Shown here piece by piece: positions 1 through 64,000 of a stretch of 64,000 bases of DNA. The stretch lies in sequence record PZ019084.1; one strand, given 5' to 3'. How positions within the stretch are numbered: the stretch's first letter is position 1; the number at the start of each line of letters is the position of its first letter. A program made the translations under genes and the position numbers. Source of the stretch: a phage. The notes beneath the pieces are model-generated. The model saw only the letters and a list, made by a program, of their open reading frames with translations. It was not told the DNA's origin and searched no databases.

Positions 1-55
1 AGCTGTGAAAACACTTTCTGCTCGTGTAAAAGAACTTGAATCTAAACTTATGTAA
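1..55 (+). CDS. 37: 3' end of upstream late structural gene, probably long tail fibre distal subunit (partial)
   Basis: ORF enters from window start in frame 2 and ends ...AVKTLSARVKELESKLM* at 53-55; lies directly upstream of the adhesin gene as in T-even phages. Confidence 0.45.
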   Translation, partial: AVKTLSARVKELESKLM

Positions 56-56
56 A

Positions 57-74
57 AGAGGGCTTCGGCCCTCT
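57..74 (+). terminator. GC stem-loop (UUCG loop) followed by U-run between genes 37 and 38
   Basis: agagggcTTCGgccctct then ggattttta; hairpin plus T-run on coding strand. Confidence 0.4.
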
Positions 75-85
75 AAGGATTTTTA

Positions 86-880
86 ATGGCAATTGTAGGT
101 GTTCCTGGCTGGATTGGTGAATCTGCCGTGAATGAAACTGGACAACGTTGGATGGATGCTGCAATGAAAGCAGTTCGTGTTTCAGTTCCTGGCTGGATGA
201 GCTCAATGGCTGGGCAATCTAAAGAAGTATATTACAGTATTGGTGCTAGCAATTCTTATAATAAAGACACACTAATAAATTATCTCAAATCTCAAGGTAG
301 TACTCCTGTTGTTGTTACTATTACTGGTAACTTAGTTTCTTCATCTGCAAGGCAACCTTGCTTAGATTTTCCTAGCTCATTAACTAATGCTTATGTAACG
401 CTTATTATAAATGGCGGTGTAACAGTATACGGTCGCGGAGGACGCGGCGCGCAAGCGGGAAACCAGGCGGGTGAAGCTGGTGGTACTGCAATTAACAATG
501 GTATAGGTACTCGTCTACGAATCACTAACAATGGAGCAATCGCCGGCGGCGGAGGTGGTGGTGGCGCCCAATCAACTGATAATGGGTGGGGAGGTAAATA
601 TGTTTCTGGCGGGGGCGGCGGACGTCCTTTCGGAGCTGGTGGTAATAATGGAGCAAAAGCTCCGGGTGCATCAGCATCTTTAACATCTCCAGGCGCAGGC
701 GGAAAAATGTATTCCGGCGTTGGATACTACGGCGGTGACGGTGGTAATGTTGGTGAACGAGGTAAGGATGCGGTTAGATTGAACGGCTATTCGAACTCAC
801 CTGGCGCAGCAGGTAAAGCTGTTACTGGTAACGCACCAACTTGGACTAAAGTTGGTACAATATATGGTTCAAGAGTATAA
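86..880 (+). CDS. 38: tail fibre adhesin gp38, T2-type with glycine-rich motifs
   Basis: 264 aa; conserved N-terminal domain followed by several poly-Gly blocks (GGGGGGG, GGGGG) separated by short variable segments; position between 37 and t. Confidence 0.75.
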   Translation: MAIVGVPGWIGESAVNETGQRWMDAAMKAVRVSVPGWMSSMAGQSKEVYYSIGASNSYNKDTLINYLKSQGSTPVVVTITGNLVSSSARQPCLDFPSSLTNAYVTLIINGGVTVYGRGGRGAQAGNQAGEAGGTAINNGIGTRLRITNNGAIAGGGGGGGAQSTDNGWGGKYVSGGGGGRPFGAGGNNGAKAPGASASLTSPGAGGKMYSGVGYYGGDGGNVGERGKDAVRLNGYSNSPGAAGKAVTGNAPTWTKVGTIYGSRV

Positions 881-911
881 TTTTGAATAAATATCCTTAA
901 AAGGAGGGTCT

Positions 912-1568
912 ATGGCAGCACCTAGAATATCATTTTCGCCCTCTGATATTCTGTTGGGTGTTCTAGATCGCTTATTCAAAGATAACGCTACCGGGAAGGT
1001 TCTTGCTTCCCGAGTAGCTGTCGTAATTCTTTTATTTATGATGGCGATTGTTTGGTATAGGGGAGATAGTTTCTTTGAGTACTATAAGCAATCAAAGTAT
1101 GAAACATACAGTGAAATTATTGAAAAGGAAAGAAACGCACGCTTTGAATCTGTCGCCCTGGAACAACTCCAGATAGTTCACATATCATCTGAGGCAGACT
1201 TTAGTGCGGTGTATTCTTTCCGCCCTAAAAACTTAAACTATTTTGTTGATATTATAGCATATGAAGGAAAATTACCTTCAACAATAAGTGAAAAATCACT
1301 TGGAGGATATCCTGTTGATAAAACTATGGATGAATATACAGTTCATTTAAATGGACGTCATTATTATTCCAACTCAAAATTTGCTTTTTTACCAACTAAA
1401 AAGCCTACTCCCGAAATAAATTACATGTACAGTTGTCCATATTTTAATTTGGATAACATCTATGCTGGAACAATAACCATGTACTGGTATAGAAATGATC
1501 ATATAAGTAATGACCGCCTTGAATCAATATGTTCTCAGGCGGCCAGAATATTAGGAAGGGCTAAATAA
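912..1568 (+). CDS. t: holin
   Basis: 218 aa, same length as T4 holin T; N-terminal TM segment (VAVVILLFMMAIVWY) and large C-terminal domain; strong SD aaggaggg; position after 38. Confidence 0.85.
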   Translation: MAAPRISFSPSDILLGVLDRLFKDNATGKVLASRVAVVILLFMMAIVWYRGDSFFEYYKQSKYETYSEIIEKERNARFESVALEQLQIVHISSEADFSAVYSFRPKNLNYFVDIIAYEGKLPSTISEKSLGGYPVDKTMDEYTVHLNGRHYYSNSKFAFLPTKKPTPEINYMYSCPYFNLDNIYAGTITMYWYRNDHISNDRLESICSQAARILGRAK

Positions 1569-1841
1569 TTATTTGTTCGTATACATCTCTAGATATCGAT
1601 ATACACTCTCAAAACCCTCGTTGAATTCGTCGATGAGGGTTTTCTTATCTTCTTGGGTTAATTCAGAAACAATTTTACGGAATGAATTCTGATTTAATTT
1701 TTTACCTTCATGCGTTACTCCAATCTCATTCAGAAATGCAATAAAATTAGCACGATTCTCAACAATATCTTCTCTGGAAAATTTAATCAAAATAGACGCA
1801 ACAGTAATAATTTCACGAACTGTATCAATGTTTTTATTCAT
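1569..1841 (-). CDS. asiA: anti-sigma70 factor AsiA
   Basis: 90 aa starting MNKNIDTVREIITVASILIKFSRED, matching my recall of T4 AsiA; convergent with t as in T4. Confidence 0.9.
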   Translation of the reverse strand: MNKNIDTVREIITVASILIKFSREDIVENRANFIAFLNEIGVTHEGKKLNQNSFRKIVSELTQEDKKTLIDEFNEGFESVYRYLEMYTNK

Positions 1842-2002
1842 TAACTATACCACTCAATTAGTTGACTTTATTATAATATCATCAGACACTTGATTTGTAA
1901 ACTGGTCTGTGTTATTTTCTTCAAAAATTTTTTCTACGAATTCCTTGAACGATTCACGTTCCTGAGCTACATTATGCTCGATTACCTTTTCAAGATTATG
2001 AC

Positions 2003-2281
2003 TCATTCGAAATAATCTTCAATTTCGTAATCATGGACATAAATCATTATAGTTTTTAATACATCATCAATACTTTTTCCTGGAGCTGGAATTACGTAAA
2101 AATATCCCGCCTTTAAGTTATCTTTATAAGTTCCAACCAAGAAATCATTATTCTCGAGATGTAGTTCTTCAACTAATTCATTAACAATTGAGTGGTATAA
2201 ATTTGGTAGAAACTTATATAGCTTTTCTAGAATATCAATTTTGATTGTATATTGAACCACAGATTGAGAATCAATAATCAT
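2003..2281 (-). CDS. arn: anti-restriction nuclease Arn
   Basis: 92 aa, acidic C-terminus; length and position after asiA match T4 arn. Confidence 0.65.
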   Translation of the reverse strand: MIIDSQSVVQYTIKIDILEKLYKFLPNLYHSIVNELVEELHLENNDFLVGTYKDNLKAGYFYVIPAPGKSIDDVLKTIMIYVHDYEIEDYFE

Positions 2282-2364
2282 AGACCTTCCCCTTATGTTT
2301 CTGTTTGCGATTAGATTCTTTAAACGCTTTCTTCTTATCCTTATGGACAGAAGCTTTATTAAAA

Positions 2365-2583
2365 TTATGTTTTGCGACTAAATTGTTCATAGTGCTGAAT
2401 TACCTCTCTCAAACATTTGCATGTGAATAAAAACTTTTTAGCTACACCACATTCAAATATATGTTCTCTTAAATCACGTGTGTCAGTATATCCCATCTCA
2501 ACAATAAAATGCCGTATTAGATTTTTATCTTTATCATTGAGAGAGTTAAAATAATCGGATTTTGAATTAATTTCCCTGGCCAA
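2365..2583 (-). CDS. hypothetical protein (arn-motA interval)
   Basis: 72-aa ORF in compact minus-strand gene array. Confidence 0.45.
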   Translation of the reverse strand: MAREINSKSDYFNSLNDKDKNLIRHFIVEMGYTDTRDLREHIFECGVAKKFLFTCKCLREVIQHYEQFSRKT

Positions 2584-2863
2584 ATTGAATCACCTTCAGT
2601 TGACGTTTTAGTTCTTTTATCATCTCTTCGTTCATCGCAATATAAAGATCGCGTAAAGCAGGCTTTAGCATTCCATTTATTGGGGAACTAAATGGACATA
2701 CATAATCTTTTCCTACGAGCTTTTTAGTGAATTCCATATTACAGAACTGAAATGCCGGTTCATTGGCATAAATTCCCCATTTGGTTGACATCATTTTATT
2801 GGCATATTCCAATGCCTGGATTTGATTCATAATTCCATCAATTTGAAACTTTTTAATATTCAT
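2567..2863 (-). CDS. hypothetical protein
   Basis: 98-aa ORF; start overlaps stop of upstream gene (ATGA). Confidence 0.5.
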   Translation of the reverse strand: MNIKKFQIDGIMNQIQALEYANKMMSTKWGIYANEPAFQFCNMEFTKKLVGKDYVCPFSSPINGMLKPALRDLYIAMNEEMIKELKRQLKVIQFGQGN

Positions 2864-3324
2864 TAGTAAAGGTCCTCAGAGTAAAGTTCTTTTTCACTAC
2901 CACCACGTTCAATACGTACTTGTCCAGCGTAAGTTGCAATAATCATTGCTTCTTCACGTGTCCAATAATTACTATATTGGTCAATAAACCCTTGGTCATC
3001 ATCACAAACTTGGTGAGTAACTAATTGAGGTTTAACTACATCTAAAACTTCGGCCATATCTTTAGAATAATGACGAGCACCTGGAATAACAAGAGTTCGT
3101 CCATCTTTTAATTTAAAACGATTGGCTGCGCAAACAATTCGTCGTTGATACTTTTGGTTTTCATCCCAATACGCAGACTGCCAGCAGATTTCAGGAACTT
3201 CTTTTAAAATATCTTCTTCTGTGCATTTATAGCCATGCGCTTTAAATTTTTCAACAAGACTTTCTGGAGTTTCACGGGATAAAGGAACATTCAGCATTTT
3301 TAAACGATTAATAAATGGGTTCAT
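2863..3324 (-). CDS. hypothetical protein
   Basis: 153-aa ORF, tightly packed with neighbours. Confidence 0.55.
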
Positions 3325-3650
3325 TTAAACCATCCTTTAATACGCTGCCACAAAGTTTTCTGTTGAGCTTTGTTTACGCCAATTGAGCGAATAACTGGTT
3401 GAGATTCCTGGAATTCTTTATAATCAGCAAGGTAAATTTCATAAGCTGCATCTGTAAATGAACTTATCGCTGACATAAAATTATTGCGAATACCTACTGG
3501 AGCATCTTTACTTTCACGAATAATCATGTATTTACCAGTTTTAATCTTTACGATAGTTCCAAGATAAGCTCCGTGGTACCAGATATCCCACCCCTCTTGA
3601 GTGGGTTCTGCACAACGACGAAGTTCATTGATAATTTCTAACTTGTTCAT
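3321..3650 (-). CDS. hypothetical protein (motA.1 position)
   Basis: 109-aa ORF immediately downstream of motA on the same strand. Confidence 0.55.
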
Positions 3651-3660
3651 TATTTATTCC

Positions 3661-4296
3661 TCACAGTTTAGATGCTACGGTGATTACTGCTTCAATGTTT
3701 TCTGCCGAGCGTTTAATGTCAAGATACACATTACCGTTTTTAGCGATTTTACATGACATTCCGATATCAGTAAATTTCTGAATATGATGTTCCATCATTT
3801 TGTATCCAAAAATTCGCATATTTCCATTGTTGTTAATTTCAAAATTACGAATTCCGTGAGTGCGTTTTTCTAAAATAGCGAGATAGTTACTGCGATAAGT
3901 TTCAACCTTTTTAAGAACAAATCCATTTTCATCTAAAAGTTTTAACATGAAGTCTTTATCTTCTTCCATATCGGAAGTAATCTCACGAGCTTTACGAGTT
4001 GCTCGTTTTTTCAGCAGTTCAGGAGCATTTTCCTGTGCGTATAAAGTTGCTGCATTTGAAATAATATCCTGAGCTTCACCTGTAATGATTAATCCATCAC
4101 CAGATTTCTCCACCAGGCCTTTTTTAATCAATACCCCAATATTACTATTAACTACTGCATTACCTAAATCTGGATGCACCTCACGAACTTCTGCAGCTGT
4201 AATGAAATCTTTCTTAGCAATGGTAATTAAAATCGCAGCAGTTTTTTCATTCAGAACATCGTTAGAAGCTTTGATGATGTAAGTTACTTTAGACAT
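3661..4296 (-). CDS. motA: middle-mode transcription activator MotA
   Basis: 211 aa starting MSKVTYIIKASNDVLNEKTAAILITIAKKDF, matching T4 MotA; SD ggag upstream. Confidence 0.9.
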   Translation of the reverse strand: MSKVTYIIKASNDVLNEKTAAILITIAKKDFITAAEVREVHPDLGNAVVNSNIGVLIKKGLVEKSGDGLIITGEAQDIISNAATLYAQENAPELLKKRATRKAREITSDMEEDKDFMLKLLDENGFVLKKVETYRSNYLAILEKRTHGIRNFEINNNGNMRIFGYKMMEHHIQKFTDIGMSCKIAKNGNVYLDIKRSAENIEAVITVASKL

Positions 4297-4335
4297 TTTC
4301 TAATCTCCGTAATTCTGTATCAGTAGTTGATAGTT

Positions 4336-4390
4336 GTATAGTACCATAGTATGCTTTGGTTGTAAACCGTTTTGTGAAAAAATTTTTGAA
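4336..4390 (-). promoter_or_regulatory. T4-type early promoter upstream of motA
   Basis: minus strand reads GTTTAC (plus 4362-4367), 18-nt spacer, TACTAT (plus 4338-4343), with A/T-rich upstream element. Confidence 0.6.
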
Positions 4391-4418
4391 ATAAAAAAGG
4401 GAGAGCCGAGGCTCTCCC
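4391..4418 (-). terminator. rho-independent terminator-like hairpin
   Basis: gggagagccgaggctctccc stem-loop followed on the minus strand by a U-run (plus ataaaaaa). Confidence 0.55.
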
Positions 4419-4423
4419 TAAAA

Positions 4424-4573
4424 TTACTGCATGACTGTGATAACTGTCATGATAACACGTTGAATTCCGAACGCAAGAAGACCTCCTGCTACGGCAGGAA
4501 CAACACCTAAACCCGCCAGTAAAATGCCACCAGATACTAATGCAGCGCTTGTAATACCTATGAATGGACTCAT
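4424..4573 (-). CDS. small hydrophobic protein (~49 aa, below ORF-track cutoff)
   Basis: ATG overlaps gene 52 stop (ATGA); translation MSPFIGITSAALVSGGILLAGLGVVPAVAGGLLAFGIQRVIMTVITVMQ is one TM-like helix. Confidence 0.4.
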   Translation of the reverse strand: MSPFIGITSAALVSGGILLAGLGVVPAVAGGLLAFGIQRVIMTVITVMQ

Positions 4574-5898
4574 TTGATTTCCTCTAAATCTTTGGTGTAT
4601 TCTGTAACTACATCAGTAGTTTTCCAATATTCGTTTTCTTCTTTCTTAGCTTTAGCTTCTTCAGCAAGTTTCTTTGCTTCGTCGGAAGTCATATGAAAAA
4701 TATTCATTCCAACTAGTTTATCAACATAAGAAGAATACATATCAATTTTAGAAAGTTCTTCGGTCAGTTCTTTGCGAGTTTTACCTTGCACAACAATTTC
4801 ACCTGAAATTACTTTCTTAATGAAATGTGCCTTGGCAAAGGCTAAACGAAATGCTGATTCAGTTTCTTTGATTTTGTTATCAATTCGTTTTTGGACATAA
4901 GTTTTACGAACTTCAACGAAGTCTTTAATTAAATCAACTACGTTATCGTAAACTTGTAGTTTTCCTTTCTCATTAATAACGGTAATATTCTGGGAACGAC
5001 GCTCAATCAACCCGAAGTCTTTCATGATTTTTGCATGGCGTTCTTCTTCGTTATCACTCAAAGAGTATTCTTTGCGGAATTTAACTTTAAAGCCAAAACC
5101 ATGCTCACCACAAGCATCATCCCATGTAATGAAGCCTTTATCTTCAAGCGGGTCTAAGATTTTACTCACATAAGTTTCACGATCATACTTATACGGAATC
5201 TCAGTGATATTCATTTGAGTTCGTGAAGTAAACTTGTACGTTCCACGAATTTCATATTGACCGTCAATTTCAACGACTTCACCGCGAAATTCTGGGAATT
5301 CTACCTTCGGTTTAGTTACTTTCTTTCCTTGAAGAGCTTGTAGTACAGCTTTCTTGACAGAAGAAACACTATGAGGAAGAATGTAAGTTGCATAACCAGT
5401 TGCAATACCGGAAACACCATTAAGAAGAACGGTAGGAATAATAGGCAAATAGAAAGCAGGCGGAATGTGTTCTTTATCTTGATGTACCGGAGCATATTCA
5501 GTATCTTTATATACGTTATAGAAATTTTTACTTACACGAGCAAAAATATAACGACTTGCCGCTGCTTTTTGAACAGTACGAGAACCAAAGTTTCCTTGAC
5601 CATCTAACAAAGGAAAGTTATTATTCCAAGTATTAGCCATCAAAGCCCCCGCGTCTTGCGCAGAGTTTTCGCCATGATGATATCCAAGGTCCGCTACACC
5701 GCCTGCAATAGAAGCGAGTTTGTGAAACTTATCTTTATTTCCTCGTGCCAAATCAAGAGCTCGAGCAATAACAAATCGTTGAACTGGCTTAAATCCATCA
5801 ATCATATTTGGAATAGCACGATTTTCAACCGTGTACATAGCATAAGCCAGTGCTTCATTATCAATGATACTTTTTAAATCGCGATTGTTCAGTTGCAT
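4570..5898 (-). CDS. 52: DNA topoisomerase II medium subunit (GyrA-like)
   Basis: 442 aa with breakage-reunion domain; position motA-52 as in T4. Confidence 0.9.
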   Translation of the reverse strand: MQLNNRDLKSIIDNEALAYAMYTVENRAIPNMIDGFKPVQRFVIARALDLARGNKDKFHKLASIAGGVADLGYHHGENSAQDAGALMANTWNNNFPLLDGQGNFGSRTVQKAAASRYIFARVSKNFYNVYKDTEYAPVHQDKEHIPPAFYLPIIPTVLLNGVSGIATGYATYILPHSVSSVKKAVLQALQGKKVTKPKVEFPEFRGEVVEIDGQYEIRGTYKFTSRTQMNITEIPYKYDRETYVSKILDPLEDKGFITWDDACGEHGFGFKVKFRKEYSLSDNEEERHAKIMKDFGLIERRSQNITVINEKGKLQVYDNVVDLIKDFVEVRKTYVQKRIDNKIKETESAFRLAFAKAHFIKKVISGEIVVQGKTRKELTEELSKIDMYSSYVDKLVGMNIFHMTSDEAKKLAEEAKAKKEENEYWKTTDVVTEYTKDLEEIK

Positions 5899-5902
5899 AA
5901 AT

Positions 5903-6043
5903 TTACCATACTAGTGAATGTAGTGCCATAATAACATCAGAAATGAAAAGCACGACTTGAATTAATCCGAACATTACTCCATAATATAGTGCTATCAATA
6001 AAATAGCAAGGGCTAATGAATAGCCCAAGATTTTCTTAATCAT
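5903..6043 (-). CDS. small membrane protein (~46 aa)
   Basis: hand-translated MIKKILGYSLALAILLIALYYGVMFGLIQVVLFISDVIMALHSLVW; overlaps stop of upstream small ORF. Confidence 0.35.
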   Translation of the reverse strand: MIKKILGYSLALAILLIALYYGVMFGLIQVVLFISDVIMALHSLVW

Positions 6044-6194
6044 TAGTAGATAACAACACAAATGTTAAATATGCACACATACCCTGAGCTAAAGCTTGTG
6101 AAAACACACTGCTAGCATCAATACAGATAGTTAAAACACATGCTACTATCCAACAAATAAATGAAATAACTCCTAATAGTTTCGCAATATTCAT
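6036..6194 (-). CDS. small membrane protein (~52 aa), possibly ac-like
   Basis: hand-translated MNIAKLLGVISFICWIVACVLTICIDASSVFSQALAQGMCAYLTFVLLSTND; SD gagga 6 nt upstream; T4 has small membrane genes between 52 and ndd. Confidence 0.4.
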   Translation of the reverse strand: MNIAKLLGVISFICWIVACVLTICIDASSVFSQALAQGMCAYLTFVLLSTND

Positions 6195-6281
6195 ATTTTC
6201 CTCACTGGCGTCCGAAGACGCCTTTAGTTTTAAGATTGTTACGATAGAACTGCATCACATGTTCGTTATGGAAATTGCTCA

Positions 6282-6740
6282 TTAATATGCCTGCAAAACA
6301 AATTTAAAATTATCAGCCAACATACGGTTCATTTCTTCAAGTGTTTGATACTCAGAATGATGATTACGAGTAAACGCTAAAGCTAACTGACCTTTTCCAA
6401 ATCCAGTCGTCAGAGGTTTCATCTTAGAAGCAGGTAGATAAAATACCGTGTATGGAACATTGTTATTTGCAATAGTACGCGCAAGCTGAGATCGACATTG
6501 GCGAATATGACTTAGAACTGCACTGAATCCTTGCTTAGAGCGCTGATTACCTACATAAAATCGTGCAGACACACATGGATTACTAAATAGACGACCATCT
6601 AATTTACTTACTAAAAAGTAAAATCCAGGTTTAGATAAAATATCTTTATGTGGAACTCCCAAAAACCATTCACCGTTCTTGATTGTACCAATAACAGTTG
6701 CGCCTGCATTGTTCAAATCAGTAACAGTCATATATTTCAT
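6282..6740 (-). CDS. ndd: nucleoid disruption protein Ndd
   Basis: start set at internal ATG ([18 protein letters not shown]...) preceded by SD gagga, giving ~152 aa like T4 Ndd; ORF-track form extends to 6788. Confidence 0.75.
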
Positions 6741-6800
6741 TTTAATTTCCTCTAAATTATTTTCTACTCCAAGGCCGCATGAATACACACGGCCGATAAA

Positions 6801-7016
6801 TTAATCGTCGCAGTCGACGCTCAATTCCCAGAACTCTTCTACGGTATAAGTTTCAGTATCATTTTCAATACAGAAACGTTCATTGCTGTTATTTGCTAAA
6901 GTAGCATTAACTGTCATTTTCTCGCTAGTGCTCTTAAGAGGTGAAATACGAATTAACTGATCACCATTATCTAAGCAAAAAATTTCACCAACTTTTACAT
7001 CTTTAAAGATTTTCAT
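6801..7016 (-). CDS. hypothetical protein
   Basis: 71-aa ORF. Confidence 0.5.
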   Translation of the reverse strand: MKIFKDVKVGEIFCLDNGDQLIRISPLKSTSEKMTVNATLANNSNERFCIENDTETYTVEEFWELSVDCDD

Positions 7017-7131
7017 AATTCACCTCAAGGAGTATAAAATCCGAATGCAGTTGTTGACCATCCCATCCAATATGGGAAATTTGCACCAATGTAAAACATA
7101 AGAATATAAAACCAAATGCTTAGTAAATTCA

Positions 7132-7350
7132 TTATTTTACACCATTCCAAATTGTTTCAACCACAGATTTTAAGCCATTTTGGTGAATATCCATTCCGAC
7201 AACTGCCATCAAATAGATTCCAACTACAACTGAACCTAAGGCAAAAATCAGCATGAAAATGAATAAAGCTGGAAAAATATTATCGAAAAACCATTCAATA
7301 AATGTAAAAGCACTGCGTTTACGCTTCATATTTTCCTCACATAAATCCAA
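7132..7350 (-). CDS. small membrane protein
   Basis: 72 aa with central hydrophobic helix (FPALFIFMLIFALGSVVVGIYLMAVVG). Confidence 0.5.
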   Translation of the reverse strand: MDLCEENMKRKRSAFTFIEWFFDNIFPALFIFMLIFALGSVVVGIYLMAVVGMDIHQNGLKSVVETIWNGVK

Positions 7351-7450
7351 AGTAAGCGTTTAATACATCAATCATTAAAACGATTGGGAATATACTCAAA
7401 ACTACTAGTATTATAACTACATTCCATATAGCTTTAACAATCTTTTTCAT
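7337..7450 (-). CDS. small membrane protein (~37 aa)
   Basis: ATG at 7450 preceded by SD ggagg and an early promoter; MKKIVKAIWNVVIILVVLSIFPIVLMIDVLNAYFGFM; ORF-track form (to 7585) reads through the promoter. Confidence 0.4.
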   Translation of the reverse strand: MKKIVKAIWNVVIILVVLSIFPIVLMIDVLNAYFGFM

Positions 7451-7476
7451 TTTCTGTTCCTCCGTAGTTGATAGGG

Positions 7477-7509
7477 TAATAATACCACAGAGGAACAGTC
7501 TTGTAAACA
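7477..7509 (-). promoter_or_regulatory. T4-type early promoter
   Basis: minus strand GTTTAC (plus 7503-7508), 18-nt spacer, TATTAT; belongs to the repeated promoter/5'UTR cassette. Confidence 0.55.
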
Positions 7510-7693
7510 ACTTTTTTAAAAATATTCGTAATAAATGTGAATACCAACTACTACCGCTGAAACTTGTGCAACCCACCACGCACAAGCAATAAGTACAGAA
7601 TTCAAAATTTTCATAATAACCTCATCACAAAAGTAAATACTAAACAAATCAATGGAATACTAATTAACCAAACAAAACACCACCACAACGAAC

Positions 7694-7966
7694 TCATAGT
7701 TCAATCTCAGCGATTTTCATTTCATTACTATTAATAGCCGCTTTAAGACTATCTGAAAGAATTACATTCCAGTGGTCATTCATATGACCATTAACTAAAC
7801 GTGTAATTTCTTCGGGAGTTGAAAAATAAGGCGTATCAGACTCCCAGTGCGATAACCCTAAGCGAGTATAAATCATACCTTCATCATCGCTAGAATATTC
7901 AACTGACACAAACTCATCAGTTATTTTATGTTTAGCGTAATAAAATTTAAATTTCATTTTACTCAA
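7694..7966 (-). CDS. hypothetical protein
   Basis: 90-aa ORF. Confidence 0.5.
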   Translation of the reverse strand: MSKMKFKFYYAKHKITDEFVSVEYSSDDEGMIYTRLGLSHWESDTPYFSTPEEITRLVNGHMNDHWNVILSDSLKAAINSNEMKIAEIEL

Positions 7967-8169
7967 TAATCCGCTAAAAGATCGACGATTGCATCACGAA
8001 GACACTTATTCGCAATACGCTTAAGAGCAATTTCAGTTTCTGGAGCATTTTGAATAATCATTGAATTCAATTCAGCCTCAGCAAACTGAAGTTCTTTAAC
8101 TAATTCAGCTTTATATTTTCCTTGCCCTTTCTTAGCTTTTGCTCGTTTTAATTCAGCTGTAGTAAACAT
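7963..8169 (-). CDS. hypothetical protein (~68 aa)
   Basis: start set at ATG 8169 (MFTTAELKRAKAKKG...) downstream of early promoter and SD ggag; longer ORF-track form reads through the promoter. Confidence 0.5.
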   Translation of the reverse strand: MFTTAELKRAKAKKGQGKYKAELVKELQFAEAELNSMIIQNAPETEIALKRIANKCLRDAIVDLLADY

Positions 8170-8201
8170 TTTATTCTCCAAATCCGTATCAGTTGATAGT
8201 T

Positions 8202-8234
8202 GTATAGTACCACAGTCCTTGTGGTATGTAAACT
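8202..8234 (-). promoter_or_regulatory. T4-type early promoter
   Basis: minus strand GTTTAC (plus 8228-8233), 18-nt spacer containing inverted repeat accacag/ttgtggt, TACTAT (plus 8204-8209). Confidence 0.55.
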
Positions 8235-8249
8235 GTTTTGTGAAAATTT

Positions 8250-8807
8250 TTAAATGGAAAGATACCATCCGTTGTAGTTGCTTTTTCTTACAACCTTACG
8301 AAGGTCTTCTCTATCACCGATGAACTTCGGAGTGTACTGGATGACACCTGGATGAATTTCTTTAGTGTTGAATATAATTATACAGTCAGCGACCTGATGA
8401 TTCAGAATGGGCCCTAGATTTATTCCAGAACCGTATGGATACTCTCCGCTGCATCCGGTTGTTACCGAAATCCAGCGTGAGTCAGTTTGGTGTGTTTTGA
8501 CTTCTACACGAAGCCCGCAATATCTTGGATGCGCCAATACATCCCATGCGTATGTATACGGGTCATTAACATCCTCTTGGCCTTTGTTAACATACCCGCT
8601 CAGCCAATCTGCTACAAAAAACTCTGCATACACAGCGATACGGCATCTTTCGATGACTTCTGCTTTATCCTGATTAGGATTTTGTTTTAAAGAGTATCTT
8701 GCTGTATCAGCAATTTTGACCTTCATTTCACTAGTCAAGTCATTGTTCGATAGGGTAAATGTCGGAATCTGAAATAGTCTCTGTAAACCCGGATTCGTTT
8801 TCTGCAT
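8250..8807 (-). CDS. denB: endonuclease IV (DenB)
   Basis: 185 aa, same length as T4 DenB; position between ndd and rIIB. Confidence 0.65.
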   Translation of the reverse strand: MQKTNPGLQRLFQIPTFTLSNNDLTSEMKVKIADTARYSLKQNPNQDKAEVIERCRIAVYAEFFVADWLSGYVNKGQEDVNDPYTYAWDVLAHPRYCGLRVEVKTHQTDSRWISVTTGCSGEYPYGSGINLGPILNHQVADCIIIFNTKEIHPGVIQYTPKFIGDREDLRKVVRKSNYNGWYLSI

Positions 8808-8871
8808 TAAACTTTCCTTTTACGTCGGAATCACTGATGTTAATATAATAAATCATAGTTTCCCTTAAAAC

Positions 8872-8890
8872 AAAAGGGCCGAAGCCCTTT
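8872..8890 (-). other. GC hairpin with CGAA loop in denB upstream intergenic region
   Basis: aaagggccgaagcccttt. Confidence 0.4.
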
Positions 8891-8893
8891 ACT

Positions 8894-9088
8894 TTATTTG
8901 AATTGTGCAATTCTTTTCTCTAAACAATCTGCGTAAGATTTCATTGAGATAAACTGCGAAAGCAGTAATTCTTGCTCAACTGCATTAACCGTTGAAAACT
9001 TTTCACTTTCTAAAAATTTGCTCAGTGCATTAATTTTGAGCATTAATTGATCGTATTCTTCTTTTACTCGTGCTTGATAACCTAACAT
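8894..9088 (-). CDS. hypothetical protein
   Basis: 64-aa ORF downstream of rIIB; preceded by hairpin and SD aaggaaa. Confidence 0.5.
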   Translation of the reverse strand: MLGYQARVKEEYDQLMLKINALSKFLESEKFSTVNAVEQELLLSQFISMKSYADCLEKRIAQFK

Positions 9089-9102
9089 AATTTTCCTTAG
9101 TT

Positions 9103-9118
9103 AAGGGCCGAAGCCCTT
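9103..9118 (-). other. GC hairpin (CGAA loop) overlapping rIIB stop codon, upstream of next SD
   Basis: aagggccgaagccctt directly at rIIB stop, followed on the mRNA by aaggaaaatt ATG. Confidence 0.45.
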
Positions 9119-10055
9119 ATTTAAATTGTTCAGTAACGTCTTCAACTACTTCGTATTGGCAGGTACGCATTTTAGCATCGTTGTAATCAATCGGAATTGA
9201 TACTACATCGCGAGGATGTACTTTAACTTTTACAACTCGGCTGGTTGAACTGCCAAAGTGACGAATATAAGATTTAGAACACACATGCAGACCACGAGAA
9301 CAAGTTTGTGTATCATCGTCATTCACACGAGTACGTGGCATTTTAACTACTTTACCAGGACTGTTATCAAAAGTATTTGAATGGCAGTCAAAGTAATTGC
9401 TGCGAACTACTTTCCAGGCATAGAAGTAGCCGTCTTCTGTAATTTCAATATCGTTTGCTACCAAGAAATCAAAGAGTCGAGATACCGCTTTTTGGCTCGG
9501 GTTTTCTAACAGATTTTCCAAGAACGGAAAATAAAATTCAAAGTTTTCGCCTTTTTCCATCGAATCGAGAATACGATCAACTAAACCAGATCGCAATTCA
9601 ATATTTTGATAGAACAAGCTTCCACCTTCAATTCGAACATCACCGGAAATATATTTTTCAACAGCGCGACGAACGTTAATTTTTTGCGCCGCTTCTTCCA
9701 ATTTATCTGCAACAAGCAGATTAAGAATTTCTTGGAAGTTTGAATGAGTATTAGGAGTTGCGTTATAAGTTACACCGTCAACAGTAATTGAAATGAATTT
9801 TTTAGATGCATTCCAAATAATGTCAGATTTAGCAACTGGAGCAATAGCTGCATCGCTCTTAACTGTAACTGTAATGTCACCGCTAATGGTAACTTTGGAG
9901 CGCTCAGCTTCTTCAGCATTTTTCAAAACACGACGGATTGTGTCCACCGATACACCTTGCCAATCAGCCAATTCCTGTTGGGTGTAATTACCACTTGAAT
10001 ACAGTTTGACAATTTCAGCTTGTTCGTTTTTGGTCAGGCATTTAATATTGTACAT
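9117..10055 (-). CDS. rIIB: rapid-lysis/membrane-associated protein rIIB
   Basis: 312 aa starting MYNIKCLTKNEQAEIVKLYSSGNYTQQELADWQGVS; length and order rIIA-rIIB as in T4. Confidence 0.9.
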   Translation of the reverse strand: MYNIKCLTKNEQAEIVKLYSSGNYTQQELADWQGVSVDTIRRVLKNAEEAERSKVTISGDITVTVKSDAAIAPVAKSDIIWNASKKFISITVDGVTYNATPNTHSNFQEILNLLVADKLEEAAQKINVRRAVEKYISGDVRIEGGSLFYQNIELRSGLVDRILDSMEKGENFEFYFPFLENLLENPSQKAVSRLFDFLVANDIEITEDGYFYAWKVVRSNYFDCHSNTFDNSPGKVVKMPRTRVNDDDTQTCSRGLHVCSKSYIRHFGSSTSRVVKVKVHPRDVVSIPIDYNDAKMRTCQYEVVEDVTEQFK

Positions 10056-10066
10056 AATTTTCCTTA

Positions 10067-12244
10067 TTAGGCCGCAAGGGCCTTCATAGTTTTAGCGATT
10101 TGGGAAACTTCATCATCACTTAAAGAGTTGCGATAACCGATGAAGTCGGAAACAATACGGAATTTCTTGGTAAACTCAGCAACCATTTTATCACTGTTTT
10201 TTAAAGCATTACGTGACAATTCATCAAAAAGATTAGTTACGGTCCAGATGTCATGACCGATGGTATCTTTTCCACCATTGAAATATACACCCCGCAATGA
10301 ACTAACCATATTACCAAGGCGAGTATATTCTTCGGAAACTTCATCTGTACTGAAATATTTCATCATAAAATTAAGTTCAGGATACTTAATAATTTTATCA
10401 ATATATCGCTGAGCTGAACTTGAATAACCTACATACTTATCATAATCTACATCGTCAAAAGCATCTACATATAAATCACGTAGAGTTTCAAAAATACATT
10501 GACACTGGCCGAGTTCTTTTACCTTTTTCTGCAAAAGCGGACGAATAACATAAAATTCATTAATGCCAATAATATTAGCCATACGAGTCAAAATACTCGT
10601 AGATGGATGACAAAGCGATGTAGTACCATCCATAGAGAAAATATCAGAACGATGCATATACGCTACATAACCAGTAATTTCATCTGCTTCTGACGTAAGT
10701 GTAAACAGTTCCTCTTTTTCCCAGCGCCCGTCTTTAATTTCAAACTTAAATGCAGTAGCAGCTTTAGGACGAGGAGCTGTACTTTTTACTGCCTTTGGAA
10801 TATAACTTTTAACTAAAGCTTCAATTTCTGACAAATAATGAATGTTAACTTCATCACTTTCAAACATTGCCATAATATCAGGGAGTAAATCAATCTGCGA
10901 TTCTACTTCCGGATTAATAAACAAAAGGCGTTCATTGTGATGAATATTCAAAGTGTTATTAAATTCACTATCATCTAACGCGCGTGCTAATCCACGGACA
11001 ATATTAACACGATTTTTAGTATTATCAATAACAATATTAATTTTTGTCGTATTAATACCAAACAGACGATAGCTTGATGCAACGGCTGAAGTTTCATGAC
11101 TTTGCTTAATGCGTTTCAGTCGAGGGTCAAGATTTACTTCATACACAACCCCTGCATTGCATAACTTACTGTCAGGTTCAAACATGCTCTGCATCTTTTT
11201 ATATGACAGATTTTTAGTCGTGAATTTGACTGAATTGCTAATCATATAATCTCGAGCAGAATATCCCATCTTCATCAATTCACGGTATGTATGACGAGGA
11301 GATGTAGATTCTTTAAATCGTTTTACATCTTCATTGAATGCCTTCTCACTAAGCTCTTTAACACGCTCAATAATATTTTTACGAGTACGATCATCTAGTG
11401 AAAGAGCCTCGCGCGATGGAGCAATATCAAGTGAACCCATTGGAAACTTAATATAATTCACTTCATTGCGAATGCTTAACCAATTACGGTCTCTAATAAC
11501 ACCTTCGATAGGATAAACAATGCCGCCATAGATAGCATACAATCCACCACGATCGGGCCAGTATCTTTCTGGATTTACGCCGTAATAGTCATCAAAATCT
11601 GGAAAATAATCAATTTCGCGGTCAAGACCATTAATGATAGCCAAATCTTTGAATGGTCGCATGATATAAGAAACTTCATAAGCAAAGTTTCTAAAGTCCT
11701 TTTCTTCAACTGGAACTACAATTTCAATACCAGTTTTATCGTCTGGACCCATTTCTTTTACGAATGTAGGTTTAATTTGCGGACCATCACCATCCATGTA
11801 AGCTACATAACCACGAATTTCACCTTTATGATATGAAGTAATACTAAATGTATCAGTATAACTAAACGGAGATTTAGAACCTAAACCAAATCCACCAATG
11901 AAATCATTAGATTCAGCCTTAGATGAACTAAAGTATGAATTATACAACCCAGGAGAATTATCATCACCCTGAATATCAAAATCGCTCATACCTGGACCAA
12001 AATCTCGGCAAACAAATCGCGGATCTAATCGTCCTGGAACTTGAATGATAAATTTTTCAGGATTTCCATTAAGAGCATGGGCATCAATCATGTTGGTAAT
12101 CAATTCACGGACTACTGCGCGAATCTTGTTTGTATACAAATCAGATGACAGAATTTTGAATACTTTAGGAGATGCTGTGATGCTAAATGCCTTTGATTTA
12201 GAACCATTGCCAAGAATTGTTTCTTTTTCAGTGGTGATAATCAT
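10067..12244 (-). CDS. rIIA: rIIA protein
   Basis: 725 aa, same length as T4 rIIA; GHKL-like N-terminal region. Confidence 0.9.
10069..10083 (-). other. GC hairpin (GCAA loop) between rIIA stop and rIIB SD
   Basis: aggccgcaagggcct abutting rIIA stop, followed on the mRNA by aataaggaaaatt ATG. Confidence 0.45.
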
Positions 12245-12254
12245 AATTTCCTCA

Positions 12255-12458
12255 TTAATTCATATTGCGTTTAATAACTTCAGCAACTTCTAGTAATTCA
12301 TCTTTAGTTGCGGTGTCGGATTGAATTTTATCTCTAATATCCTTAAAGCGGTTTTTAAACTCTTCGGCTTCTCCCATATCGAAAAAGCGTTGAATGATTC
12401 TATATTCTCGATGAACTGCTTTATCAAAAAGTTCTAAATTTACTCTATATGATTTCAT
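12255..12458 (-). CDS. hypothetical protein (rIIA.1 position)
   Basis: 67-aa ORF; early promoter immediately upstream. Confidence 0.55.
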
Positions 12459-12481
12459 TTCAATATCCTCATTTGCCCAAT

Positions 12482-12514
12482 TAATTATACCACATCCTTG
12501 TGGTAAAGTAAACT
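12482..12514 (-). promoter_or_regulatory. T4-type early promoter
   Basis: minus strand GTTTAC (plus 12508-12513, overlapping gene 39 stop), 18-nt spacer, perfect TATAAT (plus 12484-12489). Confidence 0.6.
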
Positions 12515-14330
12515 ATTGGCTCATCCATTCTTTACGAAGGTCAGCATTATCTCCCATGAGCATTTCAAAAAGCTCTTTCCAGTTCTCAGGAAGTTTAACA
12601 ACATCATATACTGGGTTTTGAATCATCTCACGATATTCAGATTTTTCCAAAGAGCCAAGTCCCTTAATATAACGGATGCTATGTTTAGGTAGAGCATCCT
12701 TGACACTCTCATATTCAGCGACTGTATAAAACCATTCTTGTTTTTTACCGACCTGAGCGATGATTACAGGAGTTTTGACGAAGCGAATTCTTCCTTGATC
12801 AAACAGTTCTGGCCAATTACTAAAAAATCCGAGCAGAGAAGGATAAATGCTCCCTAGACCATCATGGTCAGCATCAGTCATAATAGCAATATTATGATAA
12901 TTCAAGTTTTCAGCTTTTTCACCAAGAACTAATCCAGTGATTGCGCAAATGTCAAACAGTTCTTTGTTTTTAAGCATATCAGCATATGACATACCCCAGC
13001 TATTAAGAACTTTACCACGCAATGGATAACCACCATGAAGTTCTTTATCACGAACATCAATAAGATATCCGATAGCGGAATCACCCTCAGTCAAGAAAAG
13101 AGTAGTGTCAGCATCTTTACCACAAAGATTCGCTTTAATATGTTTATGAACCTTAGCTTTAGAAGCCTTTTTAGCTGCTTTAGTTTCTGCTGCTTTTTCT
13201 GCCGCCAATTTACGAGCCAAGGCAGCTTCAATGATTGGCATTAAAATTGCTTCATTATTTAAAATAGCGCGTGAAATCTTTTTAGCATCAAGCTGAATAT
13301 GACTACGAATTTCACCAAAAGGAGAAGTCAAACGCTCTTTAGTCTGAGAATCAAATCGCATGTTTTTCATATCACGAACAAACATAACGATAGTCAAACA
13401 TTCTTTAACACGTGCTTTAGTTACATCAATTTTGAACTTGCGTTTGATTTGTGGAATAAGGTCTTCACAAATATCATCCATAACACAGTCAATATGATGG
13501 CCACCATTCTTAGTATGAATGTTATTGACGTATGTTAATTGACGAAAACCATCAGGTGAACGACCAACCGCAATAGAACAATTTTCTTGTTCTTGAACGA
13601 TAGCATGCTCATCATATTGGCGTGCATATTTCTTAAAATTACCCTGAACCTTTTTACCGTTAAAGGTAAATTGAATATCAGGATAAACTACTGCAAGCGT
13701 CTGGAGACGATCCAGTGTAATGTCAAGATAAACTTGAGATAGCTCATTAGTTTCAAATGACATAAAATCAGGAATGAAAGTAACACGAGTTCCTTTCCAT
13801 TTTCCAGGAATAGTTTCCCATGATTTATTTTCCATGCCATTTGAACAACGAACTACAATATTATTTTGACCGTCGCCAGTTTCACCGACAAACATCACAG
13901 AAAAAATGTTAGTTAAACTAGAACCAACACCATTCATACCGCCAGTGACGCGTTCTTTATCATCACCAAAGTTACCACCTGCTTTTGGAATAGTCCAGGC
14001 AGCAACAGGACCAGGAATTTCTTCACCAGTAGGTGTTTTAACCATCGCTTGTGGAATACCACGACCATTATCTTCAACTGTTACTTGATTGTTTTTAATA
14101 GTAACATTAATTTTATTTGCGAATTTAAACTTAGTACGAATACCTTCATCTACTGAGTTATCGATAATTTCATCAATAAGCTTAACAAGACCAGGTACAT
14201 ACTGAACACTTTCCCATTTACCAAACAGAAAGCGCTCATGCATTTCATTAGCAGAAGAGCCAATATACATGCCGCTACGCTTTTTGATATGTTCAATATC
14301 GCTCAGAATTTTAATTTCATTCTTAATCAT
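12513..14330 (-). CDS. 39: DNA topoisomerase II large subunit (GyrB-like), fused 39+60 form
   Basis: ~605 aa single ORF with ATPase N-terminus and TOPRIM C-terminus; ORF track begins one codon earlier at GTG 14333. Confidence 0.9.
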   Translation of the reverse strand: MIKNEIKILSDIEHIKKRSGMYIGSSANEMHERFLFGKWESVQYVPGLVKLIDEIIDNSVDEGIRTKFKFANKINVTIKNNQVTVEDNGRGIPQAMVKTPTGEEIPGPVAAWTIPKAGGNFGDDKERVTGGMNGVGSSLTNIFSVMFVGETGDGQNNIVVRCSNGMENKSWETIPGKWKGTRVTFIPDFMSFETNELSQVYLDITLDRLQTLAVVYPDIQFTFNGKKVQGNFKKYARQYDEHAIVQEQENCSIAVGRSPDGFRQLTYVNNIHTKNGGHHIDCVMDDICEDLIPQIKRKFKIDVTKARVKECLTIVMFVRDMKNMRFDSQTKERLTSPFGEIRSHIQLDAKKISRAILNNEAILMPIIEAALARKLAAEKAAETKAAKKASKAKVHKHIKANLCGKDADTTLFLTEGDSAIGYLIDVRDKELHGGYPLRGKVLNSWGMSYADMLKNKELFDICAITGLVLGEKAENLNYHNIAIMTDADHDGLGSIYPSLLGFFSNWPELFDQGRIRFVKTPVIIAQVGKKQEWFYTVAEYESVKDALPKHSIRYIKGLGSLEKSEYREMIQNPVYDVVKLPENWKELFEMLMGDNADLRKEWMSQ

Positions 14331-14382
14331 CACTTATCCTCGTTTGGTTTCGGGAATATTATACTCCGGTAATCATAAAGCT

Positions 14383-14400
14383 AAAGGCCCGAAGGCCTTT
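14383..14400 (-). other. GC hairpin (CGAA loop) immediately after stop of lipoprotein gene
   Basis: aaaggcccgaaggccttt. Confidence 0.4.
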
Positions 14401-14672
14401 TATTTAAAACGGATAGTCGAATCCTTGAAGAATAGACCAGAACATACAGTTCCTTCTACTTTCTGCCCGGTAGGTCCAATAGCACGAAATCCAGTATGTT
14501 GGAAATCATTTTCAGAGCAACCGAACCAATTATATCCAGTGATTTCAATATTAGTAAAACCACTTGAAGACAAAACTTTGGTTGCATTATCAGCATCAGT
14601 ACATCCTACTAAAGATACTGCTAATACTAATGCCGCGATAGAACGATTAACATATTTCATAATTTCACTCAA
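14400..14672 (-). CDS. putative lipoprotein
   Basis: 90 aa; signal peptide with lipobox LVGC (AALVLAVSLVGCTD). Confidence 0.55.
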   Translation of the reverse strand: MSEIMKYVNRSIAALVLAVSLVGCTDADNATKVLSSSGFTNIEITGYNWFGCSENDFQHTGFRAIGPTGQKVEGTVCSGLFFKDSTIRFK

Positions 14673-15036
14673 ATTTAATGGCTTGAAGAAGACTAATAAT
14701 TCTCAAGCGGCTTCTTTCATCTTTAACCGTAAAAGAAAGAGGGTCGCCAGATTTCATAGTGATGGTGCATTCAAAACTAAAATCTTCAGGAACTTCTTCG
14801 AAGAAGTCAAATTCTTCATCATATATTAGAACATTACTCTGAAAACTGTGAAGAATTTTTCCGTCATTTCCAGATGCTGTACTAATCATTGTAACATTAT
14901 TACCTTTCATATCTTCAACGATAAATTCGCTTGTAGATATTACGGCATTAATAGAACCATTCCTATAAATAGAAGAAAGCAGATATTTCTTTTCTTCACC
15001 TTCACGAACACGATATTTCTTACCGATTTTAAACAT
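14665..15036 (-). CDS. hypothetical protein
   Basis: 123-aa ORF. Confidence 0.5.
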   Translation of the reverse strand: MFKIGKKYRVREGEEKKYLLSSIYRNGSINAVISTSEFIVEDMKGNNVTMISTASGNDGKILHSFQSNVLIYDEEFDFFEEVPEDFSFECTITMKSGDPLSFTVKDERSRLRIISLLQAIKFE

Positions 15037-15038
15037 AA

Positions 15039-15215
15039 TTATCCTTTAAGTAAGTCGTAAAATCCACCATTCACATGCTTAGGAGCAGAAGGCCGACGAG
15101 TAGACAGACGATGACATTTAGGGCAAACATCATTTTCTCGTTCAGAAATCTTTTTAATTTTTTCGTATTCATGCCCGCAATCTTCGGATTGGCATTTATA
15201 ATCATACATTGGCAT
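15039..15215 (-). CDS. zinc-ribbon protein (~58 aa, below ORF-track cutoff)
   Basis: hand-translated MPMYDYKCQSEDCGHEYEKIKKISERENDVCPKCHRLSTRRPSAPKHVNGGFYDLLKG with CxxxxC...CxxC; SD aaggaa. Confidence 0.5.
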   Translation of the reverse strand: MPMYDYKCQSEDCGHEYEKIKKISERENDVCPKCHRLSTRRPSAPKHVNGGFYDLLKG

Positions 15216-15217
15216 AA

Positions 15218-15637
15218 TTATTCCTTAAAGTGTGCTTTCAACATCTGATACAAGGACCATGCCTGTTCATTATTTTCAATAGTAACTTTCATGACAGGAA
15301 ATTCTGTGAAATCTTCTATTTGTTCTTGCTCTTCCTGCTCTTGCTCTTCAGATGCCTGATATGGATTTTCAACTTCATCAAAGAACCCAGCTTCGTTAGT
15401 AGAGAGCCAGATAAAGTTTTCGTCAAGGATATCACCATGTGTTGCATATCCAACTGTGCCGGTAGATGTCACAATTTTAGTAGGACGCCCGTAATAGTCA
15501 ACATCTAAAATTTTAAAAGGTTCCATACCTAAACGTCGTGCATAGATTCCGTTATCAGTATGGTCTTTAATAAAATTTTCTTGAGCCTGTTTATTTTTAA
15601 ATTGATACCATTTATTAACTTCAAATTTAATAGCCAT
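15218..15637 (-). CDS. hypothetical acidic protein
   Basis: 139 aa with [10 protein letters not shown] acidic stretch. Confidence 0.55.
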
Positions 15638-15852
15638 TAATAAATTTCCTTCCAGTAAGTTGTACCGTCTTCAGTGATTTCACGGAATACACCATAAATC
15701 GGTTGTTTATCACCAACCTTTTCATACACATAAACCGAAGTCAAGTGAGTAAACTTAGCAGTGTGCTCCTTTTGAACTACTACCAAATCTGGATCGAATA
15801 ATACATCTTCAAATTCGTCATTAGTGCATTTCTGAACAGTTTTACGTTTCAT
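15637..15852 (-). CDS. hypothetical protein
   Basis: 71-aa ORF, ATGA overlap with downstream gene. Confidence 0.5.
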
Positions 15853-16032
15853 TACAATTTCCTCATTAATTGAACAGTGGAGCGATGCGTTTCAGAAGAG
15901 TCAGTACCTTTGGCAAATTTTCCATTTTATTCTCCAAGTTGTTTTCTATATCAGTAGTTGATATTGATATAGTACCATAATCAACTACTGATGTATATAG
16001 TTTTATGAAAAAATTTTAAGCTTTATGCAAAT

Positions 16033-16452
16033 TTATGCTAAAGCTGCTTCGCACCATTTTTTAATTTGGAATTCAGGAACTACCATGAACTGGCCTGCAA
16101 AAACAATATTGTAGAGCTTGACGCCATCTTCTACCCAACGGTCCGAAATAAAACCAGCGACTTGATTCGTTGTCCATGGAGTTCCATCTGTTGCTGCCGC
16201 AATTGTGAATTTATGGTCTTTTACAACTAAAACTGAAGAACAAAGTTTCCATTTAAACGCGCTTTCTTCTGGCTCAATGAATTGGCTTGAGACATAACCA
16301 ATGTTACCATCAGCGTCACGAACTTTAACCTCGTTACGACCAAAAACTGGATCACTTACAGAAAGAACTTCAACCAGCTTTCCTGCAACTTTAGAACGAG
16401 AAGCAACGGATACATATACGTAATCACCGGTAGATAGATTTACAATATTCAT
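16033..16452 (-). CDS. MotB-like paralog
   Basis: 139 aa; N-terminal KOW-like segment and C-terminal DRWVEDGVKLYNIVFAGQF motif shared with adjacent 162-aa ORF. Confidence 0.5.
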   Translation of the reverse strand: MNIVNLSTGDYVYVSVASRSKVAGKLVEVLSVSDPVFGRNEVKVRDADGNIGYVSSQFIEPEESAFKWKLCSSVLVVKDHKFTIAAATDGTPWTTNQVAGFISDRWVEDGVKLYNIVFAGQFMVVPEFQIKKWCEAALA

Positions 16453-16468
16453 AATAATTCCTTAAACT

Positions 16469-16957
16469 TTATGCATAGAGAGCTTTGCTATAGTGTTTAA
16501 TCCAGCTTTCAGGAATGACTTTATATGTTCCTAAAAATACCACATTATACAGCTTAACACCGTCTTCTACCCACTGGTCGGTAATGTATGCACACATAGC
16601 ACGAGTATAAACAGCCGCTCCATCATCTTTGATAAATTTAAATTCACAAGGAGCAATGAACTTAATAGCCTGACCGAGTTTCCACTTAAAGTCTACACCT
16701 ACATGCGAAGTATCAATCGTTTCAATTCCTTTAGCAGGAACAGCTTTCAAAAACGCAGACTCAAGAAATTTCGCACGAACATAGCCAAACTGAGGTTTAG
16801 ACTTTCCATCTTTAGGAATGATACGCACTTTTACTTCAGAATCTTCATCTTTAACACCGTGTTTAAGCTGAATGCTTACAATTTCAACCAATTTTCCTGC
16901 TGCTTTAGAGCGGGATTTATCAGATACACGAGCTAATTCACCAATATTAATAATCAT
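16469..16957 (-). CDS. motB: MotB-like protein
   Basis: 162 aa, same length as T4 MotB; position upstream of dexA; early promoter directly upstream. Confidence 0.55.
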   Translation of the reverse strand: MIINIGELARVSDKSRSKAAGKLVEIVSIQLKHGVKDEDSEVKVRIIPKDGKSKPQFGYVRAKFLESAFLKAVPAKGIETIDTSHVGVDFKWKLGQAIKFIAPCEFKFIKDDGAAVYTRAMCAYITDQWVEDGVKLYNVVFLGTYKVIPESWIKHYSKALYA

Positions 16958-16999
16958 AGTTATCTCTCACTTGTTAAAAAGATTTTATACTCCACAGGA

Positions 17000-17032
17000 C
17001 CATTATACTCTGGTCCCAAGAGTTTGTAAACT
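17000..17032 (-). promoter_or_regulatory. T4-type early promoter
   Basis: minus strand GTTTAC (plus 17026-17031), 18-nt spacer with inverted repeat ggacca/tggtcc, TATAAT (plus 17002-17007). Confidence 0.55.
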
Positions 17033-17054
17033 ATTAATTCAAAATAGCTACTTT

Positions 17055-17738
17055 TTATCGTTTTGTTGGAAGGGATAGAGGATCGCAATCTTCCTCTGAC
17101 GGAGCATCTTCAAGACCCATAGCATATCGTAAAGCATACTTCATCATCAGGATGTCTTTCGCACAGTCATGAATAGAATCATGTGCAACGAATCCATCTA
17201 AAGTTCCCTTTGGAAGAGGACACGTGGTCATATCACGAACAAGAAGAAGTGCTTCAATTCTGGTACGAATATCACGCTGATTCCAGAATTTACATGGTTC
17301 TAACTTAAATGTGTCAAGTTCATTCTCAGAAACGCCATTAAGACGTTGAATATCGCGAATGAGATCGACTAAAATTGGAAAATCAAATGACATTCCACGG
17401 CACCAGCCTTGAGATTTCCAAGGATCGATGTTATGCGCATTGATGTAATCATTAAATTTTGCAATACCATCGATGGTGCTTACATCTTCATCTGATGGTG
17501 CAATATTTTTTCGAGCTTCAGGAGACTGATTTTTCCACCATTCAATAGTGCTTTTAGTAAAAAGACGATGTCCTTTTTGGCTTTTTAAATCAAATTTGAT
17601 TTTAATGCCACGTGAAACTAATTCATCAAATGTTTCAACTACTTCTGGATTAGGGTCAAAGGCAATAACAGCCAAATCAATAACAGCTGCTTTTTCACCA
17701 CTTCCCATTGTTTCAAAATCTATAATAAAATCAAACAT
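17055..17738 (-). CDS. dexA: exonuclease A (DEDD family)
   Basis: 227 aa, same length as T4 DexA; N-terminal DFETMG exonuclease motif. Confidence 0.85.
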   Translation of the reverse strand: MFDFIIDFETMGSGEKAAVIDLAVIAFDPNPEVVETFDELVSRGIKIKFDLKSQKGHRLFTKSTIEWWKNQSPEARKNIAPSDEDVSTIDGIAKFNDYINAHNIDPWKSQGWCRGMSFDFPILVDLIRDIQRLNGVSENELDTFKLEPCKFWNQRDIRTRIEALLLVRDMTTCPLPKGTLDGFVAHDSIHDCAKDILMMKYALRYAMGLEDAPSEEDCDPLSLPTKR

Positions 17739-18013
17739 TAAATTTTCCTCGCTAAATCGCGAATTTGACCTACAGTATAATCTTGGATATAAACTTTATT
17801 AATGGGCTCATCAATAAATTTTGCCATAGATTCAATATCTTTTTGTATCTCTTCAAGACTGTATACTATCTTTAAAGCTTTTTCGCGAATAGTAACATTA
17901 TCAGGTCCTGAATTTTCTTGGATGACAGCTTTAACATTTGTCATAAGAGATTTAAACTGATGCAAACTTAATTCAATCATTAATAACCGCCTTATAAAGA
18001 TGGCTAATTTCAC
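17738..18013 (-). CDS. hypothetical protein (dexA.1 position)
   Basis: 91-aa ORF. Confidence 0.5.
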   Translation of the reverse strand: MKLAIFIRRLLMIELSLHQFKSLMTNVKAVIQENSGPDNVTIREKALKIVYSLEEIQKDIESMAKFIDEPINKVYIQDYTVGQIRDLARKI

Positions 18014-18218
18014 CTAAAACATAATCACTGATTGTAACAGTTTTCACTTCACCGCAAAAGAATTCTAATGCAATCAAATCTCGTTCAATTTCTTCCAATT
18101 GAAGCATTAACTTGCCTGATTCAATTTTCACGTTTTTGCGATTTTTACTATAAGCTATTTCATAAATTTCGCTCACTTTATCTTGAAGTAGATAAAACTG
18201 GTCTTTAGTTATTTCCAC
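17973..18218 (-). CDS. hypothetical protein (dexA.2 position)
   Basis: 81-aa ORF. Confidence 0.5.
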   Translation of the reverse strand: MEITKDQFYLLQDKVSEIYEIAYSKNRKNVKIESGKLMLQLEEIERDLIALEFFCGEVKTVTISDYVLGEISHLYKAVIND

Positions 18219-18239
18219 GAATAGCTTCCTCGAATTTAA

Positions 18240-19559
18240 TCATACGTAAAACACATCATAACGACCACGAGTGACACCAACATAAAGAAGCTGCTGAGCT
18301 AGTTCAGCATCTGCATAATGAATACAAGGCGTATAGATAAAAGCACGGTCTACAGACATGCCCTGAGCTTTGTGGAATGTTGATGCAGGAAGTGCTTTCA
18401 CTTTACTAAACTGTGATTTAGCATCCCAAAAATCACTCCACGGAGCTTTTCCACCTTTATTCCAATTTTTATAAGTTTCTGCCGTTTTACCTAAAAATAA
18501 GTTAAACTTATACAGCTCTTCATCAGATGAAATTATTTTAATCTTTTCACGATAATATTCATCATCGCCGTAAGTTTCTACTGTTAAATCCCAATGACGA
18601 ATTAGATATTCTCCAGGAACACCACGAGCTTTAACAAATGTTGATGTATACTCTGCTTCTATAATACGAACTAATTGTCCGTTATTAAAAATAATTTCTG
18701 ACACAGGCTTTCCATCAATTTTATATGTTTTAATTAACGGTTCCTGCATTACAATAATTTCACCGACAATAAAATCTTTATCAGTTTCAAAAATCTTTTT
18801 GCGAATAATGCTATTTAACTTATCAACAGATTTATTCGTAAATGCCATTACACGATTTTCAAACAAATCATCTAGTGATTTTACGATTGAAAAATAATTT
18901 ACCATAAAATCGCGTAAAGCGGTATCACCGGTAAATCCACGTACTCCATGCCCGTCAACAACTTTATCATAAATCCACTTACCGTTGCGAACATCAGTAG
19001 CTACATCAATAATAGGAGCATTACTACGTTTAACTTCAGTGAGTTCACACTGATAAAAATCTTTATGTGTAAAGAACGGACTGATATAAGCAGTGTTTTC
19101 TCCTGGGTCAACAGGTCTAATTTGCTTATTATCGCCTATTCCAATTATAGTACACCACGGCGGGATAGTTGAAAGCAGAATTTTAAATAGCTTTCTATCA
19201 TACATTGACACTTCGTCGCAGATTAATACTCTACATTTAGCTAAATCCGGTACTTCTTTTTGTTCAAAAAGAACGTTTTCTTCATATGTTACTGGGTTAA
19301 TTTTGAGAATACTGTGAATAGTACTCGCTTCTTTCCCTGACAGTTTTGAAAGAATCTTTTTAGCTGCATGAGTAGGAGCTGCTAAAATAATGCCAGTTTC
19401 GCCCGTAGATATTAAAGCTTCAATGATGAACTTAGTAAGAGTAGTTTTACCAGTACCAGCAGGTCCATTAATAGTTACATGATGTTTCTTTTCTTTAATA
19501 GCCCTCATAACGATGTTAAAGGCATTTTTCTGGCCTTCGGTCAAATCATCAAATGTCAT
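18240..19559 (-). CDS. dda: Dda DNA helicase (SF1)
   Basis: 439 aa, same length as T4 Dda; Walker A GPAGTGKT and DEVSM Walker B. Confidence 0.9.
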   Translation of the reverse strand: MTFDDLTEGQKNAFNIVMRAIKEKKHHVTINGPAGTGKTTLTKFIIEALISTGETGIILAAPTHAAKKILSKLSGKEASTIHSILKINPVTYEENVLFEQKEVPDLAKCRVLICDEVSMYDRKLFKILLSTIPPWCTIIGIGDNKQIRPVDPGENTAYISPFFTHKDFYQCELTEVKRSNAPIIDVATDVRNGKWIYDKVVDGHGVRGFTGDTALRDFMVNYFSIVKSLDDLFENRVMAFTNKSVDKLNSIIRKKIFETDKDFIVGEIIVMQEPLIKTYKIDGKPVSEIIFNNGQLVRIIEAEYTSTFVKARGVPGEYLIRHWDLTVETYGDDEYYREKIKIISSDEELYKFNLFLGKTAETYKNWNKGGKAPWSDFWDAKSQFSKVKALPASTFHKAQGMSVDRAFIYTPCIHYADAELAQQLLYVGVTRGRYDVFYV

Positions 19560-19867
19560 CGTAAATTCCCTGCAATTGGTATACTAACAATACGCCCAGT
19601 ATCTAAAATTCGCCGATATAATCTTTGTGTGTCTACATCAGGCTTAACATGTTTAACTTCTATTTTATTAAACCAAAACTTACGTGGAGTCTCAACTAAT
19701 CTCGGAATTCCCATACCTAAAGCTAGTCGATACTGCTCTTTAAGAGTGGTAAATACTTTATCAGCAATTTCCCTTTCAAAAAATACAGCAGGGCGGTGTT
19801 CATCAAGAGGAACAGGCACTGCAAATCCATCTTTATCTCTGTACACTATCGCATATACATAAAACAT
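19556..19867 (-). CDS. hypothetical protein (dda.1 position)
   Basis: 103-aa ORF. Confidence 0.5.
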   Translation of the reverse strand: MFYVYAIVYRDKDGFAVPVPLDEHRPAVFFEREIADKVFTTLKEQYRLALGMGIPRLVETPRKFWFNKIEVKHVKPDVDTQRLYRRILDTGRIVSIPIAGNLR

Positions 19868-19868
19868 A

Positions 19869-20615
19869 TTATCCTCGGATAAGTTTAAAAATTGAACAAT
19901 TTAGCGGGTATCCTCTTTTCAGTTTAAGTTTATCAATAAAAGACAAGTTTTGATACCGCTCTACACCTTGAATAATTTTATCACACATATCATATTGCAT
20001 TTCTGCTTCTGACAACTTTTTCACAGTTTTCCAATCAGAGCCTTTAAGAAGAACGTTCAATTTAACAACTTCAGCGCCTTCTGCTATACGAGAACCATCA
20101 ATACGAGCTTTGAGTGCTATAATCGTTAGCTTAATATCAGAGGTTTGTTTTGATTTAGAAAGCTGAGAAATGTGTTCAATTCGGTTTTCACGTTTTTTCT
20201 GTATAGCTTTAATTTGATTATAAGTCTTTTTGATTTTAGCCCATTTCTTTTCATCTAAATTTAGTTTATGAACTTTTTTCGCAGATGAACGACCAATTCG
20301 CAAAGCAAATAAATCACGCTTTTCAATCAACTCTTCTAAAGTATAATCAGAACGAAATGTATTATACTTTTTCTTTACTGCAATAACATTCCCTTTAATG
20401 TATCCAACGTTATTATCAAAACGTTCTAATGATAATTTCTCTCCTTCAATACGATTATCAAAAGGTTCTCCCGAGTAAGCGCAAACTTTCTGATCTAAAA
20501 TGTTCTTAATGTAATTGAAGTCTAAGTTAAAATCTTTAGAACGTCTTTTGGCAGATGCCTGAGTATGCTCTAGACGACGTTTAATTTTACGAATTTGATT
20601 TTTAGACAGTTTCAT
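19869..20615 (-). CDS. srd: basic protein at the srd position (possible sigma-like decoy Srd)
   Basis: 248 aa, lysine/arginine-rich; position between dda and modA. Confidence 0.45.
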   Translation of the reverse strand: MKLSKNQIRKIKRRLEHTQASAKRRSKDFNLDFNYIKNILDQKVCAYSGEPFDNRIEGEKLSLERFDNNVGYIKGNVIAVKKKYNTFRSDYTLEELIEKRDLFALRIGRSSAKKVHKLNLDEKKWAKIKKTYNQIKAIQKKRENRIEHISQLSKSKQTSDIKLTIIALKARIDGSRIAEGAEVVKLNVLLKGSDWKTVKKLSEAEMQYDMCDKIIQGVERYQNLSFIDKLKLKRGYPLNCSIFKLIRG

Positions 20616-20643
20616 ATTTTTCTCACGGACGGGTTAACTACTT

Positions 20644-20676
20644 ATACTATAACATTTTTACTTCAGCTTGTAAACA
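20644..20676 (-). promoter_or_regulatory. T4-type early promoter
   Basis: minus strand GTTTAC (plus 20670-20675), 18-nt spacer, TATAGT. Confidence 0.5.
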
Positions 20677-20731
20677 ACTTTATGAAAAATGCTTTAAAAC
20701 TTTCATGGTATAATGAATCTAAGTCCTTCCA

Positions 20732-21334
20732 TTATAGATTAAATCCTTCAAAGTCAAGAGTATAGATAGTGTATGTTGAATACTTTTTATACTCATATCT
20801 ATCCGCAATTCTAAATATACTTCCAGCTGGTATCATTACTTCCTGTTCATCTGAAACTAATTCCATATTACGATAGCGATGACTATCCGGAAACTTAAAA
20901 CTTGGACTATATTCTTTACAACGTAGAGCTTTTATAGCATACTCCTGGAAATTAAACACCATAGGAGCTTTGAATTCAAAAATAACTTGTGTGTTGTATT
21001 CTAATCCAGAAGCAAAATGTAGAGCTATATTTTTATCATATGAAGCTGATACTACTTTATCAAATGTAATAATATCAATTCCTTGATTTAACACCTGCTT
21101 AGTCTCAACTGGAACACCTCTCCAAAGAGGTTTATCGTTTGGTTCCAAACGAGATTTGATTATTTCATTTAACCAAGAATGATCGTCTGGCTTATTAGTA
21201 ATACAATGAATTAAAAGTTCAATTTCGGATAAATTAAATCCTTCAGAAAGTAATTCTTCACGAATAGAAGCACGCACCGATGCATCCATTGATTTGATTT
21301 TAAAATCTTTTAATTGCATTGCTGAATATTTCAT
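20732..21334 (-). CDS. modA: ADP-ribosyltransferase ModA
   Basis: 200 aa; R-S-E ART signature (WRGV, SASYD, EQEVMIP). Confidence 0.65.
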   Translation of the reverse strand: MKYSAMQLKDFKIKSMDASVRASIREELLSEGFNLSEIELLIHCITNKPDDHSWLNEIIKSRLEPNDKPLWRGVPVETKQVLNQGIDIITFDKVVSASYDKNIALHFASGLEYNTQVIFEFKAPMVFNFQEYAIKALRCKEYSPSFKFPDSHRYRNMELVSDEQEVMIPAGSIFRIADRYEYKKYSTYTIYTLDFEGFNL

Positions 21335-21966
21335 TCAACTACCTCAATATCATACACTTTAAATGTTCCAAATGAATCGTGTAATTTTTCTTTTGAAATA
21401 GAAGTTATTTTATACTTTCCAATTGGAATCATCCATTCTTGTTCACGTACAATCATCATTAAGTTATCAGTACGTTCTGAATCTAATCCATCAGTATCTT
21501 CATATGTATACTTAAACTCAGTATTAGGAGAAGAAAGTATAATATCGCTGATATGGTCAGAGTAATTAAAAGCTTTATCAGTTTTTAAGCGAAGTACTAT
21601 TTCAGTGAAATATTCAGCATAAGAAAAAGAACACGCTGTATGCAAACTAGTAGTAAATGAATCTACTCTGTTCGTTGAAAACACTTCTCCGACTTGTAAA
21701 TCTTTAATGAGTTCTTTTGTCGATTTTGATATACCACGATATAGCTGATAAGGCGATTTAGTTAAATGCTTTTTAATGATTTTATTCAACTGCCGATGAA
21801 GAGCTTCATTCTTTTTGGCTTCCATACATTGCCAAAGAACTGACTGTTCAAAGTCAGTAAATTTTTCACAGACCTTTTTATACATATCATATTGAAAATC
21901 GACACTTTCAGCTTTTATAGATAACTGTTCAACATCTGTAAGATTAATAATCATGATAGCCTCCAT
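21331..21966 (-). CDS. modB: ADP-ribosyltransferase ModB
   Basis: 211 aa paralog of ModA with YRGIS and EQEWMIP motifs; tandem with modA. Confidence 0.6.
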   Translation of the reverse strand: MEAIMIINLTDVEQLSIKAESVDFQYDMYKKVCEKFTDFEQSVLWQCMEAKKNEALHRQLNKIIKKHLTKSPYQLYRGISKSTKELIKDLQVGEVFSTNRVDSFTTSLHTACSFSYAEYFTEIVLRLKTDKAFNYSDHISDIILSSPNTEFKYTYEDTDGLDSERTDNLMMIVREQEWMIPIGKYKITSISKEKLHDSFGTFKVYDIEVVE

Positions 21967-22021
21967 ATACTTCAGAAGCTATCATATCATTGTTAGGAAG
22001 GAAAGTAAACAACTTTTTGAA

Positions 22022-22204
22022 TTATTTTGCCCATGGAGCCCAGGGCGGAGGGTCAAGATGGTATGAAGCTAGTTCTTCTAGAAGAGCATCTGGGGCTTCA
22101 ATTCCATAATTCTGTAATACTATACGGTACTCTTTCTTATAATCACTAGAATCATTCTGGATATTCGTAGAATGATTATCTTCTAACATCTCAAATAAAT
22201 CCAT
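22022..22204 (-). CDS. hypothetical protein
   Basis: 60-aa ORF. Confidence 0.45.
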   Translation of the reverse strand: MDLFEMLEDNHSTNIQNDSSDYKKEYRIVLQNYGIEAPDALLEELASYHLDPPPWAPWAK

Positions 22205-22212
22205 ATTAATTC

Positions 22213-22683
22213 CTAGCGATAAAAACCAAACCGACGATTAGTTTCAATAATCTTTCTTTCTTCTTCGGACATTCTCCAGCGTAGTCCAACATCAAAATGA
22301 GCCCAGACCATCTTAACAAATGCATTTATATCTTTAATATCTTCAATAATGAATGTTTTACTTTTAGAAGGTTGACTAGCTAATTTAACTTTATCGTCTT
22401 CAAACAGGTCAAAAAGACCATATTCATGAGCTCTTTTATAGCCTTTAATAGTTAAAGCTTCAGAAGAAGAAAATGGTGAATCAGTATTCTGCAAAATATC
22501 TTCAGTATGCTTTATAATTAGAATAACATTTTCTGGATATTTTCTTTCTTTTATATCTTTAATTAAAATATCCGGATTTTCTGCTAAAGGAATAATTAAT
22601 GAGCACTTTTTGTCAAGTGTATTTACCGATTTACCTTCTTTAGACATAAATTCTATTGAATAATGTTTTGCTACTTCAATCAT
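22213..22683 (-). CDS. hypothetical protein
   Basis: 156-aa ORF. Confidence 0.5.
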
Positions 22684-22836
22684 GTGATTTCCTCTTGCCT
22701 ACTAATGGGCCGTCAGGAATTTTGTTTTCCTGGATATATTTCTCATTTTCTTCCATCATTTTACTACCGACTTTAAGAAGCAAATCCAGTGCTTCATTTG
22801 CTTTAGCTTTAGCCTCTTCTAACGTCATATCTCTGT

Positions 22837-23040
22837 TCACGATTTATCCCCATAGATGTCTCTCATCAATTTAAGCGCTGAGCGTTCTAATTTCTTTTCT
22901 TTCTCAGCACTAATCATTGATTTCATCCATTCTTCTGATTCGTTTTGCATTTCTTTATTTGCCTGTTCAACCCAACCATCGTCAATGTACATTGAGTTTG
23001 GTCTACTGAACCATTCAAGCATTTTCTTCAGAACTTTCAT
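22837..23040 (-). CDS. hypothetical protein
   Basis: 67-aa ORF. Confidence 0.45.
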
Positions 23041-23512
23041 CTGTTTTACCTAAAACAACAGTAGGAGCATCATCAAATTCATGAATTTTTAGCAAATTTG
23101 GATGTAAACTATTCCATACAGAAGAAATAAAGTATGATAAAGCATCTTCGTCCACAATTATAAATTTATTTCCTTTATCTATTTTCCAACTATATACTGA
23201 ATCGTACGAATAAAAAGATAAAGGTTCATCATTATATTTTTCTGTGTTAACATTAATGTATTCTGATTTAGTAAATGCTTCAATTGCTCTAAATGGAATA
23301 TTTGGCACAGTTTCAATAATACCAATCTTTTTAAGTTTTATTTCAGCATCTTCTGGAACTGGCATTGAAACGAAATTTTCTACGAGATACATTGGGTCGC
23401 AATAACCCTTATCAATCATTACTGCTACGGTAATTGGAACATCTTTAGCAAACGACATACTATTACTGCTAATATACATTTCAAACAAAATCGCTTCCAT
23501 AATTTTCCTCAA
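23015..23512 (-). CDS. hypothetical protein
   Basis: 165-aa ORF. Confidence 0.5.
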
Positions 23513-23847
23513 TCACAAGATGTAGATGAACAACTAGAATCACAAGAACTTCCACACGAATCGCCCGTCCATACATGAACAGGAACATTAGTGTCATATG
23601 AATCAGAACTAGACTGTGTATTCTGCGTATTAGATGATGTAGGTGTTGACCAACGCCAAGGATTTTTATAATATTCTTGGGCTTCTTCATAAGTCATAGT
23701 AACTGCTTCTACTGTTCCATCTCCCATATAAACATATTCAACTACAGTTAAAGGAAGGTAATCATTTGAAATAGGAACTACACCTTCTCCGGGAGTTGTA
23801 GAGAAAAAATCTGTAAAGAAGCTTTTAAACCAATTAAAGATAAACAT
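23509..23847 (-). CDS. hypothetical protein with Ser/Cys-rich C-terminal tail
   Basis: 112 aa ending [19 protein letters not shown]. Confidence 0.5.
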
Positions 23848-24053
23848 TACAAAAAGCCTCTTTTGAATTCGACTTGCTTTTCGCCATAATCATATCGAAT
23901 CTCTGCATTAAATTCGACAGAACCATCTGCGTACATCATAAATGAATGCACAACAACTTCTGTAGACCATGGCTGCAGTTCATATTTCTTCATTACATGC
24001 CGTGAAATGATAATATCTAAATCTTCATTTGGTTTAATCCAGCGATTTAACAT
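23847..24053 (-). CDS. hypothetical protein
   Basis: 68-aa ORF. Confidence 0.5.
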   Translation of the reverse strand: MLNRWIKPNEDLDIIISRHVMKKYELQPWSTEVVVHSFMMYADGSVEFNAEIRYDYGEKQVEFKRGFL

Positions 24054-24077
24054 AGTGCTCTCCTCTATAAGATAATT

Positions 24078-24109
24078 CTATTATACCATACTCATTTTGG
24101 AAAGTAAAC
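24078..24109 (-). promoter_or_regulatory. T4-type early promoter
   Basis: minus strand GTTTAC (plus 24103-24108), 18-nt spacer, TATAAT (plus 24079-24084). Confidence 0.55.
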
Positions 24110-24118
24110 CGGTAAAAT

Positions 24119-24142
24119 GAAAAAAGGACTCCCGAAGGAGTC
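24119..24142 (-). terminator. rho-independent terminator downstream of soc
   Basis: ggactcccgaaggagtcc hairpin followed on the minus strand by a U-run (plus aaaaaa). Confidence 0.55.
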
Positions 24143-24150
24143 CTTGAATT

Positions 24151-24384
24151 TTAACCTATTTCTGTAGGCGTAAACATTGCAGCATTCTTAGTTTTCCAAG
24201 TTGCTGCATCGGAAACTACATCAGAATAAGCTGCTTTTTCTGACGGAAAGATTTGATAATGAGAATCTGCGATACGATGCTCGTTAGAATAAATTTCAAA
24301 CGGAACAGAAACTTCCATGCCTTTAACTTCTTTGCCTTCACCTGCTGGATGAGTAAAGGTCTTGATGTTAACGAAACCACCCAT
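24151..24384 (-). CDS. soc: small outer capsid protein Soc
   Basis: 77 aa with VNIKTF...YQIFPSEKAAYS resembling T4 Soc; late promoter motif upstream. Confidence 0.8.
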   Translation of the reverse strand: MGGFVNIKTFTHPAGEGKEVKGMEVSVPFEIYSNEHRIADSHYQIFPSEKAAYSDVVSDAATWKTKNAAMFTPTEIG

Positions 24385-24409
24385 AATAAACTCCTTTATT
24401 GTTTAATTA

Positions 24410-24430
24410 CAGGTGTATTTATATCAGTCT
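24410..24430 (-). promoter_or_regulatory. late promoter (TATAAATA) for soc
   Basis: plus tatttata at 24416-24423 gives TATAAATA on the minus strand about 32 nt upstream of soc ATG. Confidence 0.6.
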
Positions 24431-24597
24431 TCAATGAAAACTTGTGCTAGGAATTCGTGTTCATCATGAATTTGTTTATATAAAGCCATTACAGCATTTA
24501 TATTAGAGCTATCTACTTTAAGCTGATAAGCATACCACTCGTGTAAATTAATTAAAGCTTTTTGTCGTCTAATAAATTCTTCTTTGGATATTTTCAT
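24424..24597 (-). CDS. hypothetical small protein (~57 aa)
   Basis: ATG overlaps stop of upstream ORF (ATGA); hand-translated MKISKEEFIRRQKALINLHEWYAYQLKVDSSNINAVMALYKQIHDEHEFLAQVFIED. Confidence 0.35.
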   Translation of the reverse strand: MKISKEEFIRRQKALINLHEWYAYQLKVDSSNINAVMALYKQIHDEHEFLAQVFIED

Positions 24598-24794
24598 TTT
24601 GAATGCTCTATAATTAATTTTAAGGCTTCTTCACTGACAAAAATTTCATCAAGACCTTCTTCTACACCCCAATCAACCACACGAAGCTGATTAGATAAGA
24701 GCTCACATACGAGCTCCTTGTCATAATTTTTAAATAGCTGGTCAATACGTTTCTTGTGGGCTTTCTTAAGTTGTCGTTTATTTAAACGAGCCAT
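24594..24794 (-). CDS. hypothetical protein
   Basis: 66-aa ORF coupled to gene 56. Confidence 0.5.
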   Translation of the reverse strand: MARLNKRQLKKAHKKRIDQLFKNYDKELVCELLSNQLRVVDWGVEEGLDEIFVSEEALKLIIEHSK

Positions 24795-25312
24795 TAATAA
24801 CCTCGGTCTTGGCGAGCGAAGTTTTCAGCATTTTTCAGATAATAAAGTTTAAAGATTTCTTCAGCCGTAAGACCGAGACCTTGGAACATGTTCAGAACGA
24901 AATGAAGAATATCAATCATTTCGAATTTAATTTCCAACTGGTCTTGTGGAGACAAATCAGTAATTAAAGTTTCACGACGTTCACCATGTTGAGCTTTCCA
25001 TGGCTTCCATACAGCAGATGCATCTTTTTCACCATTGCTCATACCACCAAGAGAAGTCAGAAGTTCGCGGAATTCATCATCAATATAATCTTTTTGATTA
25101 CGCAGCCAATCAACAACTTCGCCTGCAGTAGCCAAATCATCAGGATGACGGTTATATTCAGGTTTATCTTTAGCTAAACGAACCTGCAGAGATTTCTGCA
25201 TATCAAGCATAACCTGCAGCGGGTCTTTTTCATCACCGAGAATATCCCAGTATTCATTTTGAGCTTTATCAGCGCCTTCAATCAGTTGTGAACATTCATT
25301 AAAGTATGCCAT
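24794..25312 (-). CDS. 56: dCTP pyrophosphatase (MazG-like)
   Basis: start set at ATG 25312 (MAYFNECSQLIEG...) with SD aaggaaa, giving ~172 aa like T4 gp56; upstream in-frame extension in ORF track is hydrophobic and lacks SD. Confidence 0.8.
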   Translation of the reverse strand: MAYFNECSQLIEGADKAQNEYWDILGDEKDPLQVMLDMQKSLQVRLAKDKPEYNRHPDDLATAGEVVDWLRNQKDYIDDEFRELLTSLGGMSNGEKDASAVWKPWKAQHGERRETLITDLSPQDQLEIKFEMIDILHFVLNMFQGLGLTAEEIFKLYYLKNAENFARQDRGY

Positions 25313-25383
25313 TATTTTTCCTTTCAATTCATGGGTTAGTAGATTAATTATACAATAAATATATAAAGCAATAAGGAGGACAT

Positions 25384-25584
25384 ATGGTACAAAAATTAAT
25401 GGCACTTGTTAATGCCATAAAAGGTAATAAAAAACGTATAGCTTTTACTATTTCTGCTATGGTAGGAATTTTACTCTGGAATTTTGTTTTATCGCCAATT
25501 GCTATTGCTCATGGTGTTAATATTCCAGTAATTACTCTTGATACATTCGTAGATTTAGCATTTGCTTTAGTTGGGTTAATTTAA
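25384..25584 (+). CDS. small hydrophobic protein, opposite strand to neighbours
   Basis: 66 aa, two predicted TM helices; strong SD aaggagga 5 nt upstream of ATG; fills the 56-61 gap. Confidence 0.4.
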   Translation: MVQKLMALVNAIKGNKKRIAFTISAMVGILLWNFVLSPIAIAHGVNIPVITLDTFVDLAFALVGLI

Positions 25585-26609
25585 ATCTTAGCATATTTAG
25601 ATAGCCGCATTTTAGCCATCAACCCTTGGGCAATATTATTTTTCATATATTCCATAATTTGTTCAGGGGTTGCACCTTCCTTTCTAATCATATCATTAAC
25701 ATCTTTTGATTTCCAGGGAGATTTGTCCCAAAACATAACCCTTTCTCCTGCATCAACCAATTTAGTCATTCGTTTAATAGTGTCAGGGTGACGAGGTTCA
25801 TTATCTAAAACCCACACACGTCTATCTTTAAATGGAACAATTTCTAGGTCTAATTGACCACCCGTAATAGCTATACCATTTTCAATAAAAAGTGAATCTA
25901 TAGGTCCTTCTAGAACATATACATCACCATCTTTGACTCGTTCAACTCCATAGATTTTTGTTGCCTCAGGATAAGCTTTGATGGTGATATATTTTTGAGG
26001 AGCATCTTTCTTTAATGCACGTCCTTGAAAAGACTCAGCTTTTCCATTAGCATTATAAATTGGAATAACAAGACGAGGCTCAGGTATTTCCTTTTTATAT
26101 GTTCCTGGCGCTATACTATTAACTAATTTAGGCCATTCGGTTGTAAACCAAAGATATTTCCATTTATCCTTTGGAATACAACGAGCTTTTACGTATTTTA
26201 TAATTGGATGGTCTTCCGTCAGTTTATCTAATCTAATGCATGACGGAAGAGATTTAATTATTTTCTTCTCAGGTTGTTTAGGAAGTTCTTTAGGTTTTTC
26301 TACTGGACGACTTTTACCTTTTTCTTTTCTTATTTCAAAGATATACTCACGATATAAATCAGGTTCAAACTCCTTTAAATATATTCCGATTGGTGCATGA
26401 TAGTTGCAGTTATAACAATGAATATTTCCTTCATTATTATCACCATAATACCATCCACGGGCTTTATTTTGGTCGGTTTTTGAATCTCCACAAACGGGGC
26501 ATCTAAACCGTAATTTAAAAGTTGAACTATTATTTACTTGTGCGAATTTAGGTAAATGAGCCAATGCACGGTATGCAAACTCATTATCAATCCAAGGTAT
26601 TGATGACAT
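25581..26609 (-). CDS. 61: DNA primase
   Basis: 342 aa, same length as T4 gp61; N-terminal zinc-binding CPVCGDS...CYNC and TOPRIM region. Confidence 0.9.
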   Translation of the reverse strand: MSSIPWIDNEFAYRALAHLPKFAQVNNSSTFKLRFRCPVCGDSKTDQNKARGWYYGDNNEGNIHCYNCNYHAPIGIYLKEFEPDLYREYIFEIRKEKGKSRPVEKPKELPKQPEKKIIKSLPSCIRLDKLTEDHPIIKYVKARCIPKDKWKYLWFTTEWPKLVNSIAPGTYKKEIPEPRLVIPIYNANGKAESFQGRALKKDAPQKYITIKAYPEATKIYGVERVKDGDVYVLEGPIDSLFIENGIAITGGQLDLEIVPFKDRRVWVLDNEPRHPDTIKRMTKLVDAGERVMFWDKSPWKSKDVNDMIRKEGATPEQIMEYMKNNIAQGLMAKMRLSKYAKI

Positions 26610-26612
26610 TTT

Positions 26613-26777
26613 TTACTCTTCTTTTTCTTTAGATTCCTCTTTTTTCTTTTTAGGAATCTGTTCAGGACCTTTATTTACTACAGCACCTGACGTTGTTCCA
26701 GTAGAGATATTTTCAGGATTACCACCCGAATCTCCAGCTACCATATCTTCTTTAATAAATTCTTTATATGTTTTCAT
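26613..26777 (-). CDS. hypothetical small protein (~54 aa, 61.1 position)
   Basis: hand-translated MKTYKEFIKEDMVAGDSGGNPENISTGTTSGAVVNKGPEQIPKKKKEESKEKEE; lies directly upstream of gene 61. Confidence 0.4.
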   Translation of the reverse strand: MKTYKEFIKEDMVAGDSGGNPENISTGTTSGAVVNKGPEQIPKKKKEESKEKEE

Positions 26778-26778
26778 A

Positions 26779-27405
26779 TTAACCTCTATTCATAAAAGCA
26801 TTAAAAATTTGGTCATCAATAGAAACATCTACTTTAGACTGTTTTTCTGACGGTAATTCATATCCACATATTACAATTTTGTGATCAATATCAAAATACA
26901 CAGAAGCAATATGATTAATGATGTTTTCAGTAAAGTCTAAATCAACATCAATATCTTTTTGACCACAGCCCAAAGGATAAATAATGCGAGTAATTCGATT
27001 ATCTTTAACAAAGATTCCACCGACATACTCTGTGCTGCGTTCAAAATCTACACGCCGACGAAATGAAAAATATTCAGGCTCTTTATGAGCTCTGCTCATA
27101 GGACACAACGAGTAACTAGAATAAGAGATGTCAAATCCTACGCCTTCGATATGAGCCAAAGTGTCATGATTAAACCAATTATAATCGTACGCCAAGTCCA
27201 TTAGATTATAATATGTAAAAGGCACCGGATTAACATCATTAGTCACAAGCATATAATTAGCAACTGCTATAATTTCATTGTTTTTAACGAATACAAACCG
27301 TGATTGATGCGAATGACCTGGACCCGCGTTTTCACGATTAATGATATAACACTGGGCACCTTTATATTTGTATGTATCTTTGCACTTGTGCATTTGATAG
27401 AGCAT
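26779..27405 (-). CDS. hypothetical protein (61.2 position)
   Basis: 208-aa ORF. Confidence 0.5.
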   Translation of the reverse strand: MLYQMHKCKDTYKYKGAQCYIINRENAGPGHSHQSRFVFVKNNEIIAVANYMLVTNDVNPVPFTYYNLMDLAYDYNWFNHDTLAHIEGVGFDISYSSYSLCPMSRAHKEPEYFSFRRRVDFERSTEYVGGIFVKDNRITRIIYPLGCGQKDIDVDLDFTENIINHIASVYFDIDHKIVICGYELPSEKQSKVDVSIDDQIFNAFMNRG

Positions 27406-27698
27406 TATTCACCTACCACTTCAGCGATGATATTTTTATTATTAAAGTTTTTATCGCAATACAGAACATAATTATACTGCATTACACCACCAGACTTAAG
27501 TTGTTTTTGCACTTCAGCTTTCATTTCAGGACGATCACGCTCAACGATATTCATAATATCGGCTTCAATTTGAGTTTCAACTTCAGTCTGATCTGCAGTC
27601 ATAGACCACTCACACAAATCTTTGTCATAACCCGCCATAGCAGGCTGAGCAACGCAAGAAGATAAAGCAAAAATTGCAGCAAAGATAAATTTTTTCAT
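27405..27698 (-). CDS. sp: Spackle periplasmic protein (lysozyme inhibitor, superinfection exclusion)
   Basis: 97 aa with cleavable signal peptide (MKKFIFAAIFALSSCVAQPAMA); length and position between 61 and 41 match T4 sp. Confidence 0.8.
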   Translation of the reverse strand: MKKFIFAAIFALSSCVAQPAMAGYDKDLCEWSMTADQTEVETQIEADIMNIVERDRPEMKAEVQKQLKSGGVMQYNYVLYCDKNFNNKNIIAEVVGE

Positions 27699-27724
27699 GA
27701 TAATCTCCTCAGTAGTTTATGTTT

Positions 27725-27757
27725 ATATAGTATCTCAATTTCCACTAAAAGTAAACA
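27725..27757 (-). promoter_or_regulatory. T4-type early promoter upstream of sp
   Basis: minus strand GTTTAC (plus 27751-27756), 18-nt spacer, TACTAT. Confidence 0.55.
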
Positions 27758-27758
27758 G

Positions 27759-28058
27759 TTATTTTAAAACTTCTGCATAATCACATGTTACAAACTGTTT
27801 CTCTAACTTGACGATTTTACGAAAGTATCTTTTGCATTGGCGAATCTGTCGCTTCGTAGGGCGCACAGCAAACTTAATAAATTCCACTCGACCAAATGGA
27901 GGACTTTCTTCTGCTGGAATATCTAACACCAATTCCCACGTATCTGCAATAAGTGCTTTGAATTGAGTATTTTTCCTGACGTTATACGGAGTAGGTTTAA
28001 ATAAAACGATATGCATATTATCCTCGGCAATCCACTTCACATACTTTCTTGTCATCAA
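27759..28058 (-). CDS. hypothetical protein (61.4 position)
   Basis: 99-aa ORF. Confidence 0.5.
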   Translation of the reverse strand: MMTRKYVKWIAEDNMHIVLFKPTPYNVRKNTQFKALIADTWELVLDIPAEESPPFGRVEFIKFAVRPTKRQIRQCKRYFRKIVKLEKQFVTCDYAEVLK

Positions 28059-28200
28059 TGAAAGCTTTAACTAGCGCTTTATTAACTTCAGCATATTGAG
28101 TAGTAGCCCATTGAACGTCATCTTTCATCATTGTGATTTCTTTAGTAAACATGCTTTCATTCTTAAACCACCCCATAAAAACTACCTTTACCAATTCCAT
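28018..28200 (-). CDS. dmd: Dmd antitoxin (discriminator of mRNA degradation)
   Basis: 60 aa starting MELVKVVFMGWFKNESMFTKEI, matching my recall of T4 Dmd; position next to gene 41. Confidence 0.75.
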   Translation of the reverse strand: MELVKVVFMGWFKNESMFTKEITMMKDDVQWATTQYAEVNKALVKAFIDDKKVCEVDCRG

Positions 28201-28227
28201 AAAAATCTCCTCATTTAACCAACAAGA

Positions 28228-28260
28228 CTACTATACCATAGTCTTGTCAGCTTGTAAACT
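28228..28260 (-). promoter_or_regulatory. T4-type early promoter upstream of dmd
   Basis: minus strand GTTTAC (plus 28254-28259), 18-nt spacer, TATAGT inside inverted repeat caagacta/tagtcttg. Confidence 0.55.
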
Positions 28261-29686
28261 AAAATTTTAATTCATTCGCTAAAGCATCTAACTGAGCTCG
28301 AGCGGATTCGTTTCTTTGATAACGATTCTGCTCAGCCTGAATCTGCTGTGAACCTGCTACTTCGTTCACTTCGGTTGGAGTAGAATCTTGTTCAATTTCT
28401 ACCCATTTCTGATTTCCTTTTTGAACACCCATTAAAAACTTATTCCATTTATTCTTATCACCGTATCGTGATTTGATTTGCTTAATGAGTTGTTGTTCAG
28501 CAGCTGCTAACTCCTCGGTTTCAATGACCGCAAGCATAAAATCGGCTGTTGCTGGAAGACCGGCAGATTCTGCAATATCGCTCATGTTAACATCAGAAGA
28601 ATCCCAAGCTTGCTTACCAACCTGTGCTGCAGTCCAAAGAACAGTTTCAGTTTCAACAGCCAGAGCACGCAATTCTTCTGCGATGGCTTTAACAGTTGTG
28701 TAACTATTTTCTGAGTAAACTCTGATGCGGCAAGATTTACAAATACCCAGATAGTCAACAATAATGATTGTTGGAACAAAATTCTTCTTGAGCTTTAATT
28801 CATTTAAAAGCGACCGAAATGTATTAGCGTCTGCTCCACCAGTAGGATATTGCTTAACGATTAAACGACCGAGAGTAGATTTCTCACGCCATTTTTCCAT
28901 CTTTCCTTTATACTCAGCGTAAGAAATATGCCCATCATCAATGTCATCAAGAGAAACATCAAGCATATTAGCATCAATACGCTTAGCACAGACTTCTTCT
29001 GCCATTTCCATGGAAATGTAAAGAACATTATGTCCGAGCTGCAAATAATCTGCTGCCAATGAACACAGACCTAATGACTTACCAACGTTAACACCAGCCA
29101 TTAAAACGTTCAGTGTTCCAGTTTCAGCTCCGCCTTTAGTAATTTTATTTAGAATTTTGAGTTTAAATGGAACCTTACGAGCTTTATTCATATAAGATAG
29201 CCAACGTGCTTCGTAGTCATCCATCCAATCATGACCAACGTAACTATCAAATGAAATTGATAATGCTTGGCGCATGATGTCAGGAATAGCACCTACATCT
29301 GGCATTTTCTTATTTCGTTTTTCCGGAGGAAGCTCAGCATTGGTTTGAATTTCAATTATTTTAGATGTGGCGTTAAACATCGCCCTTTGCTGAACATATT
29401 TTTCTGTTTCTTTTACTAACCAGCTGTGGTCTTCTGGAGAATCGGTTAGTTTCGAAATAAGTGTTTTTACACCAGAATATTCTGTTTCAGTAAATGAACT
29501 ATTTTCTAACGCAACATTTAACGCATTAATAGATGGAACGCTATGGTACTCATTAACATGAGATTTAATTAATTTGAATGTATTTTTAGCTGGACCACTT
29601 TCAAAATATTCTGAATCCATATATGGCCAAACTTTTGAAAAATAAGCTTGATCAAATATGAGATGAGAAAGAATAATTTCTACCAC
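28259..29686 (-). CDS. 41: replicative DNA helicase (DnaB-like)
   Basis: 475 aa, same length as T4 gp41; Walker A GVNVGKS. Confidence 0.9.
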   Translation of the reverse strand: MVEIILSHLIFDQAYFSKVWPYMDSEYFESGPAKNTFKLIKSHVNEYHSVPSINALNVALENSSFTETEYSGVKTLISKLTDSPEDHSWLVKETEKYVQQRAMFNATSKIIEIQTNAELPPEKRNKKMPDVGAIPDIMRQALSISFDSYVGHDWMDDYEARWLSYMNKARKVPFKLKILNKITKGGAETGTLNVLMAGVNVGKSLGLCSLAADYLQLGHNVLYISMEMAEEVCAKRIDANMLDVSLDDIDDGHISYAEYKGKMEKWREKSTLGRLIVKQYPTGGADANTFRSLLNELKLKKNFVPTIIIVDYLGICKSCRIRVYSENSYTTVKAIAEELRALAVETETVLWTAAQVGKQAWDSSDVNMSDIAESAGLPATADFMLAVIETEELAAAEQQLIKQIKSRYGDKNKWNKFLMGVQKGNQKWVEIEQDSTPTEVNEVAGSQQIQAEQNRYQRNESARAQLDALANELKF

Positions 29687-29695
29687 ACTTACTCC

Positions 29696-30058
29696 TTAAA
29701 AGAATTTAAATTTTTTCTTTGACCTTTTATTAAATGCATCTTGTAGTTGCATTGTAATACATTTTTCTACATGAGGAGCTAACTCAGCTTTTCTTTCTTG
29801 GTCAAGAACAGCAAAGTCCATTACGACTTTTCCATCAACCCAATCTAATTTTGTCACATACACAATGTGTGTAGAACCATCTTCTAGTTTAATGACAATC
29901 TCCTGGATAACATTTTCCATAGCGGATTTAATTATCTTAAGAGACTCATTAAAAAGACGTTCTTTTCTTTCTTCTTCCCCCTCCGAAGAGGGGGATTCAT
30001 CGATAATTTCTAGATCTAAATCTAAATCATCTTTATTCATTAAATTCTTCCATATCAC
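29696..30058 (-). CDS. 40: gp40-like protein (position between 41 and uvsX)
   Basis: 120-aa acidic ORF at the position gene 40 occupies in T4. Confidence 0.5.
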   Translation of the reverse strand: MIWKNLMNKDDLDLDLEIIDESPSSEGEEERKERLFNESLKIIKSAMENVIQEIVIKLEDGSTHIVYVTKLDWVDGKVVMDFAVLDQERKAELAPHVEKCITMQLQDAFNKRSKKKFKFF

Positions 30059-31214
30059 TTAACTGATCTAGGTCAGTTTCTAAATCAGCTGCTGATTTAC
30101 TTTTACTTTCTGGAGATTTAAATTTTTCAACCTTTGAGTTAATCAATTCATCAACTTCAGCTTCAACAATTTCATTACTATCAATAGCACCTAACTGATA
30201 AGCACGTTTAATAGCATCTCGGAATGGCTGATGCTTAAATAAAGGACCCCAGAATGTAGTGCAATTGGTATCTTTTGCGCGCCAAGATTTTTCTTCGCGA
30301 ATCATCTCGCCGGTTTCTTCGTCAAGAAATTCACGAGCATACCAGCCATTTTTAGGTTTTACTACAAATCCTAATTCAAGAGCCATATCTAACAATCCAG
30401 AATAAGGATCGATACCACCGTCAAATTTAACATCAATAAAGAATTTACTTTTTTCTTTAACGGTACGAGATTTTTCTACATTTAGAACAAATTGATACCC
30501 CTGAAGATCAGAACCATCTTTAATCTGGCGCTTGCCGATAATGAATACAGTATCAGCCGAATACATTACGCCTGTACCACCTGTCATCACGGTTTTACTA
30601 AACATTTCAATTGTTTCAATTGTATGGTTAACCGCAACACATGGAATGTTTTTAATACTAAAATAAGGAGTAACAATACGGAATAATGACTTCAGTGATT
30701 TAGCACGAGTCATATCTGCCACAGATTTTTCATTCAAGGCATCTTCCGTTTCTTTCTTAGAAGCCATATTACCAATTGAGTCGATGAATACAATAACTTT
30801 TTCGCCGCGCTCAATAGCTTCAAGCTGATTCACCATATCAATTTTCAGCTGTTCAACTGACTGGATTGGTGTATGAATTACTCGTTCAGGGTCAACTCCC
30901 ATGGATCGCAAATAAGCTGGAGTAATACCAAATTCACTATCATAAAATAGACAAACCGCGTCAGGATATTTGTTCAAATACGCCGCAACCATAGTCAAAG
31001 ACATATTTGATTTAAAGTGTTTAGAAGGACCTGCAAAAATGGTTAAACCAGACTGCATACCACCATCAATCGCACCTGAAATAGCGATATTGAGCATTGG
31101 AATTTTTGTACGGATTACATCCTTTTCATTAAAGAATTTAGATGTAGTCAGTTCAGCAGTCATTTTAGAAGTGGAAGCTTTAATCAAACGGGATTTTAAA
31201 TCTGCAATAGACAT
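30033..31214 (-). CDS. uvsX: UvsX recombinase (RecA-like)
   Basis: 393 aa, RecA fold with P-loop (GPSKHFKS), about the length of T4 UvsX. Confidence 0.9.
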   Translation of the reverse strand: MSIADLKSRLIKASTSKMTAELTTSKFFNEKDVIRTKIPMLNIAISGAIDGGMQSGLTIFAGPSKHFKSNMSLTMVAAYLNKYPDAVCLFYDSEFGITPAYLRSMGVDPERVIHTPIQSVEQLKIDMVNQLEAIERGEKVIVFIDSIGNMASKKETEDALNEKSVADMTRAKSLKSLFRIVTPYFSIKNIPCVAVNHTIETIEMFSKTVMTGGTGVMYSADTVFIIGKRQIKDGSDLQGYQFVLNVEKSRTVKEKSKFFIDVKFDGGIDPYSGLLDMALELGFVVKPKNGWYAREFLDEETGEMIREEKSWRAKDTNCTTFWGPLFKHQPFRDAIKRAYQLGAIDSNEIVEAEVDELINSKVEKFKSPESKSKSAADLETDLDQLSDMEEFNE

Positions 31215-31291
31215 TCATTTTTTCCATAGGCATCATTATATTTTCCTCACTGGTTAAAGATAGGGTAATTATAACACAATAAATTTAGGCA

Positions 31292-32140
31292 TTAATCAAC
31301 TGCTATTGGATGAATAGCATTAAACTTATGAAACGCTTCTGATTTTTCTTTGCGCGAAACACACATACGAAGAACCTTTAATGGCTCGTCTTCTTCACCT
31401 AACGATTTTCTCTTTTCAATATTCGATGTTTTCCAACGAGCTTGCTCTGGAAACTCTCTATTGATTTGCTCAAGAGCTCTATTATGTTTTGAATTACTAC
31501 GAATTGAACTACATCCACCGGGAGCCTGTGCTTTTCCAGATACAACCAGATATTTGAACAAAGCCAAATGCGGATAACCTTGATTAATTAAATTGAGAAA
31601 TGCATACATATCTTCGCATAAATCAATTTTTCCATACCCAATTTGTTCTGTTGTAAGTTTTCCAAGGTCATACCAGGTATTCGTGAATCCATATGAATTT
31701 TCACGATAATTACCCCAAGATGAAGTAATTTTAAAAATTGGTAGACGAGCATGACCATGATAATACCCACAATCCATGGCATCTTCAACGTATTGAATCA
31801 ATTCATAGAACTGTTCACGAGTTAATTGATTAATTTTATCTACGCAGCGACGATCATCTTTCTTTCGCATTGAACTCATACGAATAGTAGTATCATCATC
31901 AATCATCCAGATTCGTTGACCTGCATACATATCAGTAATTGCTTTACGAGTACCAGCAATTCCGTTAACATCATCAGGAATAGTTATAATTTTAGCTCTA
32001 GACCCGTAAGCGTCATAATAAGCTTTTTCTTCGTGTTCACGTACTACAATATGAGGTTCATAATCAGTCGGAAACATGTCAAGGGCAGAAACTGCCCCTA
32101 CGCGTTGATAGCTTGGAATTACGAATTGAATCATTTCCAC
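31292..32140 (-). CDS. putative DNA glycosyltransferase (candidate HMC-glucose-modifying enzyme)
   Basis: 282 aa with GT-A-like acidic motif (IWMIDDDTT); occupies the uvsX-42 slot where T4 has the 351-aa beta-gt. Confidence 0.45.
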   Translation of the reverse strand: MEMIQFVIPSYQRVGAVSALDMFPTDYEPHIVVREHEEKAYYDAYGSRAKIITIPDDVNGIAGTRKAITDMYAGQRIWMIDDDTTIRMSSMRKKDDRRCVDKINQLTREQFYELIQYVEDAMDCGYYHGHARLPIFKITSSWGNYRENSYGFTNTWYDLGKLTTEQIGYGKIDLCEDMYAFLNLINQGYPHLALFKYLVVSGKAQAPGGCSSIRSNSKHNRALEQINREFPEQARWKTSNIEKRKSLGEEDEPLKVLRMCVSRKEKSEAFHKFNAIHPIAVD

Positions 32141-32871
32141 TCACCATTATAATCTTTTTTCGCAATATGAGTTTCGCCAGTTTTCCACCAATGGTCAACC
32201 AAATAAAAATGACGGGAATACACATGAAGGCTCCCGACATTCCATATAATGGAACCTGCTTTATACTGACGAGTTGAATCACCTGCATTCAAATCAGATA
32301 CTAATTTATCTAGTACGTATTTTTGCCATGCATAATCATTACGGAATCCGAAGACCACGTCATTTGAACGCATGCTTACTACTGCATTGACTTTCTTATC
32401 ACGAATCAGGTACTGTACTGTATTCGTACACATGAAATCTGACATACCATCTTTATTGTAGTCAAACTGCATGGATGGACGAGTATAAATCATGATACCA
32501 CGTCGAGAATCAGGATTTTGACCAAGTTCAGCTAAACACATATCATACTGGGCATAGTTATCTTCTGACCAAATAGCCCAACCATAATTCGAGTTAATTT
32601 CGCCTTTAGAAGATGCTACCTGTTGCCAAATCTTCGGTGTTTCACCCGGAATATCTTTAACAAACAAACTTTTAGATTTATACCATTCAAGTTCACGCTG
32701 AATGTATTCATCATTAAGAGCGCCAAAAATAAAAGGTTCATCTGCTACAAATGATGCACCAATAATTTCAATAGTTTTAACCCCGGTTTTATCAATTACG
32801 AAATCTTTTTCCTTTAATGCAAGACCCAAATCAAGACGGATTTCTTCAACTGTCATATAATCGTTAATCAT
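32131..32871 (-). CDS. 42: dCMP hydroxymethylase
   Basis: 246 aa, same length as T4 gp42; thymidylate-synthase-like fold. Confidence 0.9.
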   Translation of the reverse strand: MINDYMTVEEIRLDLGLALKEKDFVIDKTGVKTIEIIGASFVADEPFIFGALNDEYIQRELEWYKSKSLFVKDIPGETPKIWQQVASSKGEINSNYGWAIWSEDNYAQYDMCLAELGQNPDSRRGIMIYTRPSMQFDYNKDGMSDFMCTNTVQYLIRDKKVNAVVSMRSNDVVFGFRNDYAWQKYVLDKLVSDLNAGDSTRQYKAGSIIWNVGSLHVYSRHFYLVDHWWKTGETHIAKKDYNGEWK

Positions 32872-32974
32872 TTAAACCTCAATTGATGCATTCATATTTA
32901 ATTTGTAACAGTAATAAACTCCAACCTATAATAAGTGGCGGAATCATAAGAGGAACTGTTACGCTATAGTATAT

Positions 32975-33005
32975 ACTTATTATAATCATCAAGATTAAAA
33001 GCAAT
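32975..33005 (-). promoter_or_regulatory. possible MotA-dependent middle promoter upstream of gene 42
   Basis: minus strand TTGCTTTT (MotA-box-like) about 12 nt upstream of TATAAT (plus attata 32979-32984). Confidence 0.35.
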
Positions 33006-33024
33006 ACTGCTAAAATTTTGCTTT

Positions 33025-33276
33025 TCATTCCTTCTCTCTGATGATAATTACTTGATTTTGCTGTACAGATTTTTTAGTTTCACCCGCAATTGACCAAATA
33101 AATGTAATAAACCAACCAATGATTGACCAGTTAAACAGTAAAGATGTGAAAAAGATTCCTACTGTCGATTTTGACCCACGCATCAAGGCGATGAACCACG
33201 GAAGCATGTATATAATAATAGCCAACACGCCTGAAACTAAAACCATAAAAATTGAACCTGCTACTAAAGTTTCCAT
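33025..33276 (-). CDS. imm: immunity protein Imm (superinfection exclusion, membrane)
   Basis: 83 aa with two TM helices; same length and position as T4 imm. Confidence 0.8.
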   Translation of the reverse strand: METLVAGSIFMVLVSGVLAIIIYMLPWFIALMRGSKSTVGIFFTSLLFNWSIIGWFITFIWSIAGETKKSVQQNQVIIIREKE

Positions 33277-33283
33277 GTTTTCC

Positions 33284-33664
33284 TCACTTAGTCAAATTTT
33301 TTACGCATGAATTGTAAGAATTTACTACATACTCCATCGGAGCATTTTTACCAGTACGCCATTGGTAATTATTAGCCCAATTAGCCCAAAGTTCAGCACA
33401 GTAGTTTTCAATTTTTTCTTCGCGTGTAATTACATCCGAATTACGATATGCTTGAGCAGATTCGTCTGGACGAATAGCTTCGTCAAAATTCGCCTGCATT
33501 TGTTCTACTGTCTGTTTTGGAGCTTCTTTATAACACTTGACGTTAGGATTATAAAATTTGCTTGAACAGTTTACAATTTTTCCTACATCAGACTGATTTA
33601 CTACTGGTCCTTGAGCTACACAACCAGTAAGACCTAATGCAATAACCAAAATAGCGATTTTCAT
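33284..33664 (-). CDS. secreted protein/lipoprotein (imm.1 position)
   Basis: 126 aa; signal peptide with lipobox LTGC. Confidence 0.6.
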   Translation of the reverse strand: MKIAILVIALGLTGCVAQGPVVNQSDVGKIVNCSSKFYNPNVKCYKEAPKQTVEQMQANFDEAIRPDESAQAYRNSDVITREEKIENYCAELWANWANNYQWRTGKNAPMEYVVNSYNSCVKNLTK

Positions 33665-33676
33665 AACAATTTCCTC

Positions 33677-33928
33677 TTAAAACTTAACAAATAATTTTAA
33701 AGCATCTTCAGTTTTAATTCCTTTTCTTACACCCATAACAGAAATTGGCTGTGACTGAAATTTTCCTTTGCCATTATAAATTTCTAACCCAGTCACCATT
33801 CCATTTTGTTCTATAATACCATAAGTATTACCTTCATTTTCGAATTCTTTAACTTTAAAGAGTTTATTAGCTTTTTCTGCATTAACAACTTTTAAATTTT
33901 GAATAAAATTAGTTTGAATGTTTTTCAT
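33677..33928 (-). CDS. hypothetical protein (~83 aa)
   Basis: start set at ATG 33928 (MKNIQTNFIQ...) after early promoter and SD ggagg; ORF-track form reads through the promoter. Confidence 0.5.
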   Translation of the reverse strand: MKNIQTNFIQNLKVVNAEKANKLFKVKEFENEGNTYGIIEQNGMVTGLEIYNGKGKFQSQPISVMGVRKGIKTEDALKLFVKF

Positions 33929-33954
33929 TTTGTGTTCCTCCGTAGTTGATAGTT

Positions 33955-33987
33955 GTATAGTACCACGGAGGAACAGTCTTGTAAACA
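33955..33987 (-). promoter_or_regulatory. T4-type early promoter (repeated cassette)
   Basis: minus strand GTTTAC (plus 33981-33986), 18-nt spacer, TACTAT (plus 33957-33962). Confidence 0.55.
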
Positions 33988-34069
33988 GTTTTGTGAAAAA
34001 ATTTTTAATGAATTTACAGGACCTAGAATCATCTATTTTTCTTAAGTATAGATTTATATTACTTGTATG

Positions 34070-34090
34070 AAAAAGGGACCCGGAGGTCCC
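34070..34090 (-). terminator. rho-independent terminator downstream of gene 43
   Basis: gggacccggaggtccc hairpin followed on the minus strand by a U-run (plus aaaaa). Confidence 0.55.
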
Positions 34091-34103
34091 TAGATTTATT
34101 CTA

Positions 34104-36800
34104 TCAGCCAAACAGGAAGTCTAACGAAGCTTTTTCTTCATAGTCCATACCCGCCGATTCACACATACCCGCAAGAGGTTTAACAAACGATTTTTGGAAC
34201 AAAGTTGAGTAGTCAATCCAAGACAGTACATCAGAACGAATTTCTTTTGGAAGTTCTGTGCCTGATGGCCAAGCAATGCACTTGTCACCAAATGGATTTC
34301 CTTCACGTAATGGAAGAACCATTACCTTATTTCCATCCAAAATTGGAGCTACACCTAAACCGCTAACAGCTCGACGATAAGTTAGCACACCACGAATATG
34401 GAACGGGCATTTAAATCCTGGCCAACCTTTATCGTCATATTTCGCTATATCGTTCGCAGTTTTTACTTCAGCAATAACTTTATAGTCAAGTTGACGATAT
34501 TCTTTCTCAAAGTTCTTGTAGTATTCTTGGACAGACTCTTCGCCTTCCTGAAGAATACGACGAATACTTTCTTCGAGAGCTTCTTGTACTGCTTTTGGCG
34601 TTGAACTCTGCTGAGTTTCCATACCCATGATTTTTAGATGCGGTTCAGCAAATCGCTTATCTTCCATATCATAAACGTTCAGAGCATAACGTTTTTTCGC
34701 TTTCCAAAATCCACCGACACCCTTTGAACCAAGCGGAGGGCAAGAAATAGCTTCACGGTCCATATGCATCAGATGCTCGCGGTTATTCATATAATCACAT
34801 AACTCACGATATGCAACATCAATCATAGGTTCCATCTTTTTCTTACCAAACTGATTCATGAATTCAACTAAATCATTTTGTTCTTTAAAGCGATCAAGAC
34901 CTACTTTTTCAATTACTTTATCTACACAAACATATACCGAATCAGTATCACCTGCTGCGATGAAATCTTCACCATTAGTTCCACATACTTTATTCAGATA
35001 TTCATTAATTTTGCGAGCAATCCACTGAATACCGACTTGACCGAAAATTGTGATAGCAGTAGCATTTCGCAAATCATAGTAACGGAAATGAATATTACCA
35101 AGAGCACCATAAAGACTGTTAATAAGAATTTTACGGTTCAGCTGATTTGTGTTAGCAAGTGTAGCAGCTTTTTCACATTCTTCAATCAGACTATTAAGAA
35201 CAGATTCAGTGTAATTCGACAATTCGTTTAAGAAATCATCACTGAACTTAACATATCGTTCAACTTCTGGTTTAGTTGGGCAAGACCCTGCACCTTTCAT
35301 AATAATCTTTTTAATAGCTTCGGCATTCATTTCTTCAGCGAACATTTTCTTTTTCCAATCTTTACGCTGGAAAAATACTTTAGCGATTTCCTTTGGAATG
35401 ATACCTTCTTGGTGCTTATCATACATCCATCCATTCGGAGAACAAGAATATTCATCACTTGGCTTAGGAGCTGTTCCTGCGATATATTCATGAATTGGAT
35501 GAACTTTAAACTGCCCGCGAATAGTCTCAGGACTAATGTTAACCTGACGAATAATGCTAGGATACAGAGACGTCAAGTCAAAACTCATAATGTATCGACG
35601 AGCAATCGGTTTAGGTTCAAACACAAATGCACCTGGAAAACTCTGTTTAACGTGCGAACCTTGTTGAGGAATAACCTTATGTTCACTTTTAAGTGAGTTA
35701 AAAATAATAGCATCCCAAGTTTTAATAGGACTCATTACACCAGAAAAAGGCATTTTAGCATAATAAGACATACTTAAAACTAGATCGATAAACCCACGAA
35801 TTTTATCAATTGCTTGAACTGATTCTACGTCAATGATGTTATAACTAATGTATCGTTGATGATTAGTCTCACGAAGTTTATTAATAGGACCATCGTACGG
35901 CAATTTACCTTTTTTGGTTTCATGCTGAGCAACTGATTCCAAAGAGAATGATGGCAAATTAGTAAATGCGAATTTCTTGTACAAATCTAAATAATCAAGA
36001 ATAGATACGCCATCAATCGAATAAATTTCTTTGCTACCGTACATATTTTGAATTAGTTTAGATTTTACTCGACCGATTGGAGAGAAGCGTTTCATACTGC
36101 GTTCACCGAGAACCATTTTAACACGATTCATGATATACGGAACGTCAAATCCCTCAATATTCCAACCGGTAAAAATAGCAGGTCGTTTCTGTTCCCAGAG
36201 ATTAATATATTCCATGAGCATATCACGCTCATTATCAAATGGCATATAAATTACTCGGTCAAGAATTTCTTGAGGAACTTCATCACCACCTTCACAGTCA
36301 AGCTTAGCAGCTAACTTTGCGTCCCATTTTGATACTGAACCGTACATTGAATTCAACAAATCAAAGACGTAAAAACGATCATCAATTGAATCATAATGAG
36401 TGATAGCATCAATTTCATATTCTGCTTTCATTGGGTCAGGAAATTTATCACCAGTAACCTCAATGTCACAGTTAGCTACACGAACAAATTTTCGGTCATA
36501 AACAATTTCTGAACCATATGTATCACTGATATAAGCGAGTTTAAAATCGTTCATACCGAGAGCTTCGAGACCGATGTCTTCCATTCGCTTCATCCAGTCT
36601 CGTGCATCTTTCATTGATGGAAATTTTTGAGGAGCACAGTTTTTACCATAAATGTCTTTGTATTTTGACTCTTCCTTACAATGTCTAAACATAGTCGGAA
36701 GATATTCTACTTCACGAGTACGTTCCTTTCCATTTTCATCAATATAACGCTCAACAATGTTATTTCCGACTGTTTCGATAGAGATATAAAATTCTTTCAT
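34104..36800 (-). CDS. 43: DNA polymerase (family B)
   Basis: 898 aa, same length as T4 gp43; exonuclease and polymerase motifs (DTDS, YGDTDS-like). Confidence 0.9.
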   Translation of the reverse strand: MKEFYISIETVGNNIVERYIDENGKERTREVEYLPTMFRHCKEESKYKDIYGKNCAPQKFPSMKDARDWMKRMEDIGLEALGMNDFKLAYISDTYGSEIVYDRKFVRVANCDIEVTGDKFPDPMKAEYEIDAITHYDSIDDRFYVFDLLNSMYGSVSKWDAKLAAKLDCEGGDEVPQEILDRVIYMPFDNERDMLMEYINLWEQKRPAIFTGWNIEGFDVPYIMNRVKMVLGERSMKRFSPIGRVKSKLIQNMYGSKEIYSIDGVSILDYLDLYKKFAFTNLPSFSLESVAQHETKKGKLPYDGPINKLRETNHQRYISYNIIDVESVQAIDKIRGFIDLVLSMSYYAKMPFSGVMSPIKTWDAIIFNSLKSEHKVIPQQGSHVKQSFPGAFVFEPKPIARRYIMSFDLTSLYPSIIRQVNISPETIRGQFKVHPIHEYIAGTAPKPSDEYSCSPNGWMYDKHQEGIIPKEIAKVFFQRKDWKKKMFAEEMNAEAIKKIIMKGAGSCPTKPEVERYVKFSDDFLNELSNYTESVLNSLIEECEKAATLANTNQLNRKILINSLYGALGNIHFRYYDLRNATAITIFGQVGIQWIARKINEYLNKVCGTNGEDFIAAGDTDSVYVCVDKVIEKVGLDRFKEQNDLVEFMNQFGKKKMEPMIDVAYRELCDYMNNREHLMHMDREAISCPPLGSKGVGGFWKAKKRYALNVYDMEDKRFAEPHLKIMGMETQQSSTPKAVQEALEESIRRILQEGEESVQEYYKNFEKEYRQLDYKVIAEVKTANDIAKYDDKGWPGFKCPFHIRGVLTYRRAVSGLGVAPILDGNKVMVLPLREGNPFGDKCIAWPSGTELPKEIRSDVLSWIDYSTLFQKSFVKPLAGMCESAGMDYEEKASLDFLFG

Positions 36801-36858
36801 AGATATTCCTTAGTTTATAGCCCGAGTTATTAGGCTCTTGATATATTATACTCCAAAT

Positions 36859-36876
36859 AAGGGGCCGAAGCCCCTT
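36859..36876 (-). other. GC hairpin (CGAA loop) between regA stop and gene 43 leader
   Basis: aaggggccgaagcccctt abutting regA stop. Confidence 0.4.
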
Positions 36877-36878
36877 GC

Positions 36879-37247
36879 TTAATTACCAATCGTATATTTA
36901 GGAACGAGTTTCCATTCGTGTTTTTGTTTAAAAGAAATAACTCGGAAGTTATTGGTTAAATCTTTCATAAAAGTTCTTTGACCAGGAACGATTTCAATCA
37001 GTCCCCAATCTTCTAACAGCCACGCAATCGAATCACGGCGAACTTCATCTTCTTCTGTCATTTCAACCTGACGGCCATCCATACGAAGCATTTCTTTAAA
37101 ATGAACGATATAGTATAGTCCTTTTTTCTGAAGAATGTGGCAGGACTGATACAGAACTTTATCTTTATTATTAGCAATTCCCATACGAGTCAAAGTTTCT
37201 TTTACTTTCAGAAAATCTTCAGGTTTTTTAAGAGTAATTTCAATCAT
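36879..37247 (-). CDS. regA: translational repressor RegA
   Basis: 122 aa, same length and position (62-regA-43) as T4 RegA. Confidence 0.8.
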   Translation of the reverse strand: MIEITLKKPEDFLKVKETLTRMGIANNKDKVLYQSCHILQKKGLYYIVHFKEMLRMDGRQVEMTEEDEVRRDSIAWLLEDWGLIEIVPGQRTFMKDLTNNFRVISFKQKHEWKLVPKYTIGN

Positions 37248-37248
37248 T

Positions 37249-37812
37249 TTACCATTCCAATGCTAGTTTTTTGAGTTGTTTCTGTTCTTTTACATTCTTA
37301 GTCACTTCTTTCAAAAAATCATCCGTGACTAAACCTTTTAGTTCTTTTAATACTAAAGGAAGTTTTCCATTTTTAGCAAGAATTGATTTATAGTTAATTG
37401 CATCATTTGTATTAACTTGATACCGCTTAGCAAGTAACTTAATAATCAATACTTCAGTAGAATCTTCGACCAGTTTTGCCCATTTACCATATCTTTTACC
37501 CCGAGGAACAGCAGCCATCAGATAATTAAAATGGGCTTCATCGCTTAAACCTGATCCAATTAAATTCATCGCATATACAGCTGGCATGCATTCAGGAAAT
37601 TGTGATAATGCATTCTCAACCATGTATTTTGAATAATCTTTTTGAGCAATAGAGCATTTAGTTTTATTATTAATAGCTCCAATTATTTCAAAAAATTCAT
37701 TTTCAGCTTTTTCCTTAAAAGAATCAGCAGCAGATTGGACAGCTGTCCAATCTTTTGAATACCAAGCAACTTGATGCTCGTTTAATTGAATATCATCTTC
37801 AAATAAGCTCAT
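37249..37812 (-). CDS. 62: clamp loader small subunit
   Basis: 187 aa, same length and position as T4 gp62. Confidence 0.8.
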
Positions 37813-37813
37813 A

Positions 37814-38788
37814 TCACTTCCACTGCATTTCGCATGCTAATTGAATGAAAAGATATGCTAAATGTAATTCCGTATTAGCCGCAATTCCATGATACTGGTT
37901 ATTTTCACCAACAATTTCATACATACGAATAATACTTTGCGGAGTTACGCGTGTATAGATTTCTTCGGCAAGTTTACCTACGAACCACGAATAATCAGCT
38001 GCATATTTTGGTGCTAAAGCTCTGAGCTGTTTAACATCTTTATTTTTGAGAGATTCAAGAACATCATCAATAGCACCACGATCGTTAGTAACCAGTGATA
38101 AAATACCAGCATCCAAAACACCTTTAGATGAATAACTATCGAGCTCACCAATAGTTTTACGAAAATCAGGAAAATTCTTTTTAACCAAAGCTGCTACAAC
38201 TTTCATATCAGCTATAGCAATTCCTTCATGCTTGCAGATTTCAGTTAATCGACGAATCATCTGCTTCATCATTTCAATTTTATCTTCATCAGTCGGTTGA
38301 CCGAACGTAATAACTCGGCAGCGTGACTGAAGCGGTTTAATAATACCATCAATATTGTTAGCAGTAATAATAATACTACAGTTTGAACTATAAGCTTCCA
38401 TAAAGGAACGAAGATGTCGCTGAGACTCTGCTAACCCTGAGCGGTCAAATTCATCAATAACGATTACTTTTTGACGACCATCAAATGAAGCTGCACTAGC
38501 AAAATTAGTCAAAGGACCACGAACGAAATCAATTTTACAGTCTGATCCATTCACAAACATCATATCAGCATTTACATCATGACACAATGCTTTTGCTACA
38601 GTCGTTTTACCTGTTCCTGGAGAAGGAGAATGAAGAATAATATGTGGAATCTTACCTTTACTTGTAATAGATTTAAAGGTTTCTTTATCAAAGGCGGGAA
38701 GAATACATTCATCGATAGTAGATGGACGATATTTCTGTTCAAGAATGTGTTCTTTTTCATTTACAGTAATCATAATTTCCTCATTCAA
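37814..38788 (-). CDS. 44: clamp loader ATPase subunit (AAA+)
   Basis: 324 aa; Walker A GTGKTT and DEFD Walker B. Confidence 0.9.
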
Positions 38789-38804
38789 GTTTTAGTGTAA
38801 ATTT

Positions 38805-38820
38805 AAGGGCCGAAGCCCTT
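38805..38820 (-). other. GC hairpin (CGAA loop) between gene 45 stop and gene 44 SD
   Basis: aagggccgaagccctt followed on the mRNA by ...gaggaaatt ATG. Confidence 0.45.
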
Positions 38821-38822
38821 TA

Positions 38823-39509
38823 TTAAAAGTCGTGGGTAGAATCAGCTTCAAGAGCTACTACATAATTCGCATGTTCACCTTCAAATTTAGCAGCGCCTTG
38901 TTTACCTTTTGCCCAGAGCAGAAGTTTATAATTTCCTGGTTGCATTTTCATATTTGCCATATTGATAATGAAATTAAATGTATTTTCACCATCATAATCA
39001 CCAAGAGTCAAAGAATATTTAACACGGGTCAAAGCAGAATCTTCCACTTTATTAAAACCGTTAATTACAATTTTACCTTCTTTTACTGTGATAGCAATTG
39101 TATCAATCTGCAGACCACGAGATACACGCAACAGCTGTTGAAGGTCTTCAGCTTTAATTTCAGTAACAACAGATGCTACCGGGAATGGAATTGGTTTATT
39201 AGGAGCAACTACTGTGCTCGGATCAGCTGCTGGCCAAAAAATTGTTGAACGGGCATCAGCAATTTTAATATTTCCATCTTCTGACTGGGAAATTTCTGCA
39301 TCGTCATTAACTAAGGACAGAATACCGAGAAAACCGTTCAAATCGTAAATCGCTACATCAAAATCAATAGTGTCAGAAATATTTGCTTCCGCATAAGTTG
39401 TACCATTAACTGCGCGAGTCATAATAAATTGACCGGATTTAAGCATAATACCGGAGTTAATAGTAGCGAAATTTTTAAGCAGAGCAGTAGTATCTTTAGA
39501 CAGTTTCAT
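38823..39509 (-). CDS. 45: sliding clamp
   Basis: 228 aa, same length and position as T4 gp45. Confidence 0.9.
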   Translation of the reverse strand: MKLSKDTTALLKNFATINSGIMLKSGQFIMTRAVNGTTYAEANISDTIDFDVAIYDLNGFLGILSLVNDDAEISQSEDGNIKIADARSTIFWPAADPSTVVAPNKPIPFPVASVVTEIKAEDLQQLLRVSRGLQIDTIAITVKEGKIVINGFNKVEDSALTRVKYSLTLGDYDGENTFNFIINMANMKMQPGNYKLLLWAKGKQGAAKFEGEHANYVVALEADSTHDF

Positions 39510-39537
39510 GTAATTTCCTTCAATTCAAATGAGATTT

Positions 39538-39566
39538 AATTTTATAACTAATTTAATAAAGCAATT
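39538..39566 (-). promoter_or_regulatory. probable MotA-dependent middle promoter for gene 45
   Basis: minus strand TTGCTTTA (MotA-box consensus, plus taaagcaa 39557-39564) about 12 nt upstream of TATAAAAT. Confidence 0.5.
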
Positions 39567-39954
39567 AACGATTAAAATCAGCAGCAATTGTTTCCGCAAC
39601 AATTTGAGCAGCAACAATTAGACGTTCATCTGCATTACCGCAATAATCATCTTCAAGGCGTTCACCACATGAAGTCATAATAAATTTAGCACCAGCATTT
39701 AGAGATTCTGCCGTATGTTTGCGCATCAGTTCAATCCATTTATCACTCACTTCACGATCGATGGCTTCATAATACGCATGACGAGCAGGTGCAGATTTAA
39801 TTTTGCTCTGAATAACTTCCATTGCGTTATCAGAAAGAGACAAAACCCATGCTCGACGAATTTTATTTTGGTTTTGTGGATTTGAATCAGAACGCACGTG
39901 TTTTGGCTGAATATCTTTTACATCAACAGTATAATTCACAGTAATTTTAGTCAT
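39565..39954 (-). CDS. rpbA: RNA polymerase-binding protein RpbA
   Basis: 129 aa; length and position upstream of gene 45 as in T4. Confidence 0.65.
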
Positions 39955-39963
39955 AATACACCT

Positions 39964-40155
39964 TTAGTCATAATAATCAGTAACAGTCCAAGCTTCATTC
40001 CTGTTGGACATTATTTTCGTATATTCTGATTTAAATGCATTCTTAAGCATAGATTCAGTAACTATATGCTCTTCATTAGAAAAATTATTTCTCAGAATAT
40101 ATCGTTTTATTTCAGGAATAGTTAATAGATGCTGTCCAGTTGAATATTCTGCCAC
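39964..40155 (-). CDS. hypothetical protein (45.2 position)
   Basis: 63-aa ORF. Confidence 0.5.
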   Translation of the reverse strand: MAEYSTGQHLLTIPEIKRYILRNNFSNEEHIVTESMLKNAFKSEYTKIMSNRNEAWTVTDYYD

Positions 40156-40165
40156 AGTTCCTCCG

Positions 40166-40173
40166 TATAAATA
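40166..40173 (+). promoter_or_regulatory. late promoter motif TATAAATA upstream of HNH endonuclease gene
   Basis: exact TATAAATA on plus strand about 33 nt upstream of ATG 40207, with SD aagga. Confidence 0.55.
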
Positions 40174-40206
40174 TGTTTATCACTCGCTGTATCAAAAGGA
40201 TATGTT

Positions 40207-40923
40207 ATGAATTATAAACTAATTTATGAAAAGTTAATCTCTAATGCTAAATCTCGAAAACTTGATTGCTATACTGAATCTCATCACATTATACCACGCT
40301 GTTTAAATGGTAGCGATGACGCTTCAAACTTAGTAGATTTAACACCAGAAGAGCACTATGTAGCTCATCAACTTTTAGTAAAAATTTATCCTTCTGAACC
40401 AAAATTAGTCTATGCTGCTAACATGATGACAGTTTCTACGAAATACGCTAAACGTAACAATAAAACTTTCGGCTGGATTCGTCGTAAACTCTGGGAAATA
40501 GAAAAGAATAAAGAGTTCTCCCAAGAGACACGAAAGAAAATGTCCGACGCAGTAGCTAATAAAGCAAGACTAACTTGTCCACATTGCGGTAAGTCTGGAT
40601 TAAGCGGGAATATGAATCGATGGCATTTTGATAACTGCCCAAATCACCCCAATCCTAAAGTTAGACCGCCAATGTCTAAAGAACACAGAAATAATATCTC
40701 AAACGGGCTTAAAGCAATCGTTCTTGAAGAAACATCATGCGAATTCTGCGGAATGATAGGCAAGAAATGCGTTATCGCAGCGCATAGAAATTTCTGCAAG
40801 AAAAATCCAAATGGACGCAAGAAAACTGAAAAGACTGGTACTTGCGTCCATTGTGGTAAAGTTACCACGTTCGGAAATTTATCAAGATGGCATAATGATA
40901 ATTGTAAATATAAACCTAGCTAA
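40207..40923 (+). mobile_element. free-standing HNH homing endonuclease gene
   Basis: 238 aa; N-terminal HNH motif (ESHHIIPRCLNGSDDASNLVDLTPEEHYVAHQ) and repeated CxxCGK...RWHxDNC zinc-ribbon modules; opposite strand to flanking genes. Confidence 0.8.
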
Positions 40924-42604
40924 TCTTAGCTAAACTAAATCTACCAACTTTTTCCATTTGAATGTGCTGACCATATTCCTGTGGGTCATGGTCTTTATGC
41001 GAAATTATGAAGAAGTTGGTATCCTTCAAACCATCTAAAATTTTAGCCACATTTTTAATACCTTCAGCATCAAATGCACCGTCATACACTTCATCAAGAA
41101 ATAAACAACTTATTTTAACACCTGAAACTTTTTCAGCAATATCACGCCAAGTAAATAAAAGAGCAATATCAATTCGTGCTTTTTCACCTTGACTAAATGA
41201 AGCATAACTAAAATCTTCACGACCACGGGATTTAATTGTCTCATTAAATTCTTCATCTAATGTAAACACATAATCCGCTTCCATTATTTTAAGATAATGA
41301 TTAATCTGCTTATTAAATAATGGAATGTACTTTTTAATAATAGCACCTTTAATACCAGAATCTTTGAGCATATCAGTCAAAATTCCTCTATGGTATTTTT
41401 CCATTACTAAATTAGTTTTTGTCTTAACAATTTTATCAAGTTCTTCTTGAAGCAGTGCTATTTCATCAGCATGGTCAATAAACTCAGATGATGCTTTTTC
41501 TATAGCTGCTTTAACTTTTTTAGCTTTATCTACAGTCGTGATTAGAGATTGCTTTTTATTGCGAATATCATTCGCCAACGTCTGCTGGGTTTTAATATTA
41601 TCTCGGTATTCATCAACGAGAACTTTTAAATTATCACGATGTGTTGAAAGCTGTTCAAACGAATGCGTGCATTCAGAAACTTTATCTTTAATTTTAGAAA
41701 CAACTTTATCACCGGAACTTAATTGTGACAAACAGGTTGGACATAATCCACCTTCGTGATACATATTAATGACTTTATTATACGAGTCAATTTTTGATTT
41801 AATTAAAAATGCTTCTTGACCGATTTTATTAAATGCATCAGTCGGGTCTTCATCCAAAACAATATTAACTAATCTTTCATTAGCTTCTTCTATTTCCGAT
41901 TTTAGCGTTCTAGCTTCTTTTGCCAAATCATCATACATATTCTGCAGACGAGTAAGGTTATCACCGGTTAATTTTTTCTGACGTTCAACGTTATCATTAT
42001 ATATTTTAATTTGTTGGATAATACTATCTTTTTTAACATCAAGCACTTGGTTTTGTGAATTTAATTCACGTATTAGTGCTTTATTAAGCTTATCCATTTC
42101 AGCTAATGTTCCTACCTCGAGTAGGTCTTCGACAAGCTTTCTTCTTGCAGGAGTGGATAAGCCCATAAAAGGGGTATATCCAGCCGTGCCGAGTACGACG
42201 ATCTGTTTGAAACTGGCGTATGACATTCCGATAAGCTGTTCAAATTCTGCTTGGAAATCTTTACTGCTGGCAGATTCATTAAGACGTGTACCGTTAACGG
42301 TGATTTCGAAAACGTTTGGTTTTTGTCCTCTTTTGATATAGTACTTTTTCTCATCATATTCCATCCACAGTTCAACTAAAAGTTCTTTCTTATTTGTACT
42401 GTTTATTAATTGGCCTTTCTTTACATCACGAAATGGCTTGCCAAAAAGCCCAAATGTGATGGCTTCTAACATAGTAGACTTACCACCGCCATTTCGCCCA
42501 GTAATAAGAGTTTTTTGAACCTTATCTAGTTGAATGTCAATAGGATTTCCACCTACTGACATTATATTTTGATACCTAACTCGGTTTAGTTTAAAATTCT
42601 TCAC
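40916..42604 (-). CDS. 46: recombination endonuclease subunit (Rad50/SbcC-like)
   Basis: 562 aa; N-terminal Walker A GRNGGGKST, coiled-coil middle with CPTC zinc hook, C-terminal signature/Walker B. Confidence 0.9.
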   Translation of the reverse strand: MKNFKLNRVRYQNIMSVGGNPIDIQLDKVQKTLITGRNGGGKSTMLEAITFGLFGKPFRDVKKGQLINSTNKKELLVELWMEYDEKKYYIKRGQKPNVFEITVNGTRLNESASSKDFQAEFEQLIGMSYASFKQIVVLGTAGYTPFMGLSTPARRKLVEDLLEVGTLAEMDKLNKALIRELNSQNQVLDVKKDSIIQQIKIYNDNVERQKKLTGDNLTRLQNMYDDLAKEARTLKSEIEEANERLVNIVLDEDPTDAFNKIGQEAFLIKSKIDSYNKVINMYHEGGLCPTCLSQLSSGDKVVSKIKDKVSECTHSFEQLSTHRDNLKVLVDEYRDNIKTQQTLANDIRNKKQSLITTVDKAKKVKAAIEKASSEFIDHADEIALLQEELDKIVKTKTNLVMEKYHRGILTDMLKDSGIKGAIIKKYIPLFNKQINHYLKIMEADYVFTLDEEFNETIKSRGREDFSYASFSQGEKARIDIALLFTWRDIAEKVSGVKISCLFLDEVYDGAFDAEGIKNVAKILDGLKDTNFFIISHKDHDPQEYGQHIQMEKVGRFSLAKIS

Positions 42605-42864
42605 AAAAGATTCCTTTTAATGTATCTTTTAGACCATTCTATCATATCATCATAATCTAAAAAGTATTCATCAAATTCAGCCATGCAAACAACACCTTGT
42701 GCTGCTTTTGATGTAATATAAATTATTCCAACATATCTAGAATCTTCTTCGGTGTAATCAATATTTGCTATGAATTCATCGTTAATGTCAAATGTCGAAA
42801 ACTTCACAGTATGCATCCTTAATACAAGATACAGCCATATCTTGTAATGATTTAGGTGTGTCAT
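42601..42864 (-). CDS. hypothetical protein (46.1 position)
   Basis: 87-aa ORF. Confidence 0.5.
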   Translation of the reverse strand: MTHLNHYKIWLYLVLRMHTVKFSTFDINDEFIANIDYTEEDSRYVGIIYITSKAAQGVVCMAEFDEYFLDYDDMIEWSKRYIKRNLL

Positions 42865-43051
42865 TATCTAAAATGTTGAAGTTAAAAGATACAGCCCAGT
42901 CAGTGCAGACCGTGACCTTTTTAATACAATTATCTTCAACCTCTAGCGGTTCAAACCAATATTCAATAATTTCTTTATGCCCAATATCATCTTTTACTTC
43001 GCATTCAAAATGCTGACTCATCATAACATTTTTAAATTCATCAAAAGTCAT
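42788..43051 (-). CDS. hypothetical protein (46.2 position)
   Basis: 87-aa ORF. Confidence 0.45.
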   Translation of the reverse strand: MTFDEFKNVMMSQHFECEVKDDIGHKEIIEYWFEPLEVEDNCIKKVTVCTDWAVSFNFNILDNDTPKSLQDMAVSCIKDAYCEVFDI

Positions 43052-44067
43052 TGTGTTGCCTCTACATATAACTGATTTGCATATTGAATAAGTGCTTCGC
43101 GGTCAGAATCAGTGATGTCTGGAATTGTATTAATGTATTCTTCCATCAACGTCTGAAGAGATTGAACTTCAACTTCTTCACTATCATCTGACTCGATAGA
43201 GTTATCAATCTTTGACACAACTCGTAATGAATGCACAACTTTTTCTAGTTCAGATTCGAACTTCGTTAGATTTTTGTCTACCTCAGTTACTATAACACGT
43301 ACTGATAGATTTGTAAAATCTTTATAGTCAATTTTTCCCTTAAATGGATACTGAATTCGACGGTGCCAAGTAGTGTTGTTTGGAATAAATTCCATTCGTT
43401 CTGTTTCTGTATCAAACATCCAGAACCCGCGAGGGTCATTCTCGTCACCTGCAGTTAGTGTCCATGGTGTCCCAATATATCTGACGTTAGCAGCCTCAGA
43501 GATAGTATGGAAGTGACCAGACCACACCTCTTTATAAGTCTTAAGGAAATCAGGTTCAAGACCGTGAGATTTCATTCCTTTATAAAAATAAAATCCATTC
43601 AGTTCCCAGTGACCAACACAAAAAGAAGCAGATGAAGTTTTGATGTGTTCAAGAATTTCACCAGTATTTTCTTCGCACATCCAAGGAATTAAATCAATCA
43701 AACATCCGTCAAAATCTACTGTAGTAGGCTTATCATATACTTTAACATTAGGATATTTAGCCAAAAGCTCAGTAGAAGCATTTGGAGTTAAAGTATTTTT
43801 AAAGTGCATATCATGGTTTCCTACAACAGTATGTAGGGTAATACCAGCATCATCAAGCATTTGAACTATTTCACGAGCGAACTCCATAGTTTTATGCGTG
43901 ATTGCTTTTCGCACATCAAAAATATCGCCGTATTGAATCCATGTAGTAATTCCGTTTTTCTTAGAATATTCTATTGCTTGTTTAATTCCATCCAACTGAA
44001 TGGATTGAACCCACTCATCATCGGCTTTAACACCTAAATGCCAATCACCTAAATTTAAAATTTTCAT
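43048..44067 (-). CDS. 47: recombination nuclease subunit (Mre11/SbcD-like)
   Basis: 339 aa; phosphoesterase motifs (GDWH, GNHD). Confidence 0.9.
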   Translation of the reverse strand: MKILNLGDWHLGVKADDEWVQSIQLDGIKQAIEYSKKNGITTWIQYGDIFDVRKAITHKTMEFAREIVQMLDDAGITLHTVVGNHDMHFKNTLTPNASTELLAKYPNVKVYDKPTTVDFDGCLIDLIPWMCEENTGEILEHIKTSSASFCVGHWELNGFYFYKGMKSHGLEPDFLKTYKEVWSGHFHTISEAANVRYIGTPWTLTAGDENDPRGFWMFDTETERMEFIPNNTTWHRRIQYPFKGKIDYKDFTNLSVRVIVTEVDKNLTKFESELEKVVHSLRVVSKIDNSIESDDSEEVEVQSLQTLMEEYINTIPDITDSDREALIQYANQLYVEATQ

Positions 44068-44227
44068 ATATCAAGAACCGTCATTGAAATGCAAAATAAA
44101 ATTATTGAAATAAATCCGTCCGGAGTGCTAAAGAACCCAATCCAACATGCTCTAGTGAATAGATAAAATGCGAGAAAAAGTATCACATATCCAAGAAATA
44201 TCATTATATCAAACTCCGTATAAAGCT

Positions 44228-44245
44228 AAAGGGCCGAAGCCCTTT
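44228..44245 (-). other. GC hairpin (CGAA loop) overlapping a-gt stop
   Basis: aaagggccgaagcccttt. Confidence 0.4.
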
Positions 44246-45446
44246 ATTTTGTAATAATGTCAAACTGTTCTTTAAAGCAGAAGCTTGAATCTTGATGCTG
44301 ATACAAAAATTCATAAGCTTTTTCGCGTTCACGGTCATAAAGAGCTCGGTCAGATGACAGTTCTTTAATACGCTCAAATGTTGATTCCATGTCATTTTCA
44401 TCAAACCAAACGATACCGCTATCATGAGAAATTAACGGAGTATTATCAACACGGAATTTTAAATTTTCGCCAGTAGATTTCCAAAATACTGGAATTGTTC
44501 CACATGCACCAAGCTCGAGATGAGTATATTCTAAAGAACGTTGTAGATATTTTTTGTCCAACTTACTCAGCTGATAACCAAATCCAGATTTACTCATGCG
44601 TTCAAGCATTTCGCTATTTACATAACGGTCAAGAATTTGCGTTGGCAAATTAGGAGCAATTTTAATTTGGTCTACTTGATGAAGACGATAATACTCGTAT
44701 GGAATTCCTTTTTCTTTAATAGGAATGAACGCTGGAGAACGTTCCAGACCTTCCATAATAGTACTTAACCCTGCAGGTTTAAGATGTTTTTCGTGAAAAT
44801 CAAACATCTGATAAAAACCTTTCCATGTAGTAGTACGACCAATCCAACGGTTGATATTCATGTTAATTTCAGAAACATCTTTCCAGTAAGTTGATCGAAC
44901 CTTCGCAATATCCATAGGAGGCTGAAAGTTGTATACAGTCGGTGCTTCTTCAATATCATCAAACAGTGAAACAGTTTCTGGATACCATTCTTTCATCAGA
45001 ACTTTATTAAAATCACCATTATCAGAATGACTAAAAATAACATCAGCTCGGCGAACAGTTTCTTCTAATCCCAAATTTCGACGCAAAGAAAGAGAAGAAT
45101 GGTCATGTTGATAAACTACAACACGAACCGAAGGTTTAATGTTATCAATAATTTTTTTATAGTTATTAATAGTGTCTTCTTCGACTGAAGTAGCAGGAAC
45201 TGAATTGATAACTAGAATATCACAATCATTTACCAGCTTAAGCGTTTTATCGTATTCTTTTGCCAATAAAACCGGAATTGAAAATGATTTATAATCATGC
45301 GCGCAATTACGTGTAAATGATTTATCTTTAGCATAAACCAAAGTTACTTCATGACCATTTTTAATAAACCAATCACGCTGCTCAAGAGAAAATTTAGTTA
45401 CGCCACAACCTTCAAGACCTCGAGCCATAAAAATGCATACTTTCAT
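44244..45446 (-). CDS. agt: alpha-glucosyltransferase
   Basis: 400 aa, same length as T4 alpha-gt; position between 47 and 55. Confidence 0.85.
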   Translation of the reverse strand: MKVCIFMARGLEGCGVTKFSLEQRDWFIKNGHEVTLVYAKDKSFTRNCAHDYKSFSIPVLLAKEYDKTLKLVNDCDILVINSVPATSVEEDTINNYKKIIDNIKPSVRVVVYQHDHSSLSLRRNLGLEETVRRADVIFSHSDNGDFNKVLMKEWYPETVSLFDDIEEAPTVYNFQPPMDIAKVRSTYWKDVSEINMNINRWIGRTTTWKGFYQMFDFHEKHLKPAGLSTIMEGLERSPAFIPIKEKGIPYEYYRLHQVDQIKIAPNLPTQILDRYVNSEMLERMSKSGFGYQLSKLDKKYLQRSLEYTHLELGACGTIPVFWKSTGENLKFRVDNTPLISHDSGIVWFDENDMESTFERIKELSSDRALYDREREKAYEFLYQHQDSSFCFKEQFDIITK

Positions 45447-45512
45447 TTAATATCCTCATTGTTTTGGTTTATTTTACCAAAAATTTATAAAGCAATATAG
45501 GAGCCGAAGCTC

Positions 45513-45686
45513 CTATCCGCATAATACGCCATACAAAGGCTCGTTAGAGCTTCTAAATTTTATGCGCTTATATGTTATAGTTCCTTCTGCTTTAGCTTTA
45601 TCGTGAGCCTCTTTAAAGCGTCTCATCATTTCTACTTTAGAGGAACGAATTTTATTATAATCTATTTCAGAAGTCTGGGTGTTCAT
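45513..45686 (-). CDS. hypothetical small protein (~57 aa)
   Basis: hand-translated MNTQTSEIDYNKIRSSKVEMMRRFKEAHDKAKAEGTITYKRIKFRSSNEPLYGVLCG; followed by hairpin ggagccgaagctcc. Confidence 0.35.
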   Translation of the reverse strand: MNTQTSEIDYNKIRSSKVEMMRRFKEAHDKAKAEGTITYKRIKFRSSNEPLYGVLCG

Positions 45687-45689
45687 CTT

Positions 45690-45896
45690 TCACAATTGCC
45701 ACCATTTTTTGACTTGATAAGAATCAACCCACACTTTCATGTTAGGGTCTGCTCTTACAATAGGAGGATTAACTTCTTTAATTGAACTATCATGGTATTC
45801 TTTTTCAGAAATTTTCACACAAAGATGACCATTCAAAGATTCAGTAAATCCTGCATTAATTTTAAGACGCTTGAATTTTACGTGTGTAAGCATCAA
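45690..45896 (-). CDS. hypothetical protein
   Basis: 68-aa ORF. Confidence 0.45.
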   Translation of the reverse strand: MMLTHVKFKRLKINAGFTESLNGHLCVKISEKEYHDSSIKEVNPPIVRADPNMKVWVDSYQVKKWWQL

Positions 45897-46179
45897 TCAT
45901 ATCCTCAATCTGCGATCTAGTAGTCTTCCAAAGAATACTAATGAGTTCATCGTTATATGGCTGTTTTAGAATATCCCGACTTTTCTTGATAGCATATTCG
46001 TATTGAGCAAAATTATTGTTTTCAGCTGCAATCTGAGCGTGCTTATAAAGACGGTTCAGTTCGCGTTTATTTTTAGACAATAACTTATTTGCTTTTCTTT
46101 CTGCTTCAAGACGGTTCTTTTCTTCAATAGAAGAAATAAGCTTTTCCACTTCATCATTAATTTCGGGTTTATCAGTCAT
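45862..46179 (-). CDS. hypothetical protein
   Basis: 105-aa ORF. Confidence 0.5.
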   Translation of the reverse strand: MTDKPEINDEVEKLISSIEEKNRLEAERKANKLLSKNKRELNRLYKHAQIAAENNNFAQYEYAIKKSRDILKQPYNDELISILWKTTRSQIEDMIDAYTRKIQAS

Positions 46180-46180
46180 A

Positions 46181-46399
46181 TTATTTCTCTAATATAAAAT
46201 AAAAATCATCATCTGTTAAATGATACCGATAGTTTAATTCTACACCATTAGATTTAAAAGCGGTATCATACGGATTTTCTGGATCAATATCAATGTCAAG
46301 AGCTAAAACTTCCCTGAGATACATTTTAAGTAAATAGGGAATAGCTTCAACTTCAGGTATTTCTTCCAAGAATCCGGAGAGGTTAATCGTTAGCCTCAT
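46181..46399 (-). CDS. hypothetical protein
   Basis: 72-aa ORF. Confidence 0.5.
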
Positions 46400-46946
46400 A
46401 TAAAAAATCCAAACTAGGAGAATCGTCTACAACACTTTTCTTTTCAGCCCCCGGTGTTCTATAGGTTGATTCTTCGTAATGCGTCATTTTATCGTAGATG
46501 TCTTGAATAAAAGTTTCATCTACTAACGCAACCATATCGTCGTCACGACTGTCATAGACATTGTGAACGAAGTAACTGTATTTCTTTGCAACTTCCTTAC
46601 GTTCTTTTTTAATACGTTGGACGAATGCATTAAAACAAGCTTGAGTTATATATGCATGTGGGTTTTTATATTTCGTTTCATCAAAATTATGAAGCCCCTT
46701 AATAGAAGCTTCTATACCATCTGCAATCATTTCTTGTTTCCAGGATTGGGTGTATCCTGAAAAGTTGAAACGTTTAGATAAGCCTTCTGCAATAAGCATA
46801 ATGGCCAATCCGATAGTATCATTCTGACGAACTACTTTATTTGGGTCTTTATTATTTGCTAATTCTGTTTTCCAATCAATAATAGCTTGTAAAAGCTCTT
46901 TATTGTTTACGTAATTATATTTAGGCTTAGTTTCTGACATTTTCAC
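46383..46946 (-). CDS. 55: late sigma factor gp55
   Basis: 187 aa, near the length of T4 gp55; sigma region-2-like segment. Confidence 0.85.
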
Positions 46947-47018
46947 CTCTTAGCTCAATTCATAGATCTATTATATCATAATATTTGAAGATCTATCTTA
47001 AAGCATAGAGGATATCAG

Positions 47019-47288
47019 TTATCTAAGTAAGCAGTATGCTTGGAACACTTTCTCCATCATCTTTTTAAATTCATGAATATCTATGTAATGACTAGTTAAA
47101 TCAGCATGATATAAAAAGTCTAAAAACTTTTCATGCGTGCTAACATATTCAATTTCATTTAATTCAGAAACATGGCTTTCCCAATATCCAACACCAGTCT
47201 TATTTGGGAAAAATGAAATTTTCATATATTGGTCAACATAGAAAATTCCATAATTTTCAATAGTAATAGAAATATTAATAAATTTCAT
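47019..47288 (-). CDS. hypothetical protein
   Basis: 89-aa ORF. Confidence 0.5.
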   Translation of the reverse strand: MKFINISITIENYGIFYVDQYMKISFFPNKTGVGYWESHVSELNEIEYVSTHEKFLDFLYHADLTSHYIDIHEFKKMMEKVFQAYCLLR

Positions 47289-47500
47289 ACATTCATCAAC
47301 TTAGCCGCTTCAAGAGCTGCATCTAGTGAATCAAATTGGTCAACGTATTCAATCAATTTGCCGTAATTAGCGTATAACCACCATTGGCTAAATTCATACT
47401 CAAGAATGAATCCATTTCCTTCAATTTGAGTTAAACCAATGCCGTTTGTATTTACTTCATATCCGGCAAGACGTAAATCGTTAATAAGAGCTTCATTCAT
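47285..47500 (-). CDS. hypothetical protein
   Basis: 71-aa ORF. Confidence 0.5.
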   Translation of the reverse strand: MNEALINDLRLAGYEVNTNGIGLTQIEGNGFILEYEFSQWWLYANYGKLIEYVDQFDSLDAALEAAKLMNV

Positions 47501-47502
47501 AA

Positions 47503-47829
47503 TTATGCCTTAGTAATTTTCAGATCAGCAAATTTTTTCTTGCGTTGATTTTTCATACGACGAATAGTTTTATCGGAAATTTCATGCTTTTGATAAGCTT
47601 TAGATTCTACACCAAAAGCTTTAACATCAAATTCTGACAAGATATATTGAACCAACAATTCACGGATAGTATTTCGTCCAATTTTTTGATCATTCTGTTT
47701 CATCGTCTGATGAAGCTCTTTTTCCCATTTATCCAAAATTTGAGGAGTTACAATATCGCCTTTTTCTAGCAGAGAAACTACTTTATCATATGCATAAGAA
47801 TTGATGGCGTTTTTAATTTGAATAGTCAT
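47503..47829 (-). CDS. hypothetical protein
   Basis: 108-aa ORF. Confidence 0.5.
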   Translation of the reverse strand: MTIQIKNAINSYAYDKVVSLLEKGDIVTPQILDKWEKELHQTMKQNDQKIGRNTIRELLVQYILSEFDVKAFGVESKAYQKHEISDKTIRRMKNQRKKKFADLKITKA

Positions 47830-47863
47830 ACATTATCCTCAATTACGTTAAAATTTTATTATC

Positions 47864-47883
47864 CAAAAAGGGCCGAAGCCCTT
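47864..47883 (-). terminator. rho-independent terminator-like hairpin
   Basis: aagggccgaagccctt followed on the minus strand by a U-rich run (plus atccaaaaa). Confidence 0.5.
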
Positions 47884-48082
47884 AGCTAAACTGTTTGGCA
47901 CCCTTCCAGCCTTCGTACATCATTGCAGCTGATATTAATATTGCTCCTGCGCATTTTGAATATTTGTGATTCCAAAACCAGTTCAGAAAAACTTCGTCAT
48001 CAATACCTTGGGCTATCATATTTTCAAAGAACTGGCGACGAGCTTCAGCAATTCGTTGCGATAATTTAGATTCAGGATTCAT
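47882..48082 (-). CDS. hypothetical protein
   Basis: 66-aa ORF. Confidence 0.5.
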   Translation of the reverse strand: MNPESKLSQRIAEARRQFFENMIAQGIDDEVFLNWFWNHKYSKCAGAILISAAMMYEGWKGAKQFS

Positions 48083-48214
48083 TTAAATTTTCCAGTTACC
48101 GTTTTCATCAATGAATTTAATCCAGTCATTTACTGACCACTTGGTGGTATCGCCTTTTGGAGCAATATTTAAAGTGTATAATCCTTGTTTAAAAAGCATG
48201 CGTTTGATATTCAT
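48083..48214 (-). CDS. hypothetical small protein (~43 aa)
   Basis: start set at ATG 48214 with SD gaggaaaat; longer ORF-track form overlaps upstream gene. Confidence 0.35.
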   Translation of the reverse strand: MNIKRMLFKQGLYTLNIAPKGDTTKWSVNDWIKFIDENGNWKI

Positions 48215-48221
48215 ATTTTCC

Positions 48222-48515
48222 TCAGCTGTAACGATAGCACTCGTTTGATTTACGCTTAGCAACTCGTTGAGAAGTATTGTAATCAAAATCATCGTCAATG
48301 TAAACTGATTTTTTCAACTTTCTTACTTCACCACGCAATTGACGATTTAGCTCATCTTTAACTTCTGAATCAATGCCTTTCATTCTACGCCATTTATCAG
48401 AGCGAAAAATGTTTTCAACCATATCTTTATGACTTACACCATCAGGAGCTTTACGCTTTCCGAAATAGTCATAATCACGAACTTTCAAGTCTTTACGACG
48501 ATACGTTTTACCCAT
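48222..48515 (-). CDS. hypothetical basic protein (~97 aa)
   Basis: start set at ATG 48515 (MGKTYRRKDLK...) with SD aaggaaa. Confidence 0.45.
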   Translation of the reverse strand: MGKTYRRKDLKVRDYDYFGKRKAPDGVSHKDMVENIFRSDKWRRMKGIDSEVKDELNRQLRGEVRKLKKSVYIDDDFDYNTSQRVAKRKSNECYRYS

Positions 48516-48690
48516 GGAGTTTAATTTCCTTAGCAACTGAACTAAATACAGCACGATCGCAAATCATCTGTTTATGTAACTTGAGTATAAGATAATAAAC
48601 TTCAAAACCGTTTACATAAGTAACACGAACAACATTACCATTAATAAAATAATATTGTCCCTTTTTAATTTCTTTATCAACCACAACCAT
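48508..48690 (-). CDS. hypothetical protein
   Basis: 60 aa; SD gagga and early promoter upstream. Confidence 0.45.
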   Translation of the reverse strand: MVVVDKEIKKGQYYFINGNVVRVTYVNGFEVYYLILKLHKQMICDRAVFSSVAKEIKLHG

Positions 48691-48718
48691 ATCAAATCCT
48701 CAAAGGCAATTCATGTGT

Positions 48719-48751
48719 TAATAATACCACAGTTTGAACTTCTTGTAAACA
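48719..48751 (-). promoter_or_regulatory. T4-type early promoter
   Basis: minus strand GTTTAC (plus 48745-48750), 18-nt spacer, TATTAT. Confidence 0.5.
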
Positions 48752-48824
48752 ACTTTGTGAAAATTATTTTAGGGAATGATAAGAAGGGAACGATAGCTTA
48801 GAATGGTAATATACAGAATGTGAG

Positions 48825-48846
48825 AAAGAAAGGCCCAGAGGGCCCG
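48825..48846 (-). terminator. GC hairpin after redoxin gene stop
   Basis: ggcccagagggcc stem-loop with A-rich plus-strand flank. Confidence 0.35.
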
Positions 48847-48848
48847 TC

Positions 48849-49157
48849 TTAGTCTTCTATGATATCTCTATCATATCCAAGTGAAATGAGAGTTTCTTTG
48901 AAGTGTTTAATGTTCTTTTGTCTAGAATCATTGATGAAAATGACTGGATAACGAATGTTAAGAGATGTGAATCCAGCGCGTTTAGCAAGAGATACAATCA
49001 GTGGACGATCATACTCAATCTTACCATTATTTGTAAGAACTTTATAGAAAGTAAAAGGAGCATTGAGCTCCTTTAGAAGTTTTGTAACTGATTGACATCC
49101 AGGACAACGACCTACTTCATCTGGAATTCCATAGACTTCAATCTTGTTTTGTTTCAC
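48849..49157 (-). CDS. glutaredoxin/thioredoxin-like redoxin (NrdH position)
   Basis: 102 aa with CPGC redox motif; position between 55 and nrdG. Confidence 0.55.
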   Translation of the reverse strand: MKQNKIEVYGIPDEVGRCPGCQSVTKLLKELNAPFTFYKVLTNNGKIEYDRPLIVSLAKRAGFTSLNIRYPVIFINDSRQKNIKHFKETLISLGYDRDIIED

Positions 49158-49159
49158 AA

Positions 49160-49372
49160 CTATTCCTTACTAAGAGCAGCATTCAGCTTGTTAGTAATTT
49201 TATCCAGACGCTCATTGAACTCGCTAGAAGATAGTCCTTTTTCTGGAGAAATTAAGCTAATCACGAAAAATATAGCAATAAAAGGAATAAGGAAAATAGC
49301 TCCAACTGCCATAAACAAAAAGAATGTTACAGTTGTAAGAAAATCAGCTAAACCTTTACGAAATTTATACAT
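49160..49372 (-). CDS. small membrane protein
   Basis: 70 aa with two hydrophobic helices. Confidence 0.5.
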   Translation of the reverse strand: MYKFRKGLADFLTTVTFFLFMAVGAIFLIPFIAIFFVISLISPEKGLSSSEFNERLDKITNKLNAALSKE

Positions 49373-49487
49373 ATTTTACCCTTAATTGATTAACCAAGCA
49401 TTGATAAGCACTAAACTATATTGCGAATAAAATTCTGGACCAAAATGAAAAATCATATCATTTATAGTGTCCATAATATAATTCAAT

Positions 49488-49958
49488 TTAATCATGTTTC
49501 CACACCCCATCGGTATTTGACCAAAGTCGCTGATTATCTGATCCTCGCCACAGCTTTTTAGTCGGAAGATTTTTCTCATACTTCCCATCAATAATAACAT
49601 CAACATATTTAAGCATTTCTAGTTGTTTAATATCTTCAAACTTGTATCCTGTCCACAACCAAATGCTTTTATTTGGATAAAGATTTTTTACCGTTTGAAC
49701 AATACAATGAACAACATCCCGGTTATCAGGATAAAGAGGGTCTCCTCCAGTTATAGTTAATCCTTCTATATAATCATTATTCAAACATTCAATTAATTGT
49801 TCTAGTGTTTCACCAGTGAATGGAACGCCATTTCTAGCATTCCATGTTGATTTATTATAACATCCTTCACATTTATGCAAACACCCCGTAACGAAAAGAA
49901 CGACCCTGCATCCAGGGCCATTCACAAAATCACAGGGATAAAATCTATCGTAATTCAT
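49488..49958 (-). CDS. nrdG: anaerobic ribonucleotide reductase activating protein (radical SAM)
   Basis: 156 aa; CxxxCxxC cluster (CLHKCEGC); coupled to nrdD. Confidence 0.85.
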   Translation of the reverse strand: MNYDRFYPCDFVNGPGCRVVLFVTGCLHKCEGCYNKSTWNARNGVPFTGETLEQLIECLNNDYIEGLTITGGDPLYPDNRDVVHCIVQTVKNLYPNKSIWLWTGYKFEDIKQLEMLKYVDVIIDGKYEKNLPTKKLWRGSDNQRLWSNTDGVWKHD

Positions 49959-51772
49959 TGGTGTTTAACCCTATGCATGATTTCTTTATTTTTGCCGAGA
50001 TTAAATCCACGTTCATTCGGATTTCCCAAATAACCACAAGTTCTTCTTATTGTGTTCATCTTTTTAGGATCAGTTTCTCCACAAATAGAACAAACAAACC
50101 CGTTTTCAGTAGGAGTCATTTCATGAGTACTTCCGCATGTAAAACATTTATCTACTGGCATATTAACACCAAAATAATCTAAATGTTGTGCAGCATAATC
50201 CCAGACAGCCTCAAGACCTTTTAGGTTATTTTTCATATCAGGAAGTTCAACATAAGAAATGTGACCACCTGTCGCAATGAAATGATATGGGGCTTCGCGA
50301 GAAATCTTTTCAAACGGGGTGATATTTTCTTCTACTGAAACGTGGAAACTGTTAGTGTACCAGCCTTTATCAGTAACATCCTTTACACTTCCATATTTCT
50401 CAGTATCAAGTTTACAGAAGCGATAGCACAGGTTTTCAGCAGGAGTAGAATACAAGCTAAAAGCAAAACCGGTTCTTTCAGTCCACTGCTTAAGACGAGC
50501 ATTCATTTTAGTTAAAATTTCCTGTCCAATATCACGACCGACAAGAATATTCAATTCGTGAATACCAATGTATCCTAGGGACACTGAACTTCTACCATTT
50601 TTAAATAACTCAATTATGTCATCATCAGGTTTAAGACGAACCCCGAATGCACCTTCTTGGTAAAGAATAGGAGCAACAGTCGCTTTAACTCCTTTTAAGG
50701 AACTAATTCTACACATCAAAGCTTCAAAACACAAATCCATTCGTTCATTGAACAATTCGGCAAATTTCTGTTCATTGAATTGTGTTCCAATATAAGAATC
50801 TAACGCAATACGAGGAAGATTCAGTGTTACAACACCAAGATTATTACGTCCATCAAGAATTTCATTACCAGTCGAATCTTTCCATACGCTCAAGAAACTG
50901 CGGCAACCCATTGGAGAAACAGGAATAGATGAACCTGTGATAGCTTTATTATTCTTAACTGAAATAATATCAGGATACATTCTTTTGCTTGCGCATTCTA
51001 GAGCAAGCTGCTTAATATCATAGTTCGGATCGTCTTTATAAAGATTGACACCCTCTTCAATGAACATAACAAGTTTAGGGAAAATAGGAGTTATCCCATC
51101 ACGACCAAGACCTTTAATACGATTTTTCAGAATTGCCTTCTGAATCATTCGTTCAGTCCAGTCAGTTCCCGTGCCAAACGTAATTGTTACAAAAGGCGTT
51201 TGTCCGTTTGAACTAAAGAGAGTATTTACTTCATATTCATAAGCTTGGAATGCATCGTATACGTCTTTTTCTGTTTTAGATTGGGCATAATTCAAAGCAT
51301 CAGCGATTTGCCATTTTTCTGCATCCTCAATATGTTTTGCATAGGTGCGTTTAACATAAGGAGAAAGTACTTTATCTACATTAGCAAAAGTCGTTCCGCC
51401 ATACTGATGTGAAGCAACCTGTGCGGTAATTTGTGCCATAATTGCAGTAGCAACACCAATCGATTTAGGCGTTTCAATTTGAGCATTACCTAGCTTAAAT
51501 CCTTTTTCAAGCATTCCTTTTAAATCTACTAAACAGCAATTAGTAAATGGAAGAGCAGGGGAATAATCAATATCATGAAAATGGATAATTCCGCTTTCAT
51601 GTGCTTTCATAATAAAAGACGGGACCATATTTTTGGCAATGTGCTTAGACACAATACCAGCCATAAGGTCCCGTTGAGTTGGAAAAACACGAGAATCTTT
51701 ATTAGCATTCTCGTTTAAAAGGTCTTTATTAGTTTTATGAATCAATCCTTCAATTTCTTTTTCAATTGTCAT
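49955..51772 (-). CDS. nrdD: anaerobic ribonucleoside-triphosphate reductase
   Basis: 605 aa continuous ORF; C-terminal glycyl-radical region and CxxC zinc site. Confidence 0.9.
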   Translation of the reverse strand: MTIEKEIEGLIHKTNKDLLNENANKDSRVFPTQRDLMAGIVSKHIAKNMVPSFIMKAHESGIIHFHDIDYSPALPFTNCCLVDLKGMLEKGFKLGNAQIETPKSIGVATAIMAQITAQVASHQYGGTTFANVDKVLSPYVKRTYAKHIEDAEKWQIADALNYAQSKTEKDVYDAFQAYEYEVNTLFSSNGQTPFVTITFGTGTDWTERMIQKAILKNRIKGLGRDGITPIFPKLVMFIEEGVNLYKDDPNYDIKQLALECASKRMYPDIISVKNNKAITGSSIPVSPMGCRSFLSVWKDSTGNEILDGRNNLGVVTLNLPRIALDSYIGTQFNEQKFAELFNERMDLCFEALMCRISSLKGVKATVAPILYQEGAFGVRLKPDDDIIELFKNGRSSVSLGYIGIHELNILVGRDIGQEILTKMNARLKQWTERTGFAFSLYSTPAENLCYRFCKLDTEKYGSVKDVTDKGWYTNSFHVSVEENITPFEKISREAPYHFIATGGHISYVELPDMKNNLKGLEAVWDYAAQHLDYFGVNMPVDKCFTCGSTHEMTPTENGFVCSICGETDPKKMNTIRRTCGYLGNPNERGFNLGKNKEIMHRVKHQ

Positions 51773-52242
51773 TTTAAACTCTTTCTAAGCTGCTTCTTAA
51801 ATGAAGCTATTAATTGTGTTTTGGTGTCAGATTCATTATATTCAAATCCTCTTTGAAGCATCTCAGCCATCATTTCCTCTTTTCCTAAACGAGAAAATTC
51901 CTTTGATTTATCTCCAACGAAGTTAGGGTGAATATTATTTTGGGTGTAATCGGATTTTAAATAAGTAAGTAAATTTTCTAACCATTCAAGATAATCAACG
52001 CCTTGTCCCTTTAAGCCAGAACGATTAAATTTGTGCTTCATTTGACCTTCTGCAGCATTACACAGATTACATAGCAACCCACGTACCTTTCCTGCTTTTG
52101 GTCCATTTAATTCATGGTCATGGTCAAGGTGATTAGCTTGAACATCAGGATTTAGTTCTCGTTGGCAAATTAAGCATTTACCGTTTTGTGCATTATAAAA
52201 TTTCTGTTTTTCTTCTTTGTATAATTTGCCAGTCAATAACAT
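51769..52242 (-). CDS. 49: endonuclease VII (Holliday junction resolvase/packaging)
   Basis: 157 aa starting MLLTGKLYKEEKQKFY with CxxC...HxxxH...CxxC; same length as T4 gp49. Confidence 0.85.
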   Translation of the reverse strand: MLLTGKLYKEEKQKFYNAQNGKCLICQRELNPDVQANHLDHDHELNGPKAGKVRGLLCNLCNAAEGQMKHKFNRSGLKGQGVDYLEWLENLLTYLKSDYTQNNIHPNFVGDKSKEFSRLGKEEMMAEMLQRGFEYNESDTKTQLIASFKKQLRKSLK

Positions 52243-52291
52243 AATAAAACCCTTACCTTGAATAGATAAGGGTATTTATTATTTTCAAGTA

Positions 52292-52756
52292 TTAAAATGC
52301 TCGGCCAGAAAAAGAATTTTGAGTTTCAAGCCATTCAATATATTCTGCTGCAGCTTGCATTAAATTTCCTTCATAGCCATCGTTATTTTCTTGTGCAGCT
52401 AATTTAGCTAATGCATATGAAATACGTTCACCTTGAAAAGCGGCTTTAGGTTTATGAATAGCTTGATCAACTCGTTCTACAACTTCTTCAATCTCGCCAT
52501 TTTCTACTGATTCAGTATTCCACAAGCACCAATACGTAATTGGCTTATCATAGATGTTAATAACCTTTCCGTCAGAAAGTTCAATTTCAATAATTCCAGT
52601 ATCAGGTTCTATATCATCTTCGCATTCTTTTGCAAGTTCACGAACTTTAAAGACAGTACCTGCACTAAGTTCCGGCCAGTAATTACACAGCCCTTTATCA
52701 GCACGATTAATTCTAAACCACTTATCTACTGTAATCATGTCCCATCTCCATATCAA
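52292..52756 (-). CDS. hypothetical protein (pin position)
   Basis: 154-aa ORF downstream of gene 49. Confidence 0.45.
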   Translation of the reverse strand: MIWRWDMITVDKWFRINRADKGLCNYWPELSAGTVFKVRELAKECEDDIEPDTGIIEIELSDGKVINIYDKPITYWCLWNTESVENGEIEEVVERVDQAIHKPKAAFQGERISYALAKLAAQENNDGYEGNLMQAAAEYIEWLETQNSFSGRAF

Positions 52757-52861
52757 TTAAGTCATTTATTGTTGGTTCATTATATACTGTTTCTTCATCA
52801 GTGTAAACCGGTTCTTCCGGCTCTGGCTCTACTGTTTCCCATCTAGCCGCCCACCAAGGTT

Positions 52862-53182
52862 TTATAGCGTAATCCATTCTCGTATTGTCTGAGTTACTAC
52901 ACGTTCACGGGGCTCGACTAGTTCAACAGTCGGAACTGCATAATACCAGTCAGAATGGTAAGAACCTGAGCGAGATTCATTTACAGACACATGAACGTTA
53001 TGTTTTGGACTAAAATAAACGCACTGCCGATATTGGCATTTGCCATCTTGTACCCAATCTTCTATTTCGACAGGTTTAAGATAATCCGAAAAATCGAAAT
53101 CATAATTTTCTGAAAATGCATCATGGTCTTCGATGATTTCACTCAGAACTGCATCAACATCTAATTTATTTTCAATAGTCAT
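52862..53182 (-). CDS. hypothetical protein
   Basis: 106-aa ORF. Confidence 0.5.
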   Translation of the reverse strand: MTIENKLDVDAVLSEIIEDHDAFSENYDFDFSDYLKPVEIEDWVQDGKCQYRQCVYFSPKHNVHVSVNESRSGSYHSDWYYAVPTVELVEPRERVVTQTIREWITL

Positions 53183-53192
53183 TTGTCACCAA

Positions 53193-53402
53193 TTAATTTC
53201 GCAATTTATTAAGTTCTTCATAATCAATCCAGGATTCTAATCCTGATGGCAAATCAGATTCAATTTCCCAAAGAAGTTCTTCAATTTTCTGAAGACGATC
53301 TAATTCTTCGGCAGGAATAGTAACCATTGACGGAGTTCTTGATACACTAATATCGTAAATCATATTTACCCCAGTTTGACCATGCAATCGCCATATTTCC
53401 AT
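53193..53402 (-). CDS. hypothetical protein
   Basis: 69-aa ORF. Confidence 0.45.
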   Translation of the reverse strand: MEIWRLHGQTGVNMIYDISVSRTPSMVTIPAEELDRLQKIEELLWEIESDLPSGLESWIDYEELNKLRN

Positions 53403-53581
53403 TTAGAAATAGACTTTTCACCGTTAGAATAATAAACTTCGAGTTTAGCACGATTATTTTTAATTTGAATAACCTTGGCTGTCATCAAAGTTCCATACCC
53501 GTAATAAACTGCAACCTCATCACCTACATATACCGCGCTTCCGCGGTAGTCATGGATATAATCAGTTCCTTCGAGCATCAT
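53366..53581 (-). CDS. hypothetical protein
   Basis: 71-aa ORF. Confidence 0.45.
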   Translation of the reverse strand: MMLEGTDYIHDYRGSAVYVGDEVAVYYGYGTLMTAKVIQIKNNRAKLEVYYSNGEKSISKWKYGDCMVKLG

Positions 53582-53841
53582 TTAAAGTATTCCCGCAATT
53601 GGTCAAATCCACCAATATGACTTCCATCAGGAGCAAATACTTGTGGCATTGTCAAACCAATTTGAGTATCACGACCTAGTTTAGTCAGAAGCTCAGCGAT
53701 TTTCTCATCATCAAAAACACCTTTTTCTGGCATAATGTTGATAAATTCAAATGGCTGTTTCTTCACAGTCAAGAGACGTTTTGCATTATCGCAATACACA
53801 CATTTATGGATGTTGCTATCATAACCATATACTTTAAACAT
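53578..53841 (-). CDS. nrdC: thioredoxin/glutaredoxin NrdC
   Basis: 87 aa starting MFKVYGYDSNIHKCVYCDNAKRLL with CVYC motif, matching T4 nrdC. Confidence 0.85.
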   Translation of the reverse strand: MFKVYGYDSNIHKCVYCDNAKRLLTVKKQPFEFINIMPEKGVFDDEKIAELLTKLGRDTQIGLTMPQVFAPDGSHIGGFDQLREYFK

Positions 53842-53842
53842 A

Positions 53843-54085
53843 TTATTCCTTAATTCCTAGTACTTGTTTAAAAGTCTCGTCGTAATCAAGACTTTGACCT
53901 GTTTGTTCTTTATGTTTGTATATAATATCACTTACTTCTGATAGCATATTTTTATATGAACGAGTTAAAGCAGATTTAAGCACGCTGTATCTATCAGGAA
54001 ATTTACCATGTTCATTATAATACGCTATTGCTAATTCACGGACTGCCCTTTCAGCAGTCTCCATATATTCTTTACGCTTTGTCAT
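53843..54085 (-). CDS. hypothetical protein
   Basis: 80-aa ORF. Confidence 0.5.
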
Positions 54086-54368
54086 TTTCTTCTCGGTTAA
54101 ATCGGTGTTTGCAATGACGGCATTTATAACGAAGATTACTAGTCTGCCAATGGACTAATTGAACCTGTTCAGTACCGCATTCAGGACAATTAGGAACGTT
54201 TTTAGAAGCCCTTTCGCGACGTTCAACCATAGCCATAATGGCATCCCAAGCTGGAGGTTTAAAATCTAAATCGTCAGTAACTAGCAGTCCTTTATCAAAC
54301 CCAGCGCATGGAGTCCATTCAGGAAAATCTGAAGCTTCGGCAATATCTTCTAATAGACGCTTTTTCAT
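54072..54368 (-). CDS. zinc-ribbon protein
   Basis: 98 aa with CPEC...CRHC pair. Confidence 0.5.
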
Positions 54369-55294
54369 TTCAATACCTCAATAGCATTACGTAAACCATT
54401 TGCTTTTGCATTAAGAGCTTTTAACAATTTAGTGTGTTCGGCAATCTGGGCTTCAACTTCAATCAAACGAGCATTGAGATATTCGCGTTCTTCGCTCAGG
54501 CTATCAACCTTTTCTACTTTAGGTTCTTTTACAATTGGCTTGTATGTATTAGGGTTCTTCAGTTTAATTAGAATGCGTGAGCTGTATAACATTGAACCAT
54601 TATCTTCGGTTTCGTCATACATTTCTACTACGTCCATGATTTTTAACATCATGCGGAGTTTATAAGACAACGAACGAATAGTTTTGTTGTGCTTATTAAT
54701 TTCTCTAGCTGTCATGGTGCCGAGATTACGTGAGTAATAATAAGGAACCTGGATATTAATTAATACTGATGAACCACCTGGCTTGTGTGTTACTTCATCA
54801 GCAATAACCCAGTCCTTAACATGAACTGTATTTGTACGGTCATCACCCGCGGTAAACAGTTTGCGAGCATGCTTAAAAAGCATATTCACTTGGTCATTGA
54901 ATTGACAAGCAAATTTATCAGCAAATTTAGTTTCAGGAATGGTAGATAACCAATCAGCCAAATGGGTCTTTTTAACATCGTTAACAATAGTAAATTCAAC
55001 CAAATCGGTTATAGATGTCGCAGATTTAATGAAGCTCGGCTTCATAAAGTTTTTAATGTTATCACTAGCTACAGTAGAAGATAACAGACGAGAACGTTTA
55101 AACCATTGAAGCAAATTGCCTAACGAATGAGAATAAGCGTTTTGAGTATCTTTACAGATATGATTTTCCTGGCCAACATATTGAAGGAAATCACGAAGAA
55201 TATTATTGATTATTGCTCTGTGCCCAATCTGATAATTACGATGTTTAGTAATAAGACTGTCAAAATAATCAATATAATGTTTACGAGTTTTCAT
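54365..55294 (-). CDS. hypothetical protein, member A of tandem paralog family with coiled-coil C-terminus
   Basis: 309 aa; N-terminus MKTRKHYIDYFDS resembles the next two ORFs; C-terminal heptad-like region. Confidence 0.55.
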   Translation of the reverse strand: MKTRKHYIDYFDSLITKHRNYQIGHRAIINNILRDFLQYVGQENHICKDTQNAYSHSLGNLLQWFKRSRLLSSTVASDNIKNFMKPSFIKSATSITDLVEFTIVNDVKKTHLADWLSTIPETKFADKFACQFNDQVNMLFKHARKLFTAGDDRTNTVHVKDWVIADEVTHKPGGSSVLINIQVPYYYSRNLGTMTAREINKHNKTIRSLSYKLRMMLKIMDVVEMYDETEDNGSMLYSSRILIKLKNPNTYKPIVKEPKVEKVDSLSEEREYLNARLIEVEAQIAEHTKLLKALNAKANGLRNAIEVLK

Positions 55295-55346
55295 GTTCTT
55301 CTCACTTGGTTAATGATTTATACTCCGAGCCATCCTTGGCTTTAAA

Positions 55347-56348
55347 TTACTTAATTAACTGTAAAGCTTGTTCAAGACGATCCAGACGATTAACAGATTC
55401 TTCCCAAATCCTTTTAGCCTGCTCATATTCTTTCTGCGCTTTATTAGAAATTTCTAGAGCTTCTTTATAAGCTTTTTCTAGTGCAATAACTTCTGGACGA
55501 ATTTCTACATGTTCAGGCGAATCATCAAGATTATCCATTAGTTCCTCAAGTGTAATTTCTTCTTTAGGAGTATTCACAATTTCATCACATTTTTGTTGGT
55601 AAATTTCTTTATCAGTCGGTAAATAAGCACATTTCACTTCACGAAGACTAACTACAATTTTATATCCTTCCCAACCGCATATATTCTTAAAAGGATACGT
55701 ATGAATATTTTCTACTGTTTCCATACAAAGTAATGCGGTTTCTAATTGACGAGTTATAGTGCTAGCAATTGAGAAAAATTTATTAATGTTCTTTTGGTTA
55801 GTTTCTGGTGTAAAAAATCCATAATTCACAAAAATAGATACTTTATTTTTATCAAGTTCATATTCTTTTATGATAATCATATCAGAAGCCAAAGGATGAA
55901 TTTGACGATAATCGCCATAACATAATTTAGAAGCTGATTTTAGAATCTGTCCTTTGAAAAGTCTGAAATTACTAATCCAACGACGAGTAAAAATATTCTC
56001 AGGGTCTTCTTTATTATTAAGATGATAAGAATTAACATCACCGAACCAATTATATCCTACTACATCTTTGGTTCGTTTAATTTCTTTCCCAAAATTACCA
56101 AGAATATCCCGATTAACCAAATATGAAAGAAGACGAGACTCTTTAAAGGTTTTCTTGATAACATCTTTATCTACACGGCTAGAAATTTTACGAATTTCAT
56201 GAATAAATTTAGTAGAAGAAACAATACCTGCATCAACACTATTGAGCCATTGATTGATAATAGAAATAACGCTATTTTGACCAAACATCGGTATAGCTTT
56301 ATCATCAATAACGCTGTTGAATGATTTGATATATTCGTTACGAGTCAT
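55347..56348 (-). CDS. hypothetical protein, member B of tandem paralog family
   Basis: start set at ATG 56348 (MTRNEYIKSFNS...) with SD gaggaga and early promoter; C-terminal coiled coil. Confidence 0.55.
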   Translation of the reverse strand: MTRNEYIKSFNSVIDDKAIPMFGQNSVISIINQWLNSVDAGIVSSTKFIHEIRKISSRVDKDVIKKTFKESRLLSYLVNRDILGNFGKEIKRTKDVVGYNWFGDVNSYHLNNKEDPENIFTRRWISNFRLFKGQILKSASKLCYGDYRQIHPLASDMIIIKEYELDKNKVSIFVNYGFFTPETNQKNINKFFSIASTITRQLETALLCMETVENIHTYPFKNICGWEGYKIVVSLREVKCAYLPTDKEIYQQKCDEIVNTPKEEITLEELMDNLDDSPEHVEIRPEVIALEKAYKEALEISNKAQKEYEQAKRIWEESVNRLDRLEQALQLIK

Positions 56349-56376
56349 AATAATCTCCTCAGTAGAAAGTAAGAAC

Positions 56377-56406
56377 ATTATACCACATCCTTGTGGCGAA
56401 GTAAAC
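56377..56406 (-). promoter_or_regulatory. T4-type early promoter
   Basis: minus strand GTTTAC (plus 56401-56406), 18-nt spacer with ccacatccttgtgg inverted repeat, TATAAT. Confidence 0.55.
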
Positions 56407-57434
56407 TAGTTTAGTGCATTTAGTGCATTGTTTAGTTTAGAACGTTGCTTCGTGAGATTTTTGACTTTTTCTTGAGCTTTTTCTAGCATCTTTTCAGCTT
56501 CTAACACTTCATTAGTTGCTTTAACGAGTTCATCATCTACTGCCTTGATAGACTTCTCAATCGCATCGGCATGCCATTTTTCAACAGGTTTAAGACTCGG
56601 ATTTTCAACAGGAAGAAAATTCACTTTATTGAATTTCCATGCATCATTATTACCTGAACTATACATCCAAAATTTAGGATCGTTTGATGAGTAATTGGAT
56701 AAATTTAAATTTAAGTTATCTTGCACTTCTTGCTTTTTCTCTTGTGTAACTTCGTCCTTTCTCAAAAATTCATATTTAAATGAAACGATCATATCAAGTT
56801 CATACGTTGTTGTATGTTCCCAATTTCGCTCAAAACGAGGTAAAATCTTAGACTGAACTGCAGCAACAACATCCATATACTTAAATGCTTCTGTCAACTG
56901 CGATTTAAGGCATTCGCAAATTGAAAGAGAATTTTTTGTATTAGGTTTAAAGCTAATTCGTGCAGTTCTGTTATTTTCTTTTAATGGTCTTACTTCCATC
57001 TGAAGAGTATAACCATCAAATTTCAGATTCTTTAAGTTAATATCAGAACCTTTTAATCGACTCGCAGTTGATAAAATTTGCTTTAATTGTCTACGGAACA
57101 GAGCAATAAATCTCCATTCAATACGATAATGATTTGGATTGAAAAATCCAGATAATAAATCGACCTTACTTTGACCAACGCCTTGAACAAATAGAGGATT
57201 TTTATAATCAATAGTTTTACAGAAATCTGTGAGCTGCTCACGAGCCGTCATTTGTGTAATATACCCCGCTTTACTAAAATTACTCACCCATTCACTGCTA
57301 TTTAGATATTTAAAATGATGAATAGCACGATTAACTTTATCAGGGTCTAAATTATTTTGACACAAAAATGTCATAACATCACGAGTATAGCTGGCATTAC
57401 GAACCATATCTTCAATTTGAGAACGAGTTTTCAT
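56406..57434 (-). CDS. hypothetical protein, member C of tandem paralog family
   Basis: 342 aa; N-terminus MKTRSQIEDMVRN; C-terminal coiled coil. Confidence 0.55.
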   Translation of the reverse strand: MKTRSQIEDMVRNASYTRDVMTFLCQNNLDPDKVNRAIHHFKYLNSSEWVSNFSKAGYITQMTAREQLTDFCKTIDYKNPLFVQGVGQSKVDLLSGFFNPNHYRIEWRFIALFRRQLKQILSTASRLKGSDINLKNLKFDGYTLQMEVRPLKENNRTARISFKPNTKNSLSICECLKSQLTEAFKYMDVVAAVQSKILPRFERNWEHTTTYELDMIVSFKYEFLRKDEVTQEKKQEVQDNLNLNLSNYSSNDPKFWMYSSGNNDAWKFNKVNFLPVENPSLKPVEKWHADAIEKSIKAVDDELVKATNEVLEAEKMLEKAQEKVKNLTKQRSKLNNALNALN

Positions 57435-57442
57435 GGTGTTCC

Positions 57443-58354
57443 TTAAGATTTAAGTAAATCAACAATTTTAATTAACTTTTCACGCTCAGATTTAGCTTTA
57501 CTACTCAATCCAGATAGTCTGAAAATTTCATCGTCATATTGTTGAATAGAAATATTCAGCTCTTCAATCTGCTTATTAAAATAATCAATTTGTTCAGAAT
57601 GTTTTTCGTTACTACGAACTGGTACAGGTTTTGTAGGCAATGTAGTTGAACTGGATTCATCCGGGCGATAAATTAAAATACAGCTTGAACCAATAGGGCA
57701 TTTTTCACCAGATGAATATTCTAATGTTCCAGCTTCTTTTAAAACTTCAAAAGCTAAACAGAGATGATGACCCATATTAACATAATCTGTAGAGTGAGCT
57801 CTGATGTAATAATCATCTCCACGAATACTAAATTTAAAGCATTTAAGGTCTTCTGTATTATTGGTCTTAAAAATCATTTGTTTATCTAGACCTTTAGCTA
57901 ATCGAGCGCCTAATGCTAATAGTCGTCGTTGATTTTCCCACAAATCTGCGATCATTTGATCGAATGATAATTTTGGCATCAGTCGACCATAAAGGTCATA
58001 TCCTTTATTGTAATTACGAAGAATTTCACTCGCGTTAATACGAGACAATGCTCCAATTTTATTAAGGGCTTTCATAATGCGATTAGATAAACTCATTCCA
58101 GACCCATTTGTTCGCTGTAAATGTTTTTCTAATCCAAATCCAATATCAACTTTAAACTTATCTAAAATTTCTGCATGAACATCTCTGTCGATAACATTCA
58201 AATCCAAAGTTGAGTTAAATCTATGAAAAAATTTATCTGGCTCTCCACGACGAAGTACAGTCCATTCATTCATCATTTTTTTATTAACTAAAGATTTAAT
58301 TACTGCATTGACATTATTAATTACTACTGACATATTTTCCTCACTCAATTTCAA
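57443..58354 (-). CDS. hypothetical protein, member D (more divergent) with coiled-coil C-terminus
   Basis: 303-aa ORF contiguous with A-C. Confidence 0.5.
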   Translation of the reverse strand: MKLSEENMSVVINNVNAVIKSLVNKKMMNEWTVLRRGEPDKFFHRFNSTLDLNVIDRDVHAEILDKFKVDIGFGLEKHLQRTNGSGMSLSNRIMKALNKIGALSRINASEILRNYNKGYDLYGRLMPKLSFDQMIADLWENQRRLLALGARLAKGLDKQMIFKTNNTEDLKCFKFSIRGDDYYIRAHSTDYVNMGHHLCLAFEVLKEAGTLEYSSGEKCPIGSSCILIYRPDESSSTTLPTKPVPVRSNEKHSEQIDYFNKQIEELNISIQQYDDEIFRLSGLSSKAKSEREKLIKIVDLLKS

Positions 58355-58748
58355 TTTTACTAAATATACAGAATAAGATGGAACAGACTATATAAGCACC
58401 ACACACAGATTGAACTAATACCATTCCAAAGAACCAAACAATATTATCAAACAATGTCTGTTTTACGTCGAAAGGACGTAAACTTACAGTAATATTATCA
58501 CCTTTTTCTATTGAAGAATACATCTCTGGGGAAATATATTCACTAAATCTATAACCATCTTTGAGTTCATATACGGCAATAAACGATAAACTAGACCCTT
58601 TTCCTTGTGTTCCTGTAATGGTATTAACTACAGTAACATCATAATCTTTATAATGCATATAATCATTAATTGCGTAATAACCATATGCAACTACTACACA
58701 TAAACAACATATCAATAAATTCAATCTTTTAATTATCAACTGTTTCAT
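58341..58748 (-). CDS. membrane protein
   Basis: 135 aa with N- and C-terminal TM helices. Confidence 0.5.
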   Translation of the reverse strand: MKQLIIKRLNLLICCLCVVVAYGYYAINDYMHYKDYDVTVVNTITGTQGKGSSLSFIAVYELKDGYRFSEYISPEMYSSIEKGDNITVSLRPFDVKQTLFDNIVWFFGMVLVQSVCGAYIVCSILFCIFSKIEIE

Positions 58749-58803
58749 AATAATCTCAATTAAAAGGGCTTAGAACCATTATACCATCCTTGGTATAAAG
58801 CGG

Positions 58804-59331
58804 TTATGCGAGTACCGTCTTTAACCGTTCTTCAAACTTCCGAAGAGTATTTTGGCGTTCAGCTCTTTGCTTTTTGTAAGTTTCAATACGCTCTGAAATG
58901 AGAGTGTATCGTTCATTTACTGATTCTTTCATAAAATCAGGAATTTCACGAGAAGCTTTAATCTCGTCAAATTTATCAATAACAGCTTGCTCTTCAGCAA
59001 TTAAGTTATCATACATTAAAATATCTTTCTTGATGAACTCAATATCTTCTTGAGTTACACGAGATAATTTAGATGCTTTATCCTTTTTGTACTGTTCATT
59101 AGTATCACGAGACCAGTGTAATGTACGATTTTTATTCGTATTTTTGTAAATTTCTACAATACCAATCTCATCAATAATAACGATCCAATTCCAACGGGAT
59201 TTGTAAATTTGTCCTCCATCAACAGTGATTTCACCTCCGATTGAGATGTCGTTAAAGAACTTGCTTTGTGCTTCAGATTTAAATTTACCATCGTTGTAAT
59301 TTACCAAGTTGAAAATATCTTTAGCGTTCAT
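58804..59331 (-). CDS. hypothetical protein
   Basis: 175 aa; start follows early promoter cassette and SD ggagg. Confidence 0.55.
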   Translation of the reverse strand: MNAKDIFNLVNYNDGKFKSEAQSKFFNDISIGGEITVDGGQIYKSRWNWIVIIDEIGIVEIYKNTNKNRTLHWSRDTNEQYKKDKASKLSRVTQEDIEFIKKDILMYDNLIAEEQAVIDKFDEIKASREIPDFMKESVNERYTLISERIETYKKQRAERQNTLRKFEERLKTVLA

Positions 59332-59357
59332 TTTGTGTTCCTCCGTAGTTGATAGTT

Positions 59358-59390
59358 GTATAGTACCACAGAGGAACAGTCTTGTAAACT
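59358..59390 (-). promoter_or_regulatory. T4-type early promoter (repeated cassette)
   Basis: minus strand GTTTAC (plus 59384-59389), 18-nt spacer, TACTAT; about 60 nt nearly identical to 33928-33987. Confidence 0.55.
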
Positions 59391-59391
59391 A

Positions 59392-59706
59392 CTAAAAGAA
59401 ACTTCTTTCACAATTTTTTCCACTGAACCATGCGCTCACTACTTTCTTAGTCTCAGGAGCAGTGTTATCCATAAACCATTCAAAGGCAGCCTTTTTATGA
59501 TTCTGGAGGGCTTCTCGGGCTTTAATCTGCTCGCGGTCTATTAACACTAACATATGAGCCTTTCTTGTCACCATGGGCTTCTTATGATTTTTTGAATACT
59601 CCCAGTCATTTGTCCATCGCATTGTCGTTGCGAACTGAAATACTGCTTCTTTAATTTTAGTTTCGTAAATTTCACGAGCCTTTGAGTATAACATCACTAC
59701 CTCCAT
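59392..59706 (-). CDS. hypothetical protein
   Basis: 104-aa ORF. Confidence 0.5.
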   Translation of the reverse strand: MEVVMLYSKAREIYETKIKEAVFQFATTMRWTNDWEYSKNHKKPMVTRKAHMLVLIDREQIKAREALQNHKKAAFEWFMDNTAPETKKVVSAWFSGKNCERSFF

Positions 59707-59795
59707 TCACCAGTTTAATTCTAGTCATCTTTTTAATGGCAGTCCATATAATCTATTTCTGAACTGCCTTTTTGTCATAGAAGTCCTCTTATGAA

Positions 59796-60764
59796 TTATT
59801 TCAGAAGAGTAACCTCAGCGATTTCTTCCCAACCGTTTTTATCGGTCATAATAAAGTCAGCAAGATAAAGAGCAGTACGCAGTGAAACATTGCGTAAACG
59901 ATTAACATTAACTTTCATCCATGATAATGCTTTATAAGTTTCTTCATCAGAAAGACCGCGCTTTTGCATCATGTCAGTTGAAAGAATAACATCTTCAACC
60001 CTGACCATAATTTCTTCATTAGTGTGAACACCCAAATCCAAATAAACCGAGCGGGACACTAATGCTTGTAAATGTGGAGCAAGTTTAGTACCACGGTCTA
60101 ATTCGCGGTCAATGTCAACGTTTGTGATAAAAACAATCGTTCCTTTAAATTCAAACTCACGGTCAATGCCTTTTTCTTCTAAGTAAGAAGACGCAGTGCT
60201 CCAGCAGACTTTACGGGTCTCTCCAGTGTCCAGAGCGGCTTTTAGAAGATTAAGAATGTCCATATCAGAGAAAACATCCACATCATCAATCAAAAGGACA
60301 GAATTCTCTTCACGATTATTCCAAAGCTGCTCATAAAGACCAATACCAGAGATTTTACCATTAATACTTTTATATTCAATGTATCCAATATCATTTGCTT
60401 TATTTAAAGCTTTATCTAAAGAATACGTTTTACCAATACCTGCTGCGCCAGAGATAATCAATGAACGAATATTTCCGTTAATAATACCATTCGTCATCAT
60501 TCCCATAACATTAAATCTTTTATTAATGCGGGTTTTCATATCTTCATACGATTCTTTAACTTCCTCAACTTTTACACCATCATATGAAATATCTGATTTG
60601 TAAACCCAAACACCGCGACGTTTACCGTCAATTTCAACAAAAACTTTACCATCTCCTTGTGCATCTACCGGAGCATTATCTGGGAACCATTCGCCTAAGA
60701 GCTCAAAAGTTCCAGAGATTTCTTTACCGAAGTAGATACCCTTATTGATAGTTACAGTTTTCAT
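59796..60764 (-). CDS. P-loop NTPase (AAA-like ATPase) of unknown function
   Basis: start set at ATG 60764 (MKTVTINKG...); Walker A GAAGIGKT and Walker B VLLIDDVD; ORF-track form reads through the promoter. Confidence 0.6.
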   Translation of the reverse strand: MKTVTINKGIYFGKEISGTFELLGEWFPDNAPVDAQGDGKVFVEIDGKRRGVWVYKSDISYDGVKVEEVKESYEDMKTRINKRFNVMGMMTNGIINGNIRSLIISGAAGIGKTYSLDKALNKANDIGYIEYKSINGKISGIGLYEQLWNNREENSVLLIDDVDVFSDMDILNLLKAALDTGETRKVCWSTASSYLEEKGIDREFEFKGTIVFITNVDIDRELDRGTKLAPHLQALVSRSVYLDLGVHTNEEIMVRVEDVILSTDMMQKRGLSDEETYKALSWMKVNVNRLRNVSLRTALYLADFIMTDKNGWEEIAEVTLLK

Positions 60765-60796
60765 TTTATTCTCCAAATCCGTATCAGTTGATAGTT

Positions 60797-60829
60797 GTAT
60801 AGTACCATAAAGCTTTATGCTTGTAAACC
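60797..60829 (-). promoter_or_regulatory. T4-type early promoter
   Basis: minus strand GTTTAC (plus 60823-60828), 18-nt spacer, TACTAT; cassette nearly identical to the motA promoter region. Confidence 0.55.
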
Positions 60830-60852
60830 GTTTTGTGAAAAAATTTTGAAAT

Positions 60853-60877
60853 AAAAAAAGGGAGCCCGAAGGCTCCC
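60853..60877 (-). terminator. rho-independent terminator after nucleotidyltransferase gene
   Basis: gggagcccgaaggctccc hairpin 3 nt after stop, followed on the minus strand by a U-run (plus aaaaaaa). Confidence 0.55.
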
Positions 60878-60879
60878 TA

Positions 60880-61893
60880 TCATTTATAATAACTTCGGTG
60901 GTTTTCAAGATAAACCCTCTCAAGGAAGTCATCCCAGAAACCCATGTCTACTTTTTGCTGCATACCGTTCTTAGAAGCTTCAATGGATGCTGCTTCTACT
61001 TGATCGACCACATCTTCCAAAAACTCTTGAACAGTTTTAAATGGATGTTTACCCAGCTTCACGTCGAGAATAAATGGAGCGTCTTGAAGTGGATAGACTA
61101 AGTCACCAGTTTTGTAAATTTCCAATAGTTGGAGTCCACCACGACAAGCATGACTCAGAGCTTTCCAGTCAATGCCCTCATTCGCTTCAGCCTTACGAGC
61201 ACGTTCGCCATATTCAGCATCTAATTTATTCAGTGACTGTTTAAGCTCGATAAGAGAAAGCGTTGTTTGATATTTACGACCCAACACAGTGTAGAACGTT
61301 TGTGGGCCTGTTTTCTCATGATTATGGAATACCCATTCACAGAATTCGTTCTCTGGAAGACGATGCTTAATATCTTCAACTTTAGTTCGACGAAGTCTAT
61401 CAGGGATTCCTTCTTGATAATCAACCCACTGATCGGGGATTTGATTAACTACTTTCAATACATCACGCAATGCGGCCAAACGAGAACCCTTGACGCCGTA
61501 TTTAGAAGCTTGCTTGCGAACATATCCTAAATAGGATTTCATGTTAGTCGTATAAAAACGAGAACGATTGTCTTGAATAAACTTCCATACATCAGGCAAA
61601 TCAGATTTAACTACCAGTTCAGGTGGAGTGTGAAGCATATCCAATGCTACAGTTTCACCATCTGCTGCTAATTTAAAGAAATATTTAAGACTATATAGTT
61701 CATGGTCAATATCATCTTTAGTGTTTTTAGATGATGTATTGTTAGTGTTTTTGCTCATATGCTCTTTAACATTTCCGATAAGAATATCGCGAGCAGGAGG
61801 AACAAAGATTTCTTTAAAATCTACATCAGATTCTGGAGTAGAAGTTCCATAAAGATGACTACCAAAATAGCTTTTCATTACTGTTTTCATCAT
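60880..61893 (-). CDS. pol-beta superfamily nucleotidyltransferase-like protein
   Basis: 337 aa; N-terminal GS-x10-DVD motif (FGSHLYGTSTPESDVDF) and downstream acidic residue (ALDMLH region); helical C-terminal domain. Confidence 0.55.
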   Translation of the reverse strand: MMKTVMKSYFGSHLYGTSTPESDVDFKEIFVPPARDILIGNVKEHMSKNTNNTSSKNTKDDIDHELYSLKYFFKLAADGETVALDMLHTPPELVVKSDLPDVWKFIQDNRSRFYTTNMKSYLGYVRKQASKYGVKGSRLAALRDVLKVVNQIPDQWVDYQEGIPDRLRRTKVEDIKHRLPENEFCEWVFHNHEKTGPQTFYTVLGRKYQTTLSLIELKQSLNKLDAEYGERARKAEANEGIDWKALSHACRGGLQLLEIYKTGDLVYPLQDAPFILDVKLGKHPFKTVQEFLEDVVDQVEAASIEASKNGMQQKVDMGFWDDFLERVYLENHRSYYK

Positions 61894-62351
61894 TCAGCCT
61901 TATATTCAATAACAGGACATACTTTAGCTTTACGCGCTTTTAAAAATTCGACGATAATAGATTTCTTGGGTTGAATAGGAGGTAAACCCTTATACGCCCT
62001 ATCAATATTTTCTACATGTAAAGCATAATCCTTTTTCCATTTATAATCTTTATATTTTTCATGCAGTTGTGCAGGAATAACAAATGAACCAATAATAAGT
62101 AAAACAAGCAAAATGGCAAGTATAAATGCTGATGGAATAAGAGTCCATAAACTACCAAAAATAAGCCATTTCTGTATGATTTCTGCGCAGATAATAGTTA
62201 GACCTGCGAGCATAGTACATCCGAATAAAGAAACGAAAAATGTAGGGATAACAATAGACCAAAAATACGCGCACAGTGTCTTAGGTCGTTTCCATTCGTC
62301 GTTAAACATTTTGAATAATTTATAATGCCAAGAGTTTTCATTAATAATCAT
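61890..62351 (-). CDS. membrane protein (3 predicted TM helices)
   Basis: 153 aa; stop overlaps nucleotidyltransferase start (ATGA). Confidence 0.5.
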   Translation of the reverse strand: MIINENSWHYKLFKMFNDEWKRPKTLCAYFWSIVIPTFFVSLFGCTMLAGLTIICAEIIQKWLIFGSLWTLIPSAFILAILLVLLIIGSFVIPAQLHEKYKDYKWKKDYALHVENIDRAYKGLPPIQPKKSIIVEFLKARKAKVCPVIEYKAE

Positions 62352-62353
62352 AA

Positions 62354-62875
62354 TTATCCTTTCATTGAAGGTGTAACAGTTGTTAAATACTTAATCATAG
62401 CTTCAGCTTCTGATTTTGATAATGAAATTTCTCCACTGTTTTGACGAATAGAAATAAAATCCGGATGACGGTCACCACCAGCTTTTAAAACACACATATA
62501 AGTATCAGTTTCATCTTCAATATCTGAAATGATTGAAGCAGTTCCGCATGAATGCGGTTTTTGATAAATCAATGCAGCTTTTCTTCCACCGTTTGACTGT
62601 TCATAAACTTTTAACACATCAAACAAATCACTTCTTTTATCAATAGCTAAGATGTTGTTTTCATCTTCAATGTTAAATCCTTCGGATACTTCATAAAGTG
62701 TCACCCATAAATCACCTATATCGATAGTAGCATTTACTTTTCCATGGCTTTCAAGAGCATGACAAATTTTCTTGATTTCGTCATAACTCATTTTAATAAT
62801 ATCATCTCCTTGAATAAGGAAGATGTCATTTTTAAATTCAACACGAATTAAACCACTTTCACTTGAAATAAACAT
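62354..62875 (-). CDS. hypothetical protein, tandem paralog 1
   Basis: 173 aa; C-terminal motif SEAEAMIKYLTTVTPSM shared with adjacent ORF. Confidence 0.5.
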   Translation of the reverse strand: MFISSESGLIRVEFKNDIFLIQGDDIIKMSYDEIKKICHALESHGKVNATIDIGDLWVTLYEVSEGFNIEDENNILAIDKRSDLFDVLKVYEQSNGGRKAALIYQKPHSCGTASIISDIEDETDTYMCVLKAGGDRHPDFISIRQNSGEISLSKSEAEAMIKYLTTVTPSMKG

Positions 62876-62881
62876 ATTTCC

Positions 62882-63439
62882 TCACTTTGAAATCATAGTT
62901 GGAATGACAGAATCAAGATAAGTCTTTAGCGCAATAGCTTCGTCTTTGGTAAATGTGACAATATGTGATCGAAAATCGTCAATTTGGCGAATAGTTAAGA
63001 CATCTCCCTCTTCATAACATTTTGATACATTTAAAAGAGTTTCATCATTCTGATTGCAAGCGTTAGTAATAATAGCATTGCAATTTTTGAGCCATTTTAA
63101 ACTATGTTTTCTTTCATTAGAATAATAAAAATATTTAATCTTAGCTATAAAACTATCCCAATGGATAACTGATAAACACATTGACTCACTGTTAATATTA
63201 AATCCTGGGCATGAAGAATAAAAATGAATTTTGTGCTCATCATTGATGCTTACTATTTTATCAGTATAAGGATATTCAATTTGGGTTAAATGAATGATTT
63301 CACTAGGCGTAAAATATAGCATATCGTCTTCTTGCGTCAAACGATACATGTTATTTACTTTTTCTATAGCCAATTCACCAAAAAGTGGACTAACTTCTAA
63401 TACCAATCGTTTCATATTGATTCTCTTCGACTCACTCAC
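62882..63439 (-). CDS. hypothetical protein, tandem paralog 2
   Basis: 185 aa; C-terminal motif DEAIALKTYLDSVIPTM. Confidence 0.5.
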   Translation of the reverse strand: MSESKRINMKRLVLEVSPLFGELAIEKVNNMYRLTQEDDMLYFTPSEIIHLTQIEYPYTDKIVSINDEHKIHFYSSCPGFNINSESMCLSVIHWDSFIAKIKYFYYSNERKHSLKWLKNCNAIITNACNQNDETLLNVSKCYEEGDVLTIRQIDDFRSHIVTFTKDEAIALKTYLDSVIPTMISK

Positions 63440-63572
63440 AATTACATACTCCTTTGAATAGTATCAATAATGTTGTTCACCAGATTATAAGTAAACATTG
63501 GATAATTATATTGAATCATCACATACACAACAAACAAAACTTTCATTCTCTTCTCCTTGGCAGTTGACAAGA

Positions 63573-63605
63573 TTACTATACCATAACCTTGCCAACTTGT
63601 AAACA
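63573..63605 (-). promoter_or_regulatory. T4-type early promoter
   Basis: minus strand GTTTAC (plus 63599-63604), 18-nt spacer, TATAGT. Confidence 0.5.
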
Positions 63606-63606
63606 A

Positions 63607-63780
63607 TTAAATGACGTTTTCAATAAAATTCTGAAGCTTTGTGTGAGCATCAACCATGATTTTCATTTCTTCCTTTGCGAAAGCTGTACCTCTTTCTCGA
63701 GCAGAATACTCATAGTCAGAAACTGCATTAGCATATTCTTCAATTAGCTTCATTAAAAACATCTGCTTTTCAGTTTTCAT
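63607..63780 (-). CDS. hypothetical small protein (~57 aa)
   Basis: hand-translated MKTEKQMFLMKLIEEYANAVSDYEYSAREGTAFAKEEMKIMVDAHTKLQNFIENVI-like ORF overlapping stop of upstream gene. Confidence 0.3.
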   Translation of the reverse strand: MKTEKQMFLMKLIEEYANAVSDYEYSARERGTAFAKEEMKIMVDAHTKLQNFIENVI

Positions 63781-63964
63781 TATTCCACCTAATCATTTCA
63801 AGATATTGAACTAACTTAGCTTTGGATTTATCCAAATCCTTTTTAGCTGCTTCTATACCATCGTACGAATATCCTTCACAGTGCTCAACTGCCAATTGGT
63901 ATGAATCTATTTCAATATCACGTGCTAATTTAATGATTTTTTCAAACTGTTCACGTGTTAGCAT
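63770..63964 (-). CDS. hypothetical protein
   Basis: 64-aa ORF. Confidence 0.45.
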   Translation of the reverse strand: MLTREQFEKIIKLARDIEIDSYQLAVEHCEGYSYDGIEAAKKDLDKSKAKLVQYLEMIRWNNEN

Positions 63965-64000
63965 ACTTAAACTCTCGTATTATGATCGATAATTTCATCA

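Follow-up and report, generated by a model that had tools for sequence, protein, structure and literature searches.

C(UUCG)G hairpins at cistron boundaries of a T4-like phage: a probable graded series of elements forming or protecting transcript ends

The window analysed here is a stretch of 64,000 nucleotides (sequence record PZ019084.1) from a T4-like phage, a Tequatrovirus that is approximately 97% identical to IME339; its rIIA–rIIB region has 97.8% identity to a Tequatrovirus. Gene order is the same as in T4, and nearly all genes of the window are carried by the minus strand. A preliminary description listed six hairpins at gene junctions, i.e., at 9103-9118, 10069-10083, 14383-14400, 36859-36876, 38805-38820 and 44228-44245, and all six are present at these positions. 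Their loops were described as GNRA/UUCG-type (GAAG or GCAA), but a GNRA loop is present in none of the six, as the plus strand had been parsed while the genes are on the minus strand. The loop taken for GAAG actually reads CGAA on the plus strand and, in five of the six hairpins, cUUCGg on the mRNA strand. Read in the sense direction, none of the junction hairpins in the window carries a GNRA loop. Using the definition of a C(UUCG)G hairpin as CUUCGG between complementary arms of 2–8 nt, with G-U pairs permitted (quoted in PMC8948821), such hairpins are found at 9103, 14383, 36859, 38805 and 44228 and at 8 further sites. The exception is 10069-10083, which has a CUUGC loop.

Intrinsic terminators were defined as a GC-rich hairpin followed by at least 5 U in 8 nt, and hairpins were additionally given an approximate terminator score calculated with modern energy parameters. 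At the six named sites, the 8 nt 3′ of the stem hold 1, 1, 4, 3, 3 and 4 T, respectively, and the scores are negative except for a borderline +3 at 36859. The U-tract counts and the scores set the strong terminators, at 4398, 8873, 24124, 34074 and 60859, apart from the rest, in agreement with the earlier remark that only some hairpins are followed by U-runs. The view that many are probably not terminators is partly supported: the hairpins are real RNA-level elements at cistron boundaries and five of the six named ones have no usable U-tract, whereas the five other members of the set just listed are clear intrinsic terminators. A generic promoter/terminator scanner placed many hairpins on the wrong (plus) strand and was unspecific for promoters, with 79 found versus 77 expected.

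Several hairpins without a U-run are located between a stop codon and the following Shine–Dalgarno (SD) sequence. At the junction of rIIB and the next ORF, the hairpin at 9102..9119 on the minus strand (U-AAGGGC-UUCG-GCCCUU-A, core 9103-9118; terminator score -32) receives its first stem bases from the rIIB stop codon UAA, and the SD of the 64-aa ORF after rIIB, AAGGAAA, lies 5 nt 3′ of the stem. Close relatives keep this hairpin with UUCG or UUUG as loop. RB69-type phages have no hairpin after rIIB and show a stop/start overlap (TAATG), from which it follows that these elements are dispensable at some junctions. The hairpin at the end of rIIA, at 10069..10083 on the minus strand (AGGCC-CUUGC-GGCCU), has a pentaloop, which is neither a tetraloop nor UUCG. 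It lies within the last five rIIA codons (..M K A L A A stop), 3 nt upstream of the rIIB SD, and is identical in T4. In relatives collected by tblastn against GenBank phages (IMG/VR matches were close relatives or contigs broken at the junction), a hairpin occupies the same place, after the Met codon of a conserved (I/V)xKxM motif, in 7 genera of the Tevenvirinae, which between them show 6 different stems. Conceivably, this hairpin regulates rIIB expression as a conserved element not described so far. Between genes 45 and 44, the hairpin AAGGGC-UUCG-GCCCUU (38805..38820, minus strand; terminator score -27) lies 2 nt past the stop codon of gene 45, and the AUG of gene 44 follows 31 nt further on, again without a U-run in between. 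Two more hairpins of this kind are present at 57..74 and 6207..6222. The first (AGAGGGC-UUCG-GCCCUCU; score -30) is on the plus strand, as are the genes there, and lies 1 nt after the stop of a gene entering from the left, by position gene 37, with the gp38 SD directly next to it. The second (GGCGUC-UUCG-GACGCC, minus strand) has no U-run and the SD GUGAGGAAAAUAUG 1 nt downstream. Overall, the U-less hairpins are situated 1–24 nt upstream of SDs, and no promoter is found between hairpin and SD at 9103, 10069 and 38805.

The placement just upstream of the next SD that had been proposed is thus correct for the U-less hairpins (rIIA/rIIB, rIIB/next ORF and 45/44), and not for 14383, 36859 and 44228, which have MotA-dependent middle promoters, orthologues of T4 P39, P43 and P47, directly behind them and therefore mark transcription-unit boundaries. 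The start sites of the corresponding T4 promoters are 5349 for P39, 29933 for P43, 36576 for P47 and 38682 for PmobB (PMC2988021, Table 1). Upstream of gene 39, the hairpin AAAGGCC-UUCG-GGCCUUU (14383..14400, minus strand; terminator score -13) has a 1-nt overlap with the stop of a 90-aa ORF, its 3′ arm enters the MotA box, and the same hairpin exists in T4 at 5392. The promoter, the equivalent of T4 P39, spans 14358..14385 on the minus strand, with MotA box TTTAGCTTTA at 14376-14385, a 12-nt spacer and the -10 element TATAAT at 14358-14363; the P39 start site maps by offset to about 14351. At the end of the alpha-glucosyltransferase gene, the hairpin at 44227..44246 on the minus strand (UAAAGGGC-UUCG-GCCCUUUA, core 44228-44245, containing AAGGGC-UUCG-GCCCUU as at 9103 and 38805; score -14; T4 36619) has the stop codon as its first bases, and its 3′ arm overlaps the MotA box. 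This box, TTTAGCTTTA at 44221-44230, is followed by a 12-nt spacer and TATAAT at 44203-44208 in a promoter (44203..44230, minus strand) equivalent to T4 P47, whose start maps by offset to 44196, 7 nt past the -10. A further hairpin, upstream of alpha-gt (45497..45516, minus strand; AUAGGAGC-UUCG-GCUCCUAU), overlaps the stop of a 57-aa ORF and corresponds to T4 38727. After it come the MotA box TATTGCTTTA (45488-45497) and the -10 TAAAAT (45471-45476), and the promoter start agrees with PmobB 38682. The PmSL arrangement of a stem-loop, a Mot box with TGCTT core and a properly spaced -10 is accordingly found at 14383, 44227 and 45497. The regA/43 hairpin at 36859..36876 (minus strand; AAGGGGC-UUCG-GCCCCUU), at T4 position 29963, starts 2 nt after the regA stop; on its 3′ side come AUUUGGAG and, at 36845-36850, the -10 element TATAAT of the middle promoter for gene 43. 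Here a -10 is present, but the Mot box cannot be placed unambiguously. One possibility is that the loop GCTTCG doubles as the MotA box (TGCTT[T/C]A) of P43. This register fits the published start at 29933 (G-31 C-30 T-29 T-28 C-27); against it, such a box would be separated from the -10 by 15 nt and not by about 12–13, and no -10 occurs at this distance from the other cUUCGg hairpins.

Other hairpins look like terminators. The one at 8873..8890 (minus strand) reads AAAGGGC-UUCG-GCCCUUU followed by UGUUUU (score +12), and lies 3 nt past the stop codon of the 64-aa ORF that follows rIIB. After gene 43, 12 nt from its stop, AGGGACC-UCCG-GGUCCCU at 34074..34091 (minus strand) has a UNCG loop and continues with UUUUCAU (score +25). 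A borderline case, at 47868..47883 on the minus strand (AAGGGC-UUCG-GCCCUU, then UUUGG; score +3.5), overlaps the stop of a 66-aa ORF. Three PeSL-type cassettes on the minus strand combine a stem-loop, an early promoter (TTTACW-N17-TAYWAT), an SD and a start codon, an order that is absent from the six named sites. In the cassette at 24124..24145, AAGGACUCC-UUCG-GGAGUCCUU is followed by UUUUCAUUUU (score +35), with the early promoter elements GTTTACT (24103-24109) and TATAAT (24080-24085) behind it; its T4 counterpart is at 15316. The cassettes at 60859..60878 (AGGGAGCC-UUCG-GGCUCCCU, then U7; promoter GTTTACA at 60822-60828; score +57) and 4398..4419 (AGGGAGAGC-CUCG-GCUCUCCCU, then U5; promoter GTTTACA at 4361-4367; score +54) are near-identical from the U-run through the promoter region.

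The recurrence of hairpins at gene junctions, already pointed out in the preliminary description, is confirmed. Stem-flanked CTTCGG occurs 12 times on the minus strand and once on the plus strand, where the genes are on plus, whereas 200 dinucleotide-shuffled sequences averaged 0.2 such motifs and never held more than 2. Five exact copies of the 16-mer AAGGGCTTCGGCCCTT are present in the window, with 0 expected, next to 3 near-copies with double changes that preserve pairing, and every one of these is in sense orientation. Chance or base composition was rejected as an explanation on these two counts. All 13 GC-stemmed copies read UUCG, and not CGAA, on the coding strand; antisense copies of the motif number only 2 and have weak, AU/GU-rich stems. 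Twelve of the 13 are at gene junctions. The remaining one, at 29976..29995 on the minus strand (UCCCCCUC-UUCG-GAGGGGGA), is inside gene 40, 37 nt after the uvsX stop, and is the same in T4 at 22341. The hairpins had also been placed on or after stop codons, and 16 of the 21 junction hairpins indeed start between -4 and +12 nt from the upstream stop. Folding z-scores of single hairpins against dinucleotide shuffles are modest (-0.8 to -3.1, with -0.8 at 10069..10083, -3.0 at 38805..38820 and -3.1 at 9102..9119), because GC clusters re-pair once shuffled. The case for these hairpins is therefore based on their recurrence, orientation and conservation. Exceptional thermodynamic stability and a block to reverse transcriptase are further hallmarks of the T4 hairpins. 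Folding energies, e.g., -10.9 kcal/mol for 9102..9119 and -8.0 kcal/mol for 10069..10083, contain the tabulated tetraloop bonus and are thus no independent measure of stability.

In T4 (AF158101), orthologous hairpins of the named sites are found at 5392, 29963, 31909 and 36619, and CTTCGG is stemmed in 8 of 9 sense occurrences versus none of 10 antisense ones. Across 80 related loci, the distinct sense tetraloop hairpins comprise 37 with a UNCG and 27 with a GNRA loop, versus 3 and 1 in antisense. GNRA loops replace UUCG in relatives, as GAAA at 45/44 and regA/43 and as GGAA or GUAA at the rIIA end. At the 45/44 junction a tetraloop hairpin is present in all 12 distinct relatives, with stems such as GGGC/GCCC, GGGCC/GGCCC, GGGAC/GUCCC, GAGGCC/GGCCUC and GGAGGA/UCCUCC, while the chance expectation of such a hairpin is about 0.004 per 70-nt spacer, as estimated from shuffles. 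Double changes occur in 6 of 7 pairs in the 45/44 alignment, where 94% of the cells are paired versus 70% in shuffles, and likewise in 6 of 7 pairs in the regA/43 alignment, where 100% of the cells are paired; both alignments are anchored on the best hairpin per sequence and therefore lean towards structure. Even in phages whose gp45 or RegA is no more than 54–85% identical, a tetraloop hairpin persists at these junctions with a wholly different, compensating stem (at 45/44 down to a gp45 identity of 54%), which shows selection at the RNA level.

These hairpins are very probably the C(UUCG)G hairpins of T-even mRNAs, acting as RNA-level elements that form or protect transcript ends in a graded series. 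Their existence, recurrence, sense orientation and stop-proximal position are established, as are T4 orthology, compensatory stem evolution and promoter adjacency. In the proposed mechanism, short GC stems with a hyperstable UUCG loop, transcribed in sense at cistron boundaries, would form or protect the ends of transcripts to different degrees. The first class, with long stems and five to seven U's, would consist of intrinsic terminators, usually with an early promoter directly behind (PeSL). The second class, with GC stems of 4–5 bp and an interrupted U-tract before MotA middle promoters (the equivalents of P39, P43, P47 and PmobB), would be PmSL-type and would close the upstream unit, probably leakily, before the next unit begins. 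The third class has no U-tract and comprises stop-to-SD hairpins (rIIB/next ORF, 45/44, 37/38 and 6207) as well as the one in the last rIIA codons. Such hairpins would be unable to terminate efficiently and are most likely mRNA-end protectors. They would most probably act as a barrier to 3′-to-5′ exonucleases once the RNA has been cut further downstream and/or as a cap at the 5′ end of the following cistron, which would allow neighbouring cistrons, e.g., 45 versus 44-62, to have different steady-state levels. Termination efficiencies along the series are predictions from sequence, and the proposed split between terminators and stabilisers follows U-tract content alone. A role outside canonical termination is plausible for five of the six named sites, since they have no usable U-tract and none is conserved at 45/44 among relatives. 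Hyperstable hairpins with weak U-tracts can nevertheless terminate partially, so the second and third classes may be weak terminators.

Possibly, although we consider it doubtful, all hairpins including the U-less ones are intrinsic terminators or attenuators without a separate stability role, the stability of cUUCGg offsetting a poor U-tract and partial termination at each site setting the ratio of upstream to downstream transcripts. Hairpins of the same type, and even the same 16-mer, do occur with good U-tracts (8873, 47868) as well as without (9103, 38805). Moreover, numerous stems finish in UU or UUU before running into U-rich stretches such as UUUAGCUUUAU, the T4 45/44 tail reads UUUAUAAUUU, and hairpins precede promoters as boundaries of units would predict. 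However, there is 1 U in the 8 nt after 9102, 10069, 6207 and 57 (tails AACUAAGG, AAUAAGG, AGUGAGG and AAGGAUU, respectively), and relatives show no conserved U-tract behind the 45/44 hairpin, e.g., CCUGAUCGGAG and AGUUUAAUG. The genes past U-less hairpins also require read-through, because no promoter lies in the interval from hairpin to SD at rIIB, 44-62-regA and 38.

A role in translation, by fast folding that insulates the RBS from long-range pairing, by termination–reinitiation coupling or by affecting RegA access, seems improbable. The short distance from U-less hairpins to SDs would suit it, and so would the RBSs downstream of 10069 and 38805 (rIIB and gene 44), which are classical RegA targets. 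The RBS that follows 9102 is nearly the same as the rIIB RBS. In addition, folding nucleation was proposed as a role by the original authors (PMC4371310). It is less easily reconciled with a hairpin-to-SD distance that varies from one relative to the next (from 5 to about 37 nt at 45/44), with the absence of a hairpin at most SD-preceded genes of the window, and with the many members that lead into promoters or U-runs instead of SDs. It has little credence, too, that the abutment of stop codons is functional rather than mere genome compaction. In such a case, the 5′ arm would be masked or melted while a ribosome terminates, and formation of the hairpin, with the termination or 3′-end protection that it brings, would be confined to ribosome-free RNA and so be coupled to translation of the upstream cistron.

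Very improbable is a role mainly at the DNA level, as dispersed repeats or palindromes for recombination (the PeSL model) or as targets of DNA enzymes, with an incidental RNA hairpin. Five identical 16-mers and near-identical terminator–promoter cassettes are scattered through the window, and indels and exchanges of genes in T4-like phages have been tied to PeSL cassettes (PMC4122927), but a palindrome has no favoured loop orientation, yet 13 of 13 GC-rich copies have UUCG on the coding strand, including the copy in the plus-strand gene block, with the same bias in relatives; G.U pairs in the stems, seen in the sense reading only (e.g., GAGGGC/GCCUUU at T4 45/44), are A-C mismatches on the opposite strand; orthologous sites conserve structure and not sequence; and several hairpins lie in conserved core clusters (45-44-62-regA-43) instead of hyperplastic regions. 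The connection with RegB sites that had been suggested was rejected, as the hairpins contain no GGAG and RegB, with consensus GGAGRAYARAA, is inhibited by secondary structure (PMC3014915). RegB sites, i.e., an unpaired GGAG, at best GGAGRAYARAA, in an intergenic region or SD, are absent from the hairpins, and the SDs beside the U-less hairpins read AAGGAAA or GAGGAAA.

At gathering thresholds, Rfam returned no family anywhere in the window; hairpins this short have no model there. A literature search found no Term-seq or 3′-end map for T4 or T4-like phages. The main value of the analysis is correct annotation, in which the hairpins delimit the transcription and mRNA units of a T4-like genome and explain the grouping of early and middle genes, by terminator plus early promoter, hairpin plus MotA promoter and hairpin plus SD. 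They are also natural, compact and very stable RNA parts. Their weight is historical, as the UUCG tetraloop was discovered in these hairpins, and the feature alone raises no new question; the role of the U-less hairpins is a decades-old question of some value.

The feature is already known, C(UUCG)G hairpins having been described since 1988. Those of bacteriophage T4 mRNA were reportedly the subject of work by Tuerk et al. that year, in PNAS volume 85 at page 1364. CUUCGG hairpins were found in T4 mRNA and are extraordinarily stable (PMC4371310), and T4 gene 32 mRNA is stabilised by a 5′ CUUCGG hairpin (PMC8948821). The hairpins described here share with those of T4 the motif (X)n-CUUCGG-(Y)n, the phage group and a mostly intergenic sense location. 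Nothing essential differs: there are single stem changes, e.g., at 45/44, the hairpin at 10069-10083 is of another type with its CUUGC loop, and the gene 60 bypass hairpin of T4 is absent because gene 39 is unsplit (606 aa). Cassettes of a stem-loop with an early or middle promoter have been described as well (PMC4122927). The order of stem-loop, early promoter, SD and start at 4398, 24124 and 60859 is that of PeSLs (Arbiol et al., 2010, PMC2839356; Comeau et al., 2014, PMC4122927), and 14383, 44227 and 45497 share the order of stem-loop, Mot box and -10 with PmSLs, which were named in Vibrio phage nt-1 and not in T-evens. In contrast to both, the U-less hairpins at 9103, 10069 and 38805 have no promoter behind them, and whereas the PeSL papers stress DNA recombination, the evidence here favours RNA-level selection of the stem-loop. 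With the Rho-independent terminators of E. coli, the sites at 4398, 8873, 24124, 34074 and 60859 have the GC hairpin and U-tract in common, unlike the named sites, five of which are without a U-tract and one of which, 36859, is borderline. REP sequences in malE-malF and the hairpins of the Rhodobacter puf operon are intercistronic mRNA stabilisers. They have no sequence relation to the hairpins of this phage, are larger and are not tetraloop-based; the function predicted for the U-less class would nevertheless follow the same principle, i.e., a block to 3′ exonucleases that raises the level of the upstream cistron.

The hairpins at the gene junctions of the window are strongly non-random, and sequence comparison shows that they are real elements selected as RNA structures. 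The region around them shares 97.8% identity with Enterobacteria phage IME339 and is matched by hundreds of other Tequatrovirus genomes. ORF order and sizes agree with T4 (rIIB, rIIA, 39, 43, regA, 62, 44, 45, alpha-gt); following the T4 annotation, rIIB lies at 9117-10055, rIIA at 10067-12244 and gene 43 at 34104-36800 (all minus strand), the last followed by regA, 62, 44, 45 and alpha-gt. The phage is T2/T6-like in its unsplit gene 39 (12513-14333), one 606-aa ORF in which T4's gene 60/mobA insertion and translational-bypass hairpin are absent, and in its gp38, a 264-aa adhesin type. The minus strand carries essentially all genes from ~1569 onwards, so the RNA elements of those genes must be read on that strand. 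Only gp38 and holin t, at the left end, are + strand genes. Where holin t (912-1568, +) meets a converging 90-aa ORF (1569-1841, -), a 14-bp hairpin, AAAACCCTCGTTGA-ATTCG-TCGATGAGGGTTTT, lies within the 3′ end of that ORF (1611-1643) and looks like the terminator of the + strand late transcript.

The six hairpins singled out in the preliminary description are all present at their positions. Read on the mRNA strand, which is minus in each case, they are AAGGGC-UUCG-GCCCUU (9103-9118 and again 38805-38820), AAAGGCC-UUCG-GGCCUUU (14383-14400), AAGGGGC-UUCG-GCCCCUU (36859-36876), AAAGGGC-UUCG-GCCCUUU (44228-44245) and AGGCC-CUUGC-GGCCU (10069-10083). Five of the six thus carry a C(UUCG)G tetraloop; the sixth, at 10069-10083, has a five-base loop and falls within the final five rIIA codons (M K A L A A stop). 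GNRA-type loops had been reported as well, but on the sense strand no junction hairpin of the window has one. The + strand had been used, whereas the mRNA of nearly all genes corresponds to the minus strand, and the loops given as 'GAAG' and 'GCAA' result from parsing the complementary strand with the register off by one base. The location was correct, the strand wrong and the interpretation only partial.

A scan of both strands of the window yields 13 GC-stemmed cUUCGg hairpins, 12 on the minus strand and a single one on the + strand (57-74), precisely where genes run in that direction; 200 dinucleotide-preserving shuffles give a mean of 0.2 and a maximum of 2. The 16-mer AAGGGCTTCGGCCCTT has five exact copies, and three further copies differ by pairing-preserving double changes; all are sense, with zero expected. 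Antisense stemmed CTTCGG occurs only twice, in weak, AU/GU-rich, intragenic stems. A DNA palindrome would give UUCG and CGAA on the coding strand at equal frequency, whereas the counts for GC-rich stems in the window are 13 and 0. Likewise, in the first 40 kb of T4, CTTCGG is stemmed in 8/9 sense occurrences vs 0/10 antisense ones. Among 80 related regA-centred loci (52-100% RegA identity), distinct tetraloop hairpins number 37 UNCG and 27 GNRA in sense, vs 3 and 1 in antisense.

The 45/44 junction has a GC tetraloop hairpin in all relatives recovered, which span 54-100% gp45 identity. Its versions include UAGAGGGC-UUCG-GCCCUUUA, AUGGGGU-UACG-GCCCCAU, GGAGGA-GAAA-UCCUCC, UGGGCC-UUCG-GGCCCA, AGGGAC-UU(C/U)G-GUCCCU and UGAGGCC-UUCG-GGCCUCA. 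Loop-anchored alignment leaves 94% of cells paired, vs 70% in shuffles, with both-side changes at 6/7 pairs, and the regA/43 junction shows 100% pairing and 6/7 covarying pairs; both alignments were fitted to the hairpin, which biases these pair counts towards it. An argument independent of alignment comes from shuffled sequence, where tetraloop hairpins (≥6-bp stem including ≥4 GC pairs) occur ~3 times per 64 kb (about 0.004 for a 70-nt spacer), vs a hairpin in every orthologous spacer. Moreover, G.U pairs are seen when the stems are read in sense (e.g., GAGGGC/GCCUUU at T4 45/44), and the inner five stem pairs of the 45/44 alignment contain no A-C mismatches, unpaired cells occurring only at the outermost pair.

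Position was assessed on 21 stable hairpins at or near junctions, comprising cUUCGg, CUCG, UCCG and a few other loops. The proposed abutment on stop codons holds, as 16 of them begin at -4 to +12 nt, measured from where the preceding stop codon ends. In three hairpins, identified by left coordinate as 9102 (the site at 9103-9118), 44227 (that at 44228-44245) and 45497, the stop codon forms part of the stem. This placement largely follows from the short intergenic spacers (30-80 nt), the rest of which the downstream promoter and/or SD must occupy. Among relatives, the hairpin lies anywhere from 0 to ~37 nt past the gene 45 stop, a spread that speaks against any strict mechanistic link with the stop codon. 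The only clearly intragenic member of the set is an 8-bp cUUCGg hairpin in the gene 40 coding sequence, UCCCCCUC-UUCG-GAGGGGGA (29976-29995, -; -15.9 kcal/mol), 37 nt past the uvsX stop and identical in T4.

U-runs had been said to follow only some hairpins, and U counts indeed vary from a clear U-tract to none. Three groups were separated by U count after the stem and a d'Aubenton-Carafa-type discriminant, whose scores are valid as a ranking only. Group 1 comprises clear intrinsic terminators by score: 4398 (+54), 60859 (+57), 24124 (+35), 34074 (+25; after gene 43) and 8873 (+12). Three of these five have a T4-type early promoter, GTTTAC[A/T]-N-TA..AT, ~30-50 nt downstream. The 4398 and 60859 cassettes have almost the same sequence from U-run to promoter region inclusive. 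These two (4290-4430 and 60750-60890, -), each with hairpin, U-run, AT-rich stretch, GGTTTACAA and TATGGTACTATACAACTATCA, lie 56 kb apart and could be recombination substrates as PeSL-type repeats (stem-loop plus early promoter). Two related 14-15-bp hairpins with the common loop UGGUAUAG (28217-28252 and 63562-63597, -) are each an early-type promoter, GTTTACAAG ... TATGGTATAGT, in which a long palindrome is made up of the spacer, the -10 and the start region. Differences between the two copies are compensating; one copy is located between gene 41 and a dmd-like ORF, and the whole hairpin would be present only in read-through transcripts.

Group 2 has short stems and an interrupted U-tract, the 3′ arm continuing straight into a MotA box. 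Behind 14383 and again behind 44227 this is TTTAGCTTTA, 12 nt, TATAAT; behind 45497 it is TATTGCTTTA, 11 nt, TAAAAT (all minus strand). Mapped T4 start sites are 5349 for P39, 36576 for P47, 38682 for PmobB and 29933 for P43 (T4 coordinates; Hinton Table 1, PMC2988021). Moved by offset, the first three fall 7-8 nt past the -10 elements behind 14383, 44227 and 45497. At regA/43 (36859), the TATAAT of P43 follows 8 nt downstream, and beyond it lies the hairpin of the gp43 translational operator. The top of the hairpin at regA/43 (36840-36876, -), gGCTTCg, is similar to the core of the MotA box, TGCTT(T/C)A; it lies at -31 to -26 by the published P43 start, with a spacer to the -10 of 15 nt vs ~12-13, and whether the loop doubles as a Mot box is ambiguous. 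The AGCCU-AAUAACUC-GGGCU hairpin (~36812-36832, -), which precedes the AUG of gene 43 by ~30 nt, is the well-known translational operator of gp43, reportedly the RNA targeted in the first SELEX experiment. Placement just before the next SD, as initially described, thus holds for 9102, 10069 and 38805; 14383, 36859 and 44227 adjoin middle promoters, and these three sit where an upstream unit gives way to a middle promoter.

Group 3 lacks a U-tract and is directly followed by an SD: 9102 (rIIB/next ORF), 10069 (rIIA/rIIB), 38805 (45/44), 6207 and 57 (37/38), with scores of -27 to -55. No common U-tract is found behind the 45/44 hairpin among the relatives' tails. Between group 3 hairpins and the SD no promoter is found, so the downstream genes must be expressed by read-through.

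Comparison with RegB sites had been suggested, but the hairpins lack GGAG and the adjoining SDs are AAGGAAA or GAGGAAA, while RegB requires unpaired GGAG (optimum GGAGRAYARAA) and is inhibited by structure (PMC3014915). Termination is unlikely to be efficient in group 3; for groups 1 and 2 it is the obvious reading, group 1 being strong and group 2 probably leaky. The best-supported reading of group 3 is that the hairpins would protect mRNA ends. They may form a barrier against host 3′ exonucleases, of which RNase II, RNase R and PNPase degrade T4 mRNA (PMC3014915), and could, once processed, act as a 5′ cap structure of the downstream cistron, with the CUUCGG hairpin of the gene 32 leader as precedent (PMC8948821). 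Protection of mRNA ends would also explain why hairpins lie at the boundaries [45] | [44-62-regA] | [43] and at none of the translationally coupled junctions within 44-62-regA.

The hairpin at the rIIA 3′ end (10069-10083), identical in T4, was compared among window/T4, Dhakavirus, Mosigvirus, Kanagawavirus, Karamvirus and two Klebsiella phage groups. In each of these seven Tevenvirinae groups there is a conserved (I/V)xKxM motif, and a hairpin begins either at its Met codon or immediately behind it, with six different stems, differing tail peptides and GNRA in 4/7 loops. To the window/T4 form, AGGCC-CUUGC-GGCCU (peptide KALAA), correspond AAGCCGU-GGAA-GCGGCUU in Dhakavirus (KAVEAA), GGCCGU-GGAA-GCGGCC in Mosigvirus (KAVEAAK), GGGCGA-GUAA-UCGCCC in Kanagawavirus (GE, then stop, with the stop codon in the loop), GAGCGCU-GGAA-AGCGCUC in Karamvirus (RALESA), GGCUGCU-CUCGA-AGCAGCC in Klebsiella phage CP-p-KP-21072 (AALEAA) and GAGCUCC-UUGAU-GGAGCUU in Klebsiella phage K65_evo9 (ELLDGA). 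Structure thus appears to be conserved more than peptide. Middle promoters PrIIB1 and PrIIB2 lie inside rIIA (PMC2988021); the PrIIB2 equivalent is at 10185-10211 (-), and the hairpin falls in the leader of both transcripts. A search of the more recent literature found no published description of it.

Nothing seen here falls outside known kinds, and the feature is already known. The UUCG tetraloop was reportedly discovered in the C(UUCG)G hairpin class by Tuerk et al. in 1988. This class, (X)2-8-CUUCGG-(Y)2-8, is mostly intergenic and especially abundant in T4 phages (PMC4371310, PMC8948821). The five named cUUCGg hairpins belong to it, and T4 itself has the same hairpins at the same junctions. 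The terminator-plus-early-promoter cassettes match the published PeSL arrangement, a terminator-plus-promoter cassette (PMC4122927), and the hairpin-plus-Mot-box arrangement corresponds to PmSL (PMC4122927).

Follow-up and report, generated by a model that had tools for sequence, protein, structure and literature searches.

An unsplit gene 39 at the site of the T4 MobA element in a Tequatrovirus phage

The window analysed here, a stretch of 64,000 nucleotides of phage DNA (record PZ019084.1), carries an ordinary one-piece gene 39, the gene that phage T4 divides into genes 39 and 60. Its open reading frame (ORF) almost certainly encodes, in unsplit and uninvaded form, the large subunit of a Tequatrovirus topoisomerase of type II, with GyrB-like ATPase and TOPRIM domains; no observation made in the analysis speaks against this. 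The finding itself is already known; unsplit genes 39 of the T2/T6 type have been known since the 1980s. That gp39 of T2 and of T6 equals gp39 and gp60 of T4 combined is a description of long standing (PMC11461880, PMC2988022), and a mobile-element origin of the T4 split and of the translational bypass has been published (bioRxiv 10.1101/2022.08.31.505936).

The gene 39 reading frame and its product

An earlier sequence-only reading had placed a single ORF of about 605 aa at 12513-14333, with no strand given. Direct reading of the ORF confirmed this and assigned it to the minus strand, where an uninterrupted run of 606 codons, counted from a GTG, spans 12513..14333 and yields 605 aa when counted from ATG. 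With a window G+C content of about 36.5%, some 6.9% of random codons should be stops, and our own calculation from this G+C gives a probability of about 1e-19 that a run of 606 codons stays open by chance. The ATG at 14330 is the codon directly after the GTG at 14333. The upstream features that bear on the start and on expression of the gene are as follows.

12513..14330, minus strand: gene 39, encoding in unsplit form the large subunit (GyrB/ParE-like) of the phage's type II DNA topoisomerase, 605 aa and a stop codon (from the ORF, Pfam matches and identity to T6 and T2)
14341..14337, minus strand: Shine-Dalgarno sequence GAGGA, read directly, 6 nt from ATG 14330 and 3 nt from GTG 14333
14400..14383, minus strand: UUCG-tetraloop hairpin AAAGGCC-TTCG-GGCCTTT between 39.1 and 39, read directly
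14383..14376, minus strand: MotA-box-like tAGCTTTA, read directly, with the hairpin upstream and a 12-nt spacer downstream
14363..14358, minus strand: TATAAT after the 12-nt spacer, read directly

ATG 14330 is most likely the start of gene 39, with a predicted product of 605 aa, because of the Shine-Dalgarno spacing and because annotation of the orthologues in ECP2301 and T2 begins at the ATG (coding sequences of 1818 nt with the stop). The GTG at 14333, at a spacing of just 3 nt from GAGGA and upstream of the start annotated in the orthologues, was rejected. The signals within 14358..14400 make a plausible candidate for a T4-type middle promoter of gene 39, an assignment made by reference to the known T4 middle-promoter consensus. 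A generic promoter and terminator scan, which included sigma-70 sites, returned sites no more numerous than in shuffled sequences and was not used as evidence. A 10-mer of the hairpin, GCCTTCGGGC, recurs in the T4 bypass take-off stem-loop, probably by coincidence. Upstream of gene 39 lies 39.1, an ORF of 90 aa (14400..14672, minus strand) without a Pfam match, whose N-terminus resembles a lipoprotein signal, MKYVNRSIAALVLAVSLVGC, with Cys behind a hydrophobic stretch; T4 39.1 is annotated at only 65 aa, though the DNA of the two phages aligns with three gaps.

Pfam models for HATPase_c (E=1.9e-9), DNA_gyraseB (the transducer; E=1.5e-13) and TOPRIM_C each matched the gene 39 ORF above the curated cut-off. 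The N-box and G-box motifs of a GHKL ATPase are found at residues 54-62 (EIIDNSVDE), 87-93 (DNGRGIP) and 130-134 (GGMNG) of gp39, and the QTK loop of the transducer at residues 329-331. The two signature motifs of the TOPRIM domain were located by motif position and, for the second, by codon table.

13074..13088, minus strand: EGDSA, the TOPRIM catalytic glutamate motif, codons 415-419; the T4 counterpart is on gp39
12858..12875, minus strand: DADHDG, the TOPRIM acidic DxDxD motif, codons 486-491; the T4 counterpart is on gp60, directly before the bypass gap

Both motifs occur in the same ORF, so that the TOPRIM domain is complete on one chain, with all catalytic motifs intact. The 605-aa chain unites the GHKL ATPase, the transducer and a complete TOPRIM domain in a single polypeptide.

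In a search of the PDB, 602 of 605 residues (99.5%) were identical between the ORF and chain 8ylu_C, with ORF residues 2-606, numbered from the GTG, lying on chain residues 1-605; the second-best chain was an artificial T4 gp39-gp60 fusion made for cryo-EM, which matched in two stretches. Chain 8ylu_C is gp39 of phage T6, the large subunit of a two-subunit topoisomerase II (PMC11461880, Nat Commun 2024); together with gp52 it has been shown to be active, and its cryo-EM structure has been solved (8ylu and related entries; PMC11461880). T6 gp39 differs from the window protein by three conservative changes (D511E, Q527H and V543A). T2 gp39 (YP_010073651.1) is identical at 601 of 605 residues, with no indel and four conservative differences (F70L, T173D, D511E and V543A), and its gene differs from that of the window at 66 of 1818 nt. 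Common to all three are a length of 605 aa, the order of domains, a position between 39.1 and rIIA.1, and pairing with gp52. By analogy with the 99.5%-identical T6 protein (PMC11461880), gp39 of the window phage should be enzymatically active in the ATP-dependent relaxation and decatenation of DNA, an expectation carried over, like that of MobA sensitivity below, to an allele 3-4 aa away from those of T6 and T2.

The partner subunit and the downstream neighbour of gene 39 are encoded on the same strand.

4570..5898, minus strand: gene 52, coding for the DNA-cleavage subunit (GyrA/ParC-like; 442 aa; from the ORF and Pfam DNA_topoisoIV, E=1.6e-76)
12255..12458, minus strand: rIIA.1, directly downstream of gene 39 (Pfam T4_RIIA1, E=2.2e-33)

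The syntenic counterpart of gene 52 in phage F13076 is annotated 'DNA topoisomerase II'. By sequence, gp39 and gp52 constitute the predicted two-subunit enzyme of the T2/T6 type, and would assemble, as in T2 and T6, into an A2B2 ATP-dependent type IIA topoisomerase. The genes around the ORF follow each other as is usual in T-even phages: 52, ndd, denB, rIIB, rIIA, rIIA.1, 39, 39.1, 39.2, goF, cef, motB, dexA, dda. Since rIIA.1 adjoins gene 39, the gene occupies the place that gene 60 holds in T4, beside rIIA.1 and rIIA.

T4 break points and the empty site of the MobA element

For comparison with T4, we used the locus in NC_000866 (1-9000), with gp39 of 516 aa and gp60 of 160 aa joined over the annotated 50-nt gap. 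Protein alignment paired T4 gp39 1-473 with ORF residues 1-473 at 98.3% identity, and T4 gp60 27-160 with ORF residues 472-605 at 94% identity. Codon by codon, divergence from T4 begins after Ala473 (…GEKA), and ORF residues 477-605 correspond to T4 gp60 32-160, with near identity over gp60 47-160. The alignment proposed in the sequence-only reading was thus carried out; it places the break after Ala473 and finds the gp60-equivalent C-terminal region present in the ORF. The further statement, that one ORF spans both gene 39 and gene 60, is right as to its colinearity with gp39 1-473 followed by gp60; it needs amendment for the 43-aa gp39 tail and the 31-aa gp60 head, which the ORF lacks, and for the residues ENL at 474-476, which are present in the window ORF and have no T4 counterpart, having been lost in T4. 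At the DNA level the two loci match in three blocks, which define the following features.

Window 14662-12913 against T4 5661-3911: DNA match at 95.3% identity
Window 12904-12859 against T4 2899-2854: DNA match of 46 nt at 76% identity, where T4 has the copy of the target that belongs to the element
Window 12848-12205 against T4 2793-2150: DNA match at 97.7% identity
12849..12912, minus strand: parental segment of 64 nt (ORF nt 1419-1482), which starts with the final base of codon 473 and runs to codon 494 (from the DNA break points against T4)
12855..12860, minus strand: Gly491 (GGT) and Leu492 (CTA), adjacent, at the exact site of T4 GGA[50 nt]TTA (from codon comparison)

After Ala473, T4 continues with a 43-aa gp39 tail (FEEKEDGEW…RKNL), a stop, mobA/60.1 and the 31-aa gp60 head. 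It then reads NYANVAIMTDADHDG, a recoded version of the window's NYHNIAIMTDADHDG, followed by GGA, the 50-nt gap TAGCCTTCGGGC…TTATTGGA, and TTA GGT TCT. At the same place the window reads GGT CTA GGG AGC, with nothing between (12860..12849). The absence of a bypass element, as the sequence-only reading had it, is borne out by the contiguity of GGT and CTA at codons 491/492, and the 50-nt gap has no meaningful match in the window. T4 makes two polypeptides for an enzyme and core sequence that the window phage keeps as one chain.

Published anatomy of the element gives an insertion at aa 466-473 with a 64-nt deletion. In clade 1, that of T4, the element's 3' end lies 9 nt beyond G491, and the recoded copy, 'HomR', shares 67-81% identity with its parental counterpart (Manning and Atkins, bioRxiv 10.1101/2022.08.31.505936). 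The break points between window and T4, together with the 76% identity of the middle block, agree with this anatomy. A mobile element of ~1.1 kb, encoding the HNH homing endonuclease MobA, landed within the TOPRIM-coding part of gene 39 in T4 and a minority of its relatives and split it into 39 and 60. It also extended both new ends, swapped 64 nt for its recoded copy and brought the 50-nt ribosome-bypass gap. The window has the empty site of the element, with the T2-type target kept.

A check for endonuclease remnants, also proposed by the sequence-only reading, found nothing left of mobA or 60.1 at gene 39. Queries against the whole window were T4T MobA (272 aa; tblastn), the 1097-nt element (blastn) and the 50-nt gap (blastn-short). 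Full-length T4T MobA gave no tblastn match in 12200..14700, and its sole match in the window was a paralogue at 40207..40554. With the 1097-nt element, the gene 39 locus showed just the expected HomR match of 46 nt at 76%, and the gap had no significant blastn-short match anywhere in the window. A 10-nt match to the gap at 14396..14387 (E=1.9) reflects the shared GCCUUCGGGC tetraloop hairpin upstream of gene 39 and was rejected as chance. Protein alignment placed no part of the ORF on the element-encoded extensions, T4 gp39 474-516 or gp60 1-26. The T4 reference has a peculiarity of its own: the mobA region of NC_000866 (2803..3910) is 11 bases longer than in T4T, RB59 and other T4 isolates (1108 nt against 1097 nt, at 98.6% identity), and for this reason the annotation breaks mobA up into a 37-aa fragment and 60.1, where T4T has an intact MobA protein of 272 aa.

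The paralogue belongs to a free-standing HNH endonuclease ORF of 238 aa (40207..40923, plus strand), which runs opposite to its neighbours between rpbA (39565..39954, minus strand) and gene 46 (40916..42604, minus strand) and shares 8 nt, tail to tail, with the 3' end of gene 46. Identity to MobA is 38% over the first 109 aa of its product (tblastn E=1.6e-16); the C-terminal half contains three repeats rich in Cys and His, of the kind CPHCGK…WHFDNC. The ORF occurs in just 60 of 504 related phage records, where it is annotated 'homing endonuclease'. By sequence, then, the window phage has a gene 39 without MobA, yet carries a sporadic MobA paralogue elsewhere.

Distribution and direction of change

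Of 494 related phage records, 452 matched a 201-nt query centred on the junction contiguously, at a coverage of at least 80%, among them T2, RB27 and RB32 (annotated '60plus39'); the other records matched one flank only. The T4-type insert was found in 43 records, namely T4 strains, RB59, vB_EcoM_112, HY03, PEC04 and a few others, and a 2.5-kb region around the gene was contiguous in 508 records. The unsplit gene is the rule among the relatives, at about 90%, and the T4 arrangement is the exception.

Outgroups carry the same arrangement. In bacterial ParE and GyrB, and in the N-terminal half of eukaryotic Topo II, the order GHKL-transducer-TOPRIM is colinear with the whole ORF: ParE (4juo_C) 39-656 aligned with ORF residues 7-604, and human TOP2B 59-686 with ORF residues 11-604, at a sequence distance from the phage ORF that corresponds to E values of about 1e-48 to 1e-59. 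The phage topoisomerase relaxes DNA and does not supercoil it. An ancestral unsplit form, presumed in the sequence-only reading, is well supported, because the TOPRIM of the outgroups (ParE, GyrB and Topo II) is contiguous over the junction and the extra DNA of T4 is a mobile HNH-endonuclease element. The term 'fused' used in that reading is a misnomer; it was the T4 gene that was split, and the window gene never was.

An unsplit gene could also arise by secondary re-fusion, a 'hit and run' in which an ancestor had the MobA element, lost it and rejoined 39 and 60. Manning and Atkins describe clades that lost the endonuclease and bypass cassette after splitting, some of whose fused ORFs keep element-derived extensions (bioRxiv 10.1101/2022.08.31.505936). 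Whereas those published cases retain extension sequences, the window ORF has none. Its length is exactly that of T2 gp39, without an indel, and the 64-nt segment is of the parental T2 type and not the element's recoded copy. Precise recombination with an uninvaded allele would be traceless and would yield the same present-day state, but the near identity to T2 suggests placement among uninvaded alleles, and re-fusion is in our estimate extremely unlikely. The chance that the long ORF is instead an artefact or a pseudogene, such as an assembly that collapsed a split locus in a phage really carrying T4-like 39 and 60, is virtually negligible. No observation favours it, the same contiguous arrangement recurs in 452 independently sequenced records, no catalytic motif is damaged, and a T6 protein of 99.5% identity has been expressed, found active and solved in structure. 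Gene 39 of the window is accordingly treated below as an unsplit allele that was never invaded.

Such an allele has a predicted susceptibility. The parental 64-nt segment, swapped for the MobA element in T4, corresponds to the region of T2 that holds the MobA nick site, and codons 468-497 are identical to those of T2 except for one synonymous base, GGG in place of T2 GGA at codon 493. The published account describes nicking of T2 by MobA in the target region, copying of element, split and gap into T2 in mixed infection, and shielding of the invaded gene by the gap from more nicking (bioRxiv 10.1101/2022.08.31.505936, which credits the transfer into T2 to its ref. 19). Because the T2-type target sequence is kept, we infer that MobA should be able to cleave the window allele and, in mixed infection, to convert it to the split form. 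It is very unlikely that the GGG codon 493 or the 3-4 aa changes confer resistance to MobA homing or an altered enzyme, which would make this an immune 'empty site' variant.

Differences from T4 beyond gene 39 and placement of the phage

The sequence-only reading had concluded that the phage is not T4. This stands: the element is missing, the flanks are only 95-98% identical and there are several other indels. The best whole-region matches, at 96-97%, are the Tequatrovirus isolates Salmonella phage F13076, Citrobacter phage CrRp10 and Shigella phage SH-1. Window segments 14663-15033 and 16030-16461 have no T4 counterpart, and T4 7236-8219 is missing from the window. The first of these segments holds an ORF of 123 aa (14665..15036) without a Pfam match, and at 16033..16452 lies a second motB-like gene of 139 aa (Pfam motB, E=6.4e-20) that adjoins motB (16469..16957); T4 motB.1 and motB.2 (T4 7236-8219) are absent. 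The 123-aa and motB-like ORFs also occur in relatives, ECP2301 and F13076 among them; all these differences are typical T-even indel polymorphisms.

For annotation, the locus is gene 39, DNA topoisomerase II large subunit, 605 aa from ATG 14330, with gp52 as partner. It is a textbook empty site of the MobA/bypass cassette and a possible recipient in homing experiments, for which many alleles, those of T2 and T6 included, are already available. The unsplit allele places the phage in the MobA-free majority of Tequatrovirus.

Follow-up and report, generated by a model that had tools for sequence, protein, structure and literature searches.

The question raised by this locus was whether a reading frame of only 58 codons, squeezed between two larger ones, is a gene at all, and what its product does. 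The window analysed, i.e. the whole stretch of phage DNA (64 000 nucleotides, record PZ019084.1), is from a Tequatrovirus and is ~96–97% identical to many T2/RB-type phages. An original prediction, made from the letters alone, had placed an unannotated, regulatory 58-aa zinc-ribbon protein at 15039–15215 between two hypothetical genes, with a Shine–Dalgarno sequence (SD) and an exact filling of the gap. It had named conservation in related phages as a check and frame disruption in close relatives as a reason for rejection, and had mentioned a second zinc-ribbon ORF at 54072–54368. Sequence reading bore out the first ORF; its strand, which had been left unstated, is the minus strand. The features of the ORF were as follows.

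15039..15215, minus strand: CDS of the 58-aa ORF (assigned as gene 39.2 ortholog), 58 aa plus a TAA stop, from sequence reading and the ORF list
15222..15226, minus strand: SD of the 58-aa ORF, AAGGA, read from the sequence, within the goF 3' codons AAG GAA TAA
15093..15215, minus strand: zinc-ribbon domain, residues 1–41, PF09723 and TIGR02605 both matching these residues
15192–15194 (C8), 15177–15179 (C13), 15123–15125 (C31) and 15114–15116 (C34), minus strand: Cys codons of the zinc ribbon
15048..15089, minus strand: C-terminal tail block, residues 43–56 (SAPKHVNGGFYDLL), identical in 21/21 Tequatrovirus/Mosigvirus-type and similar sequences

The ORF starts with an ATG at 15213–15215, stops with a TAA at 15039–15041 and encodes MPMYDYKCQSEDCGHEYEKIKKISERENDVCPKCHRLSTRRPSAPKHVNGGFYDLLKG (58 aa). 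The distance from the final G of the AAGGA to the ATG is 7 nt. The goF stop (15218–15220) is followed by a 2-nt spacer and this ATG; the stop of the ORF is followed by a 2-nt spacer and the downstream ATG (15034–15036), and the final codons of the ORF form the SD (AAAGGA) of the downstream goF paralog. The SD and the exact fit into the gap were thus both present, with 2-nt spacers on either side. The cysteines are arranged as C8/C13 (CX4C) and C31/C34 (CX2C) with 17 residues between the pairs, and the domain opens at the initiator Met with MPMYDYKC (FmdB-family pattern MPxYxYxC). In the profile search, the protein scored 45.7 bits against Pfam PF09723 (Zn_ribbon_8, cut-off 34.4) and 44.9 bits against NCBIfam TIGR02605 (FmdB family zinc ribbon protein, cut-off 31.3), so that the four-cysteine ribbon claimed for it passes two curated cut-offs.

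Length alone proves nothing for a 58-aa ORF, since the ORF list of this AT-rich DNA contains dozens of spurious ORFs of 30–90 aa. The ORF was counted as a gene because of its conservation, as judged from dN/dS, codon-position pattern, intact frames and family thresholds. The exact 58-aa protein was present on 689 contigs of a public collection. With tblastn it matched 886 phage records (identity ≥99% in 216), and the conservation in related phages named as a check was thereby borne out. In all 31 relatives fetched the frame was intact and the SD conserved; the copies compared came from 30 IMG/VR loci, ime09 and a resequenced T4, and none was disrupted. T-even-type loci keep the same junction before the ORF, ...tttaaggaataatt ATG, given also as ...TTTAAGGAATAATT ATG. 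Among 20 distinct T-even-type nucleotide sequences (141 pairs, Nei–Gojobori), the median dN/dS was 0.042 and the maximum 0.17, and the variable columns at codon positions 1/2/3 numbered 11/7/39. Homologs of 39.2 at 40–56% identity are carried by distant phages, and cellular relatives exist as well. One could still suppose that the ORF is not a gene, being a chance ORF in AT-rich intergenic DNA, or that the true product is an overlapping 44-aa ORF in the other frame (15071..15205, minus strand). Spurious ORFs of comparable length do lie nearby, the alternative frame has only one or two stops, and the frameshifted annotated proteins of the phages vB_SsoM_113 and Manna enter that frame. Against this stand the dN/dS of 0.04 in the 58-aa frame, the concentration of variation at third codon positions, the curated family thresholds passed by the 58-aa protein, the homologs in distant phages and in cells, and the genetic phenotype of T4 gene 39.2. 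We regard such a supposition as next to impossible; the codon-position pattern, together with the family matches, refutes both of its forms. The 58-aa ORF is a genuine, strongly conserved gene.

Frame disruption in close relatives was surveyed in 60 records sampled evenly down the ranking of the 886 phage records. Disruptions, all of them single-base differences, were seen only in the old T4 reference and in 2/60 sampled records. These two, Shigella phage vB_SsoM_113 and Salmonella phage Manna, have the gene split in two by a common 1-nt deletion at codon 32, from which annotated 47-aa proteins result that continue into the alternative frame; given this deletion, 39.2 is either dispensable or mis-sequenced in them. 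One metagenomic protein (P0008) changes frame in the region encoding KEYEKIKK. Gene 39.2 is annotated as 45 aa in NC_000866/AF158101, the T4 reference, and likewise in M89919 of 1992; its last 13 codons lie in another frame there. At least 11 resequenced T4-type records contradict the T4 reference at 39.2 and are mutually consistent (96.4% identity): nine named T4 or T4T (HM137666, KJ477684-6, MT984581, OL964735, OZ209023, OZ209057 and OZ035787), together with RB55 and RB59. On alignment with these, the reference contains one extra T and several substitutions. MT984581 has a complete 177-nt 39.2 gene with the product MPLYDYKCQSKDCAKEYEKIKKISERDTDVCPDCHRLAVRLVSAPKHVNGGFYDLLKG. A length of 58 aa for T4 Gp39.2 is also given by Georgopoulos (PMC5153855). 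The differences in the T4 reference at 39.2 were taken to be sequence errors in the record. NC_000866/AF158101 shows 39.1 truncated too; old sequence errors would account for both the 45-aa 39.2 and the shortened 39.1, and the T4 reference record is probably wrong at both genes. Frame disruption was rejected as an argument against the gene, being confined to rare single-base events and to a reference contradicted by at least 11 records.

The identity of the gene was sought in its surroundings. The gene order was taken from the ORF list and PHROG matches.

10067-12244, minus strand: rIIA
between rIIA and 60+39, minus strand: rIIA.1
12513-14333, minus strand: fused 60+39 topoisomerase subunit
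14400..14660, minus strand: gene 39.1 ortholog, 86 aa from the ATG at 14660 (PHROG 902)
14665..15036, minus strand: goF paralog (RB69ORF005c type), 123 aa, downstream of the 58-aa ORF (PHROG 622; ime09 annotation note RB69ORF005c)
15218..15637, minus strand: goF (comC-alpha), 139 aa, upstream of the 58-aa ORF (PHROG 622 and goF PHROGs)
15637-15852, minus strand: cef
after cef in the listed order, minus strand: motB-like, motB, dexA, dda
54072..54368, minus strand: second ORF of the prediction, 98 aa, nrdC.2 ortholog (PHROG 1474, function not assigned)

The neighbours, supposed to be hypothetical genes, are goF upstream and a goF paralog downstream. ime09, T4 and RB69 have goF annotated at the corresponding position, and the gp39.1 gene measures 261 nt in ime09 and in resequenced T4. 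In the window the order is 39, 39.1, goF paralog, the 58-aa ORF, goF, cef, and the gene at the place of the ORF in ime09, resequenced T4 and RB69 is 39.2. Its placement is conserved with respect to these three: it shares their strand, follows goF directly and precedes 39.1 and 39. The phage T2 entry (UniRef A0A2Z5WKF2_BPT2) is identical to the 58-aa protein, RB69 ORF006 is 93% identical over 57 residues and resequenced T4 Gp39.2 is 81% identical over 58/58 residues. The studied T4 and RB69 proteins are 57–59 aa long and similar to the window's protein over the full length. Judged by identity and gene order, the 58-aa ORF of this T2-like Tequatrovirus is orthologous and syntenic to T4 gene 39.2 (Gp39.2, NwgI), an already known gene. 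The description 'unannotated' does not apply in homologous records, which carry the names 39.2, gp39.2, zinc ribbon domain-containing protein or FmdB-like transcriptional regulator. In T-even phages, gene 39.2 is recognised as accessory, and its function has been published for T4 and RB69. A 25-kb query from the window and the nrdC.2 query both hit T4-like Klebsiella phages, yet these are absent among the 39.2 matches, which fits an accessory rather than a core role. The second zinc-ribbon ORF, at 54072–54368, is real and has a C-terminal CPEC...CRHC pair, with no Pfam family above cut-off; it lies on the minus strand, not on the strand implied, and its family (nrdC.2, PHROG 1474) is unrelated to 39.2. 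A scan of positions 12400–17200 for promoters and terminators gave no signal, with 17 promoter-like sites vs 17.4 expected. One promoter-like site stands out, an 11/12 match upstream of motB (17030–17002).

The regulatory role attributed to the protein was weighed next to its family name. According to that reading, the 58-aa protein is a small transcriptional regulator which binds DNA or RNA polymerase via its zinc ribbon. PHROG 1076 and many RefSeq records use the name 'FmdB-like transcriptional regulator', the UniRef cluster of the 58-aa protein is named 'anti-repressor', and in Foldseek the fold weakly and non-significantly resembled RbpA and Rpo12, two zinc ribbons associated with RNA polymerase (E ≥ 0.7). 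However, every Foldseek match had E ≥ 0.47, no DNA-binding domain was found above the Pfam cut-off in the 58-aa protein (the best, Ogr_Delta, reached 13.8 bits vs 26.3), and both experimentally studied members of the family act in protein folding. The FmdB label in TIGR02605/Pfam derives from one putative regulator and spread from there by similarity. A literature search on FmdB, zinc ribbon and Zn_ribbon_8 found no relevant paper. A role in transcription was considered very improbable, and 'FmdB-like transcriptional regulator' is a propagated name without evidence behind the label. The word 'regulatory' in the original prediction found no support: it draws on this name, the studied T4 and RB69 orthologs modulate GroEL, and no DNA-binding domain was detected. 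The misleading label stands on hundreds of phage records and would be better replaced by 'GroEL modulator Gp39.2/NwgI, FmdB/Ruc-family zinc ribbon'.

A role in chaperonin function has been described for the orthologs from T4 and RB69. Ang and Georgopoulos are said to have first selected the gene from RB69 as a GroEL modulator; the T4, RB43 and RB49 homologs reportedly behaved alike, the suppression of groEL/groES mutants was reportedly allele-specific and overproduction reportedly toxic. In his own account (PMC5153855, citing Ang and Georgopoulos, 2012, Genetics 190:989, PMID 22234860), Georgopoulos presents T4 Gp39.2 as a 58-aa modulator of GroES/GroEL. Genetics and biochemistry are stated there to suggest that it shifts GroEL to an open conformation which binds host- or phage-encoded co-chaperones; certain groEL mutant hosts are stated to block a T4 39.2 deletion completely (PMC5153855). 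PMC4396842 gives the same account of Gp39.2 as a GroES/GroEL modulator. In a search of the transcriptome and proteome literature on T4 39.2 nothing relevant was found, and the gene is absent from the main text of PMC12407873. With 93% identity to the protein of RB69, 81% to that of T4 and an identical tail, the window's protein very probably does as these orthologs do. We hold with good confidence that it is the 39.2/NwgI ortholog, a tailed zinc-ribbon protein that would act on host GroEL/GroES. Gene 39.2 would be expressed within the packed minus-strand string cef, goF, 39.2, goF paralog, 39.1, 39 and translated from its own SD inside the goF 3' end. As with the T4 and RB69 orthologs, its product would act on host GroEL/GroES and move GroEL to an open conformation able to bind GroES or gp31. 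The outcome would be an efficient folding of phage proteins on hosts with a suboptimal chaperonin.

The build of the protein was read from a structural model and from the conservation pattern. The AlphaFold2 model, built from a 49-sequence alignment, had a mean pLDDT of 78. It predicts the strands E3–8, E16–20, E28–30 and E37–40, with a pLDDT of ~86 over residues 1–40; in the model, these four strands are in the zinc-ribbon arrangement. Of the four cysteines, C8 and C34 never vary, while C13 and C31 are kept in ≥90% of the 49 relatives. The product is modelled as a four-Cys zinc ribbon (residues 1–41, presumably with one Zn) followed by a flexible 17-residue tail. This tail, partly hydrophobic (GGFYDLL), has a low pLDDT (56–63) and is conserved in sequence. 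Residues 43–56 are the longest invariant stretch among close T-even-type orthologs, and T-even phages all carry the tail motif APKHVNGGFYDLL unchanged. Where close T-even-type sequences differ, the substituted positions belong to the ribbon surface and the linker (residues 3, 11, 14–15, 22, 27–28, 33 and 37–42). GGFY is invariant even in phage homologs of 40–56% identity; in many cellular relatives, the motif KG-x-G-[FW]-Y is aligned with it. From this pattern, we propose that the ribbon may serve as a scaffold and the conserved tail as the contact element. A mimicry of the GroES mobile loop (GGIVL) by GGFYDLL was retained as speculation only; since G-x-G-[FW]-Y also occurs widely in the cellular part of the family, the motif is not phage-specific. 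Foldseek comparison of the model with the PDB gave nothing at E ≤ 0.001; as the matches were generic zinc ribbons only, structure adds no functional information. A profile search of solved structures yielded spurious C2H2-repeat matches and generic ribosomal or RNA-polymerase zinc ribbons, which were rejected.

A second experimentally studied protein of the same Pfam family is Ruc (Rv0991c) of M. tuberculosis, which consists of an N-terminal four-Cys zinc ribbon of ~50 residues and a disordered C-terminus (Becker et al., 2020, PMC7448276). It binds one zinc, as determined by ICP-MS. Oxidation turns it into a holdase, an activity for which the C-terminal part is required; it also promotes DnaK/DnaJ/GrpE-dependent refolding, and DnaK co-purifies with it (PMC7448276). 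Its gene is repressed by HrcA jointly with the Hsp60/Hsp10 genes, and ruc genes often adjoin chaperone genes, including groES/groEL in some phyla (PMC7448276). The C-terminal region of Ruc homologs comprises 7–61 residues and, in the authors' survey, Ruc was rare in E. coli-type hosts (PMC7448276). Neither phages nor FmdB are mentioned in that paper, and a literature search found no paper linking the T4 Gp39.2 and Ruc literatures. For comparison, Ruc residues 1–49 (MPTYSYECTQC...) were rebuilt from the primers of PMC7448276, five residues being filled in beyond what the primers give. With these five residues filled in, the segment matches PF09723 at 55.1 bits, and a phage 39.2 profile aligned to a cellular profile including the same Ruc segment with a probability of 99.3% (hhalign, E 3e-20, 54 columns). 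By these profile matches, Gp39.2 is homologous with the Ruc chaperone family; this homology is the only part of the analysis that goes beyond the existing literature found. Cellular relatives were also inspected at 80 sampled loci. At two of them, in an uncultured deltaproteobacterium and a Desulfobacteraceae MAG (L052 and L094), groES-groEL follows the family gene immediately and is on its strand; the upstream neighbours of the two family genes differ. One locus of the 80 has dnaK within 4 kb and one a J-domain gene ~0.5 kb upstream. The 58-aa ORF has no chaperone gene next to it within the window, its neighbours being goF, the goF paralog, cef and 39.1. Because Ruc belongs to the same Pfam family and two of 80 relatives stand upstream of groES-groEL, PF09723 appears tied to chaperones and not to transcription.

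This kinship allows a different account of Gp39.2, as a Ruc-like stand-alone holdase whose zinc ribbon would be a redox switch: on oxidation or zinc loss, it would take up unfolded clients and hand them on to DnaK or GroEL. The groEL/groES genetics would then reflect a lowered or re-routed client load and not a direct change in GroEL conformation. Such an account could draw on the common family, on the profile alignment, which runs through the GGFY/GSGWY motif, and on the properties of Ruc itself (single zinc, required C-terminal part, co-purification with DnaK, rarity in E. coli-type hosts; PMC7448276). The Gp39.2 authors, however, read their data as a shift in the GroEL open/closed equilibrium (PMC5153855, PMC4396842). 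The Gp39.2 tail has only 17 residues (within the 7–61 range of Ruc homologs), is conserved and is partly hydrophobic, whereas that of Ruc is long, hydrophilic and disordered. Allele-specific suppression, as reportedly found in the 2012 study, argues for a direct interaction. The stand-alone holdase was judged unlikely, and modulation of GroEL was kept as the preferred function. A wider proposal, tentative and on balance improbable, would make Gp39.2 a phage-borne miniature member of the Ruc family and the whole of PF09723 part of the chaperone network. The GGFY tail would contact chaperonins or clients, with the ribbon as a switch that responds to redox state or zinc; T-even phages would bring a copy into mostly Ruc-less hosts and tune GroEL with it. 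PF09723, the 'FmdB-like regulators', comprises tens of thousands of small bacterial proteins, which would be a chaperone family as a whole if this were true. T4 Gp39.2 and M. tuberculosis Ruc are its only two experimentally studied members, and both act in protein folding; this provides a testable hypothesis of function for a large uncharacterised zinc-ribbon family.

The window's protein was finally compared with the known systems. T4 Gp39.2 is like it in length (58 aa), in Cys pattern and in the C-terminal SAPKHVNGGFYDLLKG, and its gene is like the window's in its position between goF and 39.1/39. It differs by 11 substitutions, most of which lie at the surface of the ribbon or within the linker (residues 37–42, STRRP vs AVRLV). 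A goF paralog lies between 39.2 and 39.1 in the window's phage, whereas T4 has none there. RB69 ORF006c has the same flanking genes as in the window, including the goF paralog ORF005c; its protein has 59 aa (ending in KKG) vs 58 aa. RB69 is a Mosigvirus and the window a Tequatrovirus, yet the window's allele is nearer to that of RB69 than to that of T4, which fits a mosaic exchange.

With respect to the FmdB family (TIGR02605, CxxC_CxxC_SSSS; Zn_ribbon_8), the protein passes both cut-offs with a domain that runs from the initiator Met. Its first knuckle is CX4C, a form found in a minority of relatives, vs CXXC in the family, and its tail is short and conserved vs the long, low-complexity, Ser/Gly-rich tail of many cellular members. 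T4 gp31 is the phage co-chaperonin that replaces GroES. Like Gp39.2, it is a small phage protein adapting host GroEL to the needs of the phage, with no sequence or fold relation between the two. It is a GroES-like heptameric lid, essential for gp23 folding; unlike gp31, Gp39.2 is a monomer-sized zinc ribbon, dispensable on wild-type hosts. Ruc and Gp39.2 have in common PF09723, the MPxYxYxC start, Cys pairs 17 residues apart, a G-x-GFY motif past the ribbon and a link to the protein-folding machinery. Ruc is an oxidation-activated holdase which works with DnaK, whereas Gp39.2 is described as a conformational modulator of GroEL.

The reading frames of 39.2 and 39.1 were compared between T4 records over positions 3399-3840 of the T4 reference (L002, NC_000866.4) and 621-1060 of a resequenced T4 (L003, MT984581.1). 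In the reference, the annotated products of 39.2 and 39.1 are both truncated, at 45 and 65 aa, versus 58 and 86 aa in resequenced T4 genomes. Here the reference differs from the latter by one additional T and by several substitutions; these differences are taken to be old sequencing errors persisting in RefSeq. A 1-nt deletion at codon 32 (TGCCCTAAATG region) is common to Shigella phage vB_SsoM_113 and Salmonella phage Manna:

301-473 of loci L034 (LR746311.1) and L035 (PP987310.1), 39.2 with the 1-nt deletion

Because of this deletion, the annotated 39.2 proteins of these two phages are 47 aa long and end in a hydrophobic out-of-frame tail. The deletion may be a sequencing artefact common to both records, or it may truly inactivate the gene.

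In the phage collection, T4-like phages of Klebsiella and Enterobacter gave numerous matches to a 25-kb query from the window and to an nrdC.2 query (154-162 Klebsiella records), and they were not among the top organisms listed for 39.2 matches. Judged from these sequence matches, this distribution suggests that 39.2 is accessory, and that the T4-like phages of these two host genera either lack it or carry a highly diverged version.

The original prediction had also pointed to a second zinc-ribbon ORF, which was borne out as a gene and corresponds to nrdC.2:

54072-54368, minus strand, nrdC.2 ortholog (98 aa, PHROG 1474)

A CPEC...CRHC motif lies near its C-terminus; every match to the Pfam zinc-ribbon families was under its cut-off. 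Matches to nrdC.2 were found in 1051 phage records, including those of Klebsiella T4-like phages.

Cellular genes of the FmdB/Ruc zinc-ribbon family were located in their own neighbourhoods. In two deltaproteobacterial genomes (L052, 6001-8406; L094, 6001-8509), the family gene immediately precedes groES-groEL and shares their strand, and the genes farther upstream are unrelated. In locus L103 the family gene has a J-domain gene about 0.5 kb upstream, and in locus L091 it has dnaK about 3 kb upstream.

Compared with ime09 and most close relatives, 210 bp are missing from the window between cef and the motB-like gene. The missing segment belongs to the interior of a short ORF that encodes 89 aa in ime09; in the window, only 19 in-frame codons of it are left (MENLPKVLTLLKRIAPLFN). 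Similar sequences are present at both end-points (GCCAAAGGT...CTCTTCTGAA). A near-perfect inverted repeat, also kept in ime09, lies directly upstream of the remnant:

15866-15925, minus strand, 19-codon remnant ORF, inside the gap 15853-16032
about 15950-15993, inverted repeat (CATCAGTAGTTGAT ... ATCAACTACTGAT)

The genes around 39.2 were assigned as follows:

12513-14333, minus strand, topoisomerase large subunit, fused 60+39, one gene of about 605 aa
14400-14660, minus strand, 39.1 ortholog
14665-15036, minus strand, goF paralog of RB69ORF005c type (PHROG 622)
15218-15637, minus strand, goF (PHROG 622)

The N-terminus of the 39.1 ortholog (MKYVNRSIAALVLAVSLVGC) resembles a lipoprotein signal peptide in which LVGC would be the lipobox; the protein had no match to any family of known function. 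The topoisomerase large subunit is fused as in T2 and ime09, and the T4-specific split, mobA remnant and translational-bypass segment of gene 60 are all absent from it. The two genes flanking 39.2 are paralogous, and both also gave weaker matches to the goF mRNA-metabolism-modulator PHROGs. T4 has goF only, whereas the window carries goF and the second, RB69ORF005c-type copy.

What the first reader, a model, noticed from the sequence alone, without database searches (positions are those of the whole stretch)
16033..16957. Tandem MotB-like paralogs
Two adjacent proteins (139 and 162 aa) share an N-terminal KOW-like segment and a C-terminal D(Q/R)WVEDGVKLYN(V/I)VF motif. A duplicated MotB-type DNA-binding protein suggests subfunctionalisation in host-takeover regulation.
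Basis: partly seen in the sequence, partly recalled or inferred. Interest (0 to 1): 0.35.

Follow-up and report, generated by a model that had tools for sequence, protein, structure and literature searches.

The report
T4 MotB plus known short paralog
Two neighbouring early genes of a T4-like phage are the known DNA-coating protein MotB and an old, shorter copy of it; the pair is real but is already annotated and catalogued in many related phages, so it is ordinary.

Summary
On the minus strand, 16469-16957 encodes a 162-aa protein and 16033-16452 a 139-aa protein. They are 37% identical (BLASTP E 1e-24) and share the N-terminal SRSKxAGKLVE segment and the C-terminal D(Q/R)WVEDGVKLYN(V/I)VF motif.

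The 162-aa protein is the ortholog of T4 MotB (96% identity; Pfam PF17613 over its full length, E 2e-109). The 139-aa protein is a diverged paralog without the inter-domain linker. It is 100% identical to proteins that sources name 'MotB-like transcriptional regulator' or 'MotB-like protein' (RB68, PP01).

Orthologs of at least 80% identity occur in 208 of 778 phage records that carry a MotB-family gene. It sat directly downstream of motB in the six genomes I examined. It evolves under purifying selection (dN/dS 0.09-0.25).

Patterson-West et al. (Viruses 2021, PMC7827196) already list nine phages with two MotB-branch genes, for example RB69ORF010c 'similar to motB'. They also published the KOW/OB-fold domain prediction.

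'Subfunctionalisation' is untested and not favoured. The MotB here differs from T4's at only 6 of 162 residues, and T4 lacks the short copy. The short copy looks like an accessory gene gained or lost by recombination. Its biochemistry is unknown.

Novelty: already known. Interest: low.

The parts
16469..16957 (-). motB ortholog (162 aa), T4-type, basic (pI 9.3)
   Evidence: 96% identical to T4 MotB. Pfam PF17613 positions 1-162 of 162, E 2.2e-109. Lies between dexA and cef, as in T4. The AF2 model shows two beta-barrels joined by a disordered linker at residues 70-83.
16033..16452 (-). short MotB paralog (139 aa), no inter-domain linker, pI 5.4
   Evidence: 37% identical to MotB, E 1e-24. PF17613 at 72.1 bits and PHROG 1671 at 9.8e-51. 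100% identical to cluster P0001, named 'MotB-like transcriptional regulator [Enterobacteria phage RB68]', and to PP01 BBC14345.1. dN/dS 0.09-0.25 against orthologs. AF2 mean pLDDT 81, two beta-barrels.
17002..17030 (-). sigma-70 (T4 early type) promoter-like site, TTTACA-17 nt-TATAAT, upstream of motB
   Evidence: 11 of 12 consensus matches, the best site in 15500-18300. The surrounding 112 bp are 99% identical to the region upstream of T4 motB. A consensus match only; function is inferred.
16964..16968 (-). Shine-Dalgarno-like GAGAG, 6 nt before the motB ATG
   Evidence: Read directly from the sequence.
16459..16463 (-). Shine-Dalgarno-like AAGGA, 6 nt before the ATG of the short paralog, inside the 16-nt spacer after the motB stop codon
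   Evidence: Read directly from the sequence. No promoter-like or terminator-like site lies between the two genes on the minus strand, so co-transcription is inferred.
16462..16475 (-). upstream copy of the 14-nt direct repeat TGCATAAAG(T/C)TTAA, at the 3' end of motB, bounding the short-paralog module
   Evidence: the repeat finder family D3.
16016..16029 (-). downstream copy of the 14-nt direct repeat, just past the stop codon of the short paralog
   Evidence: the repeat finder family D3. Similarity to T4 resumes exactly here: window 15840-16029 matches the T4 cef-motB spacer plus the motB 3' end at 94%.

Best explanation
The window is the dda-dexA-motB-cef-goF early region of a T4-like phage (Tequatrovirus).

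Gene 16469-16957 is motB. In T4, MotB is an abundant early protein that binds host and phage DNA without sequence specificity. It co-purifies with H-NS and StpA, alters H-NS footprints, is toxic when overexpressed, and raises burst size about 2-fold. These properties are shown for T4 and inferred here from 96% identity.

Gene 16033-16452 is an ancient paralog of motB, belonging to the same group as the second MotB-branch genes such as RB69ORF010c. It keeps both beta-barrel domains and the invariant FKW...D.WVE.GVKLYN.VF..G core. It has lost the flexible linker and the lysine-rich hairpin of the N-terminal domain.

It is most likely co-transcribed with motB from the early promoter 45 nt upstream of motB. 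It is most likely a second nucleic-acid/nucleoid-binding protein with altered affinity or partners, acting alongside MotB early in infection. This function is inferred.

It behaves as an accessory gene that is gained or lost by recombination at short repeats, not as one half of a subfunctionalised pair.
For: Identity and synteny.

Paralogy.

MotB biology: PMC6070864 abstract and PMC7827196 discussion. DNA compaction is taken from the title of Son et al. 2021 in a reference list and from a description in PMC13096335.

The short paralog is a working gene:
- dN/dS is 0.09-0.25 with dS up to 0.66, similar to motB at 0.10-0.26.
- Its length is fixed at 139 aa in the intact, non-frameshifted orthologs.
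- Orthologs of at least 80% identity occur in 208 of 778 phage records.

Shared architecture: both AF2 models have 4-5 strands in the N-terminal barrel and 5 strands in the C-terminal barrel. The MotB linker at residues 70-83 is disordered and is absent from the short protein.

The C-terminal domains appear interchangeable. Natural hybrids (P0028) carry the MotB N-terminal domain and linker fused to the short paralog's C-terminal domain. They were read on five contigs, and the three places shown come from three different sequencing runs. In two of these places they sit downstream of motB.1 and in the third upstream of hyp89 and cef. Pieced together, this puts them where the tandem pair would sit.

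Accessory behaviour:
- T4 lacks the module, and its sequence joins at the 14-nt repeat.
- T4-type MotB is 96% identical with or without the short neighbour.
- The short copy sits next to either a T4-type or an RB69-type MotB.

Expression signals.
Against: - No experiment exists for the 139-aa protein.
- It is not basic (pI 5.4, net charge -2, against pI 9.3 and +7 for MotB), which could mean weaker or no DNA binding. This is not decisive, because MotB-family proteins of about 160-190 aa from several other phages are also acidic.
- Fold matches are weak (TM 0.25-0.42). They point to Tudor, KOW and SH3-like barrels, which bind proteins or RNA as often as DNA.
- Co-transcription rests only on the spacing and on consensus scans.
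Confidence: 0.6

Rival explanations
1. The short paralog does not bind DNA itself. Instead it modulates MotB: it co-assembles with MotB through the conserved C-terminal barrel and tempers DNA coating or toxicity. This would be analogous to truncated H-NS antagonists acting on H-NS.
For: - Near-neutral or acidic charge across orthologs, against the basic T4-type MotB.
- Loss of the lysine-rich hairpin and of the linker.
- Placement 16 nt downstream of motB, probably in the same transcript.
- MotB is highly toxic when overexpressed (PMC6070864).
- The invariant C-terminal motif is shared by MotB, the short paralog and MotB.1, as would be expected of an interaction surface.
Against: - There is no evidence that MotB oligomerises through its C-terminal domain.
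- T4 and about 570 of 778 records do without the short copy.
- Many full-length MotBs are themselves acidic.
Confidence: 0.2
2. The short paralog has taken on a different target, RNA or a host or phage protein, and uses its two SH3/Tudor/KOW-like barrels as a binding module unrelated to the nucleoid.
For: - Foldseek's best PDB matches are protein- or RNA-binding tandem barrels: 53BP1 and UHRF1 tandem Tudor domains and DSIF KOW6-7.
- Neighbouring family members with the same C-terminal motif (MotB.1) have LSm-like N-terminal domains, which have been suggested to act on RNA (PMC12152347).
- The net positive charge has been lost.
Against: - TM-scores are low (0.25-0.42), so the fold matches carry little functional weight.
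- The residues invariant between MotB and the short copy are the same.
- Natural hybrids swap the C-terminal domains, which argues for a conserved activity.
Confidence: 0.15
3. The 139-aa ORF is a decaying duplicate with no function.
For: It is absent from T4 and from most relatives. It lies in a region that is dispensable in the laboratory (PMC7827196).
Against: - dN/dS is 0.09-0.25 at dS 0.3-0.66.
- The intact orthologs all keep a 139-codon frame, apart from a few frameshifted or truncated database entries.
- It has a good Shine-Dalgarno sequence.
- The AF2 model is confident, pLDDT 81.
Confidence: 0.03

Closest known systems
Bacteriophage T4 MotB (NP_049626.1; Pfam PF17613; PHROG 1671)
   Same: The 162-aa protein is its ortholog: 156 of 162 residues identical, same length, same position between dexA and cef, and the same upstream promoter region. 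The 139-aa protein shares both domains and every invariant family residue.
   Different: The 139-aa protein is only 37% identical. It lacks the roughly 20-residue disordered linker and the IIPKDGKSKPQ hairpin, and it is not basic.
Second MotB-branch genes of RB69-like and some T4-like phages (RB69ORF010c 'similar to motB' NP_861700.1; the RB51, Sf24 and SHSML-52-1 second copies; RB68/PP01 'MotB-like protein')
   Same: This is the group the 139-aa gene belongs to. It is 100% identical to the RB68/PP01 protein and 84-92% identical to the Mosigvirus-type copies. It always has 139 codons and lay immediately downstream of motB in the genomes examined. The group is catalogued in PMC7827196 Tables S4 and S6.
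   Different: Here it sits next to a T4-type (162-aa) MotB instead of the RB69-type (151-158 aa) MotB, and motB.1 and motB.2 are deleted. Only 5 of 686 records cover at least 80% of this local arrangement.
T4 MotB.1 family (categories 2-4 of PMC7827196; LSm-like N-terminal domain per PMC12152347)
   Same: It shares the C-terminal WV(T/S)DQWVEDGV.L.NVV..G.F.VVP motif: 20 of 36 residues identical with PP01 MotB.1, E 3e-11.
   Different: The N-terminal domain is different. Neither protein in this window is a MotB.1, and the window carries no motB.1 or motB.2.
Tandem SH3-like barrel modules (53BP1 and UHRF1 tandem Tudor; Spt5/DSIF KOW6-KOW7)
   Same: The overall predicted shape, two small beta-barrels in tandem. 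Foldseek E 7e-4 to 1e-2.
   Different: There is no sequence relationship: 9-17% identity, TM 0.25-0.42, Pfam KOW not hit. This is a resemblance in fold only.

Membership tests
MotB family (Pfam PF17613 / PHROG 1671) | Profile match above the curated cut-off of 25 bits | tested here: met
   The 162-aa protein scores 362.9 bits over profile positions 1-162. The 139-aa protein scores 72.1 bits in two stretches, the best covering residues 65-137. PHROG 1671 gives 7.7e-77 and 9.8e-51.
MotB family (Pfam PF17613 / PHROG 1671) | Direct similarity to T4 MotB over both domains | tested here: met
   The 162-aa protein is 96% identical, E 6e-119. The 139-aa protein is 37% identical over residues 6-139, E 3e-25.
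MotB family (Pfam PF17613 / PHROG 1671) | Genomic position in the early dexA-to-cef block, on the same strand | tested here: met
   The minus-strand order is dda, dexA.2, dexA.1, dexA, motB, short paralog, cef, goF. T4, PP01 and CrRp10 have the corresponding order.
MotB family (Pfam PF17613 / PHROG 1671) | Two-domain build: N-terminal KOW/SH3-like barrel plus C-terminal beta-barrel (published as an OB-fold) | tested here: inconclusive
   AF2 models of both proteins show two beta-barrels, pLDDT 80-81. Foldseek matches to tandem Tudor and KOW6-7 have low TM. I could not discriminate an OB-fold from an SH3-like barrel for the C-terminal domain.
MotB family (Pfam PF17613 / PHROG 1671) | Tight non-specific DNA binding, co-purification with H-NS and StpA, toxicity in E. 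coli | not testable with these tools
   Shown only for T4 MotB (PMC6070864; PMC7827196). Inferred for the 162-aa ortholog and unknown for the 139-aa paralog.
MotB.1 family | LSm-like N-terminal domain distinct from that of MotB, with only the C-terminal domain shared with MotB | tested here: not met
   The N-terminus of the 139-aa protein aligns with the MotB N-terminus. Against PP01 MotB.1, only residues 91-126 align.
KOW domain (Pfam PF00467) | Sequence-profile match to KOW | tested here: not met
   No KOW hit at E<=1 for either protein; only SH3_3 at E 0.079. The published HHpred result gave probability above 50% (PMC7827196).
KOW domain (Pfam PF00467) | SH3-like five-stranded barrel fold | tested here: inconclusive
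   Foldseek hit to DSIF KOW6-KOW7 (5ohq) at E 2.7e-3, TM 0.34-0.42. BFVD hits to proteins named 'KOW domain-containing protein' from phages PS2 and Merlin at E 2e-4 to 9e-4.

The most novel reading that the evidence does not exclude
The short, linker-less, non-basic copy is a dedicated partner or antagonist of MotB that co-assembles with it on DNA and tunes nucleoid compaction and H-NS displacement. The tandem locus would also act as a recombination cassette that shuffles the N- and C-terminal barrels between paralogs, as the natural MotB-NTD::short-CTD hybrids suggest. That would give T4-like phages a rapidly adjustable set of nucleoid-remodelling proteins.
Probability: 0.15. Interest if true: 0.4.

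Novelty: already known. Interest (0 to 1): 0.12.

Why it matters
It matters little beyond correct annotation. The pair is annotated as 'MotB-like transcriptional regulator (x2)' in RefSeq phage genomes, and the occurrence of two MotB-branch genes per genome is tabulated in the literature.

The one open point is that the second copy has never been studied. It is conserved under selection in about a quarter of MotB-bearing phages. Because T4 lacks it, work on T4 says nothing about it. A simple DNA-binding and toxicity comparison with MotB would show which parts of MotB, the linker and the basic hairpin, are needed for nucleoid coating.

Tried and rejected
- Sequence search of the PDB with MotB alone and with the family profile found no solved relative.
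- Rfam at E<=1 over 15000-18500 found nothing.
- Using charge as evidence against DNA binding by the short copy was dropped as decisive, because many full-length MotBs are also acidic.
Neither was the comparison of the N-terminal with the C-terminal domain, so there is no evidence of an internal duplication.
- The pseudogene reading was rejected on dN/dS.
- The idea that the hybrid proteins P0028 and P0029 are assembly artefacts was checked. P0028 was read on five contigs, and the three places shown come from three different sequencing runs with coherent gene contexts, so P0028 at least is probably real. P0029 rests on a single contig.
- Son et al. 2021 (NAR, PMC8450097) could not be read, by DOI or by PMC id. 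DNA compaction by MotB is therefore cited only from its title and from another paper's description.
- Antisense ORFs on the plus strand (16066-16230, 16703-16936 and others) lie inside the two genes and were treated as spurious.

Full report
**What is there**

The window is AT-rich (about 35% GC) with negative GC skew throughout, and around the finding the long ORFs run on the minus strand. The minus-strand ORFs near the finding are:
- dda helicase, 18240-19559
- two small ORFs matching dexA.2 and dexA.1
- dexA, 17055-17738
- a 162-aa ORF, 16469-16957
- a 139-aa ORF, 16033-16452
- cef, 15637-15852
- goF, 15218-15637
- 39.2, 15039-15215

Megablast of 15000-19600 finds 732 phage records, almost all Tequatrovirus and relatives. 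The best full-length match is 97.6% identical (Citrobacter phage CrRp10), where the two genes are annotated 'MotB-like transcriptional regulator (x2)'.

**Check of the observation**

The two proteins align end to end: 37% identity, E 1e-24. The N-terminal SRSK(A/V)AGKLVE segment and the C-terminal D(Q/R)WVEDGVKLYN(V/I)VF motif are both present. In a 33-sequence alignment of the family, the invariant columns are VKV, YV, FKW.L and I.D.WVE.GVKLYN.VF.G..V.PE.

**Identity of the two genes**

The 162-aa protein is 96% identical to T4 MotB and covers Pfam PF17613 from end to end, E 2.2e-109.

The 139-aa protein passes the same Pfam model (72 bits against a cut-off of 25) and PHROG 1671 at 9.8e-51. 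It is 100% identical to a protein cluster that sources name 'MotB-like transcriptional regulator [Enterobacteria phage RB68]' or 'MotB-like protein', and to PP01 BBC14345.1.

It is not a MotB.1. Only residues 91-126 align with PP01 MotB.1, whose N-terminal domain belongs to the LSm-like GoF/Frd.2 group (PMC12152347).

**Distribution and evolution**

A tblastn search with the 139-aa protein finds 778 phage records. Of these, 208 hold an ortholog of at least 80% identity. The other 570 hold only MotB at below 60% identity.

In the genomes I fetched, the short copy lies directly downstream of motB:
- SHSML-52-1, JK45, AV118 and phiE142, 9 nt apart
- PP01 and CrRp10

T4 itself has motB, motB.1 and motB.2, but not the short copy.

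Pairwise Nei-Gojobori estimates give dN/dS of 0.09-0.25 for the short copy, with dS up to 0.66. For motB they give 0.10-0.26. Both genes are therefore maintained by selection.

At the DNA level the paralogs share only 13-14-nt patches, so the duplication is old.

**How the local arrangement arose (blastn-short)**

- Window 15840-16029 is 94% identical to the T4 cef-motB spacer plus the last 6 nt of T4 motB.
- The 446-bp module carrying the short copy is bounded by a 14-nt direct repeat, TGCATAAAG(T/C)TTAA.
- T4 therefore equals this window minus the module. This fits gain or loss by recombination at the repeat.
- Window 16940-17051 is 99% identical to the region upstream of T4 motB. It then joins directly to the 3' end of dexA. 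About 984 bp holding motB.1 and motB.2 are cleanly missing.
- Only 5 of 686 records cover at least 80% of this arrangement. The window is a rare mosaic of common parts.

**Expression signals**

The best promoter-like site in 15500-18300 is TTTACA-17-TATAAT at 17030-17002 on the minus strand, just upstream of motB. It lies in the stretch conserved with T4.

Both genes have Shine-Dalgarno-like sequences 6 nt before their ATG. They are separated by 16 nt with no promoter- or terminator-like site between them. Co-transcription as early genes is inferred, not shown.

**Structure**

AlphaFold2 with the family alignment gives confident models: mean pLDDT 81.1 for the short copy and 80.4 for MotB. Each has an N-terminal barrel of 4-5 strands and a C-terminal barrel of 5 strands.

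MotB residues 70-83 are disordered. The short copy lacks this linker and also the lysine-rich hairpin IIPKDGKSKPQ.

Foldseek against the PDB gives only weak matches, E 7e-4 to 1e-2 with TM 0.25-0.42. The targets are tandem Tudor domains (53BP1, UHRF1), Agenet domains and DSIF KOW6-KOW7. Against BFVD, the top hits are MotB relatives and two proteins named 'KOW domain-containing protein'.

No solved structure is related by sequence. Pfam KOW is not hit and my hhalign test was not significant. 'KOW-like' therefore remains a fold-level suggestion, as already published from HHpred (PMC7827196).

**What is already known**

T4 MotB:
- It binds DNA tightly without sequence specificity, both unmodified and T4-modified DNA.
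- It co-purifies with H-NS and StpA.
- It is toxic in E. coli.
- It doubles burst size.
- It does not noticeably change T4 early or middle transcription (PMC6070864).
- Overexpression de-represses some H-NS-silenced host genes and changes H-NS footprints (PMC7827196).
- A later paper reports DNA compaction. I know this only from its title and from a citation.

PMC7827196 section 3.2 and Table S6 state that several genomes carry more than one motB or motB.1. They list nine phages with two MotB-branch genes: RB69, RB51, Sf24, SHSML-52-1, JS09, PhAPEC2, APCEc01, Shf125875 and O157 typing phage 3. Table S4 includes 'RB69ORF010c similar to motB' at 35-38% identity to T4 MotB. The tandem pair is therefore already known. 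Only the biochemistry of the second copy is unexplored.

**Function of the short copy**

The best-supported reading is a second nucleic-acid/nucleoid-binding protein that acts with MotB early in infection. The arguments for it:
- It has the same two domains and the same invariant residues.
- It is under purifying selection.
- It is probably in the same transcript.
- Natural hybrids exist in which the MotB N-terminal domain and linker are fused to the short copy's C-terminal domain. P0028 was read on five contigs, and the three places shown come from three sequencing runs. In two it follows motB.1 and in the third it precedes hyp89 and cef, so together they place it where the pair would be. This suggests the C-terminal domains are interchangeable.

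The arguments against it:
- The short copy is not basic: pI 5.4 and net charge -2, against pI 9.3 and +7 for MotB. The weight of this is limited, because MotB-family proteins of about 160-190 aa from several other phages are also acidic.
- Its fold relatives bind proteins or RNA as often as DNA.

The rival readings are a MotB modulator or antagonist, a protein with a new RNA or protein target, and, effectively excluded, a decaying duplicate.

Classical subfunctionalisation is not favoured. T4-type MotB has almost the same sequence whether or not the short copy is present. The short copy also pairs with two different MotB types.

**Verdict**

Novelty: already known. Interest: low.

Noticed in passing
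window 16016-16029 and 16462-16475 (minus strand): A 14-nt direct repeat, TGCATAAAG(T/C)TTAA, bounds the 446-bp module that carries the short MotB paralog. T4 lacks the module and its sequence joins exactly at the repeat, so the gene appears to be gained or lost by recombination at this repeat.
   Followed up: partly
window 16958-17054: Relative to T4, about 984 bp containing motB.1 and motB.2 are cleanly missing. The region upstream of motB (99% identical to T4) abuts the 3' end of dexA.
   Followed up: yes
L008 3001-3492, L009 2199-2690, L010 37-528, L011 1373-1894: Natural hybrid genes (P0028, P0029, P0031) encode the MotB N-terminal domain and linker fused to the short paralog's C-terminal domain. 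P0028 was read on five contigs, and the three places shown come from three sequencing runs that together put it where the tandem pair would sit. This implies recombination between the paralogs.
   Followed up: partly
window 15947-15995 (minus strand): There is a strong stem-loop between the short paralog and cef: RNA fold -21.5 kcal/mol, z = -5.2, and none of 200 shuffles folds as well. It has no following T-run and no Rfam match. The surrounding spacer is 94% identical to T4. Its role is unknown; it could affect processing, stability or act as an atypical terminator.
   Followed up: partly
window 15866-15925 (minus strand): A 19-codon mini-ORF, MENLPKVLTLLKRIAPLFN, retains the start and end of an 89/93-aa hypothetical gene that is intact at this position in PP01 and CrRp10. 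The interior is deleted here. The same stretch of T4 aligns at 94% without the insert, so T4 appears to lack the gene too.
   Followed up: partly
L003 2792-3151 (T4 motB.1) versus L001 3726-4151 (PP01 motB.1): T4 MotB.1 (119 aa) ends ...GGWVTDQWIGRWR*. It is therefore truncated inside the conserved C-terminal motif relative to PP01 MotB.1 (...CGWVTDQWVEDGVELLNVVHAGDFSVVPRSAVVAILN), and it no longer hits Pfam PF17613. The MotB.1 of the T4 reference strain may lack a complete C-terminal domain.
   Followed up: partly
alignment A1 (MotB family members P0032-P0100): The net charge of MotB orthologs varies widely. T4-type proteins have pI of about 9.3. Other MotB-family proteins of about 160-190 aa, several carrying an acidic insert (VEEVESHDGYVCESNDIRG) in the linker, have pI 4.7-6. 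This is odd for a family defined by non-specific DNA binding.
   Followed up: no
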